A DNA stretch of 64,000 nt from Somniosus microcephalus. Lineage: Eukaryota. Under the pieces are notes generated by a model. That model saw only the letters and a list, made by a program, of their open reading frames with translations. It was not told where the DNA came from and did no database searches. Below, one piece after another: positions 1-64,000 of the stretch; within the stretch, counting starts at the first letter, position 1, and each line of letters starts with the position of its first letter. The position numbers and the translations under genes are program-made. The stretch spans positions 127,038,001 to 127,102,000 of the forward strand of contig CM126204.1 of the NCBI GenBank assembly GCA_052327205.1, given 5' to 3'.

Positions 1-430
1 TAGCACATTTGCCTCTGAGTCAGAAGGTTGTGGGTACAAGTCCCACTCCATGGACTTGAGCACATAAAGCTAGGCTGACACTCCAGGGCAGTGCTGAGGG
101 AGTGCTGCACTGCCGGAGGTGCCGTCTTTCGGATGAGATGTTAACCTCTCTCAGGTGGACGTAAAAATCCCATGGCACTATTTCAAAGAAGAGCAGATGA
201 GTTATCCCCGGTGCCCTGGCCAATAATTATCCCTCAACCAACATAACAAAAACAGATTATCTGGTCATTCTCACATTGCTGATTGTGGGACCTTGCTGTG
301 TGCAAATTGGCTGCTGCATTTCCTACATTAGAACAGTGACTACACTCCAAAAAAGTACTTAATTGGCTGTAAAGCGCTTTGAGACATCATGTGGTTGTGA
401 AAGGCGCTATATAAATGCAAGTCTTTCTTT
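1..430 (+). mobile_element. tRNA-derived Deu-domain SINE (SacSINE1/AmnSINE1-like), 5' end cut by the window
   Basis: Degenerate B-box-like GGGTACAAGTCCC, central core shared with copies at 9515, 32195 and 58378, and 3' tail GGCGCTATATAAATGCAAGTCTTTCTTT. Confidence 0.8.
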
Positions 431-2267
431 AAATGTCACAATGAGTGAATTTGCTACAGCTCCATATCATTGCTTATACCAAGTAAATACAAACACCATT
501 AAAACATGCAGTGTAGAAAAAGAAGTTTAGGGATGCACTGCACGGTGATATGAAGCTGCGATTGCTGTGCAGCTAATTATAAAAGAATCAATCAATGAAA
601 ACTATAAGCCGTTTAATCTGTCCAAGATTGCTTTAAGGAACTGCGCACAACAATCATTTTAACTGTCCTGAGTGGGAAAGATTTAAGTGATGGAATTTCA
701 AATATATCACTTGATATACATGGAGTCCTGACAGGCATAGTTTGAGTTACCCCCCTACATCAATAGTACTCATAATATAACTGGAGAACCATTTGTGAGC
801 CACTCCTGTTTCAATTCAGCCCCTTGATAGTCCTATTGCTCCATGTGCACCTGGACCTTGAGTTATGAATTGTCTGCCTGTCAACTGAACGGGGATCCAG
901 ACCTATTGCCCTTCCTTTTCTTGCTATCCAGCAAAGGAAGACAACTAAATGCTGTTAAAAGGCAGAGTAATCCCAGGAAGTCAAATTCTAATATTGGTCC
1001 CATAGGATTTTTTTCCTGCTTCACGTAGGGAGATATCTGGCAATTAACTGTGGCATCATGAGTAAAAACAAAAGCTCATTGATTGAGGAACTGTGAGCTC
1101 AGATCCTTGCTCCATCACACCATGGGGCAAAGCCTCCCAGAATTTTAGTTGCAGCTCTTGTGCAAGATACTGACTGGGATTGAGGCCCTTGATAAAAAGT
1201 TGGCGAGTAGCATTGCCTCACCTGTTGATCAGTGTATTTATTTTTGATGAGGCACAGGGCAAATATTAAAGCAGAGTTCTGAGTTGATTTTCAGAACAGA
1301 GATGGTGATTGATAGAGTCAAGGTTTGCTTCAACAGCTATATGTTGTCTATTTTCATGCTTGCAAGTACGAAAACAGGGGAACTCAAACATTCCTGGGGT
1401 GATAATATCATTGCTGACGTTGATGTCACCCGAATGGCCTTCACACATGCCCAATAACATGCAAGGCACACTAATTAGCTGCTGTCCCTACTGACAATGG
1501 CCTAAACTCTTTAAAATAGTTTTGACTGAAGTATCCCTTGAATACAGCAAATACTGTTGCAGCAACCCCAGCTGTCATGGTTTCAGATTTACAGACCAGT
1601 GTGAGACAGAATCATAGGAATTCATGTTCTGATTTAACATTTTAAAGGGTATGAGGAAAAGGCGGGGGACTAGGACTAACTGGAAAGCTCTTTCAGGGAC
1701 CTGGCACAGGCTCAATGGTCCCAATTGCCTCCTTCTATGACTCTACTCTGCAATTCCTGTTCAATATTTTGGGAACTTATGGGTGATCATTGTTACATAG
1801 TAACTGCACAGTTCCAACGACATCAACAAACATCTTTGGTCATTTTTACCCCAGGTGCGCAGGTGAGTAATACCCATTAAAAAAGTCAATACTTTTTCTC
1901 AAGAACAATTGCAAGTCATCTCCCCATCAGCTCAATAGGTTTGAAGGGAAAGTATGATGCGTAGGAGCAGGGTTGTGGAAGAAAATCTATGTATACAGAA
2001 CATATTCAACTCAAATTCTTGACTGTCATGTCCTATTTTGCAGCTTTGTTGCTCATTAGTTATGTGGTCAGGTCATTCTTTGTATATTTTCCATATTCCA
2101 TGGTTTCCTGCAGCATACCCATTGTGTGTTGTTTGGTGTGGCACTTTGCTGACCAGCTGCTGTAAAATGTGATATATGAGATGGATTTACACATGTTTTT
2201 CAGTCCTTAAAATGTAGGGCTGCAGCTTAGAAACAGGGGAGATACACATAATATTTTTTAATTGAAA

Positions 2268-2490
2268 AATTCTTTACCCAGAGAGTGATTAGAATGTAGA
2301 ACTCACTACCACAAGGAATGGTTGGGGTGAATAGCCTAGATGCATTTAAGGGGAAGCTAGATAAGCATGTGAGGAAAAAGGGAATAGAAGGTTATGCTGA
2401 GAGGGTGAGGTGAAGAAGGGTGGGAGGAGGCTCGTGTGGAGCATAAACACTGGCATGGACACGTCGGGCCTGTTTCTGTGCTGTAAATGT
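2268..2490 (+). mobile_element. CR1 LINE 3' fragment
   Basis: FFTQRV..WNSLP-like end of ORF2 followed by 3'UTR, similar to the other CR1 copies in the window. Confidence 0.7.
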
Positions 2491-4429
2491 AACTGGAAAA
2501 TAAAGATACTTAGATATTGCATTTTCCAGCACATATTTTATATCCAGCATTTAAACCCAAATCGGAAGAACTGCCAGTCCAGTCTATATGGGAAAAGTTT
2601 CGGGGTGAGAATGGTTAATGAAAAAAAACCATTCATGTTCCAAGAAAATATGGTCAAGGCGTACAAAAACTGTTGAAACATCAGCTGCAAAAAATGACTG
2701 TATATGCACGTATCTGTGTTCTGTTTATACAAACGCTGCCCCAGAGGCATCGACTTGTTTTCTACAGTTGTATTAGTCACACCCAAACATTTCTGGCACA
2801 GTCTATGTACAGTTCGAAAACTTGGCTTTAGCAAGCCAGGATAATGATGTTTTGGCTAGTGCTCAGGCTTGCTCCAGGGGCCTTCAAACATGTAGGAAAG
2901 CTGGAAGTTTATGAAGGCTTTCTCCATCTCTATAGCAACGCATTTGTTGTCCTACCGCTGCAACTTTTGTAATTTACAGCACTCGGTTTTAACCATTTAA
3001 CCCTATTTAAAGTGGGCTTTAGCCAGAACTTGGAGTCAGCATTCCCTTTTGTAAGCAAGGCTGTTCCAAGCCCATTTCATTATATTCTAGATATAACCGG
3101 TTGGGCAGCTCTTTATAGGGACTGCCAGTAAATAAGTAACACACGACTGAAAAAAATATCATTTAAAAATATTTTAAGGAGGTAATGTATTTAAAATTAT
3201 CTTTAGTGGAGAACCAGTAAAGGCCATTGTCGATAAAGAGAGGCGAGCCAGATTGAAAGGACAGAAATCTTCTTTTTACTCAGTGCTGCAGGCTAACCCT
3301 TCTAAGTCCACACAGTGGGGCTAAAGGGACATGTACATTTAAGAAAGTGCAGACTCAAATCAAAGTAAACCACACTGATGCAATAATAATGTTGGCTTTT
3401 CATTTTATGACTTAGCTAAGGTCATGGACTCTGTGAGATCCCAGAAAAGTCCCAAACCAACATTTTTAAATAACAATTGTATTTATTTATGAGATTGGCT
3501 CACTGCCAGTGCTGCATATGGAATTGAGACAGCGGGCTGATTAAGGCATGTGTCCATTCTATTTTGCTGTGAGTTATTTTTTGATGGTGTAATCTCCATT
3601 GGCACCAATGCTTCTGCCTGTTGTAAGTGTGGGAGGCAGCTTACATACCATTATTTGTTATGCATTGTAAGGCTATCCTTTGATAGTATCATCAATCATA
3701 TTCAGGTACTCTTAGTTGGTTTCAAAAGCGCTTCATTCAGTCAACCAGGGCGCTGCATTGTCTCTGCACCATGTAGCTGAATATAATGTTTTCAGGGGGA
3801 TGGAAGAAAAGTAAATAAAGCGTGTAATTTAAACAACATTATTATCTCTGTCAAGCTAATCAGTCGCAGAGGAAATTTGCTCTAGTAGTTTTCTGCCTGC
3901 TACTTAAGGCACTAAGCACCAGGGCACTCAAAGGTACATGTTGGTAGATAACACTCTATCAATTGTAGGAGCAAAGGTAGATTATGGTCCTAAGATATTA
4001 CACAGCACAGTAATATTTTTTTCTAATACGGTGAGTACATTATGTTTAAGGAATGAGCATTTAATAACATTTTGACTCTGGATTTGGACTCATGTTCAGA
4101 TTGCCTGAAACTCAGGTCCTCCAGCTCCGAACCCAATACTTTACCCGTAGTGCACAGATTCATTCTGGAGCTTCATTCTCCTTAGCATAGGTGCTCTTCG
4201 AAAGAGCCGGCGCAGACATGATGGGCCGAATGGCCCCCTCCTGTGCTGTACTGTTCTATGATTCTATGATGGGAAAGACTGCTCCGCTGGGATGAATGTC
4301 AACATTTTCTTTCAGCGTTTTGGTTTTTGAGATAATGATGCCCCACTGCTCTCCAACTCTAGGAAAGCTGGATGAATAGTTAGACTACAAACTGGCATAA
4401 TGGCGCAGTGAATTTATCCAGTGTGCAGT

Positions 4430-4572
4430 TGAACAAAGAGAATGAAGCGATATGGGGATAGTGCAGGAAAGTGGAGTTGAGGTTGAAGATCATCCATGAT
4501 CTTATTGAATGGTGGAGCAGACTGGAGGGGCCTTATGGCCTACTCCTGCTCCTAATTCTTGTATTCTTATGA
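4430..4572 (+). mobile_element. CR1 3'UTR fragment
   Basis: CCATGATCTTATTGAATGG...GGCCTACTCCTGCTCCTA...TTCTTATG tail, same form as 12050-12151. Confidence 0.7.
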
Positions 4573-4880
4573 ACCATACAAACCAGGAAGGTCCAAGGAT
4601 TAATGTCCTGAGTTAGCTGATCTCACCTTGTGTGGTTGAATCGGGTGCGACAATGAGCCTCAGCTTCCCTGTGTTAGGGAGGCAGAAATTAGGCACGGTT
4701 GGTTCTCCAGATCACTATCCACTGATCCCTCAAAATAGTGCATGTGTGTTGACATAAGGTGAGGATAGGACTGGGCTCAGCTGTGGTCAAAGAGTCTGCT
4801 GATGCTGACTGTCAGGGTTCACACATGAATAATGGCCACTTAAATGAGAGCGAATGGTGGACCAACACCTCAGTCAACAA
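4573..4880 (+). mobile_element. old SINE-like repeat (family uncertain)
   Basis: Resembles, from recall only, a degenerate shark SINE (GAGTTAGCTGATCTC...CACACATGAATAATGGCCAC); no second copy in the window. Confidence 0.35.
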
Positions 4881-5445
4881 CTGCAGGAATAGGTTAAAAT
4901 TGGAAAGAAAATTAAAGGAACACAAACAAAGTCAAGAAATACTCACAGAACTCTACCAGGAATTGGGTGCAGGATACCACCTCAACCCCATCTTCCCAAA
5001 CCGTGACAGCGCCAACACCACCGGGGAAGGAGCCACATACTCCAACACCAGATATTAATTGGAAGCTCTCCAATAAATTACCAGATAATTAAACCAATAA
5101 ATTACAATGAAGATAGTTAAAAAAAAGAACATTTACTTATACTGCAGTCACCTGCAGTGTAGAAATTTACATGACAAAATTTGCTTATATATTGCCATTT
5201 TTTTAAACATCAGGAACAGCAGGAATTGGGTAAAATTCAACTATTTACAAATTAACCTCACAGGGCTTAATTTAGGTTATTAATTTGTCTTTATGTTTGT
5301 TTCTACTAGCTTTATAGAATAGCTTAATCATCAAGGAGTTTGTCCAGGGGTGAGATGGCACATCTCTGCAATGATATAACAGACCTTCCCCTACACTGCA
5401 TTACAAGATATCACACAGATTCATTACCACCCTGATGTTACTTTC

Positions 5446-6880
5446 CGACAATGTGGAAAACTGCCCAGGTATGTCCTGTCCACAAAAATCCATCCAGCCA
5501 ATTACTGCCTCATCAGTCTACTCTCAAGCATCAGCAAAGTGATGGAAGGTGTCATCGACAGTGCAATCAAGCGGCACTTACTCACCAATAACCTGCTCAC
5601 TGATGCCCAGTTTGGGTTCTGCCAAGACCACTTGGCTCCCAACCTCATTACAGCCTTGGTCCAAACATGGACAAAGGAGCTGAATTCCAGAGGTGAGGTG
5701 AGAGTGACTGCCCTTGACATCAATGCAGCATTTGACTGAGTGTGGCATCAAGGAGCCCTAGTAAAACTGAAGTCAATGGGAATCAGGGGGAAAAATCTCC
5801 ACTGGCTGGAGTCATACCTAGCACAAAGGAAGATGGTTATGATGGTTGGAGGTCAATCAACACAGCCCCAGGACATCGCTGCAGGAGTTCCTCAGGGCAG
5901 TGTCCTAGGCCCAACCATCTTCAGCTGCTTCATCAATGACCTTCCCTCCAACATAAGGTCAGAAGTGGGGATGTTCGTTGATGACTGCACAGTGTTCAGT
6001 GCCATTCACATCTCCTCAGTTAATGAAGCAGTCCATGCCCGCATGCAACAAGACCTGGATGACTTTCAGGCTTGGGCTGATAAGTGGCAGGTAACATTCA
6101 CGCCACACAAGTGCCAGGCAATGATTATCTCCAACAAGAAAGAGTCTAACCACTGCCCCTTGACAGTCAGCGGCATTACCATCGCCGAATCCCCCGCCAT
6201 CAACATCCTGGGGGTCACCACTGACCAGAAACTTAACTGGACCAGCCACATAAATATTGTGGCAACAAGAGCAGGTCAGAGGCTAGGTATTCTGTGGCAA
6301 GTGTCTCACCTCCTGACTCCCCAAAGCCTTTCCACCATCTCCAAGGCACAAGTAAGGAATGTGATGGAATACTCTCCACTTGCCTGGATGAGTGCAGCTC
6401 CAACAACACTCAAGAAGCTCGACACCATCCAGGACAAAGCAGCCCGCTTGATTGGCACCCCATCCACCACCTTAAGCATTCATTCCCTCCACCACTGGCA
6501 TACTGTGGCTGCAGTGTGTACCATCTACAAGATGCACTGCAGTAACTCACCAAGGCTTCTTCAGCAGCACCTCCCAAACCCCCGACCTCTTCCACCTAGA
6601 AGGACAAGGGCAGCAGGCGCATGGGAACACCACCACCTCCAAGTTCCCCTCCAAGTCACACACCATCCTGACTTAGAAGTATATCGCCGATCCTTCATCG
6701 TCGCTGGGTCAAAATCCTGGCACTCCCTACCTAACAGCACTGTGGGAGCACCTTCACCACACAGACTGGTCAGCGGTTCAAGAAGGCAGCTCACCACCAC
6801 CTTCTCAAGAGCAACTAGGGATAGGCAATAAATGCTGGCCTTGCCAGCAACACCCACATCCCATAAACGAATAAAAAAAA
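5446..6880 (+). mobile_element. 5'-truncated non-LTR retrotransposon (CR1/L2-group), RT region with stops
   Basis: QFGF, ALDINAAFD, GVPQGSVLGP and MFVDD RT motifs in ORFs 5539-5739 and 5740-6831; ends in AATAAAAAAAA. Confidence 0.9.
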
Positions 6881-7689
6881 AGTCACTAGACTAATAGGTA
6901 TAAGGATACATACTTACCACAAAAGAACCAATTGCACTGCCAGAATGATCAAACATACCATTGGTATCCATTAAACATTGCATCACATATCTGGGACTGA
7001 TTGGGCCTTGCAATATAATTAATCTGTCCCACAGGGTTTCCTAATTGGAGTCTGCTACACACTCTATAACTTTATCATGAAAGAAGCCTTATTATGCAAA
7101 GCCATGGCAGAGAAAAAGGTTGGAAATGCCAGTGAGGAGGTACTAGTGGTACCAGCAGTGCAACAAGGAAGGCTGGTGAGCCAGGCACTAATTCTAGATG
7201 CCTTCCAAGAAGTGCAACAGTTACATCATTTGTAAAGGGGCAAACCACAACTGCCAACTAACTGGCCAAACCACTTTTTCCTACACTTTATGCTCAGCTC
7301 TTCAAATACCACCTAATGGGATCTTATGCTGGCTCCCATTATATTGCATGCAATGACAAATAAACATTTATCACAATGTACAAGTCAAGTGCAGGGCATT
7401 GATTTCCTCTATTGCATAGCATGTGAATATTGACATCTTGGATTGTCATGGTAACGCGCCTTGATCCAGCGCCATCTTTCAGATGTGTGACACCTAGCTG
7501 GTAGTGTAAGGTTTTCAATAAGGCCCTTGAACATTAAATTCAGATGTCATACGTTAATAAGCATACAGTACATGCAGTAGTACTTAAACACGCACTTAAA
7601 AGGTTGTGCTTAAAACCCATACCTGGTAATGGTTTGGTTGGGGATTCAAACGTGTTATATTTCTGAGTTTGGTGTCTTAGACCTTTACA

Positions 7690-7770
7690 AATATAAGAAG
7701 TAGGAGCAGGAGTCGGCCATTCAGCCCTTCGGGCCTGCTCCGCCATTCAACAAGATCATGGCTGATCTCA
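7690..7770 (-). mobile_element. CR1 3'UTR fragment
   Basis: Reverse complement of the CR1 tail GATCAGCCATGATC...CTCCTGCTCCTACTTCTTAT. Confidence 0.65.
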
Positions 7771-9514
7771 ATACTTATTACAACTGCCAGTTTTTATGTA
7801 TTTCTCTCACTCCCTCTATGTGACAATCCAGACAATTCTGCATTACATAATTATATAAATGTTAAAATACAACTCCATATAAGGAGAATTTAATTGATTT
7901 ATCCCTCATCAATAGCCTTAGCTTTCCTTACTTGGTGTGCTCTTTTTCCATTGGGCTAACTAGTATAACTCCTTTACTTTGCTCTCTTATCGATAGTTTC
8001 ACTCTTATAATTACTATTCCTCCAAGTGAAACATCTAATAATAAGTCTGTCTTTGTTTCTGTATCATTCATATCAATTAAAAAAGATGCTGTGCACCCAG
8101 AGATTTTCCTTTATAGAACTAACTATTTCACACACTGTTATAAAATGATTAAAGTTCTCTGACACTTATGGACCGTTATGCAATGGCATCTGTTTAATTA
8201 AGTCTCTTATTACTTCATCCTGAAACTGACCATTGTTTTAAGGTCAGCCCTGGCCCAACAGCCAAGTGGTGCTTTAAATTGACTTAAGGCAGAGGCTAAA
8301 GGTTAACACTACTACAATGTAAAGAGATTATCAGTAGTAGTTTAACATTGGTAGATTTCGGGACAGTCTGATTAACCCTTCCCACCCATAACCTGCCATT
8401 CGTTCTATGTGATTCCCTTGTGCAAGGAGTAAGTGTGTTGTCTAACTGCAAGGATTCACTGACAGGCTGCTGGGATTCTGGTAGCTCGAGACCTATTTAG
8501 GTTGTGCATTGTGTGAGTGCTGCATGTGAGTCAGCCAGATCTAGGACTATGGCGATTGACTGGCGAAGCCTACATTCAGCTATCTCCTGTCATTACTGCT
8601 GCTTCCCGTCAGTCCCCATAAATTGTGGGCTTTCTCTCCCTCAGTATTTGCAGTAGTGCTGGGAGCTCCTGGCCTGTAAAAGTAACTTTCCTCATTTTGT
8701 AACACCCAATTTTACAGCAATTTTTGCTGTGTACATATCTGGTTTGGCCTTCCCAGTGCCCGTTCAATGCTGTCTGTTGGAGTAAGTACTCACTGAGGAG
8801 TTTCCTCTTTTTGCTTCTATTGTAAACAACAGAAGAATTGTTGCACAAGTGAAACACCTACAGCGGCACTATCAAATCTCCCTTATTTCTAGTGACCATC
8901 TCGATGTTTTATGTGCCTCATTATAAAAACCCTGTCCTATTTCAGCCCATTTGTAATCTGTTTCTCTCCTCACTTTGTTTAACAGTGGAATGCATACATT
9001 TAGTGCCTTTGTATATTCCGTTCTTTTTAATGAGAAAAGAAATCTCACAAATTTAACTTGAGGAAAATTTGGACTCTGAAGTTTGACAATCCACATTTTA
9101 ACCCAACCCTAAAGAATACATTTTCAGTAAACAAGATGAAAGGGACAGACATTTGACTCCCCCAGATTACGAGGGGACTTGCAGATAGCTGCCAAGGAAA
9201 CTGATGCCTCAGAAACTGTCGATGTATTAGACATGCATCAATGCAAAAGTGGTAGTGTAATTCTGTATAACTCTCAGCACACCAACAGCGTGGGATTCCC
9301 CTCCCAGGAGGCTGCTCACACAGGCTTGTGTGTGCACTGAGTGCAGTATAACTTCAGATTACAAAACCATGGAAATTGTTTGTTTGGCTGAAAGAGTCAA
9401 TACAAAAGAAGAACTTTAAGAAGTGGTTAACTGTGCCCTCACCTGTCAGTCATTCAGTTTCGCTATTGACGTTTGAACCTGGTGAAACGTGGCGATGTAA
9501 AGAGAGAAAGAAAA

Positions 9515-9832
9515 GAAAGAAAGACTTGCATTTATATAGCACCTTTCACGACCTCAGGCCATCTCAAAGCATTTTACAGCCAATGAAGTACTTTTTTTGA
9601 AGTGTAGTCACTGTTGTAATGTTGGAAACACGGCAGCCAACTTGCGCACAGCAAGCTCCCACGAACAGCAGTGTGATAATGACCAGATAATCTGTTTTTA
9701 GTGATGTTCATTGAGGAATAAATATTGGCCTGGACACAGGGGATAACTCCCCTGCTCTTCTTTGAAATAGTGCCATGGGATCTTTTATATCCACGTGAGA
9801 GAGCCTCAGTTTAACGTCTCATCCGAAAGACA
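9515..9832 (-). mobile_element. Deu-domain SINE
   Basis: Reverse complement of the 1-430 SINE core and tail (AAAGAAAGACTTGCATTTATATAGC). Confidence 0.85.
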
Positions 9833-10628
9833 GATATGTTAACTATTGAAGTGTGGTTGTCAATATGATACAAAAAGCAAAAATTCTCCACTCAATACAT
9901 GCACTGCATCACTTGTATCTCCTATGCAAACTAATTTGGATTAAGATTTGGCTTTCATGAAATCCCTACTTTTTGCTGTCCAGGTTCAGTTCATTTGTTC
10001 ACCTCTGCCATCCCTCTGGTGGATTGAAATGGCTAATGCTATAATCATGAACCATTAATAGTAATAGTGTAGCAATCTCTTAAAGATTAAAACATATTAG
10101 GTGAATGTAATCAAATAGTGTGACAGAAATAGATGTAATGGTGGGTTGTGTAGACTTGATTTATTTTAATAGACTTGGAGTACGATGCTGACAGTTTTGA
10201 ATGCACCAGTTTCATTAACATAACACATGCTTTTAGAAGAAAGCATCAAAGTTATTATTTAACTCAAACATATGTGCTAAAGCTAATTTAGCAGTCTGCA
10301 AAAACAATAGCAAAACTAGTTGTGGAATAAGTTCTGGGAGGGAGTGACAAGTCACCTTTTAAACAATGGAGGCAGCCTTGGAATGCACCCTGAGTACACC
10401 AATAGAAAGGGGCATTGTTTCTCTCTTGGAAGTCAGCCAACATTTCAGATAATTAAGTAATCTTGCTGCTAAGTGAATGTAATCAAATAGTGTGACTGAA
10501 ATAAATGTAATGGTAGGTTGTGTTAATGGGTATGATCCCATTAAGTGAGTTTGGTGAACTGAGGGACGGAGCTACAGCAATGGCACCTAACTGGGCTGTA
10601 TGGCAATATCCAGTGAAATAGCAACAAT

Positions 10629-11404
10629 TGTTATGGTCACTCTTCCCTAAAGGCCCCTTTACTACAAGTTTATTAATTAATCCTTTCTCATTGCACAATA
10701 CTAGATCTAAAATAGCCTGTTCCCTAGTTGGTTCCTCAACATACTGATCTAGAAAACGATCTTGTATACATCCCATGAACTCGTCCTCCACACTATTACT
10801 GCAAATTTGGTTTGCCCAGTCTATATGTAGATTAAAGTCCCCCATGATTACTGTATTACCCTTGTTATATGCGCCTCTAATTTCCTGATTTATACTCAGC
10901 CCTACATTACAACTACTGTTTGGGGGCCTATAAACCACTCCCACCAATGTTTTCTGCCCCTTGATGTTTTTTAGCTCCACCCAAACTGATTCTACTAATT
11001 GATTTTTGGAGCTAAGATCCTTTCTCTCTGTTGTCTTTATCCCATCCTTTATTATCAGGGCTACCCCGCCTCCTTTTCCATTTTGCCTGTCTCTTCTAAA
11101 AGTTAAGTATCCTGGAATATTTAGTTCCCAACCTTGGTCACTTTGAAACCACGTCTCCGTAATGGCTTAGATCAAACCTATTAATTTCTATCTGTGCTAT
11201 TAATTCATCTATTTTGTTGCAAATGCTTTGCGCATTCAGATATAGTGCCTTTAGCTTTGACTTTTTTCTATTTATCCCTGATGTTACCTTAGTCACTGAT
11301 GCCCTATTACCTTTGTTATCCTCTCTGTCCCATCCTGACCCACTCTGCTTATTTTTACCCAAAACTCTGCTCTGCTCTAGAGCCTTGACATTTCTCTCGC
11401 TGTT
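10629..11404 (-). mobile_element. CR1 ORF2 apurinic-endonuclease segment (inverted)
   Basis: LYLNAQSI, GVVYRPP, MGDFN, LDLVL and GKSDHN motifs in ORFs 11138-11362 and 10483-10980. Confidence 0.9.
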
Positions 11405-12151
11405 TTAAATGGTGAGAGATTGGGAAATGTTGGTGTTCAGAGGGACCTGTGTGTCCTTGTACATTAATCGCTGAAAGTTAAGATGCAGGTACAGCAAGCA
11501 ATTAAGAAAGCAAATGGTATGTTGGCCTTTATTACAAGAGGATTTGAGTATATGAGTAAAGATGTCTTACTGCAATTATATAGGGCCCTGGTGTGACCAC
11601 ACCTGAAGTATTGTGTACAATTTTGGTCTCCTTACCTAAGGAATGATATACTGGCCATAGAGGGAGTGCAACAAAGGTTCACCAGACTGATTCCTGGGAT
11701 GGGGGATTGTCCTATGAGGAGAGATTGAGTAGACTCGGCCTATATTCTCTGGAGTTTAGAAGAATGAGAGGTGATCTCATTGAAACATACAAAATTCTTA
11801 CAGGGCTTGACAGGGTAGATGTAGGGAGGATGTTTCCCCTGGCTGGATAGTCTAGAACCAAGGGTCACAGTCTCAGAATAAAGGGTCAGCCATTTAGGAC
11901 TGGGATGAGGAGAAATTTCCTCACTCAGAGGTTGGTGAATCTTTGGAATTCTCTACCCCAGAGGGTTGTGGGGGCTCAGTCGTTGAGTATATTCAAGACC
12001 AAAATTGATAGATTTTTGAATATTAAGGGAATCAAGGGATAGGGCGGGAAAGTGGAGTTGAGGTAGAAGATCAGCCATGATCTTATTGAATGGCGGAGCA
12101 GGCTCGAGGGGCAAATGGCCTACTCCAGCTCCTATTTCTTATGTTCTTATG
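11405..12151 (+). mobile_element. CR1 3' segment (post-RT ORF2 plus 3'UTR)
   Basis: LNGERLGNVGVQRDL...YCVQFWSP...WNSLP homologous to 45340-46100; ends in a (TTCTTATG)n tail. Confidence 0.9.
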
Positions 12152-13439
12152 ACAGCTATATTTTCTTTTTTGTGCAGGACCTTAAAATGATAGTGTAGAA
12201 TTTCAAACTATTGTTTTGCACTTGCAGTTGCAGGAGGCTGACAAACACTAAACAATTTGCAGAACTGTGCTAGCTCTTTTGATGGAACTGAGCCAGCAAA
12301 ACGTGAAACTCTAATTATACTTAAGAGCATAGGTAACTTCACAGGTACCCTGTCATTATTTTATGAAGGAAATAATATTTCATATACATCCTGTTCCTCC
12401 TGTCATCTGCCATTAATATGGTTTCAGTTAGAGGTTAGCCTGACAGCAGAGAGGAATAAAACCTTTCAGAATTGTTCAGGTTTGACTTGTGCCTTTCAGG
12501 TACATATCTTTTGATGTGGTTTCTTCCTATTTTCTTCCTTTGGTTTTTGCAGCTAAACTTTTAGTCTTAATGTACTTACCCAGATGAGTCATTTTAACTA
12601 CTTTATTTGATCACCTCTGTTATTTTACTTATTCACTGGTTAAGTAGTGTTGCAAATGATCTTGTGACAATATGCAGAAACCAGATTGAAATCCAACAAC
12701 AGTACATCTTTCATAGAAGATTAAAACGCCAACATTGTTCATAAAATTTTATATGTCTGGGGCCTTGCTATCCGGCCAGTTTTGGGCGAGCGACTGCTGC
12801 CATTGGAACAGAAATCTTTAGTGGGATTGACTTTTGCTGCAGCAGCTTGTTCAGGCCAGTTGAGTCCTATTTTTTGCAAACTAGCCCTCTGTACGTTCTT
12901 ACTTTAATACTTCACTTCTTCCTGTGCTTAGGTTTGAGTGGAGTTGAAATAAGTGCAGCAAAGGGTATACAGTGTCTAGGAAGAGGAAGGATTCAAGTGT
13001 ATTGCTTAGGCACAAGAGGCAGAGGCTGAAAGGGGAGCACAGAATCTGTGGAACCCTGATGACGCCTGGCGTATGACACTCACAGGAGCTGTCTACCACT
13101 TACAAAAGTATGAGTGCAGAGCGCGGCATGCAATGCCTGCATCTACCCAATAAGATGGTCAATGAGTTCTGCTCTGTTTTGTGAGCCATACTAGAGGGGC
13201 AGTCCACCCTGGCTCTTAAAATCACAACAGCCCTGAGTTGTTGCTGTTTTCCAGGTTGCAACAAGGGAGCTGACTGATAGTGAAAATTACCCACTATGTG
13301 CTCAAATCTATGAATCTGATTTAAGTGGATGAAAATTGGGCAGGTTCTACAACAGACAGGTGATCCACTCCACCAGATTACAGCCCCACCTCACCCCCCC
13401 CAATGGTGAAGATGAAGATTACCCCATAATCTAGGTTAA

Positions 13440-13735
13440 CACTTCAGTGTAGCACCGAGGGATTACGTTATTGAACTGTCCTTCCAATAAAATGTTATTA
13501 AAGATCCCATGGCACTATTTGAAGAAGTATGAAGAGTTCGCCCAGTGCCCTGACCAACATTCTCCCCTCATCCAAAAACAGTAATTCATCTCTTCACCGT
13601 TTATGGGATTTAGCTGTGAGCAAATTGGCTGCTGGATTGGCCCACATAACAGCACTGTGCATCAAAGCAATTCATTGTACTTGAGCTGTTTTGAAATCTC
13701 CTGAGAGGTGTGATAAGATGCAATATAAATTCAAT
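13440..13735 (+). mobile_element. degenerate Deu-domain SINE
   Basis: GATCCCATGGCACTATTTGAAGAAG and GCAAATTGGCTGC blocks shared with 1-430. Confidence 0.6.
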
Positions 13736-13750
13736 TATTTCCGGAAGATA

Positions 13751-14351
13751 TTGGGCCGTATATTCCAATCCCTACGGGTGTGTACGAGAAGGGCCTCTAG
13801 GCGGATAGTTCCGCTTTCTGGAGAACCTCCACCCGCTGAAAACCCTTAGAAATCTTATGCCTGCATAAGATTTGAAAAAAGTTAAAAAAAATTTTTTCAC
13901 TCATTTACCATTTAAAAATACTTTTAAAAAAAGGTAAGTTTATTTTTAACCCTGTAAAAAACTTTAATTATTTTTATCAAAAAATTAAATTTTTGTTTAA
14001 AATATTTAATTTATTGTAATTTCAACTCATTTTAAATATGTGATTAAAAAAAAAATTATTTAATGTTTTAGTGTTTTTGGGGTGATCTCCCTTCATATAT
14101 TTGAAGGTATATCTGTCAAGTGTATGAAGGGAAATTCCCTTCTCCTATTGGCTCCCCATGGCCCACGTGATCCCAGGGATGCTTGCCAACCGCAGACGCC
14201 TCTGGGATATGTGGGCCCTGCGCATTTCGAGTTGGAGAGTCCCAGGAGTGGAAGCATACGTACCTCGGGAGCCCTCAGGTAAGTCTGTAGATTTTTTCCA
14301 GATCGGAGGCCTCCGCAAGCAGGAAGCCTCCGATCGGAAAATACGGCCCAA
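13751..14351. mobile_element. non-autonomous DNA transposon (MITE)
   Basis: 20-bp TIRs TTGGGCCGTATATTCCAATC / GATCGGAAAATACGGCCCAA (2 mismatches), TA on both flanks, A/T-rich core, no coding capacity. Confidence 0.8.
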
Positions 14352-14373
14352 TAAGAGAGCAAAATAGGGAGAA

Positions 14374-15043
14374 TAGGTATTCGTGTTGACCTCTCGGGAC
14401 GAATGCCTACTAAATAATTTAGTTCGAGTTCGGATGAATAATCACTAAGTTGTTTATTAACTGGAACTGACGAAATACAACAGGTAAGCTGGCTTTATAC
14501 AGGAGCAATGCGAGGTAGGTCTTACCCCGACGGGAACTCCACGAGGACTGAGTCCGTAGTCCTCGGGAGAGCGTGATGATGTCATCACGCTTAGTCACGT
14601 TTTCCCGCTCTTCGGATGTCAAGTGACCGCGTCCTGACGCTAGCGCGTTGGCCCGCGCTTGGGGCGGTCACGTGACCCGCGCCGATACGTCGGCGCATTC
14701 ACCCGGTGCGGAGGCTGGCCGTTGAGGCCGAAGTCGCGACCGCGGTAGCAGGAGCTGGAGGCCGAGCTGAGACGGCGCTTGCCGCGGGGGATCGCGTCGC
14801 TCATGTCTGCCAGCCGATGCGGCCGAAGTCGCGGTAGGCCGGGCTGTGCCGGCGGCTGTCGCGCGTACGTCACACAATGCGTGATGTGACGTCAGCGCGC
14901 TAGGGCGCGTCTTAAAGGGGCAACGGCCCCCACAGGTAAGTTAAAGGGGTAATGGCCCAAACAGGTAAGTAATACACGTACAGTTAGGTTAAAGTGAATT
15001 ATATACATTATATGTGTAAGGGACACCCGGTGGAACCACCACA
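14374..15043 (-). repeat. 3' LTR of the non-autonomous element
   Basis: Direct repeat of 24663-25914; CpG-rich; abuts the PPT (minus strand GAATTCTGGGGGGGGCGCA|TG). Confidence 0.9.
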
Positions 15044-15149
15044 TGCGCCCCCCCCAGAATTCGCTTTAACGAAAGTCCAAAGATGAGATGGTCTGACGAG
15101 CAGTTGGTCTCAGTGGGTGTGCTGTCTCGACTTGGCGGGCGAGGTCTGA

Positions 15150-15690
15150 AGATGCTAGTCGTCAGCGGATCCTTACGCACGTCATGGCGAATAAAACGTA
15201 TCCGTCAGGCGAAGGACCGTGGAAACGTGCGAAACAGCAGGCCATGTCAGAGTGACGGGCAGGTCGGGCGGACGCGGGTGATTGCTCTGTTGATGGTAGA
15301 AGTCCTTGTTCTGACGAACTCTGCAGGAACGCCAACCGGGCGATCCAGACGAACTTTACGGGCGAGGTTGGTGAACTCGCCGACAGGTGAGCATAATCGT
15401 TGGGAGCCTGGCACGCACAGAACGGTGCGTACCATAGTGCTACGATGATTGCACAACGGAGAGTGAGCCGTTGCTACACAGAGCAGTGCTCGGTGCGGAC
15501 TGCAACCTTCACGTGGCTGATCGTGGCCGCGGGCTCTCCGTTGGACCCGTCCTCGATGTTTGCTGCGTCAGTAGATGTTTACGTTTGTTAAGGGGGAATG
15601 GGCGGCCGCAGCGAGCGAGTGGCTGAAAAACAGCATCGGCATGTAACGGGCTAGAATGGCAAATGTCGGCCCGCGTCAGGTGCTGTCCAA
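15150..15690 (-). pseudogene. highly decayed RNaseH/integrase relics
   Basis: Minus-strand pieces PMLFFSHSL, RPVGVPAEFV, HGPAVSHV and FIRHDVRKDPL align by eye to [27 protein letters not shown] and FVRRDAHRGPL of the Gypsy at 47605. Confidence 0.65.
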
Positions 15691-15717
15691 GCGTCGGAGT
15701 TGGAGACGGGCAGGCCC

Positions 15718-16094
15718 TTAGTTCCTAGTTCTGATCATTCTGTTGATTCGGTCTTTTCTGTTACCAGCAGCACCAGCCTCAACAAGAGGTATTGTCTTTT
15801 CGTTCATGCCACCACGTGGCGAGGACAGTTTGAAGGGCCACAAGACATCGTTGGCCATGTTGAAGTTCTTGCCGACTGTGTAGATCCCATGGATCAGATC
15901 GCCAATACAAATTATGTCATACTTTCCAAGCTGCGTTGCAATCGAGGCTTTGGCAGTGAAAGCGATGCGCTGGTGTTGGATCTGTCGAAACCACGTTTGT
16001 AAATCAATTCATGGACAGACTTCAGATTTGGATATTCCCATGTAATGTATGGCTCTGCAATACGGAGCATGTTGATTGAAGCTTTATTCATTTT
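15718..16094 (-). pseudogene. RPL7: processed 3' half of ribosomal protein L7 (uL30) inside the LTR element
   Basis: Minus strand reads [34 protein letters not shown] /frameshift/ [59 protein letters not shown]...AGNR /frameshift/ INRMIRTRN*, matching the RPL7 C-terminus with no introns. Confidence 0.92.
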
Positions 16095-16788
16095 TGAATT
16101 TCAGATGCTTCGAAGTGGGAAGGAGCGTTTAGGATGATAGTAGGACTAAAATGTTCACTGGCCTGTGTTGAGCCGCATTTTTTCGAATCCTCATCACTGA
16201 TGGGAGTGACCGAATCGAGTTCTTCATGAGGAAGGCAATTAGAAAAGCCACTGTCCACAGGGTGACGCAACAATTTTACCCCTTTGTAATGATCAATAAC
16301 ATGTCATTCTATAGTGGACACTAGGTGGAGCCGTAGAGCTGTGTAGAGCTGTATATAGCTGTATGTATATAAGACTACACTACCCAGCTGTATGTATATT
16401 AAGACTACATTACCCATGAGGCACTAGGCTACCCACAAGGCAGCAGTCAAGATGGATGCCTCTACAGATACTGTACCTAGTCCACATGTGCTCAATAAAG
16501 TGTCTAGCAAAAGCTAGCTGTGTTCATAATAAGAATGTCTATTTATTAATGAACATAAGATGGTACCAGGATTGGTGAAGATCTGCTGAAAATTGTGAAA
16601 AGCGACATGGAGAATTTGAGGCCACCGGAATTTTTGAATCTCACGGGAAATGTTGACTTCAATTGGCGGACTTTCAAACAACAATTCGAACTCTACATTG
16701 CTGCCATCGGATTCGGTACGAAGCCAGATGCAAGGAAAATAGCGTTGCTGCTCACAGTTGCAGGCCCACAGGCGATAGAGGTATTTAA

Positions 16789-18184
16789 TGAGACAGTAAT
16801 GTAACTGTGGCTTAACCAATGGTGGACAGTACTGTAACTATGGACTAACCAATGGTGGACACAGTGCTGTAGCTGAGGCCTAACCAATGGTGGACACAGT
16901 ACTGTAACTGTGGACTAACCAATGGTGGACACAGGACTTTAACTGTGGAAACCAATGGTGGACACAGTACTGTAACTGTGGACTAAGCAATGATGGACAC
17001 AGTACTGTAACTGTGGACTAACAAATTGTGGACGTGGTACTGTGGACTAACCAATGGTGGACACAGTAGTGTAACTGTGGACTAACCAAAAGTGGACACA
17101 TTACTGTAACTGTGGAGTAATCAATGGTGGACACAGAACTGCAAATGCGGACTAACCAATGGTGGACACATTACTGTAACTGTGGACTAACCAATGAAGG
17201 ACACAGTATTGTAACTGTGGACTAACCAATGGTGGACACAGTACTGTAACTGTGGACTAACCAATGGTGGACACAGTACTGTAACTGTGGCCTAACCAAT
17301 GGTGGACACAGTATTGTAACTGTGAACCAACCAATGGTGGACATGGAACTGTAACTGTGGACTAACCAATGAAGCAGACACTACTGTAACTGTGGACTAA
17401 CCAATGGAGGACACAGTACTGTAACTGTGGCCTAACCAATGGTGGACACAGTATTGTAACTGTGAACCAACCAATGGTGGACACAGTTCTGTAACTGTGG
17501 ACTAACCAATGAAGCAGACACTACTGTAACTGTGGACTAACCAATGGAGGACACAGTACTGTAACTGTGGACTAACCAATGGAGGACACAGTACTGTAAC
17601 TGTGGACTAACCAATGGTGGACACAATACTGCAACTGTGGACTAATCAATGGAGGACACAGTACTGTAAATGTGGAGTAACCAATGGTGGACACAGTACT
17701 GTAACTGAGGACTAACCAATGGTTGACGTGGTACTGTAACTGTTGACTAACCAATGGTGGACTTGGTACTGTAACTGTGGCTTAACCAATGGTGGACACA
17801 GTATTGTAACTGTGGAGAAACCAATGGTGGACGTGGAACTGTAACTGTGGACTAACCAATGGTGGACTTGGTACTGTAACTGTGGACTAACCAATGGTAG
17901 ACGTGGTACTGTAACTGTGGACTAACCAATGAAGGACACAGTACTGTAACTGTGGACTAATCAATGGTGGACACAGTAGTGTAACTGTGGCCTAACTAAT
18001 GTTGGACACAGTATTGTAACTGTGGACTAATCAATAGTGGACATCGTACTGTAGCTGTGGCCTAACCAATGGTGGATATGGTAGTGTAACTGTGGACAAA
18101 CCAATGGTAGACACAGTATTGTAACTGTGGGCTAACCAATGGTGGATGTGGTACTGAAACTGTGGACTCACAAATGGTGGACAC
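16789..18184 (+). repeat. 35-bp minisatellite, about 40 units
   Basis: Unit ACACAGTACTGTAACTGTGGACTAACCAATGGTGG repeated with point variants. Confidence 0.95.
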
Positions 18185-18427
18185 TGTAATGATCAGTAAC
18201 CTGTCATTCTGGAATGGTACACTCGGCGGTGCTGTTTGTATATAAGAGTGAGCTACCCAGAAGGCAGCAGTCAAGATGGATGCCTCTACAGATACTGTAC
18301 CTAGTCCACATGTGCTCAATAAAGTGTCTAGCAAAAGCTAGCTGTTCTTAATAAAAACGACTAGTTATTAATGAACATAACATGGTACCAGGATTGGTAA
18401 GATCTGCTGAATATTGTGCAACTAGAC

Positions 18428-21400
18428 ATGGAGAATTTGAAGCCACCAGAGCATTTGAAACTCACAGGAAATATCGACTACAATTGGCAGACTGTTAAAC
18501 AACAATTCGAACTCTACATTGCAGCCATCGGATTCGGTACGAAGCCAGACGCAAGGAAGATGGCGTTGCTGCTTATGGTTGCAGGCCTACAGGCGATAGA
18601 GGTATTTAATACATTTGTATTTAATCCAGAGGAGAACAGAGAAAAATTAGAAGATGTGCTAAAAAAATTTGATGCACATTGCTCTCCCAAAAAGAATGAG
18701 ACCTATGAAAGATACATCTTCCGTTCTCGGACACAGCAGCAAAATGAGACTTTTGATAGCTTTATAACTGATCTGAAACTGAAAGCACAGACATGTAATT
18801 TCTCTGAGCTCAAAGCATCCATGATTTGTGACCAGATTGTGTTTGGTATTCATGATAAAAAAGTCAGGGAACGTCTGTTGAGAGAAACCGAACTAAATTT
18901 GGAAAATGCTGTGAAAATATGCCAAGCCAGCGAGCTAGCTCGAAAGCACGCGAAGACTTTCAGTGAAATCAATAATGATGCAATTGTAATGAGTGATAAT
19001 GCTGCTGTCGGTGCTGTGTCCTACAAGGGGAAGAAACGTGGGCAGAACAGAAATGAAAAGCAATCGGAGGATGAAATTTTTAATTGTAAACGCTGTAGTT
19101 ACAAACACCAGTTAAGACAATGCCCAGCGTTTGGAAAAATGTGCACAAAGTGTAATGGAAAGAATCACTTTGCCAAACAATGCTTTTCAAAAGTAAAAAC
19201 TAAGGGCAACGAGTTAATGTAATTGAGGACACTGATTTAAGTGAAACATTTTTTGTAGGAATGGTGTCACGTGACAATATCAAAAAGGATACAGAAAATG
19301 TGCAGCCCTCAGAAATGGACAATGCTGAACATAAAGTTAATGCAGTAAAAGAGGACAAATGGATGATCCCACTGCAGGTAAATGGAGCATTAGTTACCTT
19401 GAAACTAGACACTGGGGCAAAAGCAAACTTAATCAGTATGAATGACATTAACAATATGAAAGAAAAGCCCAAAATACAGAAAAAGTCAGTACGACTGAAG
19501 GACTATAATGGACAGAAAATAGATAGCTTAGGTGTATGCAGACTTAAAGTGACAGTCAAAGACAAAGTGCATCATCTCATGTTTTCTGTTGTGGCTGAAA
19601 GACTTGATTCACTACTGGGTGACAAAGCTTGTGAGGACTTAGAACTGGTCAAGAGAGTCTACCATATAAACTGTGCCATAAGCAGACCAGATGACTCGGT
19701 GGATTCTGTAGTGAATAATTTCCAGGATGTGTTCAAAGGATTTGGAGTTCTACCATTCACTTACAAGATCCAGCTAAAGGAGGATGCTCAGCCAGTGGTA
19801 CATGCTCCACGAAGAGTTCCAGCACCCCTGCGTGACCAGCTCAAGAATGAACTGGACAGAATGACCACACTAGAAGTCATCAGGAAAGTCAAAGAGCCAA
19901 CAGACTGGGTTAACTCCATGGTATGTGTAAAGAAAAAGAACAATGATCTAAGAATATGCATGGATCCAAAGGACTTAAATGCAAACGTAAAACATGAACA
20001 CTACCAGATTCCCAAGCGAGAAGAAATCACCAGTGAAATGTCAGGTGCCAGATACTTTGCAAAGCTCGATGCCTCACAAGGATTTTGGCCACTAAAACTG
20101 GATGAAGAGAGCACCAAATACCGTACCTTCAACACACCATTTGGCAGGTATTGTTTCCTCAGAATGCCTTTCGGGATAATATCTGCATCTGAAATCTTTC
20201 ATAGAGCGATGGAACACATAATTGAAGGTCTGGAAGGAGTTCGGGTCTATGTTGATGACATCATCATCTGGGGCTCCACACTGAAAGAACACAATGAGAG
20301 ACTGACTAAAGTGCTACAGAGCATACGCCGGAATGGACTGAAGCTCAACAAAGCCAAGTGTCAGTTTGGCGTCCAGGAAGTCACTTTCCTAGGAGATAAT
20401 CTATCTGGTAAAGGAATAGAGCCAGATATGGAAAAAGTAAACGCCATACTCAAAATGCCCCGACCCACTGACAAAAAAGGAGTGCTACGCATCATGGGGA
20501 TGATAAACTTCATTGGAAAGTTCATCCCTAACTTGTCAGCTAAGACAGCCTGTCTGCAAGACCTGCTACATAAAACAAATGAGTTCACATGGACAGACAG
20601 ACATGAACAAGAGTGGATAAACCTCAAAACAGTGCTGACAACCACACCTGTACTCACCTTCTTTGACCCAACAAAAAGAATCAAAGTGTCAACGGATGCA
20701 TCAAAAGATGGCCTAGGTGCGGTCTAGCTACAAGCAGAGGGTGAAGATTGGAAGCCTGTTGCCTATGCCTCCAGGTCTATGACTGATACTGAGTGTTGAT
20801 ACACCCAGATTGAAAAGGAATGTCTAGGCTTGGTAGTTGGACTAGAAAAGTTTCATGGCTACATATATGGACTTCCCACCTTCACAGTTGAGACAGACCA
20901 CAGCCCTCTGGTTGCCATCATAAAAAAAAACCTGAATGAGATGTCTCCAAGGATTCAACGACTCATGATGAAGCTGCAAAGATATGACTTTGAACTGATC
21001 TACACACCAGGCAACTACATAGTGTTAGCAGATACACTATCCCGAGTACCCACAATGAGTCATGTGAGCTCTACTGAAGAAGATGTGGATGTTCATGTGA
21101 GTATGGTCACTGCTGCGCTGCCCGTGTCAGACACAAAATCAAAGCAAATAGCAGAAGAAACAGTAAAAGATACAGTATTACAAACAGTAATAGAGAACAT
21201 TCATCATGGTTGGCCAAAAGGTTCCTGTCCAAAATATTTTCACATAAGGTCAGAATTGAGTGTCGCAAGTGGACTATTACTAAAACAGAACAGAATAGTC
21301 ATTCCACAGGCTCGACGTCAAGACATGCTCAAAAGGATTCATGAGGGACACCTCGGAATTGAAAAATGCAAAAGGAGGGCAAGAGACACTGTTTATTGGC

Positions 21401-22362
21401 CTGGCATAAATAAGGACATTGAGAGCATGATAGGCAAATGTGAGACATGTCAGAAATACCAAAACAAACAAGCAAAGGAACCAATGATGGTAGCTGACAT
21501 ACCAACAGCACCATGGCAAAAGGTTGGTATGGACCTTTTTCATTTAAATGGTAAAGACTATCTAATAGTGATTGACTACTATTCTAACTATCCTGAGATG
21601 GCGCTGCTCTCAAGCACCACAGCAAGCAGTGTCATAATGCATGTGAAATCCATCTTCGCCAGACATGGAATTCCCAGGATTGCCGTTAGCGACAATGGTC
21701 CGTGCTTCAACTGTAAGGAGTGGCAACAGTTTGCAGCACATTATGACTTTCAGCACATCACATCCAGTCCTTTGTATGCTCAGTCAAATGGTAAGGCAGA
21801 GAAAGGTGTTCAAGTTCTCAAGCAGCTACTGAAGAAAGCGACAGAAAGCAAGTCTGATCCTTATCTCGCCCCGCTGAGCTACCAAGCCTCATCTTTAGAC
21901 TGTGGTTCTTCACCTGCTGAACTACTAATGGGTCGCAAGTTGTGCACCACGCTACCCTGCTGTGCAAAAGAACAGCAAAGTGAGGAACTGAGACAGAGAC
22001 TTCAACTGTTAAAGCTGAAACAGAAATCATACTATGACAAGTCATCCAAAACTCTAAAACCATTGACAAGGGATGATGTTGTCAGGATTGAGGATCCAGA
22101 TGCATGGAACAGGAAAGCTACAGTTCTTGAGGAAGTAGGACCAAGGTCATACACTGTTAGAACTGAGGAAGGACAGATTCTCAGGAGGAACCGCCGTTCC
22201 CTCCTAAAAACACAAGAGACTATTCAAGAGCAGATTGATGACAATGCTGCAACTGCATCTTGTCATTCACCGCCAGAACAATCTCATGAAGACACATCAG
22301 ACTTACCCGTGTTGAGAAGATCCACACGTGAAGTAAAAGAGCCTGATAGACTTAATCTTTGA
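18428..22362 (+). pseudogene. Gypsy gag-pol (gag, CCHC knuckle, PR, RT, RNaseH, IN), disrupted
   Basis: CTKCNGKNHFAKQC, KLDTGA, YVDD, STDAS, HEGH..CETC, SDNGP, NGKAE; frameshift near 19205 and stops near 20725 and 20797. Confidence 0.93.
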
Positions 22363-23154
22363 GTACAATGTAAAGCTTTGAAAATGTGTTGACTGTTTTG
22401 AAAATGTTTATGTTTATAGAGCAATAACAAAAGTGTTACTGATATTATCTTTATTGTTTTCTTGAAAGTTGATTGATATTGATTTTGTTAAACCTCAAAG
22501 AAAGGGGGATGTAATGATCAATAACTTGTCATTCTATAGTGGACACTAGGTGGAGCCGTAGAGCTGTGTAGAGCTGTATATAGCTGTATGTATATAAGAG
22601 TACACTACCCAGCTGTATGTATATTAAGACTACATTACCCATGAGGCACTAGGCTACCCACAAGGCAGCAGTCAAGATGGATGCCTCTACAGAGATTGAG
22701 CAAGGGGGTGTGCATCCTGAGCACCGTCTCTGAATCTTGCCCTACTTGTCTGTTGAGGACTGGGCAATCAATCACACGCATGTCAAAGGCAGATCCTAAA
22801 TGGATGGTTTGTGAGTCTCATTGGCTGTAGCGATGGTGTAAGGAGGCTGAGCTGCGGATTCATCGCAATATTTCCCAAACAAGCCAACCGGAAGGATTCA
22901 CTGAGCGAGACTGCTACGTAGACGCTCTTTTGGGCAATTAACGTTCCGAGTCTGTCTTCCGAAGAAAATGGTCACCGTCATTGCATTAAGTCTCTGAGAG
23001 GCTTCCGGGAACGCCATTTTAAACAGTAGAGCGGACAGAAGTCATCGGTGATGTCTCATCTCAACATTACGTTCAAATCTGTGCCTTGCGGTGCTAAAGG
23101 AACTGGAAGTTAACTAAGCGGACGAGGAAACATTTGTTATTTATTGTCAATTGA

Positions 23155-23424
23155 CGTGCAGCTGTGCCCCCTAGCCCTGGTAGGCAGGTTACTGCTGGAC
23201 TTGGCACGGACCATGCCACTCTTTGAATGAGCACGAGTCTTGTGTGGTTTACCACCAGGAGTGACAGTGCTGTTCTTAGCTTTGTAGACGTAGGCACCTC
23301 TCGTGCCCAGGTAAAGGTCCGTTTCAGCGTGGCAAGAAACCCCCTCAATCTGCAGGAGAGCAGTGTGCTCTCTTTGGTTGCGAAAGCCTCGTTTATAGCC
23401 AGTAAACGCAGTTTTGCAGAACAT
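23155..23424 (-). pseudogene. RPL35A: processed ribosomal protein L35a (eL33) inside the LTR element
   Basis: [77 protein letters not shown]; intronless, with an 8-codon deletion between the two TR motifs; AATAAA just downstream. Confidence 0.93.
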
Positions 23425-23749
23425 ATGGATATTACAAGTCCTGATATCAGTAATGAAACAGTAGAAGGAATAGTAACCTGCTTTCGGTAGGTTTTCTTTC
23501 ACTGTTCCTGTAGGAAGGCTATTCGCTCGGCTCTTGTCAGGTCGTTAAAATCAGAGTGCAGGCTTTCGACCTTCTGTAGCTTAAAACCTGTTTCTAGCAC
23601 GTGCTCTATGGAGAGGAATCGCTTCCGGACCCTTGTGCTGATGGACCAGAGAAAGGGTGGGACAGACCGGGTCGTTGTCGCGGTCGGTGGGGGGAAACTG
23701 CCGGAAGGGCGGCAACGCTGCTTGTCGTTTCTGTTGACTTAGTGAAACT

Positions 23750-24290
23750 ACTGCCGAGAAGGCGGCACGCTTCTCTTACTCGCCGGCAAGTATGATAGGT
23801 AACAAAACCAGCAGGCCGACGGGCTGGTGCGTCGTCGGCGGGGAACGAGTCTTCGTGTTGCATGAGGGGTGGAGCCTCGTGGCTTGCGAGGGATGGGTCC
23901 TCGAGGTTTGCGAGGGGTGGGTCCTTGTGGTTTGCGAGGGATGGGTCCTTGCGTTTCAAGAGGAGCGAGTCCTCGTGTTTGGGGAGGAGCGAGTCCTCGT
24001 GGTTCGCGGGGGTGAGTCCTCATGGTATCCCCGCCAGGCGTGCTCCGATCTTGTGGGCCCGAACATGCTGTACCCCGCGCTTGGAGAGATTTATACTTGC
24101 TGTTGCGTTGGACGTATGGGCGGACGACCCGCATGGCGGTAGAAAAGTCAAACACGGGGGCAGTAAGCAAATGCGTGGTCTGCTCCGCGTCGATGGTCCC
24201 AGCGAACTGGGCTTCTACCTTGCCAAAGCACGAGGGTGGTTGTTTCTCCCTGAAGTGCGGCGGCAACAGCAAAACGGCTGGTGCTTCCAT
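23750..24290 (-). pseudogene. decayed gag of the non-autonomous element
   Basis: MEAPAVLLLPPHFREKQPPSCFGKVEAQF...STAMRV...KYKSL resembles AVSLKLPTFWEHQAPAWFAHTEAQF...STAAEI...KYSTI of gag 47924-48790. Confidence 0.75.
23840..24025. repeat. 24-bp tandem repeat, about 7-8 units
   Basis: Unit GTCCTCGTGGTTTGCGAGGGATGG; gives 8-aa repeats (RKPQGPTP) in the gag-relic frame. Confidence 0.85.
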
Positions 24291-24660
24291 GGTGTGCTTC
24301 TTTTGCGAAAAACGTTCGCAAAATCGAGGTCCGGTTGTTTTTTTTTGTCCGTGAAAAATGTGATCACCTCCAGGCTGTGCTGCCCTTGCGAATACGTTCA
24401 CGAAAATGGGGTCGCCAGGTTCAGGCTGTGTGCTTCCTCCGTGAAAACCGTCCACGGAGTCGGTTGTTCGTCGGTTGTTCGTCGGTCGTCGTCTATGAAG
24501 ACGAGGTTCAGGATGCGCGTTTCTTCCGTGAAAAACGTTCACGGATACGGGGTCACCAATTGTAGTGTAGGAATTGATGAGCACCCGTACTCACATCGTT
24601 GGAGGTGTTGTTGGCTGCGCTTCGGCCGTGAAAAACGTTCACAGTCTCGGGGTCACCAAT
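24291..24660 (-). promoter_or_regulatory. leader with duplicated PBS and repeated stem-loops
   Basis: CTACAATTGGTGACCCCG occurs twice (about 24548-24565 and 24648-24665); five hairpins of type CCGTGAA-CGTTT-TTCACGG. Confidence 0.75.
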
Positions 24661-25914
24661 TGTAGGTATTCGTGTTGACCTCTCGGGACGAATGCCTACT
24701 AAATAATTTAGTTCGAGTTCGGATGAATAATCACTAAGTTGTTTATTAACTGGAACTGACGAAATACAACAGGTAAGCTGGCTTTATACAGGAGCAATGC
24801 GAGATAGGTCTTACCCCGACAGGGACTCCACGAGGACTGAGTCCGTAGTCCTCGGGAGAGCATGATGACGTCATCACGCTTAGTCACGTTTTCCCGCTCT
24901 TCGGATGTCATGTGACCGCGTCCTGACGCTAGCGCGTTGGCCCGCGGTAGCAGGAGCTGGAGGCCGAGCTGAGACGGCGCTTGCCGCGGGGGATCGCGTC
25001 GCTCATGTCTGCCAGCCGATGCGGCCGAAGTCGCGGTAGGCCGGGCTGTGCCGGCGGCTGTCGCGCGTACGTCACGCAATGCGCGATGTGACGTCAGCGC
25101 GCTAGGGCGCGTCTTAAAGGGGCAACAGCCCCCACAAGTAAGGTAAAGGGGCAATGGCCCAAACAGGTAAGTAATACACGTACAGTTAGGTTAAAGTGAA
25201 TTATATACATTATGGCCTAGAAATTGAGTAGCCTTAGTGCCGCATTTGAGGCGCTAGAGGGCCTAGCGCCGGAGTTATGGCCAGTTTAGAAATTCCCTGG
25301 GGCCCTAGAATCGGCGGTAGACCGGTTGCGCTGCGCCGGCACCGATGACGTCATCGGTGTGCGCAGCGTCCCGGTTGCCATGCCGACGGGCCCCAGCGCC
25401 GAAATTCAGTTGCGGCCGCCTCGCCCGTGGCAGCCGCAACTAAGACTCTGGCAACAGAGTCTTACATCAGTTAGCGCCTGCGCCTTAAGGTCGCGCGGCG
25501 GCCGGCCGCTTTCCCGCCGGCCGCCTGCCCGCACCTCCCTCCCCGGACTCCTCCACCCCCCCCCCCGCGGAACAGATGCTTCCGGGCTCATTTTTGAAAA
25601 AATCAAACGGCCAGCGATCGGGTGAAGGCAGCGCCTCCTTAACGGGAGGAGGAGGCCTGCACTTCCCCAGCCTGCCGCACCGCATCGGGTGCCGCAGCGC
25701 CGGATTAGCGCCGCAATGCGGCACTCAGCGCCCATTGGGAGGCACTCACGCCCGCCAGTAGCGCCGGCAGCCATCTGGGCGCGGCGCTACTGAATTTTTG
25801 GCGCGCGCAAGGGAATTAGCGCCGGCGCTAAATTTCCGGCGCTAAAGCCCTGGCGCGGCGTCAACTCAATTTCTAGGCCAAAATGTGTAAGGGACACCCG
25901 GTGGAACCGCCACA
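24661..25914 (-). repeat. 5' LTR of the non-autonomous element (interrupted by a MITE)
   Basis: TG...CA ends; adjacent to the tRNA-Trp PBS TGGTGACCCCGA; lacks an ~85-bp block present in the other LTR. Confidence 0.9.
25214..25879. mobile_element. Harbinger-type MITE
   Basis: TIRs GGCCTAGAAATTGAGT / ACTCAATTTCTAGGCC; absent from the paired LTR; inverted paralog at 53817-54513. Confidence 0.92.
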
Positions 25915-26189
25915 CATACAGGTCTTTTTACTCTATTAAAATTAATTCACTGTTAAAGGGAAATGGAACAATCTTACCATGGTCTTGCAAACGGTAATAA
26001 GTCTGCCTGATGAAAGTGTGCGATGACGTGCAATAGTTGTAGGCATGCAATAAGAAAACGTGTTCTTCTGTTTCCAGTGGTTGGTATAGGCATGCATTAA
26101 TTTTCATTGAAAGTCTGTTCTAACCTGCAAAGCAGCTGATGAAATTTAATAATGTGCTCTTGCCAAGTTTGAAGAATGAATACAGGTAA

Positions 26190-26490
26190 GCAGGCAAACC
26201 CACAACCTCTACCATCTAGAAAGACAAGGGCAGCAGGCGCATGGGAACACCATCACCTCCAAGTTCCCCATCAAATCACACACCATCCTGACTTGGAAAT
26301 ATATCGCCGTTCCTTCATTGTCGCTGGACCAAAATCCTGGAACTCCCTCCCTAACAGCACTATGGGAGCACCTTCACCACACGGACTGCAGCTGTTCAAG
26401 AATGTGGCTTACCACCACCTTCTCAAGGGCAATTAGGGTTGGGCAATAAATGCCAGTGACGCTCACATCCCGTGAATTAATTTTAAAAAA
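26190..26490 (+). mobile_element. 3' fragment of the same LINE family as 5446-6880
   Basis: RTRAAGAWEHHHLQVP...SWNSLPNS-like segment shared with 6590-6860. Confidence 0.85.
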
Positions 26491-26894
26491 TGTTTCAAAA
26501 ACCTCCCCTGACTGTACTAAAGCCCTTATGTGGTTTTCTGTTAACAATGAGAATTGTTGCAATCATCTAATTTCTATTTTGGATAAGACTATGGATTAAA
26601 TAGAATTTTTGGCTCTATGCGGCATGTAATTCAGTTTATTTGTAAAACGCTCTCTCACATTTTCAGTGTACAGTGTAAGGATCCATTTGCCTGTTGAATG
26701 TTATGGGATTTCACTGTCTTGACCTCAGTATTATCATCAGGACCACATTTCCACCAGTTCAAGCGATGCAGGAAATAATTTCAGTTTAAATAAAATGCGT
26801 ATATGTTTCCTGACTTTGGGTACGTTTTCTAGTATGAGATTGAAAACAATCCATTCACAAGAGTCTAGATTTACACAAAAGGCACTATCACATC

Positions 26895-28908
26895 TCGGTA
26901 ATCCCTCATTCTACCATTACCATCAAGCCAGGGGACCAACCCTGTTTCAATAAGGAGTGCAGAAGAGCATGACAGGAGCAGCACCAGGTGTACTTAAAAA
27001 TGCAGTGCCAACCTGGTGAATCTACAACACAGGACTCCATGCATGCTAAATAGCAGAAACAGCATGCTATAGACAGGGCTAAGCAATCACACAACTAATG
27101 GATCAGATCAAAGCTCTGCAGTCCTGCCACATCCAGTCATGAATGGTGGTGAACAATTAAACAACTAACGGGAGGAGGAGGCTCCATAAACATCTCCATC
27201 CTCAATGATGGTGGAACCCAGCACGTGAGTGCAAAAGACAAGGCTGAAGCGTTCGCAACCATCAGCCAGAAGTGCCGAGTGGATGATCCATCTCCGCATC
27301 CTCTTGAGGTCCCCACCATCACAGAAGTCAGTCTTTAGCCAACTCGATTCACTCCACGTGATATCAAGAAATGGCTGAGCACACTGAACACAGAAAAGGC
27401 TATGTGCCCCGACAACATCCCGGCTGTCGTGCTGAAGACTTGTGCTCCAGAACTAGCTGTGCCTCTAGCCAAACTGTTCCAGTACAGCTACAACACTGGG
27501 ATCTACCCAACAATGTGGAAAATTGCCCAGGTATGTCCTGTGCACAAAAAGTAGGACAAATCCAGTCCGGCCCATTACCGCCCCATCAGTCTACCATCAA
27601 TCATCAGCAAAGTGATTGAAGGTGAAGGTCATTGAAAGTGCTATCATGCAGCACTTACTCACCAATAACCTGCTCACCAATGCTCAGCCAGGACCACTCG
27701 GCTCCAGACCTTGGTCCAAACATGGACAAAAGTACTGAATTTCAGAGATGAGGTGAGAGTGACTGCCCTTGACATCAATGCAGCATTTGACCGAGTGTGG
27801 CATCAAGGAGCCCTAGTAAAACTGAAGTCATTGGGCGGAAAATTCTCCACTAGCTGGAGTCCTACCTAGCACAAAGGAAGGTGGTTGTGGTGGTTGAAGG
27901 TCAATCATCACAGCCCCAGGACATCGCTGCAGGAATTCCTCAGGGCAGTGTCCTAGGCCCAACCATCTTCAACTGCTACATCAATGACCTTCCCTCCAAC
28001 ATAAGGTCAGAAATGGGAATGTTTGCTGATAATTGCAGTGTTCAGTCCCATTCGCAACTCCTCAGATAATGAAGCAGTCTGTGCCAGCATGCAGCAAGAC
28101 CTAGAAGACATTCAGGCTTGGGCTGATAAGTGGCTAGTAGCATTTGCGGCACACAAGTGCCAGGCAATGACTATCTCCAACAAGCAAGAGTCTAACCACC
28201 TCCCCTTGACATTCAACGGCATTACTATCACCTAATCCCCCACCATCAATATCCTGGGGATCACTATTGATCAGAAACTTAACTGGACTAGCCACATAAA
28301 TACTGTGGCTACAAGAGCAGGTCAGAGGCTGCGTATTCTGTGGTGAGTGTCTCAGCTCCTGACTCCACCATCTACAAGGCACAAGTCAGGAGTGTGACGG
28401 AATACTCTCCACTTGCCTGGATGAGTGCAGCTCCAACAACACTAAAGGAGCTCAACACCATCCAGGACAAAGCAGCCCGCTTGATTGGCACCCCATCCAC
28501 CACCTTAAACATTTACTCCCTCCCCCACCGGCGTACCGTGGCTGTGATGTGTACCATCTACAAGATGCACTGCAGAAACTCGCTAAGGCTTCTTTGACAG
28601 CACCTCCCAAACTCGTGACCTCTACCACCTAGAAGGACAAGGGCAGCAGGCACATGGGAACACCACCACCTCCAAGTTCCCCTCCAAGTTGCACACCATC
28701 CTGACTTGGAAATATACCGCTGTTCCTTCATCGTCACTGGGTCAAAAACCTGGAACGCCCTCCCTAACAGCACTGTGGGAGTACCCCACCAACACCGACT
28801 GCAGCGGTTCAAGAAGGTAGTTCACCAGCACCTTCTCGAGGGCAATCAGGGATGGGCAATAAATGCTGGCCTTGCTAACGATGCCTACATCCCAGGAACA
28901 AAAATAAA
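26895..28908 (+). mobile_element. degenerate LINE copy (same family as 5446-6880)
   Basis: GIPQGSVLGPTIFNCYINDLP, MFADN, many stops and frameshifts, same 3' end. Confidence 0.9.
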
Positions 28909-29030
28909 AATGGCTGCCCTATTTCCTATATTACAACAGTGACCACACTTCTAAAGTACTTCATTGGCTATAAAGTGCTTTGGGTTATCCTGAGGTTGTG
29001 AAAGACGCTATATAAATGCAAGTCTTTTTT
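28909..29030 (+). mobile_element. SINE 3' tail fragment
   Basis: TTTCCTATATTACAACAGTGAC...GCTATATAAATGCAAGTCTTT matches 305-430. Confidence 0.75.
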
Positions 29031-29724
29031 AATAAAAACCAACTTTCATTGTGCAGGAACTGGGATACGAAGATGTTTAACACAACACATATGAGTTGTC
29101 CTTTCTGTTTTGTATTTTTTATTTTGTTGACTGCCTTTAGCAACATAAAAGCAATAGTGTTCAAACAGAAAGCTTGTCTGCAGCAAAGACAGTTAAATAG
29201 ATTTAGATTTTAGACAAGTATTTTACATTAATATCATTTTTGATATTGATAGAAAATGAAAATAATCAAAGTAAGCACAAAGGTTTTGTAAATTTAAAAT
29301 GAAATAAAGTGTAAGTGAGTTGCTGGTAAATATCATCATACTTCAGTAGGAGTTGTAAAGAACTATAAACTGTCAACAGCTGGGTAGGCAAATTGCTTTT
29401 AGTAAATCTATGGTAAATCAACAAAGAAGGCAAAATACTGCAGATGCTGGAAATGTGAAATATAAACAGAGGTGACGGCCTACGCGGCCCTGCGTTATTC
29501 ACATTATGCTTCTCAGTTGCAGTGTTTACAAAGTATGTACAGCACAGAAATAGCCCATTCAGCCCAACTGGTCCATACCAGTGTTTATGCTCAACGCGAG
29601 CCTCCGCCCACCCTTCTTCATCTAACTCTAGTCTCTTCACTACACTATCTGGTAGAGTCTACGTTGCTAGTTGTGGTTTTTCAGTGCTGAATCTGTCAAT
29701 TGGGATCAATTTTTTTCTGCCGGT

Positions 29725-30230
29725 AATAAACATAGTAAGAGGAGGAGGCCATTCAGCCCCTCGAGCCTGTTCCGCCTTTCAATTAGATCATGGCTGATCT
29801 GTATCTTAACTCCATCCACCCGCCTTGGTTCCCTAACCCTTAATACCCTTGTCTATCAATCTCAATTTTGAAATTTTCAGTTGACCCCCAGCCTCAACAG
29901 CCTTTTGTGGGAGAGAGTTCCAGATTTCCACTACCCTTTGTGTGAAGAAGTGCTTCCTGATATCACTCCTGAAGGGCCCAGTTCTAATTTTAAGGTTATT
30001 CCACCTTTGTTCTGGACTCCCCCACCAGAGGAAATAGATTCTCTCTATCTACCTTATTAAATCCTTCAATCATCTTAAACACATCAATTTAGATCAACCC
30101 TTAATCTTCTAAACTAGAGGGAATACAAGCCTAGTCTGTGCAACCTGTCCTCCTAACTTAACTCTTTAAGTCTCAGTGTTGTTCTAGTGAATCGGCGCTG
30201 CACCCCTCCAAGGGCAATATATTCTTCCTG
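29725..30230 (-). mobile_element. CR1 3' fragment
   Basis: Reverse complement of the ORF2 end (HFFTQRVVEIWNSLPQKAVEAG) and 3'UTR. Confidence 0.8.
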
Positions 30231-30369
30231 AGGCACGCTGTGCCATTCATGGTGGATGCCCAGGATTCACGTCTGACTCTTAGTGGCTGTCTGTAAGAAG
30301 CTGGAAAACCTCATCTCTTTTTGATTAGAAGAATCAGACTGAAAATAATATTGTTACGCTGTGATTCAG

Positions 30370-30880
30370 GGGATAAACTTGTGCTCATCCAAAATTCTGC
30401 TCTCTGTATGTTAACTCGCACCAAGTCTCATTCATCCATCAACCCTGTGCTCCCTGACCTACACTGGCTCTGCCTCAATTTTAGAATCCTCATTCTTGTT
30501 TTCAAATCCCTCCCTGGCCTCACCCCTCCCTATCTCTATAATCTCCTCCAGGTGTACAAGCCTTCGAGATCTCTGCACTCTTCCAATTCTGGCCTCTGGT
30601 ACATCCCCGATTATAATCGCTCCACCATTGGTGGCCGTGCCTTCAGCTGCCTGGGCCCTAAGCTCTGGAATTCCCTCCCTAAACGTTTCCACCTCACTAC
30701 CTCTCTCTCCTCCTTTAAGATGCTCCTTAAAATCTACCTCTTTGACCAAGCTTTTGGTCATCTGTCCTTATATCTCCTTCTGTGGCTCGGTGTCAAATTT
30801 TTTAAATTGATGACGCTCTTGTGAAGCGCCTTAGAGCACTTTTGCTATGTTAAAGGCACGATATAAATGCAAGTTGTTGT
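30370..30880 (+). mobile_element. L2-clade LINE 3' fragment
   Basis: LIQNSA..LTRTK..INPVLPDLHWL..FRILILVFKSL..PPYL..GGRAFS..PKLWNSLP; tail ATATAAATGCAAGTTGTTGT. Confidence 0.85.
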
Positions 30881-32194
30881 TTTCGTTGTTGGTGATCCAC
30901 CCAGGTTTCCTCACCTCAATTGATGGTGCAGATGGCCTCACCCTGCAGGAATCTCTGACCACCTCTCTGGGATACTCAGATTAGGGCTGTACCATCTCCT
31001 CTGCCTTGGAAAGGCTGGCATGACTGAAGGCAAAGTGGCTTCAATTGGATCACTGCCCTCCTGCAGTCTGCACCTGCCACAGATCAGTGGCAGTGCTGAC
31101 CCACAGACTCATGGGAACAGCAGTGGTGCAAAGGCAGTGGTGCAGGTTGCCCTCTCTCCCAATGTCAGCATGCCTGCTTCCCTCACCATCCGTTCACCCA
31201 GTGCCCACCATGGTGCCAGGGAGCCAGCTGGGGCAGACTACCCTGGCAGCCATCGAGATGTTGCAGTCCCCCGGTGGACTCCTCCATGGTCTCAGCTGTT
31301 GTGAACGAGCTCTCTGGCCAGGCAGCCCAGTGCACCTGCAATTTCCTGGTAGATGCCCATCAGCTTTCTTCAGTAGCCTGGGCCCTTAAAGCCAACATCT
31401 CAGTGCTCTGCAGCAGAGCTAATGTGTGCTCTTGCCCTCCAGCGAGCTGGCACTTGTGGCATCCTATCTCCCTGCCCTAGCACATGCTCACTCATACCCG
31501 GTGATGCATCACATGAAGACCCCCTCCTCTAACCTACCCTCTAAAGTACGCATGGTGCCACTCTATGAGCTTGCGAGGGTCACAACGAGTGACGCTGCAT
31601 CTTCAGGAAGGCTGCCCTCCTCTTCCTGAACTGACACAGGGGCCCTCGATATTCACAGCACCTTAAATGAAAGAAAGGGAGGAGGGTTAACTTTCAGTGT
31701 GAAGGGAGAGCAGAAAGACATGAAGTTTGCCATGTGGCGTGAGATAGAAGTGAGAAGGGAAAAAGGCGATAATGTGTGAAGAGACCCTGTGTGACATCTC
31801 CTCCAGCGTTGCCCTTCACCACAGCCATGACTCCCCCCAACCCCCCCCCCCCTCCGGTCCGTGATGTCCAGCACCACCTCCTCAAGTGGGCAGAGGGTGT
31901 GCAGGTGGCCCTTGGCTTCTCAGCTCACTGTCTGTTGGCTCATGTTATGTGCGACCTTCTCCTGCAAGAAAGAAGGGAGTGTGTTTGTGATAGCCTTGTC
32001 AGCTGTTTTATGAATGGGCCTGTTATGGTCAAACAGTGCAGATATCGTGTGCAAGATGGTGTAGGGAAGTCAGGGTTGCAATAGTGCAGAGAGTAGGAGG
32101 TGCAGAGCATGTGAATAGGAGAAAACGGACCTGGAGTGATTGCAGGAGAGTGAACAGAGCAAGGGATGGGAGTGTTGGAAGTGGTGCAGGTGTG

Positions 32195-32645
32195 AAAAGA
32201 AAGAAAGAATCACGACCGCAGGACGTCCTAATGTGCTTTACAACCAATGAATTGCTTTTGAAGTGTAGTCACTGTTGTAATGTAGGAAACACGGCAGCCA
32301 ATTTGCGCACAGCAAGCTCCCACAAACAGCAATGTAATAATGACCAGATAGTCTGCGTTTTTTTAAATTATGTTGATTGAGGGATAAATATTGGCCAGGA
32401 TACCGGGGATCACTCCACTGCTCTTCTTCAAAATAGTGGCTATGGGATCTTTTACCTCCATCTAAGAGAGCAAACGAGGCCTTGGTCTATCGTCTCATCC
32501 AAAAGACAGTACCCCTGACAGTGCAGCACTCTCTTAATACTGCACGAGAGTGTCAGCCTAGTGCTCAAGTCTCTGGAGTGGGATTATGAACCCACAACCT
32601 TCTGACTCAGAAGTAAAAGTGCTATCAACTGAGCCACTGCTGAAA
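32195..32645 (-). mobile_element. near full-length Deu-domain SINE inserted in the relic's intron 1
   Basis: tRNA head (GTGGCTCAGTTGATAGCAC...GGGTTCATAATCCC) and core match 1-430. Confidence 0.85.
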
Positions 32646-33139
32646 CTTAAGAGACAGGAGAGAATAGGTCAGATGTAAGATTCTTACCTTGACAGCTCTG
32701 GTGAGGTAATTGAACTACTTTCGGCATTGTCACATGTCCTGGGAGCTGAGCTCCTCTCATTGACCTCCTCAACTACCTCTTCCCCCTGGCGGTGAAGATG
32801 TTGCCTGAAGGGCTTTCTGCCCCCAGAGGGAACAGGATCTCCCTCCTGCTGCCCACCACCTGGACCAGGACCTCCAAAGCGGCATTAAAGAGCCTGAGGG
32901 CCTGATCTACAGGTTTGCAGACATTGCTGTCTTTGCAAGCATCCCCTCATGTCTGCAGCCACGGTAAACCTCCTCTTTCAAAGGTGTTGGCTTTAAGTGG
33001 CATCAGAGAGGCCTGATTTTCCGTCCCCAAACAGATGCGCAGTCAATAAGCAGCGCGGATAGCACTGATCCATTATAATGAGCTGCAGCACCATTTGCAT
33101 GTAGTCCCTGTGCCCACGTGAACAGGCGCATGCAGCCCA

Positions 33140-33340
33140 ACTCCTAACCCCTGCCCTTATCCCCTAGCCCCAACACCTACCCTCTGCCCCCTAGCCTGTG
33201 CCCCATCTCCTGCCCCTACCCCTACCCCAATCACTGCCCCTGCTCCCTACCCCCACCCCATCCACTACCCTACCCTCTATCCCATGCCCCTAACCCTTGC
33301 CTCCTTTCCCCTAGCCCCTGCCCTCTACCCTCTGCCCCAT
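33140..33340. repeat. C-rich low-complexity repeat (CCCCTA/CCCCTG)
   Basis: Degenerate 6-mer repeats; G-runs on the minus strand. Confidence 0.7.
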
Positions 33341-34641
33341 GTGCCCGAACCGTTTTCGGGTGCGATTGACTTTCTAGGCCAGCAATACCCTGGGCACAGG
33401 ATTGATGACAAATGTAATACAAATAACAAATTGAATTGAATCTTTTTTGGGCTGTGAGCTTGATTAATGTCGGATAAGACGAGATTAGTAGGCTGCGCCA
33501 TGAGGTGACATCTCACACAATGCTTTGGCCTGTGAAAATCCTGGCGGATAATTGGGTGGGCAGATATTTGGAGCACAGATAATGAAGCTTCTACTCTACA
33601 TGAATAGGAATTATTATTTAATAAATACAGTGCAAAATATTAACCTCTTCACTGTCACATTCAAGCTAACCTGCTGTGTTGCTTGATTTCAGGAGTAAGA
33701 TACTGTGATTGAAATGCACACAAAACAAATTAATAAAGCTTTTGTTATAATGAAATAATTAGCATGCAAGTATGGCAGGTAAGAGAATAATTGCACAACC
33801 ATCTGAATCTAGTGCCACACCAAGGGCTTCTGTCTCAGTGCGAATGCTTGCTGAAAGGCTTAATAACAACACTATGCTGGAACCTGCTTAAAGCCAAATG
33901 TGATCAGATTAAATCCCTCAAGGTGAAACACTTTTCATTCACTTTCAATGTAAAATGACAGAATTTGTTTTAGTTGAAGCTCTGCTGAACACATGTAGAC
34001 ACTTGTCATTGGTGCTATTGATCGACGGAAGAGCTCTGCGTATGATGCTTTACATTTTCTAAGCACCGAGTAACCCTTTCAGCCAACTATAGACCAACCA
34101 GTTTGCGATATAGACACAGCGTAAGTCGAGACAGCTTTTCTCAGTGTAGTGTCCCAACATACTGACCGTCTGCAGGGGCATGTGCTGATTGCTCTAAAAT
34201 CCATTTAAATAGTGTTGATTAAAACAAAACTTTCAACCAAGCTGGTTGAGGCTGGCTCCTAAGGTTAGCTGCTGGAACATGTTAATGTTGTCTTTCTTTA
34301 GCGAGGCTGGGGTGAGCCACTGGCTTTAGTTGAGGAATGTGTGCCTGCTATGGGGGGCGGTCCGATTTCATCTCCGTACTAAGCACAATGAAATTGTGAA
34401 GCCGTTCTTTATTTATAACTTTGCATCACGTGGCGTGCAAAGGAAATTTCTACCTCGCTAGTTATCTTATTGAGTACAAAACGTGTTTTAATGAGGTCAG
34501 GATTGGTGCCTAAAAATGAGAGTTTTAACAGAGAGCGCTTTTCTTACGGCACTTCTCTGCTATTTTAGCTGAGTTCTGAACCCATCTATCTATTTATCTA
34601 TCTATCTCTTATATCTATCTACTATCTTATATCTATAAATA

Positions 34642-35294
34642 TCTATATATGTATATATATAAGCAGTATGTCGGTCCGTCTGTCTGTATGTCTGTCTGTC
34701 TGTCTGTCTGTCCGCTATACACTCAAAAATTATAGAGCGTACCTACACATATGTTATATCAAAAGAAAGCTGATGATCAGGGAAGTGTCATAGGCATATT
34801 TACTTTTTGGTCAGACAAAAATTGTTCGGACAGTATACAAAAAACGTTCAAAAATCCGCTCATTAGCAGTTGACCAATCCTACCACTCATTAGCGTTGAG
34901 TGACGTGATGGTTGACCAATCCTACAGTTCAGTGACCTGATGGTTGACCAATTGGTGCGTCACGGTCGGGACCTAATCCTGCAGCCTCCCGAAACTTCGG
35001 CGCCATTTTTTCCCCTGCTTTTCCTTAACAGCAAGCGGGGCAGCTGCATTGGCCCGCCGGAGCGGCAGGTGAGTTGAAGTCACTCGGGCCGGGTCTCACA
35101 ACTGCTCGGCCTGAGACACAGAGCGGGGGAGCGGCAGCGGGTGGCCGTCAACCGCGCGGCCCGAGACACAGAGCGGGGGAGCGGCAGCGGGTGGCCTTCA
35201 ACCGCGCGGCCCGAGACACAGAGCGGGGGAGCGGCCGGCCGTCAACCGCGCGGCCCTCTAAACTGCCCTGGCAATGCCGGGCCCCCCCAGCTAG
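34642..35294 (+). mobile_element. non-autonomous Helitron
   Basis: A|TCTATATAT 5' end (exact start ambiguous within the (TCTA)n tract), (TCTG)n near the 5' end, subterminal hairpin GCCCTGGCA-A-TGCCGGGC, terminal CTAG|T. Confidence 0.75.
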
Positions 35295-35844
35295 TTTCAA
35301 ATAAATGAGTTAGTGCCTCATTAAGATAGCAGAGAGAGGAATGTCATTCCAATGAGCTGAGTGTTCGGCCACTAATATCACCAGCAGTTATTTCTGGCCG
35401 CAGTCAATGTACAAGCAGGTGCGCAGCTTGATAAATGGAAAGTGTTGGACATGCAGAGAAAATTGACCTGAAAGTGTAAGAGGTTAACATTTGGGTATAA
35501 CCCTTTGTCAAAATGCTGGTCAAGTATGCTGTGCATTTCCAGCAATTGCTACTTTAATTTCAGATTTCAAGCATCCTTGGTTTGCTATTTATATATGGCG
35601 CGCAATGTTAGTTGGTGTAACTAAATGGGGTGCATCAGGACTCTTGGTAGCTTAAGTCCAATATCCATGCACTTAAAGTTACAGTCAGTGCTTTAGCCTA
35701 ATAGCAATGATAGCCGATTGTCCTGCCCACCCTGTGATGAAGCCAGTCCTGGTTTGATTTGTGTATTGTGGATATATGCAGTTGAAAAGGAAAACAAATT
35801 ACAGGGTTATGGGGAAGGAGCAGGAGAGTGGGATTAATTGGATA

Positions 35845-36500
35845 GGCCGGTGTCTGGAGCGGAGGTTCTGTGTGTATTTAAACTCACTTTCGCGGGCTTT
35901 TTTTTTAACAGAGGCCAGTGTCTGGAGCGGAGGTTCAGTGAATATTTAAACTCACTTTCGCAGGCCTTTTTACAGAGGCCAGTGTCGGGAGTGGTGAGAG
36001 CGGAGGTTCAGTGAGTATTTAAACTCACTTTTGCGGGCTTTTCTACAGAGGCCAGTGTCGGGAACAGTGAGAGCGGAGGTTCAGTGAGTATTTAAACTCA
36101 CTTTCGCGGGCCTTTTTACAGAGGCCAGTGTCGGGAGTGGTGAGAACGGAGGTTCAGTGAGTATTTAAACTCACTTTCGTGGGCTTTTTTTTACAGAGGC
36201 CAGTGTCGGGAACAGTGAGAGCGGAGGTTCAGTGAGTATTTAAACTCACTTTCGTGGGCTTTTTTTTACAGAGGCCAGTGTCGGGAACAGTGAGAGCGGA
36301 GGTTCAGTGAGTATTTAAACTCACTTTCGCGGGCTTTTTTTTACAGAGGCCAGTGTCGGGAACAGTGAGAGCGGAGGTTCAGTCAGTATTTAAACTCACT
36401 TTTGCGGGCTTTTTTTTTTACAGAGGCCAGTGTTGGGAGTGGTGAGATTGGAGGTTCAGTGAGTATTTAAACTTACTTTTGTGGCTTTTATACAGAGGCT
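35845..36500 (+). repeat. ~73-bp monomer array (9 units) at the CR1 5' end
   Basis: Unit ACAGAGGCCAGTGTCGGGAACAGTGAGAGCGGAGGTTCAGTGAGTATTTAAACTCACTTTCGCGGGC(T)n. Confidence 0.92.
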
Positions 36501-37143
36501 TACCAATCTCACAGACTAGCGGCAGTGTTCCAGAGCCACGTCACAATTCAAAACCTGATGCGGGCAGGAGGGAGCAGCTGATTGGGTGAGTACAGCCAGG
36601 TGAGTACTTATACAACTCTATAGTTTGACAGCTAAGGTTCATAGGGCTAGATTTTCAGTTGCTTGCGCCAGCAGTTAGCGCCTTAAGAGAAGTGATTTCC
36701 GGGCGCTATGCGTGTAGCGCCCGGGCGCAGCGCAGTTTGCGCCCCGCCCCAAATTAAGTTGCCCGTTAGCGCCGGCGCAAAGTTTAGCGCCCGCCCGGAT
36801 GCGCGCGCAGAAAATGACGTCACATCCTCGTGCAACGCCCTTTGGCCGCCCCGATTGCAAACTTCAGTCGGACCGCCCCATTGTGCGGCGGGCGGCCGGA
36901 GCGTTTGGAAAAAGGAACGCAACACAACCAGCGCGGGCCCCGGGGGGCGCTAATTAAAGGGAACGTCCTCTCCAGTATAAAGGCCATCCATTATTTCAGA
37001 AAACAGTCTTGTGCAACGCATTTCTGGAGACACAACAAGGAGGATAGCTAACTGGTTTCAAGCAGCAAGAGCCAGGTATTTTTGGACTCAGGCAACAGCG
37101 CTGCAAGTGGCCATTTGGAAATTAGAGTGTTTGCCAGGATTTG

Positions 37144-38304
37144 ATGGGGGTTGCATGGGGTGCCAACGCGGAGCTGCAGCTCCATGTCCGTAGGGCTCGC
37201 AGACGTATTGTGAGAGGGGCAGCCCTGGCTAGAGGCAGAGGGGGCTACAGGCGTCGGCCACGTAGGCCTTACCCAGTCAGGCTATACCGCCAGCAGCGCT
37301 CCTACCTAAACATGAGTGCCGCGCGATGTGTTAAAAGGCTCCGATTCCGGAAGGGGGTGATTGCAGAGATCTGCCACCTGCTTCGCCGAGATCTGCGGCC
37401 AAAGCTCAGGTGCAGGACGTCTCTGTCGGTGGAAGTGAAGGTGACAGTGGCATTGAACTTCTATGCCACCGGCTCCTTCCAATACGCTGCTGGGGACATA
37501 GCAAACATCTCCCAGTACGGCGCGCATCGCTGCATCCGCCAGGTGACCGAAGCACTGTTCAGAAGGAGAAGCCAATTCATCTCCTTCCCCATGGCCCTGG
37601 AGAGCCAGCATCAGCGCGCATTGGGATTTTCCAGACTCGGGGAATTCCCCTTGGTGCAGGGCGCCATTGACTGTACGCATGTGGCTTTGCGGGCCCCTCT
37701 GGAGCATGGCGAGCAGTATCGCAACAGGAAGGGCTACCATTCTCTGAATGTGCAGCTGGTCTGTGACCACAAGCAGCGCATCATGGCAGTCAATGCCAGC
37801 TTCCCAGGCAGCAGCCACGATGCCTTTATCCTGCGGCAGAGTACTGTGCATGACATGTTCCAGGCACAGCCTCCCCCAAGAGGATGGCTACTCGGGGACA
37901 AAGGCTATCCTTTGTGCACCTGGCTCATGACCCCGCTCCGCGCGCCCAGGACCGCTGCTGAAGAGGCCTACAACGAGAGCCATCAAACCACCCGCAACAT
38001 CATCGAGCTAACTATTGGGGTCCTCAAGCAGCGGTTCCGCTGCCTTGATCGCTCCGGAGGAGCTCTCCAGTATTCGCCGGACCGGGTCTCCCAATTTGTG
38101 GTGGTTTGCTGCATGCTACACAACCTGGCTATCCGCAGGACTCAGGCACTGCCACCTGACGTTGGACCAGCACCTCAGGAGGAGGAGCAGGAGGAGCATG
38201 AGGAGGAGGAGGAGGAGGAGGAGGAGGAGCAGGAGTACGTTCCCAGGAGGGAGCGACCAGGGCCAAGGGCCGCACGACGCCACCTTATTACACGGTACTT
38301 CTAA
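37144..38304 (+). CDS. Harbinger DDE transposase (HARBI1-like family)
   Basis: GAIDCTH, YRNRKGYHSLNVQ, PGSSHDAFIL, LGDKGY, IELTIGVLKQRFRCL, CCMLHN; poly-Glu tail; AATAAA at about 38420. Confidence 0.95.
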   Translation: MGVAWGANAELQLHVRRARRRIVRGAALARGRGGYRRRPRRPYPVRLYRQQRSYLNMSAARCVKRLRFRKGVIAEICHLLRRDLRPKLRCRTSLSVEVKVTVALNFYATGSFQYAAGDIANISQYGAHRCIRQVTEALFRRRSQFISFPMALESQHQRALGFSRLGEFPLVQGAIDCTHVALRAPLEHGEQYRNRKGYHSLNVQLVCDHKQRIMAVNASFPGSSHDAFILRQSTVHDMFQAQPPPRGWLLGDKGYPLCTWLMTPLRAPRTAAEEAYNESHQTTRNIIELTIGVLKQRFRCLDRSGGALQYSPDRVSQFVVVCCMLHNLAIRRTQALPPDVGPAPQEEEQEEHEEEEEEEEEEQEYVPRRERPGPRAARRHLITRYF

Positions 38305-38667
38305 GCCCCCTGTCAGGGAATGGCCAGGGGCCATGAGGGAAGATGAATGCAGCCGCTCCGCAAGCCCTCAGCCGGCGAAGCCAACAAACACTAAGAAGAA
38401 CAACCATGGAGACTGCATGAATAAAGATAATTTTTTATTAAACAAAAATGGAAAGCCCTTCCCACATGAATCCCCAAAAACAATAAACGGGCCCCACAAA
38501 AAGCCCAACAAACGACTCACTCCCACAAACTGGGGAGGAGCCACTCCACCTTTATTGAAACCGGGCCTCAACGTCGGCCTAACGCAAAAAAAAAGCCCTC
38601 CAAAATCACAACCATGGGCAAAATAAAGATGGCCACCGCCATATTAAAGGAAAGCTGGCCACACCCT

Positions 38668-40770
38668 CTACTGAGTGGCCCGCGAGGGCGAGACCTTGGC
38701 CAGCATTTTGCCTCCCCTGCCCTGCCTGCTGCTCCTTCGCAAGCTCTGCCCAGTGGCTGCTGCGAGGCTGGGGGAAGGCGCCTGAGGCTCAGATGCCCTT
38801 CCGCCAGATGCCGCTGGGGGGCGGCCTACACGGCGTTTGGGCCTCGAGGGGCCGTCTCCTGAGTGGCGCGCCTGAGCCTGGCCACCATCAGCTGCAGCCG
38901 CTTGCCCTTGACGCCCCAGAGGGGGAATGGCGGCGACGGATGGTGCAATGTGGGCCAGCTGGCGTCTGGGATGCGCTGGCTGGTGCTGTGGCGCGGTGGC
39001 ACTCGGCCGGGCCCGCACTGCAGGATCCGCAGCAATCAGCCGACGGCCGGCTTGCTGGGATGGTCCAGCGCGGCGCCTGCCCTGGCGATGCCTGCCTGAG
39101 ACAGCGCGTGTGGCAGCAGTGAGTGGCCCTGTGGTCCTGGTGTGCGCGCGCATCACATCCGCCAGGGTCTTGACGGCATCAGTTAGCATGCGGCCAGTCG
39201 CGGCAGTTGCTGCCCCGAACTCGCGCACACTGGTCGCCAGCGACTCGATGGCCTCAGGCATGCGCCCCACCACGCTCATGAGCTCCGTGTGGCGCCGGTC
39301 CGAGTCGTCGGCCATCTGATCGAGCTTCCGCACCTCCTCCGAAGTGAAGGTGTCCGGACTGGAGTCGCGACTCTCCCGCTGGGGAGGAGGGGGCCGAACT
39401 AGGGGACCCTTGCCGCGTTGGTGACGGCGAGTGTGCCGAGCAGCAGCACTCCCCTCTGATCCTTCCCCCCTTTGGGGGGAAGGCCGCGGGCCACGCGCAC
39501 GGCTGCTGGGTGGCTGGACGCCACTGGTCCCAGAAGCTGCATTGCCCTGCGACAGTTCCTCCAGGCACTCGTCCAGTGAGGAGGTGTCGAGCATTTCCTC
39601 CTCTCCTGCGGGACGTGACTGTTCCCCCGAAGGTCCGGCTTGCTCCTCCTCCTCCTCCTGGTTGGAGGTGCTGTCACTGGCAGCCTCAGGGTCCTGGTCG
39701 TCACCAGCTGAAAGCAGGAATGCACAAGAGTAGCTTCAGAGTGAGGAGACGGCGTCAGCGAGGGAGTTAGGACTGGTGGGATTCAGCGCATTGGTGGGAC
39801 AGTGGCAAAGGAGGTAGCTCGGATGGGCCAGTGCGACGCGAGAGGGCCAAAAGGCGAGGTCCTTACCATTGCCGGGCAGTGGAGGGTCGGATACACCGCA
39901 CGCTGTGGGGACAATCACACGTGCTCCCATGAGCACACACACGCGCTCCTCCAGCCGAGTGAGCTTCTGCAGCTTGGCGCGGCCACCCCTGGCACGGGCC
40001 TGGCGATTAAACGCTACTTTAGCCTGCAAGAGAAAGGACGGGCTGTAAGTGCGCAGTGAAGCCCTGATGTAGTGTGCACTGCCTCCCATGGTGGAATAGC
40101 TTGGACAGAGTGAAGCCCTGATGTAGTGTGCACTGCCTCCCATGGTGGAATAGCTTGGACAGAGTGAAGCCCTGATGTAGTGTGCACTGCCTCCCATGGT
40201 GGAATAGCTTGGACAGAGTGAAGCCCTGATGTAGTGTGCACTGCCTCCCATGGTGGAATAGCTTGGACAGAGTGAAGCCCTGATGTAGTGTGCACTGCCT
40301 CCCATGGTGGAATAGCTTGGACAGAGTGAAGCCCTGATGTAGTGTGCACTGCCTCCCATGGTGGAATAGCTTGGCAAAAGTGTAGAGTGCCGAATGGCCA
40401 TTTGATGCTCATGACTGTCCCAATGCTGCTGGCTGAGGGCTGGCCAAAAGGACTTTCAGGTCCCTTTGCCCATCATGTCAGGTGTACATGCAAGAATGAG
40501 GAGGAGACTGGAAAGGCTACTCACCCTCACAATCCTGGTCAGATCGTTGTACTTCTTACGGCATTGTGTGTGGGTCCTGGGGGCCTCGCCGGTGAACGTC
40601 ACCCTCTGGGCGATCTGCTTCCAGGCTTTGGTGTAGTCGTGGTGGGTTGGATTCCTCCCACTGTCTGGAAACAAGATCTTGCGCCTCACCTCCAGAGCTG
40701 TGAGCATGATGTCCAGATCACCCTCTGAGAAGCGCAGGGCACGCTGACGGGCCTTCTCTGGCGTTGCCAT
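38668..40770 (-). CDS. Harbinger Myb/SANT DNA-binding protein, 3 exons (40770-40525, 40023-39867, 39707-38668), ~480 aa
   Basis: RFSEGDLDIML..LFP..AWKQIA..RTHTQCRKKYNDL; canonical GT/AG sites; phases 0 and 1 join in frame to ORF 38668-39594. Confidence 0.88.
40055..40374. repeat. 54-bp perfect tandem repeat x6 in intron 1 of the Myb/SANT gene
   Basis: Unit GAGTGAAGCCCTGATGTAGTGTGCACTGCCTCCCATGGTGGAATAGCTTGGACA. Confidence 0.95.
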
Positions 40771-41281
40771 GACTCCCTGGGGCTGAGCAGTAGTGTTGAG
40801 GCCTCTTTGCAAGGCTGCAGTGTGCAGGGCGTGGCAGCAGACCAATTCGTCCCTTCCCCCTTTAAGAGCTGGTCGGCACCACGGGGTCTGCTGTCAGTGC
40901 AAAAATGACCGCACCCGTGCTGCGCCCCGCCTGGGCGCTATCCCTCTGGACCGCCGGCTTAGCGCCTAAAGAGAGTAGTGGAACGCCTCTTTTAGCGCTC
41001 CACCAACCTCTTAGGGCGAAGCCACTGAATTCCCGGCAACGGGGCGCTACTTTGGGGCGGGCGCTAACTTCGGGCGGGCGCTAAAGCTAGCGCCCCAAAA
41101 CTGCCTAAACTGAAAATCTAGCCCATAGTTTATAAAGTTTAGAAGGTCTTAATTTTGTGGTTATAGTTTCTAAGGTCTCTGTTGTGTAGCGGGGAGTGCT
41201 AGGAAACAAGGGCCCTTGAGTATATCATTTAATTGTAGTATAATTGGTGGTATTGATTTAATTTAAATTAAAGGGTAAGTT

Positions 41282-43041
41282 GTGGCAGCAAAGCTCGGCC
41301 CCGTGGCATGCTCCTCCTGCACTATGTGGGAAATCAGGGACACTTCCTGTGTCCCTGACGACCATGTGTGCGGGAAATGTAGACAGTTGCAGCTACTGGC
41401 AGACCGCATTGTGACGCTAGAGCTGCGAATGGATACATACTGGAGCATTCACAATGCTGAGGATGTCATGGATATCATGTTTAATCAGTTAGTCGCACCG
41501 CAGGTAAAGGCTGCACAGGCAGGAAGGGAATGGGTGACTGCCAGGCAGAGTAGTAGGCGCAGGCAGGTAGTGCAGGGGTTCCTTGTGGTCATCCCCCTCT
41601 CAAACAGATATACCGTTTTGGATATTGTTGAGGAGGATGGCTTATCGGGGGAAGGCAGCAGCAACCAACCTCCTGGCACCATGGGTGGTTCTGCTGCACA
41701 GGACAGGAGGAAAAAGAGCGGAAGAGCTATAGTGATAGGGGATTCTATTGTAAGGGGAATAGATAGGCGTTTCTGCGGCCGCAAATGAGACTCCAGGGTG
41801 GTATGTTGCCTCCCTGGTGCAAGGGCCAAGGATGTCTTGGAGCGGCTGCAGGGCATTCTGGAGGGGGAGGGTGAACAGCCAGTTGTCGTGGTGCATATAG
41901 GTATCAACGATATAGGTAAAAAACAGGATAAGGTCCTAAAAGCTGAATATAGGGAGTCAGGAGGTAAATTAAAAAAATAGGACTTCAAAGGTAGTAATCT
42001 CAGGATTGCTACCAGTGCCACGTGCTAGTCAGAGTAGAAATAAAAGGATATTTCAGCTGAATATGTGGCTAGAAGAATGGTGCAAGTGGGAGGGACATAT
42101 GAGGAGAGGTTGAGCAGATTGGGACTCTACTCATTGGAGTTCAGAAGAATGAGAGGCGTTCTTATTGAAACATATAAGATTGTGAAGGGGCTTGATTGGG
42201 TGGATGTGGTGAGGATGTTCCCAATGATGGGTGAAACTAGAACTAGGGGACATAATCTTAGAATAAGGGGCTGCTCTTTCAAAACTGAGATGAGGAGAAA
42301 CTTTTTCACTCAGAGGGTAGTAGGTCTGTGGAATTTGCTGCCCCAGAAAGCTGTGGAAGCTACATCATTAAATAAATTTAAAACAGAAATAGACAGTTTC
42401 TTAGAAGTAAAGGGAATTAGGGGTTACGGGGAGCGGGCAGGAAATTGGACATGAGTCTATGTTCAGAACGGTCATGGCCCTGTGGGTAACGGAGCGGGCC
42501 CAGGGGCCGTGTAGCTTGGTTCTGCTCCTACTTCTTGTGTTCTAATTATGTGTTAGATTTCAGGAGATGGTTCTATTCCTGTTCCTGGCTGGGGTGGAGA
42601 TCACCTTTTACAGAAGGTAAGTACTGTAGAAAATATAGGGACAGTGATCTCCTGGACGAGTTTCGATCGCCTAGATGGGTCAGAGAGGAATTTCCCAGAT
42701 TTTTTTTCTCCCAATTTGGCCATTGGGTTTTTTACCTGGTTTTTCGCCTCTCCCAGGAGATCACATGGGTTCGGGAGGGATGTAGAGTGATAGTAGATTT
42801 GAGGTTAGGATCAGATCAGCCATGATCTTATTGAATGGTGGAGCAGGCTCGAGGGGCCAATTGGCCTACTCCTGCTCCTATTTCTTATGTTCTTATGTTC
42901 TTATGTAAATTCCTGGGACATTGGAACCAGTTTTGGGGGAGGTGGGACCAGTACAAACTGGATGGTTTGCACCTGGGCAGAACTGGGACCGATGTCCTAG
43001 GGGGAGTGTTTGCTAGTGCTGTTGGGGAGAGTTTAAACTAA
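41282..43041 (+). pseudogene. CR1 ORF1 (CxxC Zn finger plus SGNH esterase), interrupted
   Basis: CSSCTMW..CGKC, IGDSIVR, CLPGA, HIGIND, DGLHL; internal stop at 41786; insertion at 42087-42905. Confidence 0.88.
42087..42905 (+). mobile_element. nested 5'-truncated CR1 3' end with a composite 3'UTR
   Basis: YEERLSRLGLYSLEFRR..FFTQRV; ends in (TTCTTATG)n; host ORF1 resumes at 42906. Confidence 0.85.
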
Positions 43042-43163
43042 AATGGCAGGGGGTTGGGAACCTGTAGTGGGAGCCAGAGGAAAGGGAAGCAAGGATAGAA
43101 GCAAAAGACAGGAAGGAGAAAAGCAAAAGTGGAAGTCGGAGAAATCAAGGGTGTAAATCAAAC

Positions 43164-46011
43164 ATGGCCACAGTAAACAATAATTCTAAAAGGTCTAAGA
43201 GTGTTAAAAAACGCCTGAAGGCTCTGTGTCTTAATGCGAGGAGCATTCGTAATAAGGTGGATGAATTAGCTGTGCAAATAGATGTAAACGGATATGATAT
43301 AATTGGGATTATGGAGACATGGCTCCAGGGTGACCAAGGCTGGGAATTCAACATCCAGTGGTATTCAATATTCAAGAAGGACAGGCAAAAAAGAAAAGGC
43401 GGTGGGGTAGCATTGCTGGTTAAAGAGGAGATTAACACAATAGTAAGGAATGATATTAGCGCTGATGATGTGGAATCTGTATGGGCAGAGCTGAGAAATA
43501 CCAAGGGGCAGAAAATGGTAGTGGGAGTTGTATACAGACCCCCAAACAGTAATGCTGAGGTTGGGGATGGCATTAAATGGGAAATTAGAGATGCGTGCAA
43601 TAAGGGCACAGCAGTTATCATGGGTGACTTTAATCTACATATAGATTGGTCTAATCAAATTAGTAACAATACTGTGGAAGAGGAATTCCTAGAGTGTATA
43701 TGGGATGGTTTCCTGGACCAATATTTCGAGGAACCAACTAGAGATCAGGCCATCTTAGATTGGTATTATGTAATGAGAAAGGATTAATGAGCAATCTTGT
43801 TGTGCGAGGCCCCTTGGGGAGGAGTGATCATAATATGATAGAATTCTTCATTAAGATGGAGAGTGAAGTAGTTGATTCAGAGACTTGGGTACTGAATTTA
43901 AATAAAGGAAACTATGATGGTATGAGGCGTGAGTTGCCTAGGATAGATTGGGAATGTTACTTAAAGGGTTGACGGTGAATAGGCAATGGCAAACATTTAA
44001 AGATCGCATGGATGAACTACAGAATTTGTTCATCCCTGTTTGGCATAAAAATAAAACAAAAAAGGTGACTCAACATTTGCTAACAAGGGAAATTAGGGAT
44101 AGCATAAGATCCAAGGCGAGGACATATAAATTGGCCAGAAAAAACAGCACACCTGAGGATTGGGAGCAGTTTAGGATTCAGCAAAGGAGGACAAAGGGAT
44201 TAATTAAGAGGGGGAAATAGAATATGAGAATAAGCTTGCAGGGAACATAAAAACTGACTGTAAAAGCTTCTATAGATATGTGAAGAGAAAAAGATTGGTA
44301 AAGTCAAGCGTAGGTCCCTTGCAGTCAGAATCAGGGGAATTTATAATGGGGAACAAAGACTTGGCTGACCAATTAAATACATACTTTGGTTCTGTCTTCA
44401 CAAAGGAGGACACAAATAACCTCCCAGACATGTCGGGGAACAGAGGGTCTAATGAGAGGGAGAAACTGAATGAAATCAGTATTTGTAGGGAAATGGTGTT
44501 ATGGAAATTGACGGGATTGAAGGCCGATAATTCCCCAGGGCCTGATAATCTACATCCTAGGGTACTTAAGGAAGTGGCCCTAGAAATAGTAGATGCATTG
44601 CTGGTCATCTTCCAAAATTCTATAGACTCTGGAACAGTTCCCATGGATTGGAGGGTAGCTAATGTAACCCCACTATTTAAAAAAGGTGATAGAGAAGAAA
44701 CAGGGAGTTATAGACTGGTAAGACTGACATCGGTAGTGGGGAAAATGCTAGAGTCCATTATAAAAGATGTAATAGCAGAGCACTTGGAAAACAGTGACAG
44801 GATCAGACAAAGTCAACATGGATTTACAAAAGGTAAGTCATGCTTGACTAATCTACTGGAATTTTTTGAGGATGTAACTGATAGAATAGATAAGGGAGAA
44901 CCAGTGGATGTGGTATATTTGGACTTTCAGAAGGCTTTCGATAAGGTCTCGCATAAGAGACTAGCGTGCAAAGTTAAAGCACATGGGATTGGGGGTAAGG
45001 TACTGACTTGGATAGAAAACTGGTTGGTAGACAGGAAGCAAAGAGTTGAAATAAACGGGTCTTTTTCCGAGTGGAAGGCAGTGACTAACGGCGTACCTCA
45101 GGGATCGGTGCTAGGACCCCAGTTATTCACAATATATATTACTGATCTAGACGAGGGAACTAGATGTAATATCTCCAAGTTTGCAGACGAGACAAAGCTG
45201 GGTGGGCGTGTGTGCTGTGAGGAGGATGCCGAGAAACTCCAGGATGATTTGGACAGGTTGGGTGATTGGGCAGATGCAGTATAATGTGGATAAATGCGAG
45301 GTTATCCACTTTGATGGCAAAAACAGGAAGGCAGATTATTATCTGAACGGCAATAGATTGGGAAAAGGGGAAGTGCAACAAGACCTGGGTGTCCTTGTGC
45401 ACCAGTCGCTGAAGGTAAGCATGCAGGTGCAGCAGGCGGTTAAGAAGGCAAATGGTATGCTAGCCTTCATAGCGAGAGGATTCGAGTACTGGAGCAAGGG
45501 TGTCTTGCTGCAGTTGTACAGGGTCTTGGTGAGACCACACCTTGAGTATTGTGTGCAGTTTTGGTCGCCTTATCTGAGGAAGGATGTTCTTGCCATGGAG
45601 GGAGTGCAGCAAAGATTCACCAGACTGGTTCTTGGGATGGCAGGAATGATGTATGAGGAGAGGTTGGGTCGATTAGGCTTATATTCGCTAGAGTTTAGAA
45701 GAATGAAAGGGGATCTCATTGAAACGTATAAAATTCTAACAGGACTAGACAGACTAGATGCAGGAAGGCTGTTCCCAATGGCGAGGGAGTCCAGAACCAG
45801 GAGTCACAGTCTAAGGATAAGGGGTAAGTCATTTAGGACTGAGATGAGGAGGAATTTCTTCAACACCCAGAGAGTGGGGAACATGTGGAATTCTCTACCA
45901 CAGAGGACAGTTGAGGCCAATTCATTAAATATATTCAAGAAGGAATTAAATATATTTCTTAAGGCTAAGGGGATCAAGGGATATGGGGAGAAAGCAGGGA
46001 CAGGGTACTGA
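43164..46011 (+). pseudogene. CR1 ORF2 (APE endonuclease plus RT) with several frameshifts
   Basis: LCLNARS, YRPP, GDFN, SDH, QHGF, YLDFQKAFD, GVPQGSVLGP, FADE across ORFs 43164-46011. Confidence 0.92.
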
Positions 46012-46739
46012 ATTTGGATGATCAGCCATGGTCGCATTGAATGGCAGAAGAGGCTCGAGGGGCCGAATGGCCTACTCCTGCTCCTATCTTTTATGTTTCT
46101 ATAGCTCTACCAAAGAGTCGGCACAGGCACGATGGGTCGAATGGCCTCCTGTGCTGTATGATTCTATGATTTGCATTTTTCACTTCAAAATTAACTTAAA
46201 TAGATCAAATACCATAGACGGTCAAGTTCTATTTCTTTCCTTCTTTGTACCACAAAAAAACTATTCTGTGTGATTTAAGACATCTTTAATGAGTCATTTT
46301 ATATAAGCATTGATACAATATTGATGAATGTAACTATATAAAGTAATTAAAATCATATACATTATTGTTGTTTTATGTGCAGTGTCTGTGTTCAAGAGCT
46401 GTATTTCCTCATTGTAATCTTTATTATTTGCCTCTGTACCTCTACCAAATATTGCCATTTTGGAATCAAGGCTCCACATAATTAGTGTCCAATGATACAT
46501 TTGAAAAAGCAATGATGTAACTTTTGTTTTTATTACAAAATAATTCTATGAAGTTATTGAAAAAATTCTGTTGCTGTAGACTTCTAAATGAAAGCAGTTC
46601 AATGATTCATCCTGTTAAAAATGTATTGGGCTATATTGTTAATATTTAGGTCTAGAAATTATGCTGTGAAATTTTGGGGTGAATTTTCATTTTTACTGAC
46701 TGGCGGTAGCAGAACGATTGACTTCAACGGAAATGGAAA

Positions 46740-47146
46740 TCGGGCGGGTGTAAATCGAAGGGGTGTGAAAGGGGTGGGGGATGTGAATGGGCGGGTGTGA
46801 TTGGGGTGGATGTGAATCGAAGGGGTGTGAAAGGGGTGGGGGATGTGAATGGGCGGGTGTGAATGGGGTGGATGTGAATTGAAGGGTTGTGAAAGGGGTG
46901 GGGGATGTGAATGGGCGGGTGTGAATGGGGTGGATGTGAATCGAATGGGTGTGAAAGGGGTGGGGGATGTGAATGGGCGGGTGTGAATGGGGCGGGTGTA
47001 AATCAAAGAGGTGTGAAAGGAGTGGGGGCTGTGAATGGGCGGGTGTGAATGGGGCGGGTGTGAATCAAAGGGGCGTGAAAGGGGTGGGGGATGTGAATGG
47101 GCGGGTGTGAATCAAAGGGGTGTGAAAGAGGTGGGGGACGTGAATG
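46740..47146 (+). repeat. G-rich minisatellite (15-16-bp GTGAA subunits, ~62-bp higher-order unit), left part
   Basis: GTGAATGGGCGGGT / GTGAATCGAAGGGGT / GTGAAAGGGGTGGGGGAT repeats; the array resumes at 53260. Confidence 0.9.
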
Positions 47147-47604
47147 TGTAAAGGAAGTAGCCATATTCCAAGAGATACACCATCCTATGAATGGAATTTT
47201 GACCTTATTAAAACATGAAAACTGGGTTTAAAAATCTAAAAGCCTCATCGACACAGGCTGCAAACAGAACACAGGCTTTTGAGATAAGATCAGTTGTTAA
47301 CACAAGCTGTAAACACCACACAAGCTTTTGAAATGGAAATTGATTGTTAATACTAAGACAATGGCCCTATTGAAGCAAAGGGTTGGAGGTTCCTGTATGT
47401 CTGAACATTGGAACCAACACAATAGCAATGCCCAAGTAAAGTGTTAAAAATGAACACTTCGAACAGAAACACAGAATATTAAAAAAACATGTGCCTTTGA
47501 TGAAAGTAACATCAAATGAAAGACAGGAAACATAAGTCTGTAATATAACCAACTAAGATGGCTAGGAAAACAAACACCCCAGTTGAAGTGTTTTTGATTT
47601 ACAT

Positions 47605-50600
47605 TGTGGCGCCACATTGGGGAAACACTGTGTGTATGTAGATAAACCTGTATAATCCCCTTTTAACTGCTGTATTCCCCTCCCCCCGCAAGACAGTTGC
47701 AAGCTGAGAGGAATAAGGCATGTTCAGACTTGCCTGCTGCTGAGAGAAGGAAAACCAATCAGGTTTCAGCAGGTGACCAATCCGTGAGTCATCACAGGTT
47801 CGCGGGCTTCACGAATTCAGTACTGTATTGTGAGAGTTGGAGTAAAGACCTATTTCTTGTAGCTCGCTGTGTTGCCTATTTCTTTACGCGGGAGACCGTA
47901 GTCCCCCACATTGGTGACCCCGAATGTCGGCGGCCGAAGCCCCCGACTCACGCAGCCCTACAGAGGCCAGCAACGACCCGACGGCAACCAGCAGCAGCCC
48001 GATGTCGGCCGGCGCCGTGTCCTTGAAGCTCCCCACCTTCTGGGAACACCAAGCACCAGCTTGGTTCGCGCACACGGAGGCCCAATTCACCCTTCGCAGG
48101 GTTCAAGACGATGAAGAAAGGTACCTCCACATAGTCTCAGCACTAGCAAGCTCCACCGCCGCCGAAATTCTCGACCTGCTGGGGAACCCACCACAGACCG
48201 GCAAGTACTCAACCATTAAGGGCCACTTGCTGCAGGCTTACGGCCTGTCCAGTGAGGAGAGGGCCCGCAGGCTTCTCTCACTACCAGGCCTCGGCGACTC
48301 TACCCCGACCCAGTTGATGAGCCGGATGCTTGCGCTCCTGGGCTCGGAACCGCAGTGCTTCTTGTTTCGGGCCCTTTTCCTCAGCCTGCTTCCTCAGCAG
48401 GTACAGACTGCCCTCGTGGGGTCCCCGATCATGGACTGCGTACAACTGGCAGCCGCCGCGGACAAAGTCTTCGCCGTCGCCCAACTCGGCTGTGCAGCCG
48501 CGAGGCTCCCCGACACCACCGAGCGCGCGCCGCCACGCCAGGCCGCAGAACTATGCTACTACCACGCGCGTTTCGGCCACAAGGCCCAACGCTGCAGAGC
48601 ACCCTGCTCTTTCGATCAAACCAATATGGCCGCCCGGCCCAACGCACCAGCCCCGCGCCGCCGCCTAGGCCCGCTCGACCGCAACCCCGCCGCCACGATG
48701 GCCATCGGCACCGCAGGTAAACTGCTTTACATAACCGACTCCCTTTCAGGGCGCAGATTCCTTTGCGACACCGGAGCCCAATGCAGATAATTCCTGCCTC
48801 CCAGCTCGACATCCAGGCAGGCCGCAGCGGCCCACCCCTCGTGGCGGCAAATGGCGCAGCCATCGCTACTTTTGGAAAGCGACGGGCCGAGGTTTGTTTC
48901 AACAGCCAGCGATTTATGTGGGATTTCGTGACGGCCTCGGTGGCACATCCCTTGCTGGGCGCCGATTTTCTTTGCGCCCACAGACTCCTGGTCGACGTCC
49001 GCGACAGGCGCCTGATCGACGCAGCAACTTTCGCTTCACTGGCCTGCCAGCAGAGCAACAGCCCGGCCCTCATCGGGTCCTGCTCCGCCCCGGCGCATGA
49101 TGACTATGCCCGCCTACTCGCAGATTTCCCGAGGCTCACACAACCGACCTTCTCAGCCGCGGCAGTCAAGCATGGTGTTGAGCACCACATCGCCACTACG
49201 GGACCACCAGTGTTCGCCTGGGTCAGATGCCTGGACCCAGCCAAGATGGCGGTGGCCAAGGAAGAATTCACCACGATGGAGAAACTGGGCATCATCCGCC
49301 GCATCGAACAGCCCCTGGTCGTCCCCCCTCCACATTGTGCCCAAGCCGGGCGGTGGCTGGCGCCCCTGCGGTGACTACAGACGGCTCAACGACGCCACCA
49401 CGCCCGATAGATACCCCATTCCGCACATCCAAGACTTCTCGGCACACCTAACAGGAAAGTCGGTCTTTTCCAAGGTCGACCTGATTCGCGGCTACCATCA
49501 GGTCCCCATCCACCACGCAGACGTCCAGAAGACGGCGGTCATCACCCCCTTCGGACTGTTCGAGTTCCTGCGCATGCCCTTCGGGCTCAAGAACGCCGCA
49601 CAGGCCTTCCAACAGCTCATGGACTCCGTCCTACGGGACCTGAGCTTCCTGTTCGTCTATCTGGATGATATCCTCGTGGCTAGTACCAGCAAGGCCGAGC
49701 ACATCGCGCATTTGCGCTCTCTTTTCCAGCGCCTCAGCCAACACGGGCTAATCGTCAACCCGGCCAAATGCCAGTTTGGAGCAGCCCAAATTTACTTTCT
49801 CGGCCACAGAATCTCGCCAAGGGGAGCCATTCCCCTACCTTCCAAGGTGCAGGCGGTGGCGGACTTTCCCCAGCCCACCTCGGTCAAGGCGCTGCAGGAA
49901 TTTTTAGGGATGGTCAATTTCTATCACCGTTTCGTGCCCAAGGCCGCCTCACTCATGCGCCCCCTTTATGAAGCCACCAGGGGCAAAACGGGCAAAGAGC
50001 AACTCACCTGGTCCAGCGAGATGGCGACAGCCTTCCACCAGACCAAAAGCGCCTTGGCCAACGCCACACTACTGGCCCACCCCATCCCGGGCGCCAAGAC
50101 CGCCCTCACCATGGACACCTCGGATTACGCCGTTGGCGCCGTCCAGCAACAGTGGGTTGAAGGCGCGTGGCAGCCACTGGCATTTTTCAGCCGACAGCTG
50201 TGCAAGAACGAGCAGGCCTACAGCACGTTCGACAGAGAGCTCCTGGCCCTGTTCCTGGCAATCTGGCACTTCCGTTTCCTTCTGGAAGGCCGGCTGTTCA
50301 CTGCATTTGTGGACCACAAGCCGCTCACTTTCGCCATGGCCAAAGTAACCGAACCATGATCCGCGCGCCAACAGCGCCAACTCAACTTCATCTCGGAGTT
50401 CACCACGGACATCCGCCACGTTGCCGGCAAGGACAATTTGGTGGCCGACTGCCTCTCAAGACCCTCGCTCCACGCAATGCACCTGGGCGTCGACTACGCC
50501 AGCATGGCGAGAGACCAGGCCGCCGACGCGGAAATCCAGGCCCTCAGGACGTCAACCACCAGCCTCACTCTGGCCGACATCCACTTCCACGCAGCAGGCA

Positions 50601-52254
50601 CAACCCTCCTGTGCGATGTCTCAGTCCCCTCGCCTAGGCCGGTCGTCCCATCCGCCTGGCGCAAGCGAGTTTTCGACATCATCCACGGCCTCTCACATCC
50701 AGGGATGCGTGCGTCTCCGAAACTCATGTCCACCAAGTTCGTCTGGCCTGGACTCCACAAGGATGTGAGAAACTGGACCAACACATGCATGGCATGTCAG
50801 CGCGCTAAGGTCCAGCAGCACACCAAGGCGCCATTGCAGTGTTTCCCGGTGCCCAAGAGGCGTTTCGACCACGTCCACGTCGATCTGGTAGGCCCCTTGC
50901 CACCGTCGCACGGTTTCACACACTTGCTCATGATCGTCGACCGCACCACCAGATGGCCTGAGGCGATTCCCCTCGCCTCCACCACCACGACCGACGTCGC
51001 GCGAGCATTCGTCTCGACATGGGTGGCCCGGTTCGGCGCGCCGACCGACGTATCCTCGGACAGAGGCCCCCAGTTCACCTCCCACTTGTGGAATGCCATC
51101 ACCGCCGGCCTCGGCACCAAGTTCCACAGGACAACAGCCTACCACCCGCAGGCCAACGGGCTCTGCGAGCGCTTTCATCGTTCCTTGAAAGCCTCCCTCC
51201 GCGCCAGCCTGTCCGACACCAGCTGGATCGACAAGCTACCCTGGGTCCTCCTGGGATTGCGCACCGTGCCCAAAGAGGACCTCCGCGCCTCTGCGGCCGA
51301 GATGGTCTATGGCCAACCGCTCAGAGTACCAGGCGACTTCCTCCCCCTGACAACGGAGCCGTGGTCGGCCGCCAGACAGCTTTCCCTGCACCAGGACGCG
51401 GCCCAGCAATTCCGTCCAGTGCCCACTTCGCAACACGGCCCGCAGCCGTCCTACGTGCCTCGAGACTTACGACATGCGGAGTTCGTCTTCGTGCGCCGGG
51501 ACGCGCACAGAGGCCCACTGCAGGCACCATACACCGGCCCCTTTCCAGTATTGGAGACGGGGGACAAAGCTTTTCTTATCGACGTCGGCGGGAAGCCGGA
51601 CCTTATTTCAGTAGACCGCCTCAAACCGGCGCACCTGGACCTCAGCGTCCCGTTTCGGCCGGCTCTTCCCCCATGGCGGGGCAGACCTCCCGCGTTGGCG
51701 GCGGCCCCACAAGAGGACCAAGACACGCCAGAACCTTACTTCCCGGCCGCCGCCCCACCTTCGCCGGCAGCCCATCCAGCCAGCCCACCGGCAGACCAGC
51801 CGCCAGACCAGCCGATGAACCAACCAGCCGACCTCCCAGACAGCCCTCCTCACACGCCAGATGGCTACTACAGCCGCTACGGCCGCTTGGTCAAACCTCC
51901 ACAGAGACTGACTTTTACAGTTAACGAGGATTCTGGGGGGGCGTATGTGGCGTTGCCACATTGGGGAAACACTGTGTGTATGTAGATAAACCTGTATAAT
52001 CCCCTTTTAACTGCTGTATTCCCCTCCCCCCACAAGACAGTTGCAAGCTGAGAGGAATAAGGCATGTTCAGACTTGCCTGCTGCTGAGAGAAGGAAAACC
52101 AATCAGGGTTCAGCAGGTGACCAATCCGTGAGTCATCACAGGTTCGCGGGCTTCATGAATTCAGTACTGTATTGTGAGAGTTGGAGTAAAGACCTATTTC
52201 TTGTAGCTCGCTGTGTTGCCTATTTCTTTACGCGGGAGACCGTAGTCCCCCACA
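47605..52254 (+). mobile_element. full-length compact Gypsy retrotransposon (tRNA-Trp primed)
   Basis: LTRs 47605-47910 and 51946-52254 differ at only a few positions; ACAT TSD; PBS TGGTGACCCCGA at 47912; PPT TCTGGGGGGGCGTA. Confidence 0.96.
47924..51985 (+). pseudogene. Gypsy gag-pol with two frameshifts and one stop
   Basis: LKLPTFW, CYYHARFG..C, FLCDTGA, YLDD, TMDTS, HGLSH..CMAC, SDRGPQF, NGLCER, PYTGPF; lesions near 48788, 49300 and 50357. Confidence 0.93.
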
Positions 52255-53259
52255 ACATATTGTAAAAAGTACCTGCAGAAGACTTTGAAAATATGACTTC
52301 AATAGATGACACCAAGCAATCACATGGTTTTAGATTTGAAAATGGAATAGTTAGGAGATACAACGTCTGCTAATAACCAGTTATGCCAATATTAAGAATT
52401 GAATTGAAGTCCTTTGTAAGAATGGCATCAAAGAGATAAATCTGTTGTAGCCATTTTATGATAAGTTTTGGAACACCTAAACAACAGACAGCATTCTGAG
52501 AGTTGGCAGCTGAAATGACAGTAAGATTAGAAAAGAATTCAATAGAGAATGACTAGAGATAATTAACTTACATCATCAGAAAACTTCAAAGAATAAACCA
52601 CTAAAACAAGGTATAAAAATAGAGCTTTTCAGATGGAAAGTCAGAAGTCGCTGGAAAGGGCAAGCGATTCTCAACTTCAGAGGCAGGCTCTGTAAATTAT
52701 TAATTCTTTGGGTCTTGGGGATTAAGAGGTACTCATTTGATTTTGGTGGATATTCTGGATTAGAAATAATAAGAAATGTAAAAATGTACGAAGTTAAGAT
52801 TTGAGAATAAGGCTCTCTGAGAATAAGAAATGTAAGCTATTTGTATTTTGAACTGCTAAAGTTGCGATTGACTCACAAGCTGTTAACAGTATGTCGGCTC
52901 TTAAATAAATCTATATATTTTTGAATTGTCTCAAATAGTATTTCTGTATCAAACTCGCAAACTCAATTTCTGTACACTCTTTTGTGAGGAGTTGCAGAAT
53001 TCTGGGGGGGGGGCTTTCTGGACCCTCATAATATCCGGAAGGTTACAGTCTAGTTAAACTTATTAAAAGTGCTATCTGGAAGACGATAACATCTTCAAGT
53101 CATTCCTTTCCTTTAGAGAGAGATAGCCTGAACCTTTAGACCCAATTAAGCGTCTTACAGAATTTGGCTGTCTCTAACTTTAGTTGAAGGTGAACGTCTG
53201 GGGAATACGCCTGATCTGGGGTAGCCTGAAAAGGGCTAGGACTAGTAATTATCCCTTCA

Positions 53260-53352
53260 AATGGGCGGGTGTGAATGGGGCGGGTGTGAATCGAAGGGGT
53301 GTGAGAGGGATGAGGGATGTGAATGGGCGGGTGTGAATGGGGCGGATGTGAA
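53260..53352 (+). repeat. right part of the G-rich minisatellite
   Basis: Same subunits as 46740-47146. Confidence 0.85.
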
Positions 53353-53374
53353 TTCCCTTTTGGATTTATTAGTG

Positions 53375-53625
53375 ACTATCTTCTATTTATGGCCCCTAGT
53401 TTTGGTCACCCCCACAAGTGGAAACATCTTCTCTACATCTACTATATCAAACCTTTTCATAATTTTAAAGACCTCTATCAGGTCACCCCTCAGCCTTCTT
53501 TTTTCTAGAGAAAACAGCTCCAGCTTGTTCAGTCTTTCCTGATCGTTATAACCTCTCAGTTCTGGTATAATTCTTGTAAACATTTTTTGCATGTTCTCCA
53601 GCCTCCATATCCTTTCTTGCAATAT
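53375..53625 (-). mobile_element. CR1 ORF2 C-terminal fragment
   Basis: ERLNKLELFSLEKRRLRGDLIEVFKIM..TRGH. Confidence 0.8.
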
Positions 53626-53816
53626 GGAGATCTGAACTTTGTGTAAGTTTCAGGGATATGTGTAAGTTTTAGGCCTTTGAGAAGGTGCAGAGGAGATTTG
53701 CCAGAATGGTTCCAGGGATGGGGGATCTTCGCTACAAGGACAGGTTGGAGAAGCTGGATTTGTTTTCATTCGAGCAAAGGAGGTTGAGGGGTGAGTCATA
53801 GAGTCATAGAGTCATA

Positions 53817-54513
53817 GGCCTAGAAATTGGGTTTTGGCGCAGCCAGGGCTTTAGCGCCGGAAGTTAGTGCCGGCGCTAAGTCCCCCTGCGCGCGCCAAAA
53901 ATTCAGTAGCGCCGCGCCCAAACGGCTGCCGGCGCTACTGGAGGGTTTCAGCGCCTCCCAATGGGCGCTACCTGCCCCATTGCGGCGCTGTTCCGGCGCT
54001 GCAGCGCCCGATGCGGTGCGGCAGGCTGGGGAAGTGCAGGCCTCCTCCTTCCGTTAAGGAGGAGCTGCCTGCACCCGACCGCTGGCCGTTGACGGCTGAA
54101 TAAAAATGAGCCCGGCACCTCGGAGAAGTGCCGGGCTCGCGGCCCACATGCATCTGTGCCGCGGGGGGGTCTTGGAGGAGTCCGGGGAGGGAGGTGCGGG
54201 CAGGCGGCCGCCGGGGAAGCGGCCGGCCGCCGCGCGACCTTAATGCGCCGGCGCTAACTTCAGCAAGGCACCTTTTACAGAACGTTGCTTGCGGCTGCCA
54301 CAGGCGAGGCGGCCGCAACTCAATTTTGGAGTTCGGGCGGGTTACCACGGCAACCGGGACGCTGCGCACACCGATGACGTCATCGGTGCCGGCGCAGCGC
54401 TACCGGTGCAACGCCGCTTTAGAGCCCCACTCAATTTTTCAAATGGCCATAACTCTGGCGCTAGTCCCTCTAGCGCCTCAAAAGCGGCGCTAAGGCTAGT
54501 GAATTTCTAGGCC
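53817..54513. mobile_element. Harbinger-type MITE (inverted paralog of 25214-25879)
   Basis: TIRs GGCCTAGAAATT / AATTTCTAGGCC, ATA TSD, internal homology to 25214-25879. Confidence 0.93.
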
Positions 54514-54585
54514 ATAGAGTTTTACAGCACAGAAAGAGGCCCTTCGGCCCATCGTGTCTGCGCCGCCCATCCCTCCCTGTCCAGT

Positions 54586-56514
54586 CTAATCCCATTTTCC
54601 AGCATTTGGTCCATAGCCTTGTATGCAATGGCATTTCAAGTGCTCATCCAAATGCTTCTTGAATGTTGTGAGGGTTCCTGCCTCTACCACCCTTTCAGGC
54701 AGTGAGTTCCAGCTTCCAACCACCCTCTGGGTGAAAAAGTTCCTCCTCAAATCCCCCCTAAATCTCCTGCCCCTTACCCTGAATCTGTGCCCCCTTGTTA
54801 TTGACCCCCCTACTAAGGGGAAAAGTTCCTCTTTATCTACCCTATCTATGCCCCTCATCATTTTGTACACCTCAATCAGGTCCCCCCTCAGCCTTCTTTG
54901 CTCCAAGGAAAACAACCCCAGCCTGTCCAGTCTCTCTTCATAGCTGAGGCGCTCCATCCCAGGTAACATCCTGGTGAATCTTCTCTGCACCCTCTCCAAA
55001 GCAATCACATCCTTCCTATAGTGAGGCGACCAGAACTGCACACAGTACTCCAGCTGTGGCCTCACCAGCGTTTTGTACAGCTCCATCATAACCTCCCTGC
55101 TCTTATATTCTATGCCTCTGCTAATGAAGGCAAGTATCCCATAAGCCTTTTTAACCACCTTATCTACCTGTTCCGCTGCCTTCAGGGATCTATGTACATG
55201 TACACCAAGGTCCCTCTGACCCTCTGTACTTCCTAGGGTCCTACCACTCATTGTGTATTCCCTTGCCTTATTTGTCCGTCCAAAATGCATCACCTCGCAC
55301 TTTTCCGGGTTAAATTCCATTTGCCACTTTTCCGCCCATCTGACCAACCCGTTAATATTGTCCTGTAGCCTGAGGCTTTCCTCCTCGCAATTTACCACCC
55401 CACCAATTTTCGTGTCATCCGCGAACTTACTGATCATACCCTTTACATTCTCATCCAAATCATTAATGTAGATCACAAACAGCAAGGGACCCAGCACCGA
55501 TCCCTGAGGTACCCCACTGGACACAGGCTTCCAGTCACAAAAGCAACCTTCGACCATCACCCTCTGCCTCCTGCCACTCAGCCAGTTTAGGATCCAACGC
55601 GCCAAGGCCCCCTGGATCCCATGGGCTCTTACCTTCTTGACCAGTCTCCTATGCGGGACCTTGTCAAAAGCTTTACTGAAGTCCATGTAAACCACATCCA
55701 CAGCATTTCCCTCATCCACACACCTAGTCACCCCCTCGAAAAATTCAATCAGATTGGTCAGACATGATTTACCCTTGACAAAGCCATGCTGACTATCCCC
55801 GATTAATCCTTGCCTCTCCAAGTGGAGACTAATTTTGTCCCTCAGAATTTTTTCCAATAATTTCCCTACCACAGATATTAGGCTCACTGGCCTGTAATTC
55901 CCTGGTTTATCCCTGCTACCCTTCTTGAATAATGGTACTACATTAGCTGTTCTCCAGTCCTCTGGTACATCCCCTGTGGCCAGAGAGGTTCTGAAAATTT
56001 GTGTCAGAGCCCCTGCAATCTCCTCCTTTGCCTCACACAACAGCCTGGGATACATCTCGTCCGGGCCTGGGGATTTATCCACTTTATGGCCTGCTAAAAC
56101 CGCTAGTACCTCCTCCCTCTCGATGCTAATATGTTCAAGTATGTCACAGTCCCCTTGCCCGACTTCTATATCTACATCGTCTTTCTCCATAGTGAACACT
56201 GAGGCAAAAAATTCATTTAAAACCCCACCTACTTCATCTGGCTCTACACACAGCTTGCCACTTTGGTCCCTAATGGGCCCTACCCTTTCCCTGGTTATCC
56301 TCTTGCCCTTAATATACTTATAAAACATCTTAGGATTTTCCTTTATTTTGCTCGCCAGTGTTATTTCATGGCCCCTCCTCGCCCTCCTAATTTCCTTTTT
56401 AAGTATGCCCCTGCACCTCTTATACTCCTCTAGGGCTTCCACCGTCTTTTGTCTTTTGTAACTGCCAAAAGCCCCCCTTTTTTTCCTAATGCATTTTTGT
56501 ATATCCTTTGTCAT
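54586..56514 (-). CDS. CR1 ORF2 reverse-transcriptase portion (5'-truncated, open frame)
   Basis: SPGPD, NYRPVSL, QHGF, YMDFSKAFD, GVPQGSVLGP, FADD, WNSLP. Confidence 0.9.
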   Translation of the reverse strand: MTKDIQKCIRKKRGAFGSYKRQKTVEALEEYKRCRGILKKEIRRARRGHEITLASKIKENPKMFYKYIKGKRITRERVGPIRDQSGKLCVEPDEVGGVLNEFFASVFTMEKDDVDIEVGQGDCDILEHISIEREEVLAVLAGHKVDKSPGPDEMYPRLLCEAKEEIAGALTQIFRTSLATGDVPEDWRTANVVPLFKKGSRDKPGNYRPVSLISVVGKLLEKILRDKISLHLERQGLIGDSQHGFVKGKSCLTNLIEFFEGVTRCVDEGNAVDVVYMDFSKAFDKVPHRRLVKKVRAHGIQGALARWILNWLSGRRQRVMVEGCFCDWKPVSSGVPQGSVLGPLLFVIYINDLDENVKGMISKFADDTKIGGVVNCEEESLRLQDNINGLVRWAEKWQMEFNPEKCEVMHFGRTNKAREYTMSGRTLGSTEGQRDLGVHVHRSLKAAEQVDKVVKKAYGILAFISRGIEYKSREVMMELYKTLVRPQLEYCVQFWSPHYRKDVIALERVQRRFTRMLPGMERLSYEERLDRLGLFSLEQRRLRGDLIEVYKMMRGIDRVDKEELFPLVGGSITRGHRFRVRGRRFRGDLRRNFFTQRVVGSWNSLPERVVEAGTLTTFKKHLDEHLKCHCIQGYGPNAGKWD

Positions 56515-57061
56515 CCAAGGTTCCCTTTGCTTGTTGGTCCCACCCTTGACCTTTACAGGAACATGTTGGTGTTGTGCTCTCTCTATTTCCCTTCTGAAAG
56601 CCTCCCACTGTTTTGATGTGGATTTTCCTATAGGTGTACAAGATTATGACAGGTTTGGATAGGCTAGACGGGGAAAGGCTGTTCCCACTAGTTGATGGTA
56701 CAAGGACTAGGGGACACAGATTTAAGGTTTTGGGCAAGAGATACGCAGGGGATGTGCGGAAAAACCTTTTTTACGCAGCGAGTGGTGATGACCTGGAACT
56801 CGCTGCCGACGGAAGTGGTGGAAATGGAGACGCTCATGTTTTCAAGGGGAGACTGGATAGGCACTTGAGGGAAATAAGCTTGCAGGGCTATGGGGATAGA
56901 GCGGGGCAATGGGACTGACTGGATTGCTCTACAGAGAGCCGGCACAGACTCGATGGGCCGAATGGCCTCCTTCTGTGTCATTATGACTCTATGCACCATC
57001 AGTCAGGTCCTATACTGTTGCATAAAATTGCAAGCACTCGCCTCTCTCTACTCAATTAACC

Positions 57062-57299
57062 TATGTGTATTTCTGCATTGTTCTGAAGGGATGGTGAAAC
57101 ACAGTTTGGATATGGACTATTGTTGCACAACAAATCAACTCGATTTTCCAAGTGGCAAAATCCAAGTCTGTTTATCCTTCTCCTTCGAAATGCTAGTAGG
57201 GTCTTGGAAGAACTAGGTGGCGGATATTGTAGGTTCATCTGTCGAGAGAGGAGAGACATCCTGGACGATATATGACCTTCAGACATTTTTAAGCTGTGA
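57062..57299 (-). other. possible host coding exon (unidentified)
   Basis: Non-repeat 76-aa ORF (57286-57056) preceded by acceptor-like TTCTCTGTATTTTGCTAG; weak donor AG|GTTAAT; no recognised homology. Confidence 0.2.
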
Positions 57300-58377
57300 C
57301 TAGCAAAATACAGAGAACACCAATTATTTTATCTCCTTGCAGTACAGCATTCTTGGATACCTGAGGATTTGTAACAATTTGCTAATTATGATTAATATAC
57401 ATTTTCCTCTGGGCGTTGCTATGCTGATATTATTTATTTCTAACAAAAGGACAGCAGACATTATTTACGGATTGATATAGCTCAGCAGAGTGAAATGTTA
57501 ACGTGCTGTCATCGTAGCCTTGATGTTTGAACAGTTGGACTATGACCTTCTCAGGTGTGATTTCCTGGCTGTCCTACTATCCTGTTCAGTTGATTTGCAA
57601 TTCGATTTTTCTGTAGGTCAAGTGGCTCATTTCCACTCATCAAAGTAATAAATCTGAATGACTTTGACTTACCTCCAATTATGTGGCTTAAGCTACTCCA
57701 GTAAATAAGTTAAAACGTGATAAAGCTGAAATGTGGTCGGTATTGGCTTAGTACAAACTGTTGCAAACCTCTTAAATTGCCTTTCTAGCCAACCACCTGA
57801 AAGTACGCCCCTCATTTAATACACACAAGGCATTTTTTTTTCAACAGATGGGAAGCAGAAATGCCTGCTCAAACTACATACAAGCAGCACAATCTAAATT
57901 TTATGATGCAGAGGTGGGTCTCATTACTGGGGAAAGCATAAAAAGAAAATGAGTTTTGTAGAATTAAACACAGGATTACTGTTCCTGTAGAAGGAGAGAG
58001 AGAATACATAGGAGAAGGTTGTTCTAGACATGACTACTATCTCTTTGGTCTAGGAGATGGAGCACAGGATGAGTATGTAGCGTGCATTTTAATCATGTCT
58101 ACAGGTCAAAGAAGATGGAAGACATAAAAAGGGCAATGAGAGACTTTAGCTGTGAATCCTGAATTGAGGAAGATCTGCACGCTCTGGACAGGAGGTGTAG
58201 GAACTGATCTGGTCGAATCTGAGGAACACTTACAGAATTATGGTATAACATGAAGTTATTAACCAAATACATATGGTATAATGCAGTGAGATAATTATAG
58301 ACTCCACTGCACTATAGAAATGTAAAGAACGTATTTAGTTAGACAGCACAATGACTGAGCAGAAATAGATATTATAG

Positions 58378-58709
58378 AAAGAAAGAACTTGCATTTATAT
58401 AGCGCCTTTCACGACCTCGGGATGTCCCAAAACTATTTACAGCCAATGAAGTACTTTTTGAAAAGTAGTCACTGTTGTAATGTGGGAAACACAGCAGCCA
58501 ATTTATGCACAGCAAGTTCCCACAAACAGCAATGTGATAATGACCAGATAATCTGCTTTAGTGATGTTGGTTGAGGGATAAACATTGGCCAGGACACCGG
58601 GGATAACTTTGAAATAATGTCTTTTATGTCCACCTGAGAGGGCAGACGTGGTCTCAGTTTCATGTCTCATCAAAAAGACGGCACTTCCAACAGTGCATCG
58701 CTCCCTCAG
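58378..58709 (-). mobile_element. Deu-domain SINE interrupted by a Gypsy LTR
   Basis: Reverse complement of 95-430; cut at CTCCCTCAG|TGTAATG. Confidence 0.85.
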
Positions 58710-61682
58710 TGTAATGATCAGTAACATGTCATGCTAGAATGGTACACTAGGTGGAGCTGTATGTTTAGTAGTGGGCTACCCACGAGGCACTAGTCAAGAT
58801 GGATACTGTATACAAGTCCACATGGCTGAATAAATGACTAGCACAAGCTAGCTGTTCATAATAAAAACGTCTATTTATTTATGAACATAACATGGTACCA
58901 GGAGTGGTAATATCTGCTGAATATTGCGAAATGCGACATTAGAATTTGAAGCCACCGGAGGGTTTGAAACTCATGGGGTATGTCGACTGCAATTGGCGGA
59001 CTTTCAAACAACAATTCGAACTCTACATTGCTGCTATCGGGTTCGGCACGAAGCCAGACGCAAGGAAAATAGCGTTGCTGCTCACGGTTGCAGGCCCGCA
59101 GGCGATAGAGGTATTAATACATTTGTATTTGATCAAGAGGAGGATAGAGAAAAGATGGACGTCAGGCTAAAGAAGTTTGATACACATTGTTCTCCCAAAA
59201 AGAACGAGACCTATGAGAGGTACGTGTTCTGTTCATGGACACAGCAGCAAAATGAGACTTTTGATAGCTTTGTGACCGATCTGAAACTGAAAGCACAGAC
59301 ATGTAATTTCTCTGAACTGAAATCATCCATGATTCGTGATCAGATTGTGTTTGGTATTCATGATAAAAAGGTCAGGGAACGTCTGTTAAGAGAAACCGAA
59401 CTAACATTGGAGGATGCTGTGAAAATATGCCATGCCAGTGAGCTTGCTTAGCAGCACGCAAAGACTTTCAGTGAAATTAATAATGGTGCGACTGTAGTGA
59501 GTGCAGTTGTCGGTGCTGTGTCCTGCAAGGGGAAGAAACGTGGGCAGAACAGGAATGCAAAGCAATCGGAGGATGGAACGTTCAATTGTAAACGCTGTGG
59601 TTACCAGCACCAGCCAAGACAATGCCCAGTGTTTGGGAAAATGTGCACAAAATGTAATGGAAAGAATCACTTTGCCAAACAATGCTTTTCAAAAGTAAAA
59701 ACTAAGAAAGGACATAAAGGTAATGCAGTAAAAGCGGACACTGATTTAAGTGAGACATTTTTTGTAGGAATGGTGTCATGTAACAATATAGAAAAGGATA
59801 CAGAAAATGTGCAGCCCTCAGGAATGGACAATGCTGAACATAAAGTTAATGCAGTAAAAGAGGACAAATGGATGATGCCACTGCAGGTAAATGGAGCATT
59901 AGTTACATTGAAACTAGACACTGGGGCAAAAGCAAACTTAATCAGTATGAGTGATATTAAAAATATGAAAGAAAAGGCCAAAATACAGAAAAAGTCAGTA
60001 CTACTGAAGAACTTTAATGGACAGAAAATAGATAGCTTAGGTACATGCAGACTTAAAGTGACAGTCAAAGACAAAGTGCATCATCTCATGTTTTCTGTTG
60101 TGGTTGAAGGACTTGATTCACTACTAGGTGACAAAGCTTGTGAGGACTTAGAACTGGTCAAGAGAGTCTACCGTATAAACTGTGCCATAAGCAGACCAGA
60201 TGACTCAGTGGATTCTGTAGTGAGTAATTTCCAGGATGTGTTCAAAGGATTTGGAGTTCTACCATTCACTTACATGATCCAGCTAAAGGAGGATGCTCAG
60301 CCAGTGGTACATGCTCCACGGAGAGTTCCAGCACCCCTGCATGACTGGCTCAAGAAAGAACTGGACAGAATGACCACATTAGGAGTCATCAGGAAAGTCG
60401 AAGAGCCAACAGACTGGGTTAACGCCATGGTATGTGTAAAGAAAAGAACAATGATCTAAAAGTATGCATGGATCCAAAGGACTTAAATGCAAACATAAAA
60501 CGTGAACACTACCAGATTCCCAAGCAAGAAGAAATCATCAGTGAAATGTCAGGTGCCAGATACTTCACAAAGCTCGATGCCTCACAAGGATTGTGGCAAC
60601 TAAAACTGGATGAACAGAGCACCAAATACTGTACCTTCAACACACCATTTGGCAGGTATTGTTTCCTCAGAATGCCTTTCGGGATAATATCTGCATCTGA
60701 AATCTTTCATAGAGCGATGGAACACATAATTGAAGGTCTGGAAGGAGTTCGGGTCTATGTTGATGACATCATCATCTGGGGCTCCACACTGAAAGAACAC
60801 AATGAGAGACTGACTAAAGTGCTACAGAGTATACGCCGGAATGGACTGAAGCTCAACAAAGCCAAGTGTCAGTTTGGCGTCCAGGAAGTCACTTTCCTAG
60901 GAGATAATCTATCTGGTAAAGGAATAGAGCCAGATATGGAAAAAGTAAACGCCATACTCAAAATGCCCCGACCCACTGACAAAAAAGGAGTGCTATGCAT
61001 CATGGGGATGATAAACTTCATTGGAAAGTTCATTCCTAACTTGTCAGCCAAGACAGCCTGTCTGCGAGACCTGCTACATAAAACAAATGAGTTTGCATGG
61101 ACAGAAAGACATGACCAAGAGTGGATAAACCTCAAAACAGTGCTGACAACCACACCTGTACTCACCTTCTTTGACCCAACATAGAGAATCAAAGTGTCAA
61201 CGGATGCATCAAAAGATGGCCTAGGCACGGTCTTGCTACAAGCAGAGGGTGAAGATTGGAAGCCTGTTGCCTATGCCTCCAGGTCTATGACTGATACTGA
61301 GTGTCGATACGCCCAGATTGAAAAGGAATGTCTAGGCTTGGTAGTTGGACTAGAAAAGTTCCATGGCTACATATATGGACTTCCCACCTTCACAGTTGAG
61401 ACAGACCACTGTCCACTGGTTGCCATCATAAAAAAAAACCTGAATGAGCTGTCTCCAAGGATTTAACAACTCATGATGAAGCTGCAAACTTATGACTTTG
61501 AACTGATCTACACACCAGGCAACTACATAGTGTTAGCAGATGCACTATCCTGAGCACCCACAATGAGTCATGTGAGCTCTACTGAGGAAGACGTGGATGT
61601 TCATGTGAGTATGGTCACTGCTGCGCTGCCCGTGTCAGACACAAAATCAAAGCAAATAGCAGAAGAAACAGTAAAAGATACA
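58710..61682 (+). mobile_element. second copy of the tRNA-Leu-primed Gypsy family, disrupted and interrupted by a Harbinger
   Basis: LTR 58710-58892, PBS TGGTACCAGGAGTGG, gag/PR/RT/RNaseH closely similar to 18428-21174 with stops and frameshifts. Confidence 0.93.
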
Positions 61683-62182
61683 GGCCTAGAAATTCAGTGG
61701 GTTGCGCCAGCCGCTAACGCCATAAAAGGGCTATATTTCCGGCGCTAGACACTTAGCGCCTGAACGCAGTCCGATCTGCGCCGACGCCCAAATTCAGTTG
61801 ACATTTAGCGCCGGCGCAAAGTGTTTGCGCCCGCTCAGGTGCGCGCGCAGCTTATGACGTCATATCGTCGCGCAACGCTGTTTGTGCGCCCCAAACCGGA
61901 AATTCAGTGGCGCCCGCCCAATGTGGGCGTGGCACTGCTAAGAACTGTGAGGTGGAACGCAAAAGAGGCCCTGTGGGCCTCGGGGAGCGCAAATTAAAGG
62001 GCACTTACACTGACCTATAAAGCCCAGCCATTTTGCTGCAATGACTTTACTGCTTTGGATTTCTGGACAGAGACCAAGGGACAGAGGTTACAGATTTGGG
62101 ACAACATAGGAGAGGTATTTTTGGCTTCTGGCCAGTGCTTTGACATTTGATTCATTGTGATTTATCTGTTCTCAACTTTATT

Positions 62183-63328
62183 ATGGGGGCTGTATGGGGG
62201 GCCAACCCTCAGTTGCAGCATTATGTGCGAAGGGCTCGCAGACGCTGTGAGAGAGGGCCAGCCATGCCTAGACGCAGAGGGGCCATCAGGCGTCGGCAAC
62301 GTAGGCCTTACCCACTCAGGCAATACCAGCAGCAGGTGTCCTATCTCACCATGACTGCGGCGCATTGTGTGAAGAGGCTGCGCTTCAGAAGGGAGGTGGT
62401 TGCAGAGATCTGCCAGCTGCTTCACACAGATCTGCGTCCACAGCTGATGTGCAGGACGTCTCTCTCGGTGGAAGTGAAGGTTACGGTGGCTCTGAACTTT
62501 TATGCAAGCGGCTCCTTCCAAGCCGCTGCTGCGGACATAGCAAACATCTCCCAGTTCGCCGCGCATCGCTGCATCCGGCAGGTCACCGATGCACTTTACG
62601 CGAGGAGACACCAATTCATCTCCTTCCCCATGACCCGACAGAGGCAGGGGCAGCGTGCAGTCGGATTTGGTAGGATCGCGGGCTTCCCCATGGTGCAGGG
62701 CGCCATTGACTGCACGCATGTGGCTATGCGGGCACCTATCCACAATGCCGAGGATTACCGCAACCGGAAGGGCTACCATTCCCTAAATGTACAGCTGGTG
62801 TGTGACCGCAGGCAGCGCATCCTAGCTGTCAATGCCCGCTTCCCAGGAAGCAGCCACGATGCATTTATCCTGCGCCAGACTACTGTGGCTGACATGTTCG
62901 AGGCACAGCCTCCACCAAGGGGATGGCTTATCGGGGACAAGGGCTACCCTTTGTGTACATGGCTCATGACCCCGCTCCGCGCGCCCAGGACCCCAGCGGA
63001 GGAGGCATACAACGAAAGCCATCAAGCCACAAGGAACATCATCGAGCAAACGATAGGCGTCCTCAAGCAACGGTTCCGCTGCCTGGATCGTTCCGGAGGA
63101 TCTCTTCAGTATTCGCCGGATAGAGTCTCCCAGTTCGTTGTCGTGTGCTGCCTGCTGCACAACCTGGCTATCCGCAGGACTCAGGCACTGCCACCTGGCA
63201 TTGCACCACCACCTCAGGAGGACGAGCAGGAGGAGGAGGAGGAGGAGGAGGAGGAGGAGGACCAGCCCAGGAGGGAGCGACAAGGGCCAAGGGCCGTCCG
63301 CCGGGGGCTTATTGATCGACACTTCTAG
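62183..63328 (+). CDS. Harbinger DDE transposase
   Basis: GAIDCTH, IGDKGY, IEQTIGVLKQRF; paralog of 37144-38304; open frame. Confidence 0.95.
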   Translation: MGAVWGANPQLQHYVRRARRRCERGPAMPRRRGAIRRRQRRPYPLRQYQQQVSYLTMTAAHCVKRLRFRREVVAEICQLLHTDLRPQLMCRTSLSVEVKVTVALNFYASGSFQAAAADIANISQFAAHRCIRQVTDALYARRHQFISFPMTRQRQGQRAVGFGRIAGFPMVQGAIDCTHVAMRAPIHNAEDYRNRKGYHSLNVQLVCDRRQRILAVNARFPGSSHDAFILRQTTVADMFEAQPPPRGWLIGDKGYPLCTWLMTPLRAPRTPAEEAYNESHQATRNIIEQTIGVLKQRFRCLDRSGGSLQYSPDRVSQFVVVCCLLHNLAIRRTQALPPGIAPPPQEDEQEEEEEEEEEEDQPRRERQGPRAVRRGLIDRHF

Positions 63329-63735
63329 GCCCCCTGTCAGGGAATGGCCTGTGGCAATGAACGCACCTGAGGCAGCCGCTCCGCAAGCCCTCAGCCGGTT
63401 AACGCAACAACCACTTCAAACATGACACCTGGACATGCTGAATAAATCAAAAGCTTTATTTCACAAACTCAGGGCCCTTCCCACATGAAACAGAAAAACA
63501 GACAAGACCCCCAAAAAACAGTCAAAAACATCTGTCACTCCCAAAACCTGGGGAGGACTAACAAAACTTGCCCATCCAAAAGGCCTTCAACAGCGGCCTT
63601 ACAAAAATAAGCCCCCACCCCCACAACAGAGACACCCCCATGAAAACAAAAAATGCCTTGATCCTCGGCCTTAACAAAATAATGCCCCCCACAACACAAG
63701 CCTCCCAATATAAAAGAAACCGCTCTCACCACACT

Positions 63736-64000
63736 CTAATGGGTGTGCCGAGAGGGCGAGTCCTTAGACAGGCTTCTCCGGCCCCTGGCCGACCTGCTGC
63801 TCCGCCTCAACCTGGGCCCTGCGGGTGTGGCGAGGCTGGGGGAAGGCTCATGAGGGCCACAAAGCGTGTCGGCAGATGCCCTTGGGGGTCGGCCTAGACG
63901 AGGCCTGGCCCGGGAGGGGCCGGCTGCTGACTGCTGCAGCTGTGGCTGGGCAGCATCAGTCTTAGCAGCAGCTCATCGCACCTTGGCTGGGGGAGTGGCA
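63736..64000 (-). CDS. 3' end of the Myb/SANT partner gene (partial)
   Basis: Ends LRRSSRSARGRRSLSKDSPSRHTH*, versus LRRSSRQGRGGKMLAKVSPSRATQ* in the first Harbinger. Confidence 0.75.

What the first reader, a model, noticed from the sequence alone, without database searches (positions are those of the whole stretch)
14374..25914. Non-autonomous LTR element that has replaced most of pol with captured ribosomal-protein mRNAs (RPL35A and RPL7)
Seen, in minus-strand order: LTR, Trp-PBS, leader, gag relic, protease relic, RPL35A, unknown DNA, [nested Gypsy], unknown DNA, RPL7 3' half, RNaseH/IN relics, PPT, LTR. Both host pieces are intronless and in the element's sense orientation. The cargo and gag/pol are heavily diverged, yet the LTRs differ only by scattered substitutions, one block indel and a MITE. 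Established: LTR elements can capture host mRNA by template switching during reverse transcription, and ribosomal-protein mRNAs are abundant substrates. Inference: the captures long predate this insertion, so a cargo-bearing family has been copied repeatedly in trans by a helper, rather than two processed pseudogenes landing here independently.
Basis: partly seen in the sequence, partly recalled or inferred. Interest (0 to 1): 0.9.

Follow-up and report, generated by a model that had tools for sequence, protein, structure and literature searches.

The report
Shark retrotransposon stacking six-gene RNA mosaic
This is one of about 80 copies of a broken shark retrotransposon that carries spliced pieces of at least six host sequences, not just two ribosomal-protein genes; it likely gathered them one after another by jumping between RNAs while being copied, and one piece likely came from a circular RNA.

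Summary
The LTR element, both ribosomal-protein pieces and the multi-copy family are real. At least 81 cargo-bearing loci were found; 37 of 40 with both ends located have their own 4-bp target duplication. The anatomy is richer than reported. The 'protease relic' is BEST4 plus ARID4A mRNA, the 'unknown DNA' is ARID4A 3'UTR plus BEST4 coding tail, and the start of the 'RNase H relic' is NF1. A short piece comes from an unidentified locus, and a stub is left of an insert that begins with CSTPP1. Intermediate forms survive in the genome: no cargo; BEST4+CSTPP1; +ARID4A; +whole RPL35A; and, separately, NF1+RPL7. The window's type is a recombinant of the two lines. ARID4A and NF1 are circularly permuted, about one turn each, and the ARID4A join runs exactly from a splice-donor-like site back to a real upstream acceptor (back-splice). 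Cargo is non-coding (pN/pS 0.66-1.38) and gained about 8% lineage changes with an AT-to-GC bias. The mechanism (template-switch capture) is known from Bs1, fly and mouse; the depth, preserved history and one-turn cargo make this a notable variant.

The parts
24661..25914 (-). 5' LTR (lacks an 87-nt block present in the 3' LTR; interrupted by a MITE)
   Evidence: LTR-LTR K2P 2.2% over 556 sites
25211..25879 (.). MITE with terminal inverted repeats, inserted after integration; relative at 53817-54516
24648..24658 (-). primer-binding site, same 11 bases as in two coding-type relatives; a second PBS-like copy lies about 100 nt downstream
   Evidence: tRNA-Trp assignment from recall and PMC2582038
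23700..24290 (-). degenerate gag, with relic of the CHCC knuckle near 23740-23807
   Evidence: tblastn to gag of coding-type relatives, E=6e-8; relative's gag is Pfam DUF7041
23544..23653 (-).
   Evidence: 92.6% and 86.8% to host exons at C3:329.410 and 329.412 Mb; bestrophin PDB hits for the matching frame of L068
23506..23554 (-). ARID4A penultimate-exon piece (remnant of the permuted ARID4A cargo; the back-splice join itself is deleted in this subfamily)
   Evidence: 87.8% to C12:86109930-86109978; gene name
23408..23508 (-). about 100 nt from an unidentified AT-rich locus at C14:88.476 Mb
   Evidence: 91% over 101 nt, E=3e-38
23131..23418 (-). RPL35A mRNA (exons 3-5 to the poly(A) signal; 24-nt family deletion; private 41-nt deletion)
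   Evidence: 11.3% from host
22926..23123 (-). ARID4A 3'UTR
   Evidence: 83% to C12:86112110-86112309
22874..22939 (-). stub of the 369-nt insert X, whose first 108 nt are CSTPP1/C11orf49 last exon and 3'UTR; host source of this stub itself not located
22694..22873 (-). BEST4 3' coding exons, part 1 (exon-exon join at 22777)
   Evidence: 91.8% and 90.5% to host exons 11 kb apart; BEST4
16285..22693 (+). nested composite Gypsy insertion (LTRs 98.9%; 35-bp satellite inside), replaces about 60 nt of BEST4, no TSD
16091..16283 (-). BEST4 3' coding exon, part 2; ends at the recombination point between the two cargo lines
   Evidence: 84% to C3:329435522-329435714
15715..16094 (-). RPL7 mRNA 3' half (three host exons joined, through the stop codon, frameshifted)
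   Evidence: 94.8, 86.1, 90.1% to C7:163.44 Mb exons
15591..15714 (-). NF1 exon piece (remnant of the permuted NF1 cargo)
   Evidence: 84.7% to C22:56294356-56294234; NF1
15056..15590 (-). pol relic: post-protease stretch and integrase C-terminal pieces only
15044..15055 (-). polypurine tract
14374..15043 (-). 3' LTR, terminal CA missing

Best explanation
The stretch is a copy of a non-autonomous Ty3/Gypsy-type LTR retrotransposon whose interior is a stack of spliced host RNA pieces, likely captured one at a time when reverse transcriptase, supplied in trans by a coding relative, jumped onto co-packaged host RNA and back. Shown: order and host origin of the pieces, intermediate forms, independent insertions. 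Inferred order: cargo-free deletion element, then BEST4 (+CSTPP1 insert), ARID4A into that insert, whole RPL35A into ARID4A, then deletions and the C14 piece; in a sister line NF1, then RPL7 into NF1; then a switch between the two lines at BEST4/RPL7 gave the window's type. The ARID4A donor was likely a back-spliced circular RNA. The one-turn length of the ARID4A and NF1 cargo would follow if RNase H destroyed the donor behind the enzyme and forced it off where it had entered. The cargo is a passenger with no coding role.
For: Exon-exon joins at host splice sites in BEST4, ARID4A, RPL35A, RPL7, NF1, all in element sense. Intermediates: L009 and 7 of 19 sampled family ends without cargo; L087; L088-L091; L068; B types; L085. 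4-bp TSD in 37 of 40 copies with both ends located. Short shared sequence at capture borders seen directly: 7 exact bases at ARID4A>RPL35A, 8 at element>NF1, 5 of 6 at RPL35A>ARID4A, NF1>RPL7 and the NF1 internal join. Segment trees disagree: tail groups A, C, D with F (FastTree 0.998), BEST4 3' groups them with B (0.977 within, F has none). ARID4A join identical in position in L088, L090, L068: donor GT after C12:86112375, polypyrimidine/AG acceptor before C12:86109930; normal upstream exon ends in a different base. 4 reads of RNA run X8 cross this join in sense. pN/pS 1.38, 0.95, 0.66, 0.80.
Against: No null test of the border microhomologies was completed, and some are short (2-3 bases at BEST4>CSTPP1 and RPL7>NF1). 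The helper is not identified: coding-type relatives share PBS and PPT region but only 70-85% in short stretches. S1, S3 and F stages rest on one copy each. Insertion ages overlap across stages (L068, an early structure, has LTRs only 2.45% apart), so the order is structural. The RNA reads are 4 in 1 of 2 runs, may be one molecule, and their alleles were not listed. The UTR donor matches only 6 of 9 consensus positions. The NF1 closing join is not at splice sites.
Confidence: 0.85

Rival explanations
1. LINE-made processed pseudogenes inserted one after another into one DNA copy of the element, which then spread.
For: The genome is rich in CR1-type LINE frames and has free RPL35A processed copies with A-rich 3' ends. 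The CSTPP1 insert sits between a 4-base duplication in BEST4.
Against: Pieces replace sequence rather than add to it (RPL35A replaces 171 nt of ARID4A, ARID4A about 260 nt of X, NF1 about 45 nt of element); most stop mid-exon with no poly(A); all are in element sense; RPL35A ends just after its poly(A) signal with no tail.
Confidence: 0.05
2. Capture by template switching is right, but the permuted ARID4A piece came from linear RNA: two switches on pre-mRNA or mRNA made a chimera that was later spliced forward inside the element's own transcript, or a trans-spliced RNA was the donor.
For: The NF1 permutation closes at a 3-base microhomology, not at splice sites, so permutation can arise without back-splicing. 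Exon skips inside BEST4 cargo in L088 show the cargo was remodelled after capture. Dong et al. note other routes to non-colinear joins.
Against: Entry and exit fall within the same roughly 24-nt ARID4A motif, as expected of one turn of a circle; no intron sequence survives in any of 5 copies with the join; the crossing RNA reads fit host alleles (2 differences in 60, last base unclipped) better than L088/L089, L091 or L068.
Confidence: 0.3
3. The mosaic is kept by selection for the host or the element (chimeric protein, regulatory RNA, or cargo that helps packaging or evades silencing).
For: The double-cargo types are the largest group (48 of 76 classed); an RPL35A-derived frame of about 135 codons is open in many A copies; lineage changes are directional (CpG gained 36, lost 5).
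Against: pN/pS near 1; RPL35A lacks its start and 8 internal codons, RPL7 is frameshifted, the BEST4 tail frame is preceded by a shared stop. Cargo forms are a minority: 0 of 19 sampled of 2439 motif matches. No conserved island in the cargo; no Rfam match.
Confidence: 0.1

Closest known systems
LTR-mediated retroposition in animals (Tan et al. 2016, PMC5131818; passages and supplement hits seen)
   Same: Partial spliced mRNAs replace internal element sequence, microsimilarity at borders, multi-gene chimeras (mouse 'Super': four genes plus an Alu in MERVL), secondary retroposition.
   Different: Here 6-7 donors, about 80 loci, five structural stages still in the genome, and recombination between two cargo lines; the word 'circular' does not occur in that paper's main text.
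Maize Bs1 (as described in PMC5131818 and PMC13317346 passages)
   Same: Non-autonomous LTR element with pieces of three host genes, shared switch points among copies.
   Different: Bs1 has 1-5 copies and forms a translated chimeric frame; this cargo is non-coding and in a vertebrate.
Mouse circRFWD2-derived pseudogenes (Dong et al. 2016, PMC4897178; whole main text read)
   Same: Back-splice join fixed in genomic DNA, many copies (33-42), no poly(A), LTR sequence (MMERVK10C-int) beside them.
   Different: That paper calls the mechanism mysterious; here the permuted piece sits inside an LTR element between microhomology borders, spans about one turn, and was later overwritten by further captures.
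CsRn1 clade of Ty3/Gypsy (PMC2582038 passages)
   Same: tRNA-Trp-type PBS, 4-bp TSD, CX2HX9CX3C gag knuckle in coding-type relatives and as a relic here.
   Different: That paper describes the clade from trematodes and insects; no RT tree against named members was built here.

Membership tests
Non-autonomous LTR retrotransposon | Paired LTRs with TG...CA ends, PBS, PPT | tested here: met
   (window copy has lost its last CA)
Non-autonomous LTR retrotransposon | Integrase-type TSD at independent sites | tested here: met
   4-bp TSD in 37 of 40 copies with both ends located; absent in the window copy
Non-autonomous LTR retrotransposon | No intact gag-pol; RT absent | tested here: met
Non-autonomous LTR retrotransposon | Mobilised in trans by an identified helper | tested here: inconclusive
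   coding-type relatives share PBS and PPT region, 70-85% in short stretches only
LTR-mediated retrocopy (Tan 2016 / Bs1 type) | Intronless host pieces replacing internal sequence, in element sense | tested here: met
LTR-mediated retrocopy (Tan 2016 / Bs1 type) | Microsimilarity at switch points above chance | tested here: inconclusive
   seen at most borders; no null test completed
LTR-mediated retrocopy (Tan 2016 / Bs1 type) | No poly(A) or TSD around the cargo | tested here: met
   exception: 4-base duplication around the CSTPP1 insert
LTR-mediated retrocopy (Tan 2016 / Bs1 type) | Co-transcribed from the LTR | not tested
circRNA-derived pseudogene (Dong 2016) | Non-colinear join at exact donor and upstream acceptor | tested here: met
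   ARID4A in L088, L089, L090, L091, L068; not met for NF1; join deleted in the window copy
circRNA-derived pseudogene (Dong 2016) | Parent circRNA expressed | tested here: inconclusive
   4 crossing reads in X8, 0 in X7, alleles not listed
CsRn1 clade | Trp PBS, 4-bp TSD, CHCC gag motif | tested here: met
   CHCC intact in relatives, relic here
CsRn1 clade | RT/RH/IN phylogeny with named members | not tested
   no reference sequences in hand; element lacks RT
LINE-made processed pseudogene | 3' poly(A) and flanking TSD on each piece | tested here: not met

The most novel reading that the evidence does not exclude
The family is a fossil record of retroelement particles copying circular and linear host RNAs: reverse transcriptase enters a donor at a microhomology, goes round once and is forced off at the entry point because RNase H has consumed the template. 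That would give a mechanism, and a 'one-turn' signature, for circRNA-derived pseudogenes, and show a vertebrate LTR line that stacked seven host RNAs and shuffled them between sister lines.
Probability: 0.4. Interest if true: 0.8.

Novelty: new variant of a known kind. Interest (0 to 1): 0.62.

Why it matters
Gene capture by LTR elements is usually seen as single end products. Here the steps survive side by side, so order, junctions, recombination between cargo lines and the mutation pattern of repeated retrotransposition can be read directly. The ARID4A piece ties circRNA-derived pseudogenes to template switching inside an LTR element, a mechanism left open in the mouse report, and the one-turn pattern is testable in vitro and in other genomes. 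Practically, about 80 loci give false RPL35A, RPL7, BEST4 and NF1 hits: 49 of 51 matches to an RPL7 query and 71 of 84 to the RPL35A profile are this family.

Tried and rejected
Reading 23430-23700 as protease: rejected (host exon matches). My own first guess that the open frame in the 'unknown DNA' was a second protease: rejected; Pfam gave nothing and it is the BEST4 tail. RT/RNase H relics: none found. Structured RNA in the element: no Rfam match at E<=0.5. The C14-derived piece looked unusually conserved but is not beyond other windows. Host source of the right part of insert X: not found among 40 scored of 69 candidates. Coding-type elements inside the BEST4 intron and downstream of RPL7 are taken as chance, given 2439 motif matches. 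Run search: no RNA holder listed for window 22694-24662; X4 contigs gave nothing on the join. Earlier scan notes: none for this genome. A null test for border microhomology was not completed. No paper found on such a family in sharks (0 papers; none of the 10 listed mention the genus) or on circRNA capture by template switching; subscription papers are not covered, and the supplements of PMC4897178 and file 1 of PMC5131818 were not seen and may bear on precedent.
Full report
Setting. The window is G000:C3:127038001-127102000 of a 6.45-Gb assembly. Host proteins match shark records best: a CSTPP1 exon is 98% identical to a record labelled as a sawshark, ARID4A 96-100% to sharks and rays.

The element. 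LTRs lie at 14374-15043 and 24661-25914 on the minus strand, 97.8-97.9% identical, with one 87-nt block indel and a MITE; K2P 2.2%. PBS and PPT match those of coding-type Gypsy relatives. A composite Gypsy on the plus strand (16285-22693, LTRs 98.9%) interrupts it and replaces about 60 nt. Without the two later insertions the element is about 4.6 kb, the size of uninterrupted copies.

A family. The LTR search gave 4300 candidates, 40 scored, all 96-100%. The two cargo regions gave 94 and 87 candidates. Pooling the BEST4-tail and RPL35A hit lists plus two places, after dropping host exons and free processed copies, gives 81 loci on 22 contigs, a lower bound that includes a few likely segmental duplicates (L023/L024, L040/L103, L088/L089). 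Of 76 fetched copies that could be classed, 60 have two LTRs; 40 had both termini located and 37 of these show a 4-bp TSD. A 17-base motif beside the PPT has 2439 exact matches, control 0. In a systematic sample of 19 from the first 100 listed (one place already known as a family copy was replaced by its neighbour), none carried cargo in the 1.15 kb before the motif: 7 were cargo-free deletion elements, 10 ended in integrase, 2 were broken by other repeats. Cargo lines are thus a small part of a larger clan.

What the cargo is. BLAST against fetched host loci resolves the window interior, in element order: gag relic; BEST4 (two exons); ARID4A exon piece; about 100 nt from a locus at C14:88.476 Mb (91%); RPL35A exons 3-5; ARID4A 3'UTR; a stub of insert X; BEST4 3' exons; RPL7 3' half; NF1 exon piece; pol relic. 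Names rest. Host exons kilobases apart are joined at splice sites. So the 'protease relic', both 'unknown' stretches and the start of the 'RNase H relic' are host mRNA. Six donors are matched directly in the window; a seventh, CSTPP1, is matched only in the first 108 nt of X in L087, and the source of the stub that remains in the window was not found.

Preserved history. L009 and relatives: gag joined to pol end, no cargo. L087: seven BEST4 exon blocks with 369-nt X inserted. L088-L091: ARID4A replaces the middle of X. L068: whole RPL35A mRNA, exon 1 to poly(A) signal, replaces 171 nt of ARID4A; L065-L067 are deleted forms. B (19 copies): further deletion plus the C14 piece, no RPL7. Separately L085: NF1 with RPL7 replacing its middle, no BEST4. 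A, C, D (48 copies with RPL7 sequence, the window among them): B-like left arm, L085-like right arm, joined at BEST4 C3:329435714 / RPL7 C7:163437866. Trees on 25-27 chosen copies disagree by segment as recombination predicts: the tail puts A, C, D with F (0.998); LTRs put D with F (0.996) but A and C with B; the gag arm puts C with B copies L070/L074 (1.0) (FastTree, midpoint root, no formal clade test; the tail alignment is affected by unequal deletions). RPL35A cargo is one clade (13 of 13 rows, SH-aLRT 99) apart from five free copies. The order is read from nesting; insertion ages overlap (median LTR-LTR K2P: S1 7.0, S2 6.6, B-like 5.0, A/C/D 4.3, F 3.4, S3 2.5%).

Borders. Seen directly: 7 exact shared bases at ARID4A>RPL35A, 8 at element>NF1, 5 of 6 at RPL35A>ARID4A, NF1>RPL7 and the inner NF1 join, about 4 at NF1>element, 3 at RPL7>NF1, 2 at BEST4>CSTPP1, imperfect 12-17-base likeness at both X/ARID4A borders. 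No poly(A). No null test was completed, so 'above chance' is not shown here; it is shown for this class in PMC5131818.

Permuted cargo. ARID4A runs 86112288-86112375, then back to 86109930 and through two exons to 86112311: one turn with about 24 nt overlap. The closing join is GT donor to polypyrimidine-AG acceptor, the acceptor being the real exon start; the normal upstream exon ends in another base, so microhomology with the ordinary mRNA does not explain it. The donor is only a 6-of-9 consensus match. Five copies keep the join; the window's subfamily has lost it. NF1 starts at 56294238, runs on for three exons, jumps back to 56304680 and ends at 56294234: one turn, 5 nt overlap, closed by a 3-base microhomology, not by splicing. 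RNA laid on the 60 bases around the ARID4A join: in X8, 4 of 6 reads cover it whole, one strand, 95-99% alike, last base unclipped; in X7, 0 of 2. A host circle would differ at 2 of 60 with the last base matching; L088/L089 differ at the last base, L091 and L068 at 9 and 6. This fits a circle made today, but alleles were not listed, the reads may be one molecule, and an allele of L090 is possible. DNA contigs of X2 hold the join in three records. Inference: RT that enters a donor degrades it behind itself and must leave near the entry point after one turn.

Rate and spectrum. Cargo-to-host K2P: BEST4 4.3-5.0% in S1/S2, 9.4% in B, 12.5% in A; RPL7 6.0% in F, 7.1% in D, 10.1% in A; window 10.9-17.4% against LTR-LTR 2.2%. 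Where early copies equal the host, A carries 120 shared changes in 1497 columns (8%), AT>GC 68 against GC>AT 34, A>C 23 against T>G 7 (p=0.017). Private changes run the other way, 176 against 462, a third at CpG (Fisher p=8e-14). The gap in insertion age between S1/S2 and A/C/D medians is about 1% per LTR, so the mobile line changed several times faster than resting DNA; many rounds of error-prone copying are the likely cause. pN/pS of shared changes is 1.38, 0.95, 0.66, 0.80 for BEST4, RPL35A, RPL7, NF1 on few sites: no clear coding constraint.

Known work. Template-switch capture, multi-gene chimeras and secondary copying are described (PMC5131818, passages; supplement row for mouse 'Super'; Bs1 also in PMC13317346, passages). 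Back-splice joins in LTR-flanked mouse pseudogenes are described with mechanism open (PMC4897178, whole main text). Clade marks fit CsRn1 (PMC2582038, passages). Searches (listings only beyond those four papers) found no report of this family or of one-turn cargo.

Verdict. Real, richer than reported, a new variant of a known process. Shown: anatomy, donors, copy number, intermediates, back-splice-type join. Inferred: template switching, helper, circular donor, RNase H reading.

Noticed in passing
window 47611-52254 (+): Young coding-type Gypsy (LTRs 99% alike) with the same PBS and CHCC-type gag (Pfam DUF7041); pol broken into several frames; its LTR is not similar to this family's.
   Followed up: partly
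window 16285-22693 and 58707-61683 (+): Nested Gypsy is composite: LTR and gag start, a 35-bp satellite of more than 30 units (about 16790-18250), then a second LTR piece and gag-pol; a 92% relative lies 40.5 kb away.
   Followed up: partly
L085:5461-6399 (-), G000:C1:381.195 Mb: Single copy with an open frame of 313+ codons made of two NF1 mRNA segments in swapped order, followed by RPL7.
   Followed up: partly
L063, G000:C18:40680749-40681048 (+): Intact intronless RPL35A copy 1.7% from the host gene, outside this family; seven further free processed copies at 3-13%.
   Followed up: partly
L107-L108 (C3:329413.5-329417.9 kb) and L086 (C7:163454.8-163459 kb): Coding-type relatives of the family sit antisense in a BEST4 intron and about 12 kb past the RPL7 exons; probably chance given their number.
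   Followed up: partly
window 37126-38304, 62144-63328; MITEs 25211-25879 and 53817-54516: Two Harbinger-like transposase frames (by recalled motifs, not scanned) and two related MITE copies.
   Followed up: no
L085 and L088/L089 flanks: Two different subfamilies show nearly the same 8+8 bases around their TSD; possible site preference or shared repeat.
   Followed up: no
L006, L007, L011, L013, L014, L017, L020 and one in L009: 8 of the 20 loci fetched from the LTR hit list show a lone family LTR with no internal sequence beside it (solo LTRs).
   Followed up: no
L145, G000:C14:88.476 Mb (-): AT-rich donor of the 100-nt piece; gene not identified, likely UTR or non-coding RNA.
   Followed up: partly

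Follow-up and report, generated by a model that had tools for sequence, protein, structure and literature searches.

Defective-interfering RNAs are deleted genomes that keep their cis signals and compete for helper proteins, and the retrotransposon parasite described here would work likewise, with the difference that it is a germline element with a fossil series of stages. Among LTR elements, TRIM, LARD, TR-GAG and VL30 share with it an LTR-PBS-PPT shell without working genes that is mobilised in trans, and their signal is assumed to be structural (PMC4558846, PMC4859993). The packaging signal of such non-autonomous elements has been called difficult to identify (PMC4558846), and for mouse VL30 no conserved one is reported to have been found (PMC4859993). 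In contrast to these elements, the present one lets us see the helper family, a candidate signal and the stepwise multiplication of that signal. Retroviruses and Ty1 have their packaging and dimer signals close to the 5' end, and the retroviral psi/DIS and the Ty1 SL1/PAL resemble our candidate in being short hairpins near the 5' end and the PBS, a candidate for Gag recognition or for an extended-duplex dimer (PMC6844567); the packaging sequences of Ty1 and Ty3 are described as lacking precise definition (PMC4974528). Unlike the retroviral DIS, the predicted hairpin described here has loops that are not conserved palindromes.

The CsRn1 clade of Gypsy elements is recognised by a PBS for tRNA-Trp, a CHCC Gag, a 4-bp TSD and a GPF integrase tail (PMC2582038), together with the att motifs TGTGGYG and MSYYAMA (PMC3601003). 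It was originally described as invertebrate-specific (PMC2582038) and is now known in fish, pufferfish included (PMC11117352). CsRn1, PwRn1 and AgCR share with the present element the tRNA-Trp PBS, the 4-bp TSD and the att motifs, and share the CHCC Gag and the GPF tail with its coding relatives (PMC2582038, PMC3601003). As far as their accessible text goes, accounts of CsRn1 mention neither a conserved post-PBS hairpin nor a non-autonomous multi-unit leader (PMC2582038, PMC11117352).

In this study we analyse a window of 64,000 nucleotides from Somniosus microcephalus, together with searches of the 6.4-Gb genome assembly, and describe a leader in which one hairpin has been multiplied. The type of element and its clade were already known; of this hairpin or a stepwise multiplied leader unit we found no description in the accessible literature, outside which lie subscription papers and Repbase/Dfam entries.

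Results

Classification and anatomy of the element

Judged by its sequence features, the array forms the leader of a Gypsy LTR element that is non-autonomous and belongs to the CsRn1 clade, an assignment based on the PBS, the Gag motif, the TSD, the att motifs and the order PR-RT-RH-IN-GPF. The PBS matches tRNA-Trp over 12 nt in the window and perfectly over 11-14 nt in 78/78 gag-linked sites (intact tRNA-Trp genes lie in locus L246; the tRNA-like loci L221, L222, L225 and L245 were missed by ARAGORN). All seven coding relatives carry the Gag motif CX2HX9CX3C (CHCC), which is deleted in the parasite itself, and the coding relatives show the motif order PR-RT-RH-IN-GPF. A 4-bp TSD is exact in 11 of the 13 family copies with both ends, mismatched in one, lacking in one, and unreadable in the window copy, while the LTR tips fit the CsRn1 att motifs. 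The element has LTRs, a PBS, a PPT and dispersed copies with TSDs and no intact gag-pol, as in non-autonomous LTR elements of the TRIM/LARD type, and the first-pass annotation was right to call it a non-coding parasite: it belongs to a lineage with a gag deletion and without intact gag-pol. Its parts in the window are as follows.

24663..25914, minus strand: 5' LTR, starting TGTGGCG and ending CCTACA, split by a MITE-like insert that occupies 25214-25879
24034..24291, minus strand: decayed 5' part of gag, ending at a deletion junction common to the parasite lineage
23850..24030, minus strand: 24-nt tandem repeat behind the deletion junction
23158..23424, minus strand: sense fragment captured from the mRNA of ribosomal protein L35a (PF01247, E 3.5e-22)
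16285..22690, plus strand: nested, unrelated Gypsy gag-pol element with CCHC Gag, a later insertion outside the family structure
15721..15990, minus strand: sense fragment captured from the mRNA of ribosomal protein L7, or uL30 (E ~1e-31 against vertebrate L7)
15048..15055, minus strand: polypurine tract, a G-run, preceding the 3' LTR
14374..15043, minus strand: 3' LTR, its final two bases absent in the window copy

The two LTRs are 97.8% identical with the insert excluded, and family copies without the nested insert measure ~4.6 kb. The window's subfamily has carried and amplified two fragments of ribosomal-protein mRNAs (L35a and L7), and the captured sequence finds its best match in vertebrates; the L35a fragment is present in 18/19 family copies but in only 1/37 other parasite loci. 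The MITE-like insert in the 5' LTR has terminal inverted repeats and an inverted relative at ~53817-54516. Inside the nested Gypsy element, of which a relative lies at ~58900-61200, there is a 35-nt tandem array (~16791-18250), and further tandem arrays occur in the window at 35857-36487, 40001-40432 and 46676-47171, with units of 73-75, 54 and 62 nt.

The hairpin array of the leader

Between the 5' LTR and the decayed gag the leader is built from the following features, numbered in the direction of the element.

24647..24658, minus strand: PBS1, LTR-adjacent, a 12-nt match to the 3' end of the genome's tRNA-Trp(CCA)
24626..24644, minus strand: hairpin 1, with a U-G pair from one private CpG change
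24591..24598, minus strand: tRNA-Trp-complementary remnant in the spacer (primer positions 11-18), for which sister subfamilies have an intact, bulged 17-nt PBS
24548..24558, minus strand: PBS2 with the duplicated LTR end, an 11-nt match, not observed as an LTR end
24525..24545, minus strand: hairpin 2
24437..24459, minus strand: hairpin 3, with a family-shared G-U at the second pair and no PBS in front
24408..24417, minus strand: PBS3, decayed
24388..24401, minus strand: hairpin 4, with a 4-nt loop
24351..24367, minus strand: broken unit 5, its 5' arm lost and 4 bp remaining, present in many copies
24301..24323, minus strand: hairpin 6, ~28 nt ahead of the dead gag AUG, which is the ancestral position

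The array in the window comprises five paired copies of the hairpin and one broken copy. The five hairpins and three PBS-like strings of the first-pass annotation sit on the minus strand where it had placed them, with the LTR-end/PBS string duplicated at PBS1 and PBS2 and the third PBS decayed; the broken unit at 24351-24367, a sixth member, had escaped it. A pattern of PBS plus hairpin has 475 exact matches in the genome and none in the control, so the array is not a product of chance. The minimum-free-energy fold of the 401-nt leader shows 4/5 hairpins (z -2.0 in sense, -1.1 in antisense), and when the six units are folded separately the sense strand is better in four and equal in two. An Rfam scan matched no family, its single hit (E 2.2) lying outside the array.

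The annotation had further read all stem changes as compensatory or wobble pairs. The two-sided change GUG/CAC to GCG/CGC between units is real. An alignment of the family (30 of 40 scored copies, from 2,225 candidates) shows two changes private to the window copy. One is the U of CUGUG in hairpin 1, where 29/29 other family copies aligned have C, so this wobble is CpG decay; the other is a stem-breaking C in front of hairpin 4.

In two stranded RNA runs the array region gave 114-161 versus 6-9 and 89-133 versus 20-22, the prevailing direction being that of the host L35a reads and hence the element's sense. Since most of these reads have less than 95% similarity, and loose ends that fit sister subfamilies, they show transcription of the lineage rather than of the window copy.

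A single hairpin behind the PBS of coding relatives

The annotation had pointed to autonomous relatives as the place where a single-copy version of the hairpin might be found, and such a version is present there: coding relatives have one hairpin between the PBS and the gag AUG, and in every coding family it follows the PBS at a distance of 0-6 nt. A search of the genome by PBS only gave 11,610 sites versus 25; among the sites inspected (90 of the first 100 matches listed), 78/90 had a gag motif no more than 130 nt from the PBS. The 30 nt behind the PBS of these 78 sites, chosen by PBS, have a mean z of -2.6 with 71% below -2, against 1-5% below -2 in four control windows in LTR and gag. With ~11,600 tRNA-Trp PBS sites genome-wide, the CsRn1 elements of this vertebrate form a very large radiation.

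Coding leaders fall into 23 rough clusters, some of which split one family. Their stems differ between families and stay paired, and above unrelated outer stems they have a common apex of a G-C, an R-Y and mostly an A-U pair, closed by a 4-5-nt loop that opens with C and a purine (G-R-A/C-R-N-N(-N)/U-Y-C). Recurrence of this apex over unrelated outer stems would be expected of a recognised loop, and the presence of a conserved predicted RNA secondary structure 3' of the PBS is a character of psi-type signals. Across 53 distinct leaders, 75.9% of cells pair compared with 68.6% in shuffles that ignore relatedness (0/500); two-sided change occurs at 7/10 pairs, which is no excess, the shuffles having reached that number in 248/500. 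Sliding the alignment by -1 scores nearly as high because 14 rows with four-nt loops are out of register. The annotation's statement that wobbles pair on the sense strand only survives as a tendency: G-U exceeds A-C by 53 to 23 when counted by cell (p=0.0008, the copies not being independent), and the excess is weak at the level of families (26 versus 14, p=0.08).

A second, covarying-looking hairpin, U5-IR-like, forms the end of the LTR immediately upstream of the PBS (mean z -2.3 over the LTR 3' ends of L061-L160). The one distant relative found, L285, with 39% Gag identity, has a 2-bp echo of the apex only. In other species, a metagenome scan returned one locus and a viral scan none.

The parasite lineage and the rise in hairpin number

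The gag deletion junction marks the parasite lineage and has 1,126 exact matches (control 0), giving at least 1,126 copies. In a midpoint-rooted tree built from the gag piece of 68 parasite and 39 coding rows, the parasites form a clade with support 100/99 inside a coding family that has the same hairpin sequence. Basal parasite rows have one hairpin, the following ones two, and four to six are reached in two subclades, by two separate rises. Among the first 30 junction matches listed, two have one hairpin, three have two and 25 have three or more; the 37 further parasite loci were partly picked for rare junction types. The largest subclade sampled, of 22 rows, has mostly three units, fewer than its inferred ancestors and than its sister groups with 4-5, so the number plateaus and can fall. 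Hairpin number is confounded with time and with the new bulged PBS described below, and LTR identities in the set of longer loci are noisy from repeats inside the LTRs.

Amplification is seen in one lineage only, to which 99 of 100 listed matches of a PBS plus two hairpins (190 in total) belong, as do, by inspection, all of 30 close double-PBS matches. Two pattern searches found no independent amplification in other CsRn1 families; they covered hairpins spaced by 22-52 nt and exact PBSs spaced by 30-60 nt, outside which fall longer spacings and hairpins with 4-nt loops. The idea that the units were borrowed from different helper families was rejected, because the downstream flanks of all units, by inspection, resemble the leader of the parent family. 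Near-identical six-hairpin parasite copies occur on several small contigs (L314-L317; C44-C117), probably inside a larger repeat.

Pairing is kept while PBS copies decay

Detection of parasite units demanded an intact 5' arm, and loop length was chosen by pairing, so that units with a damaged 5' arm dropped out, among them the broken unit 5 and a recurrent type whose GCGUA arm leaves a U-U mismatch. The 350 units thus obtained, which come from 111 distinct leaders, are 98-99% paired at pairs 1-7, and every stem type seen at least 12 times keeps every pair. Among these recurrent types, pairs 4, 6, 7 and 9 have changed on both sides and G-U has become fixed at pairs 1 and 2; the loop drifts at its middle positions. 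Internal units have a perfect PBS in only 50/308 cases and at least four PBS mismatches in 135/308, yet show 99% pairing: what is kept is the hairpin rather than the PBS. For the eight fixed changes, counted by hand (4+2+1+1), the chance of keeping all pairs is 6e-4 to 1e-2, or 3e-5 to 4e-4 if the doubles have to be two-sided.

Changes private to single copies behave otherwise, private CpG changes in the 3' arm having produced G-U 22 times and A-C 26 times. The annotation had proposed to judge selection on RNA structure by whether stem-breaking substitutions are as frequent here as elsewhere in the element, a comparison that in this form is not a fair test, neutral decay being the normal fate of dead copies; since inserted copies do decay in this way, evidence for selection must come from fixed differences. 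Its claim of selection is supported by the fixed stem changes, which keep pairing, and not by the private ones, which break stems neutrally.

Which primer site is used

The 3' LTR stops two bases short of PBS1 in 14/14 family copies with a found end (19 examined), and the spacer ends before PBS2 run into a PBS in 30/30 (30 of 191 matches). In 35/37 longer loci the LTR ends at a PBS upstream of every hairpin; the other two gave no end. Multiple functional primer sites were accordingly rejected, LTR ends not being found at internal PBS copies, and the annotation's suggestion that priming signals had been multiplied is unsupported because the extra PBSs do not mark LTR ends and are seldom perfect. 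A PBS-like remnant inside the LTR end, present in 9/37 longer loci, suggests rare, old takeover of the primer site.

The commonest parasite subfamilies use as PBS a bulged 9+8-nt (17-nt) match to tRNA-Trp, compared with 11-14 nt in coding families (L161-L190, L248-L284). Their LTR-adjacent PBS has no hairpin directly behind it, so priming needs no hairpin adjacency. A similar bulged primer site is found at the distant locus L285.

At locus L298 (G000:C3:81056795-81056879) the LTR end is followed directly by ~39 nt complementary to tRNA-Trp, which is primer read-through fixed in a genomic copy. Units begin at the LTR-end/PBS repeat, and L300/L314 contain exact 60-nt unit tandems. The tandems and the long tRNA complement point to the PBS as the source of units, which may arise when plus-strand transfer is misplaced or reverse transcription slips at the LTR-end/PBS repeat.

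Discussion

A non-coding RNA of this kind would need LTR tips, a PBS, a PPT and entry into helper particles. We give about even chances to the reading that the hairpin is a Gag-recognition signal, for packaging or dimerisation, that was multiplied and kept by selection for entering helper particles. Selection would keep at least several copies folded, and the extra hairpins are predicted to help the parasite RNA into the particles. Translation control would not explain retention of the hairpin, since the parasite makes no Gag. With no translation role, no need for adjacency to the PBS, weak primer pairing and non-palindromic loops, a packaging or dimer signal would be the most likely function remaining. 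Against this reading weigh the single origin of the amplification, a hairpin number that does not rise steadily, the weak G-U excess among families and the near-absence of the hairpin in the one distant relative. A kissing hairpin of DIS type was considered and rejected; the loops (CGUUU, CGAUU, CAAUU, CGAA, CAAAC) include no conserved self-complementary sequence and most are not palindromic, which makes such a kiss unlikely. More tentatively, and short of an even chance, the post-PBS stem-loop may be the long-sought, sharply defined packaging signal of a clade of Gypsy elements, and the parasite lineage may record an arms race in which the signal was multiplied stepwise, and the primer site upgraded to the bulged 17-nt match copied from the tRNA, so as to out-compete the helper for Gag.

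The extra hairpins could instead be passengers, one being needed and the rest generated by slippage at the PBS, with conversion or palindrome repair keeping the pairing without any gain. Templated palindrome repair or conversion between units could give two-sided changes without selection, several of those seen are on CpG positions, and the PBS offers a clear mutational source; moreover, units are gained and lost freely, the broken unit 5 has been kept, and a single lineage amplified. We nevertheless consider this explanation rather unlikely, because each unit of a leader still pairs although its stem and loop differ from those of the others, unlike the outcome of homogenisation, and because pairs 7 and 9, which are not CpG, also changed on both sides. 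At pairs 1-2 the A-to-G change that leaves G-U was fixed in two lineages, whereas the breaking U-to-C is found in 1/700 cells, and adjacent PBS copies decay. To a role in the initiation of reverse transcription, in which the hairpin would open and pair with the tRNA-Trp T-arm as part of an extended, bipartite PBS or present the PBS together with the U5 stem, we assign a still lower probability. Ty1 and Ty3 have bipartite PBSs (PMC4974528), the hairpin of coding families stands immediately behind the PBS and is mirrored by the one at the U5 end, and in the parasite lineage the primer duplex can reach 16-17 bp if the 5' arm CGUGA joins it. Over the 23 family clusters, however, both extended primer pairing (mean z -0.75) and T-arm pairing (mean z -0.66) are weak, and they were rejected as a clade-wide role; hairpins far from the used PBS stay paired, and the commonest parasite PBS does without an adjacent hairpin. 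Least probable to us is a role as binding site for a host protein, by which the RNA would be stabilised, exported or diverted from translation. Conserved loop bases on variable stems and a position just before the gag AUG of coding families would suit such a partner, which would also favour multiplication, but the hairpin matches no Rfam family, and helper Gag would be the simplest shared partner.

The candidate signal measures 25 nt and is pinned by covariation over ~20 family clusters, in a leader of only 35-80 nt. The natural dosage series, from one to six copies, makes both Gag recognition in Gypsy elements and the gain from repeats testable with short RNAs, and the parasite lineage may serve as a compact test case for how such elements choose their RNA.
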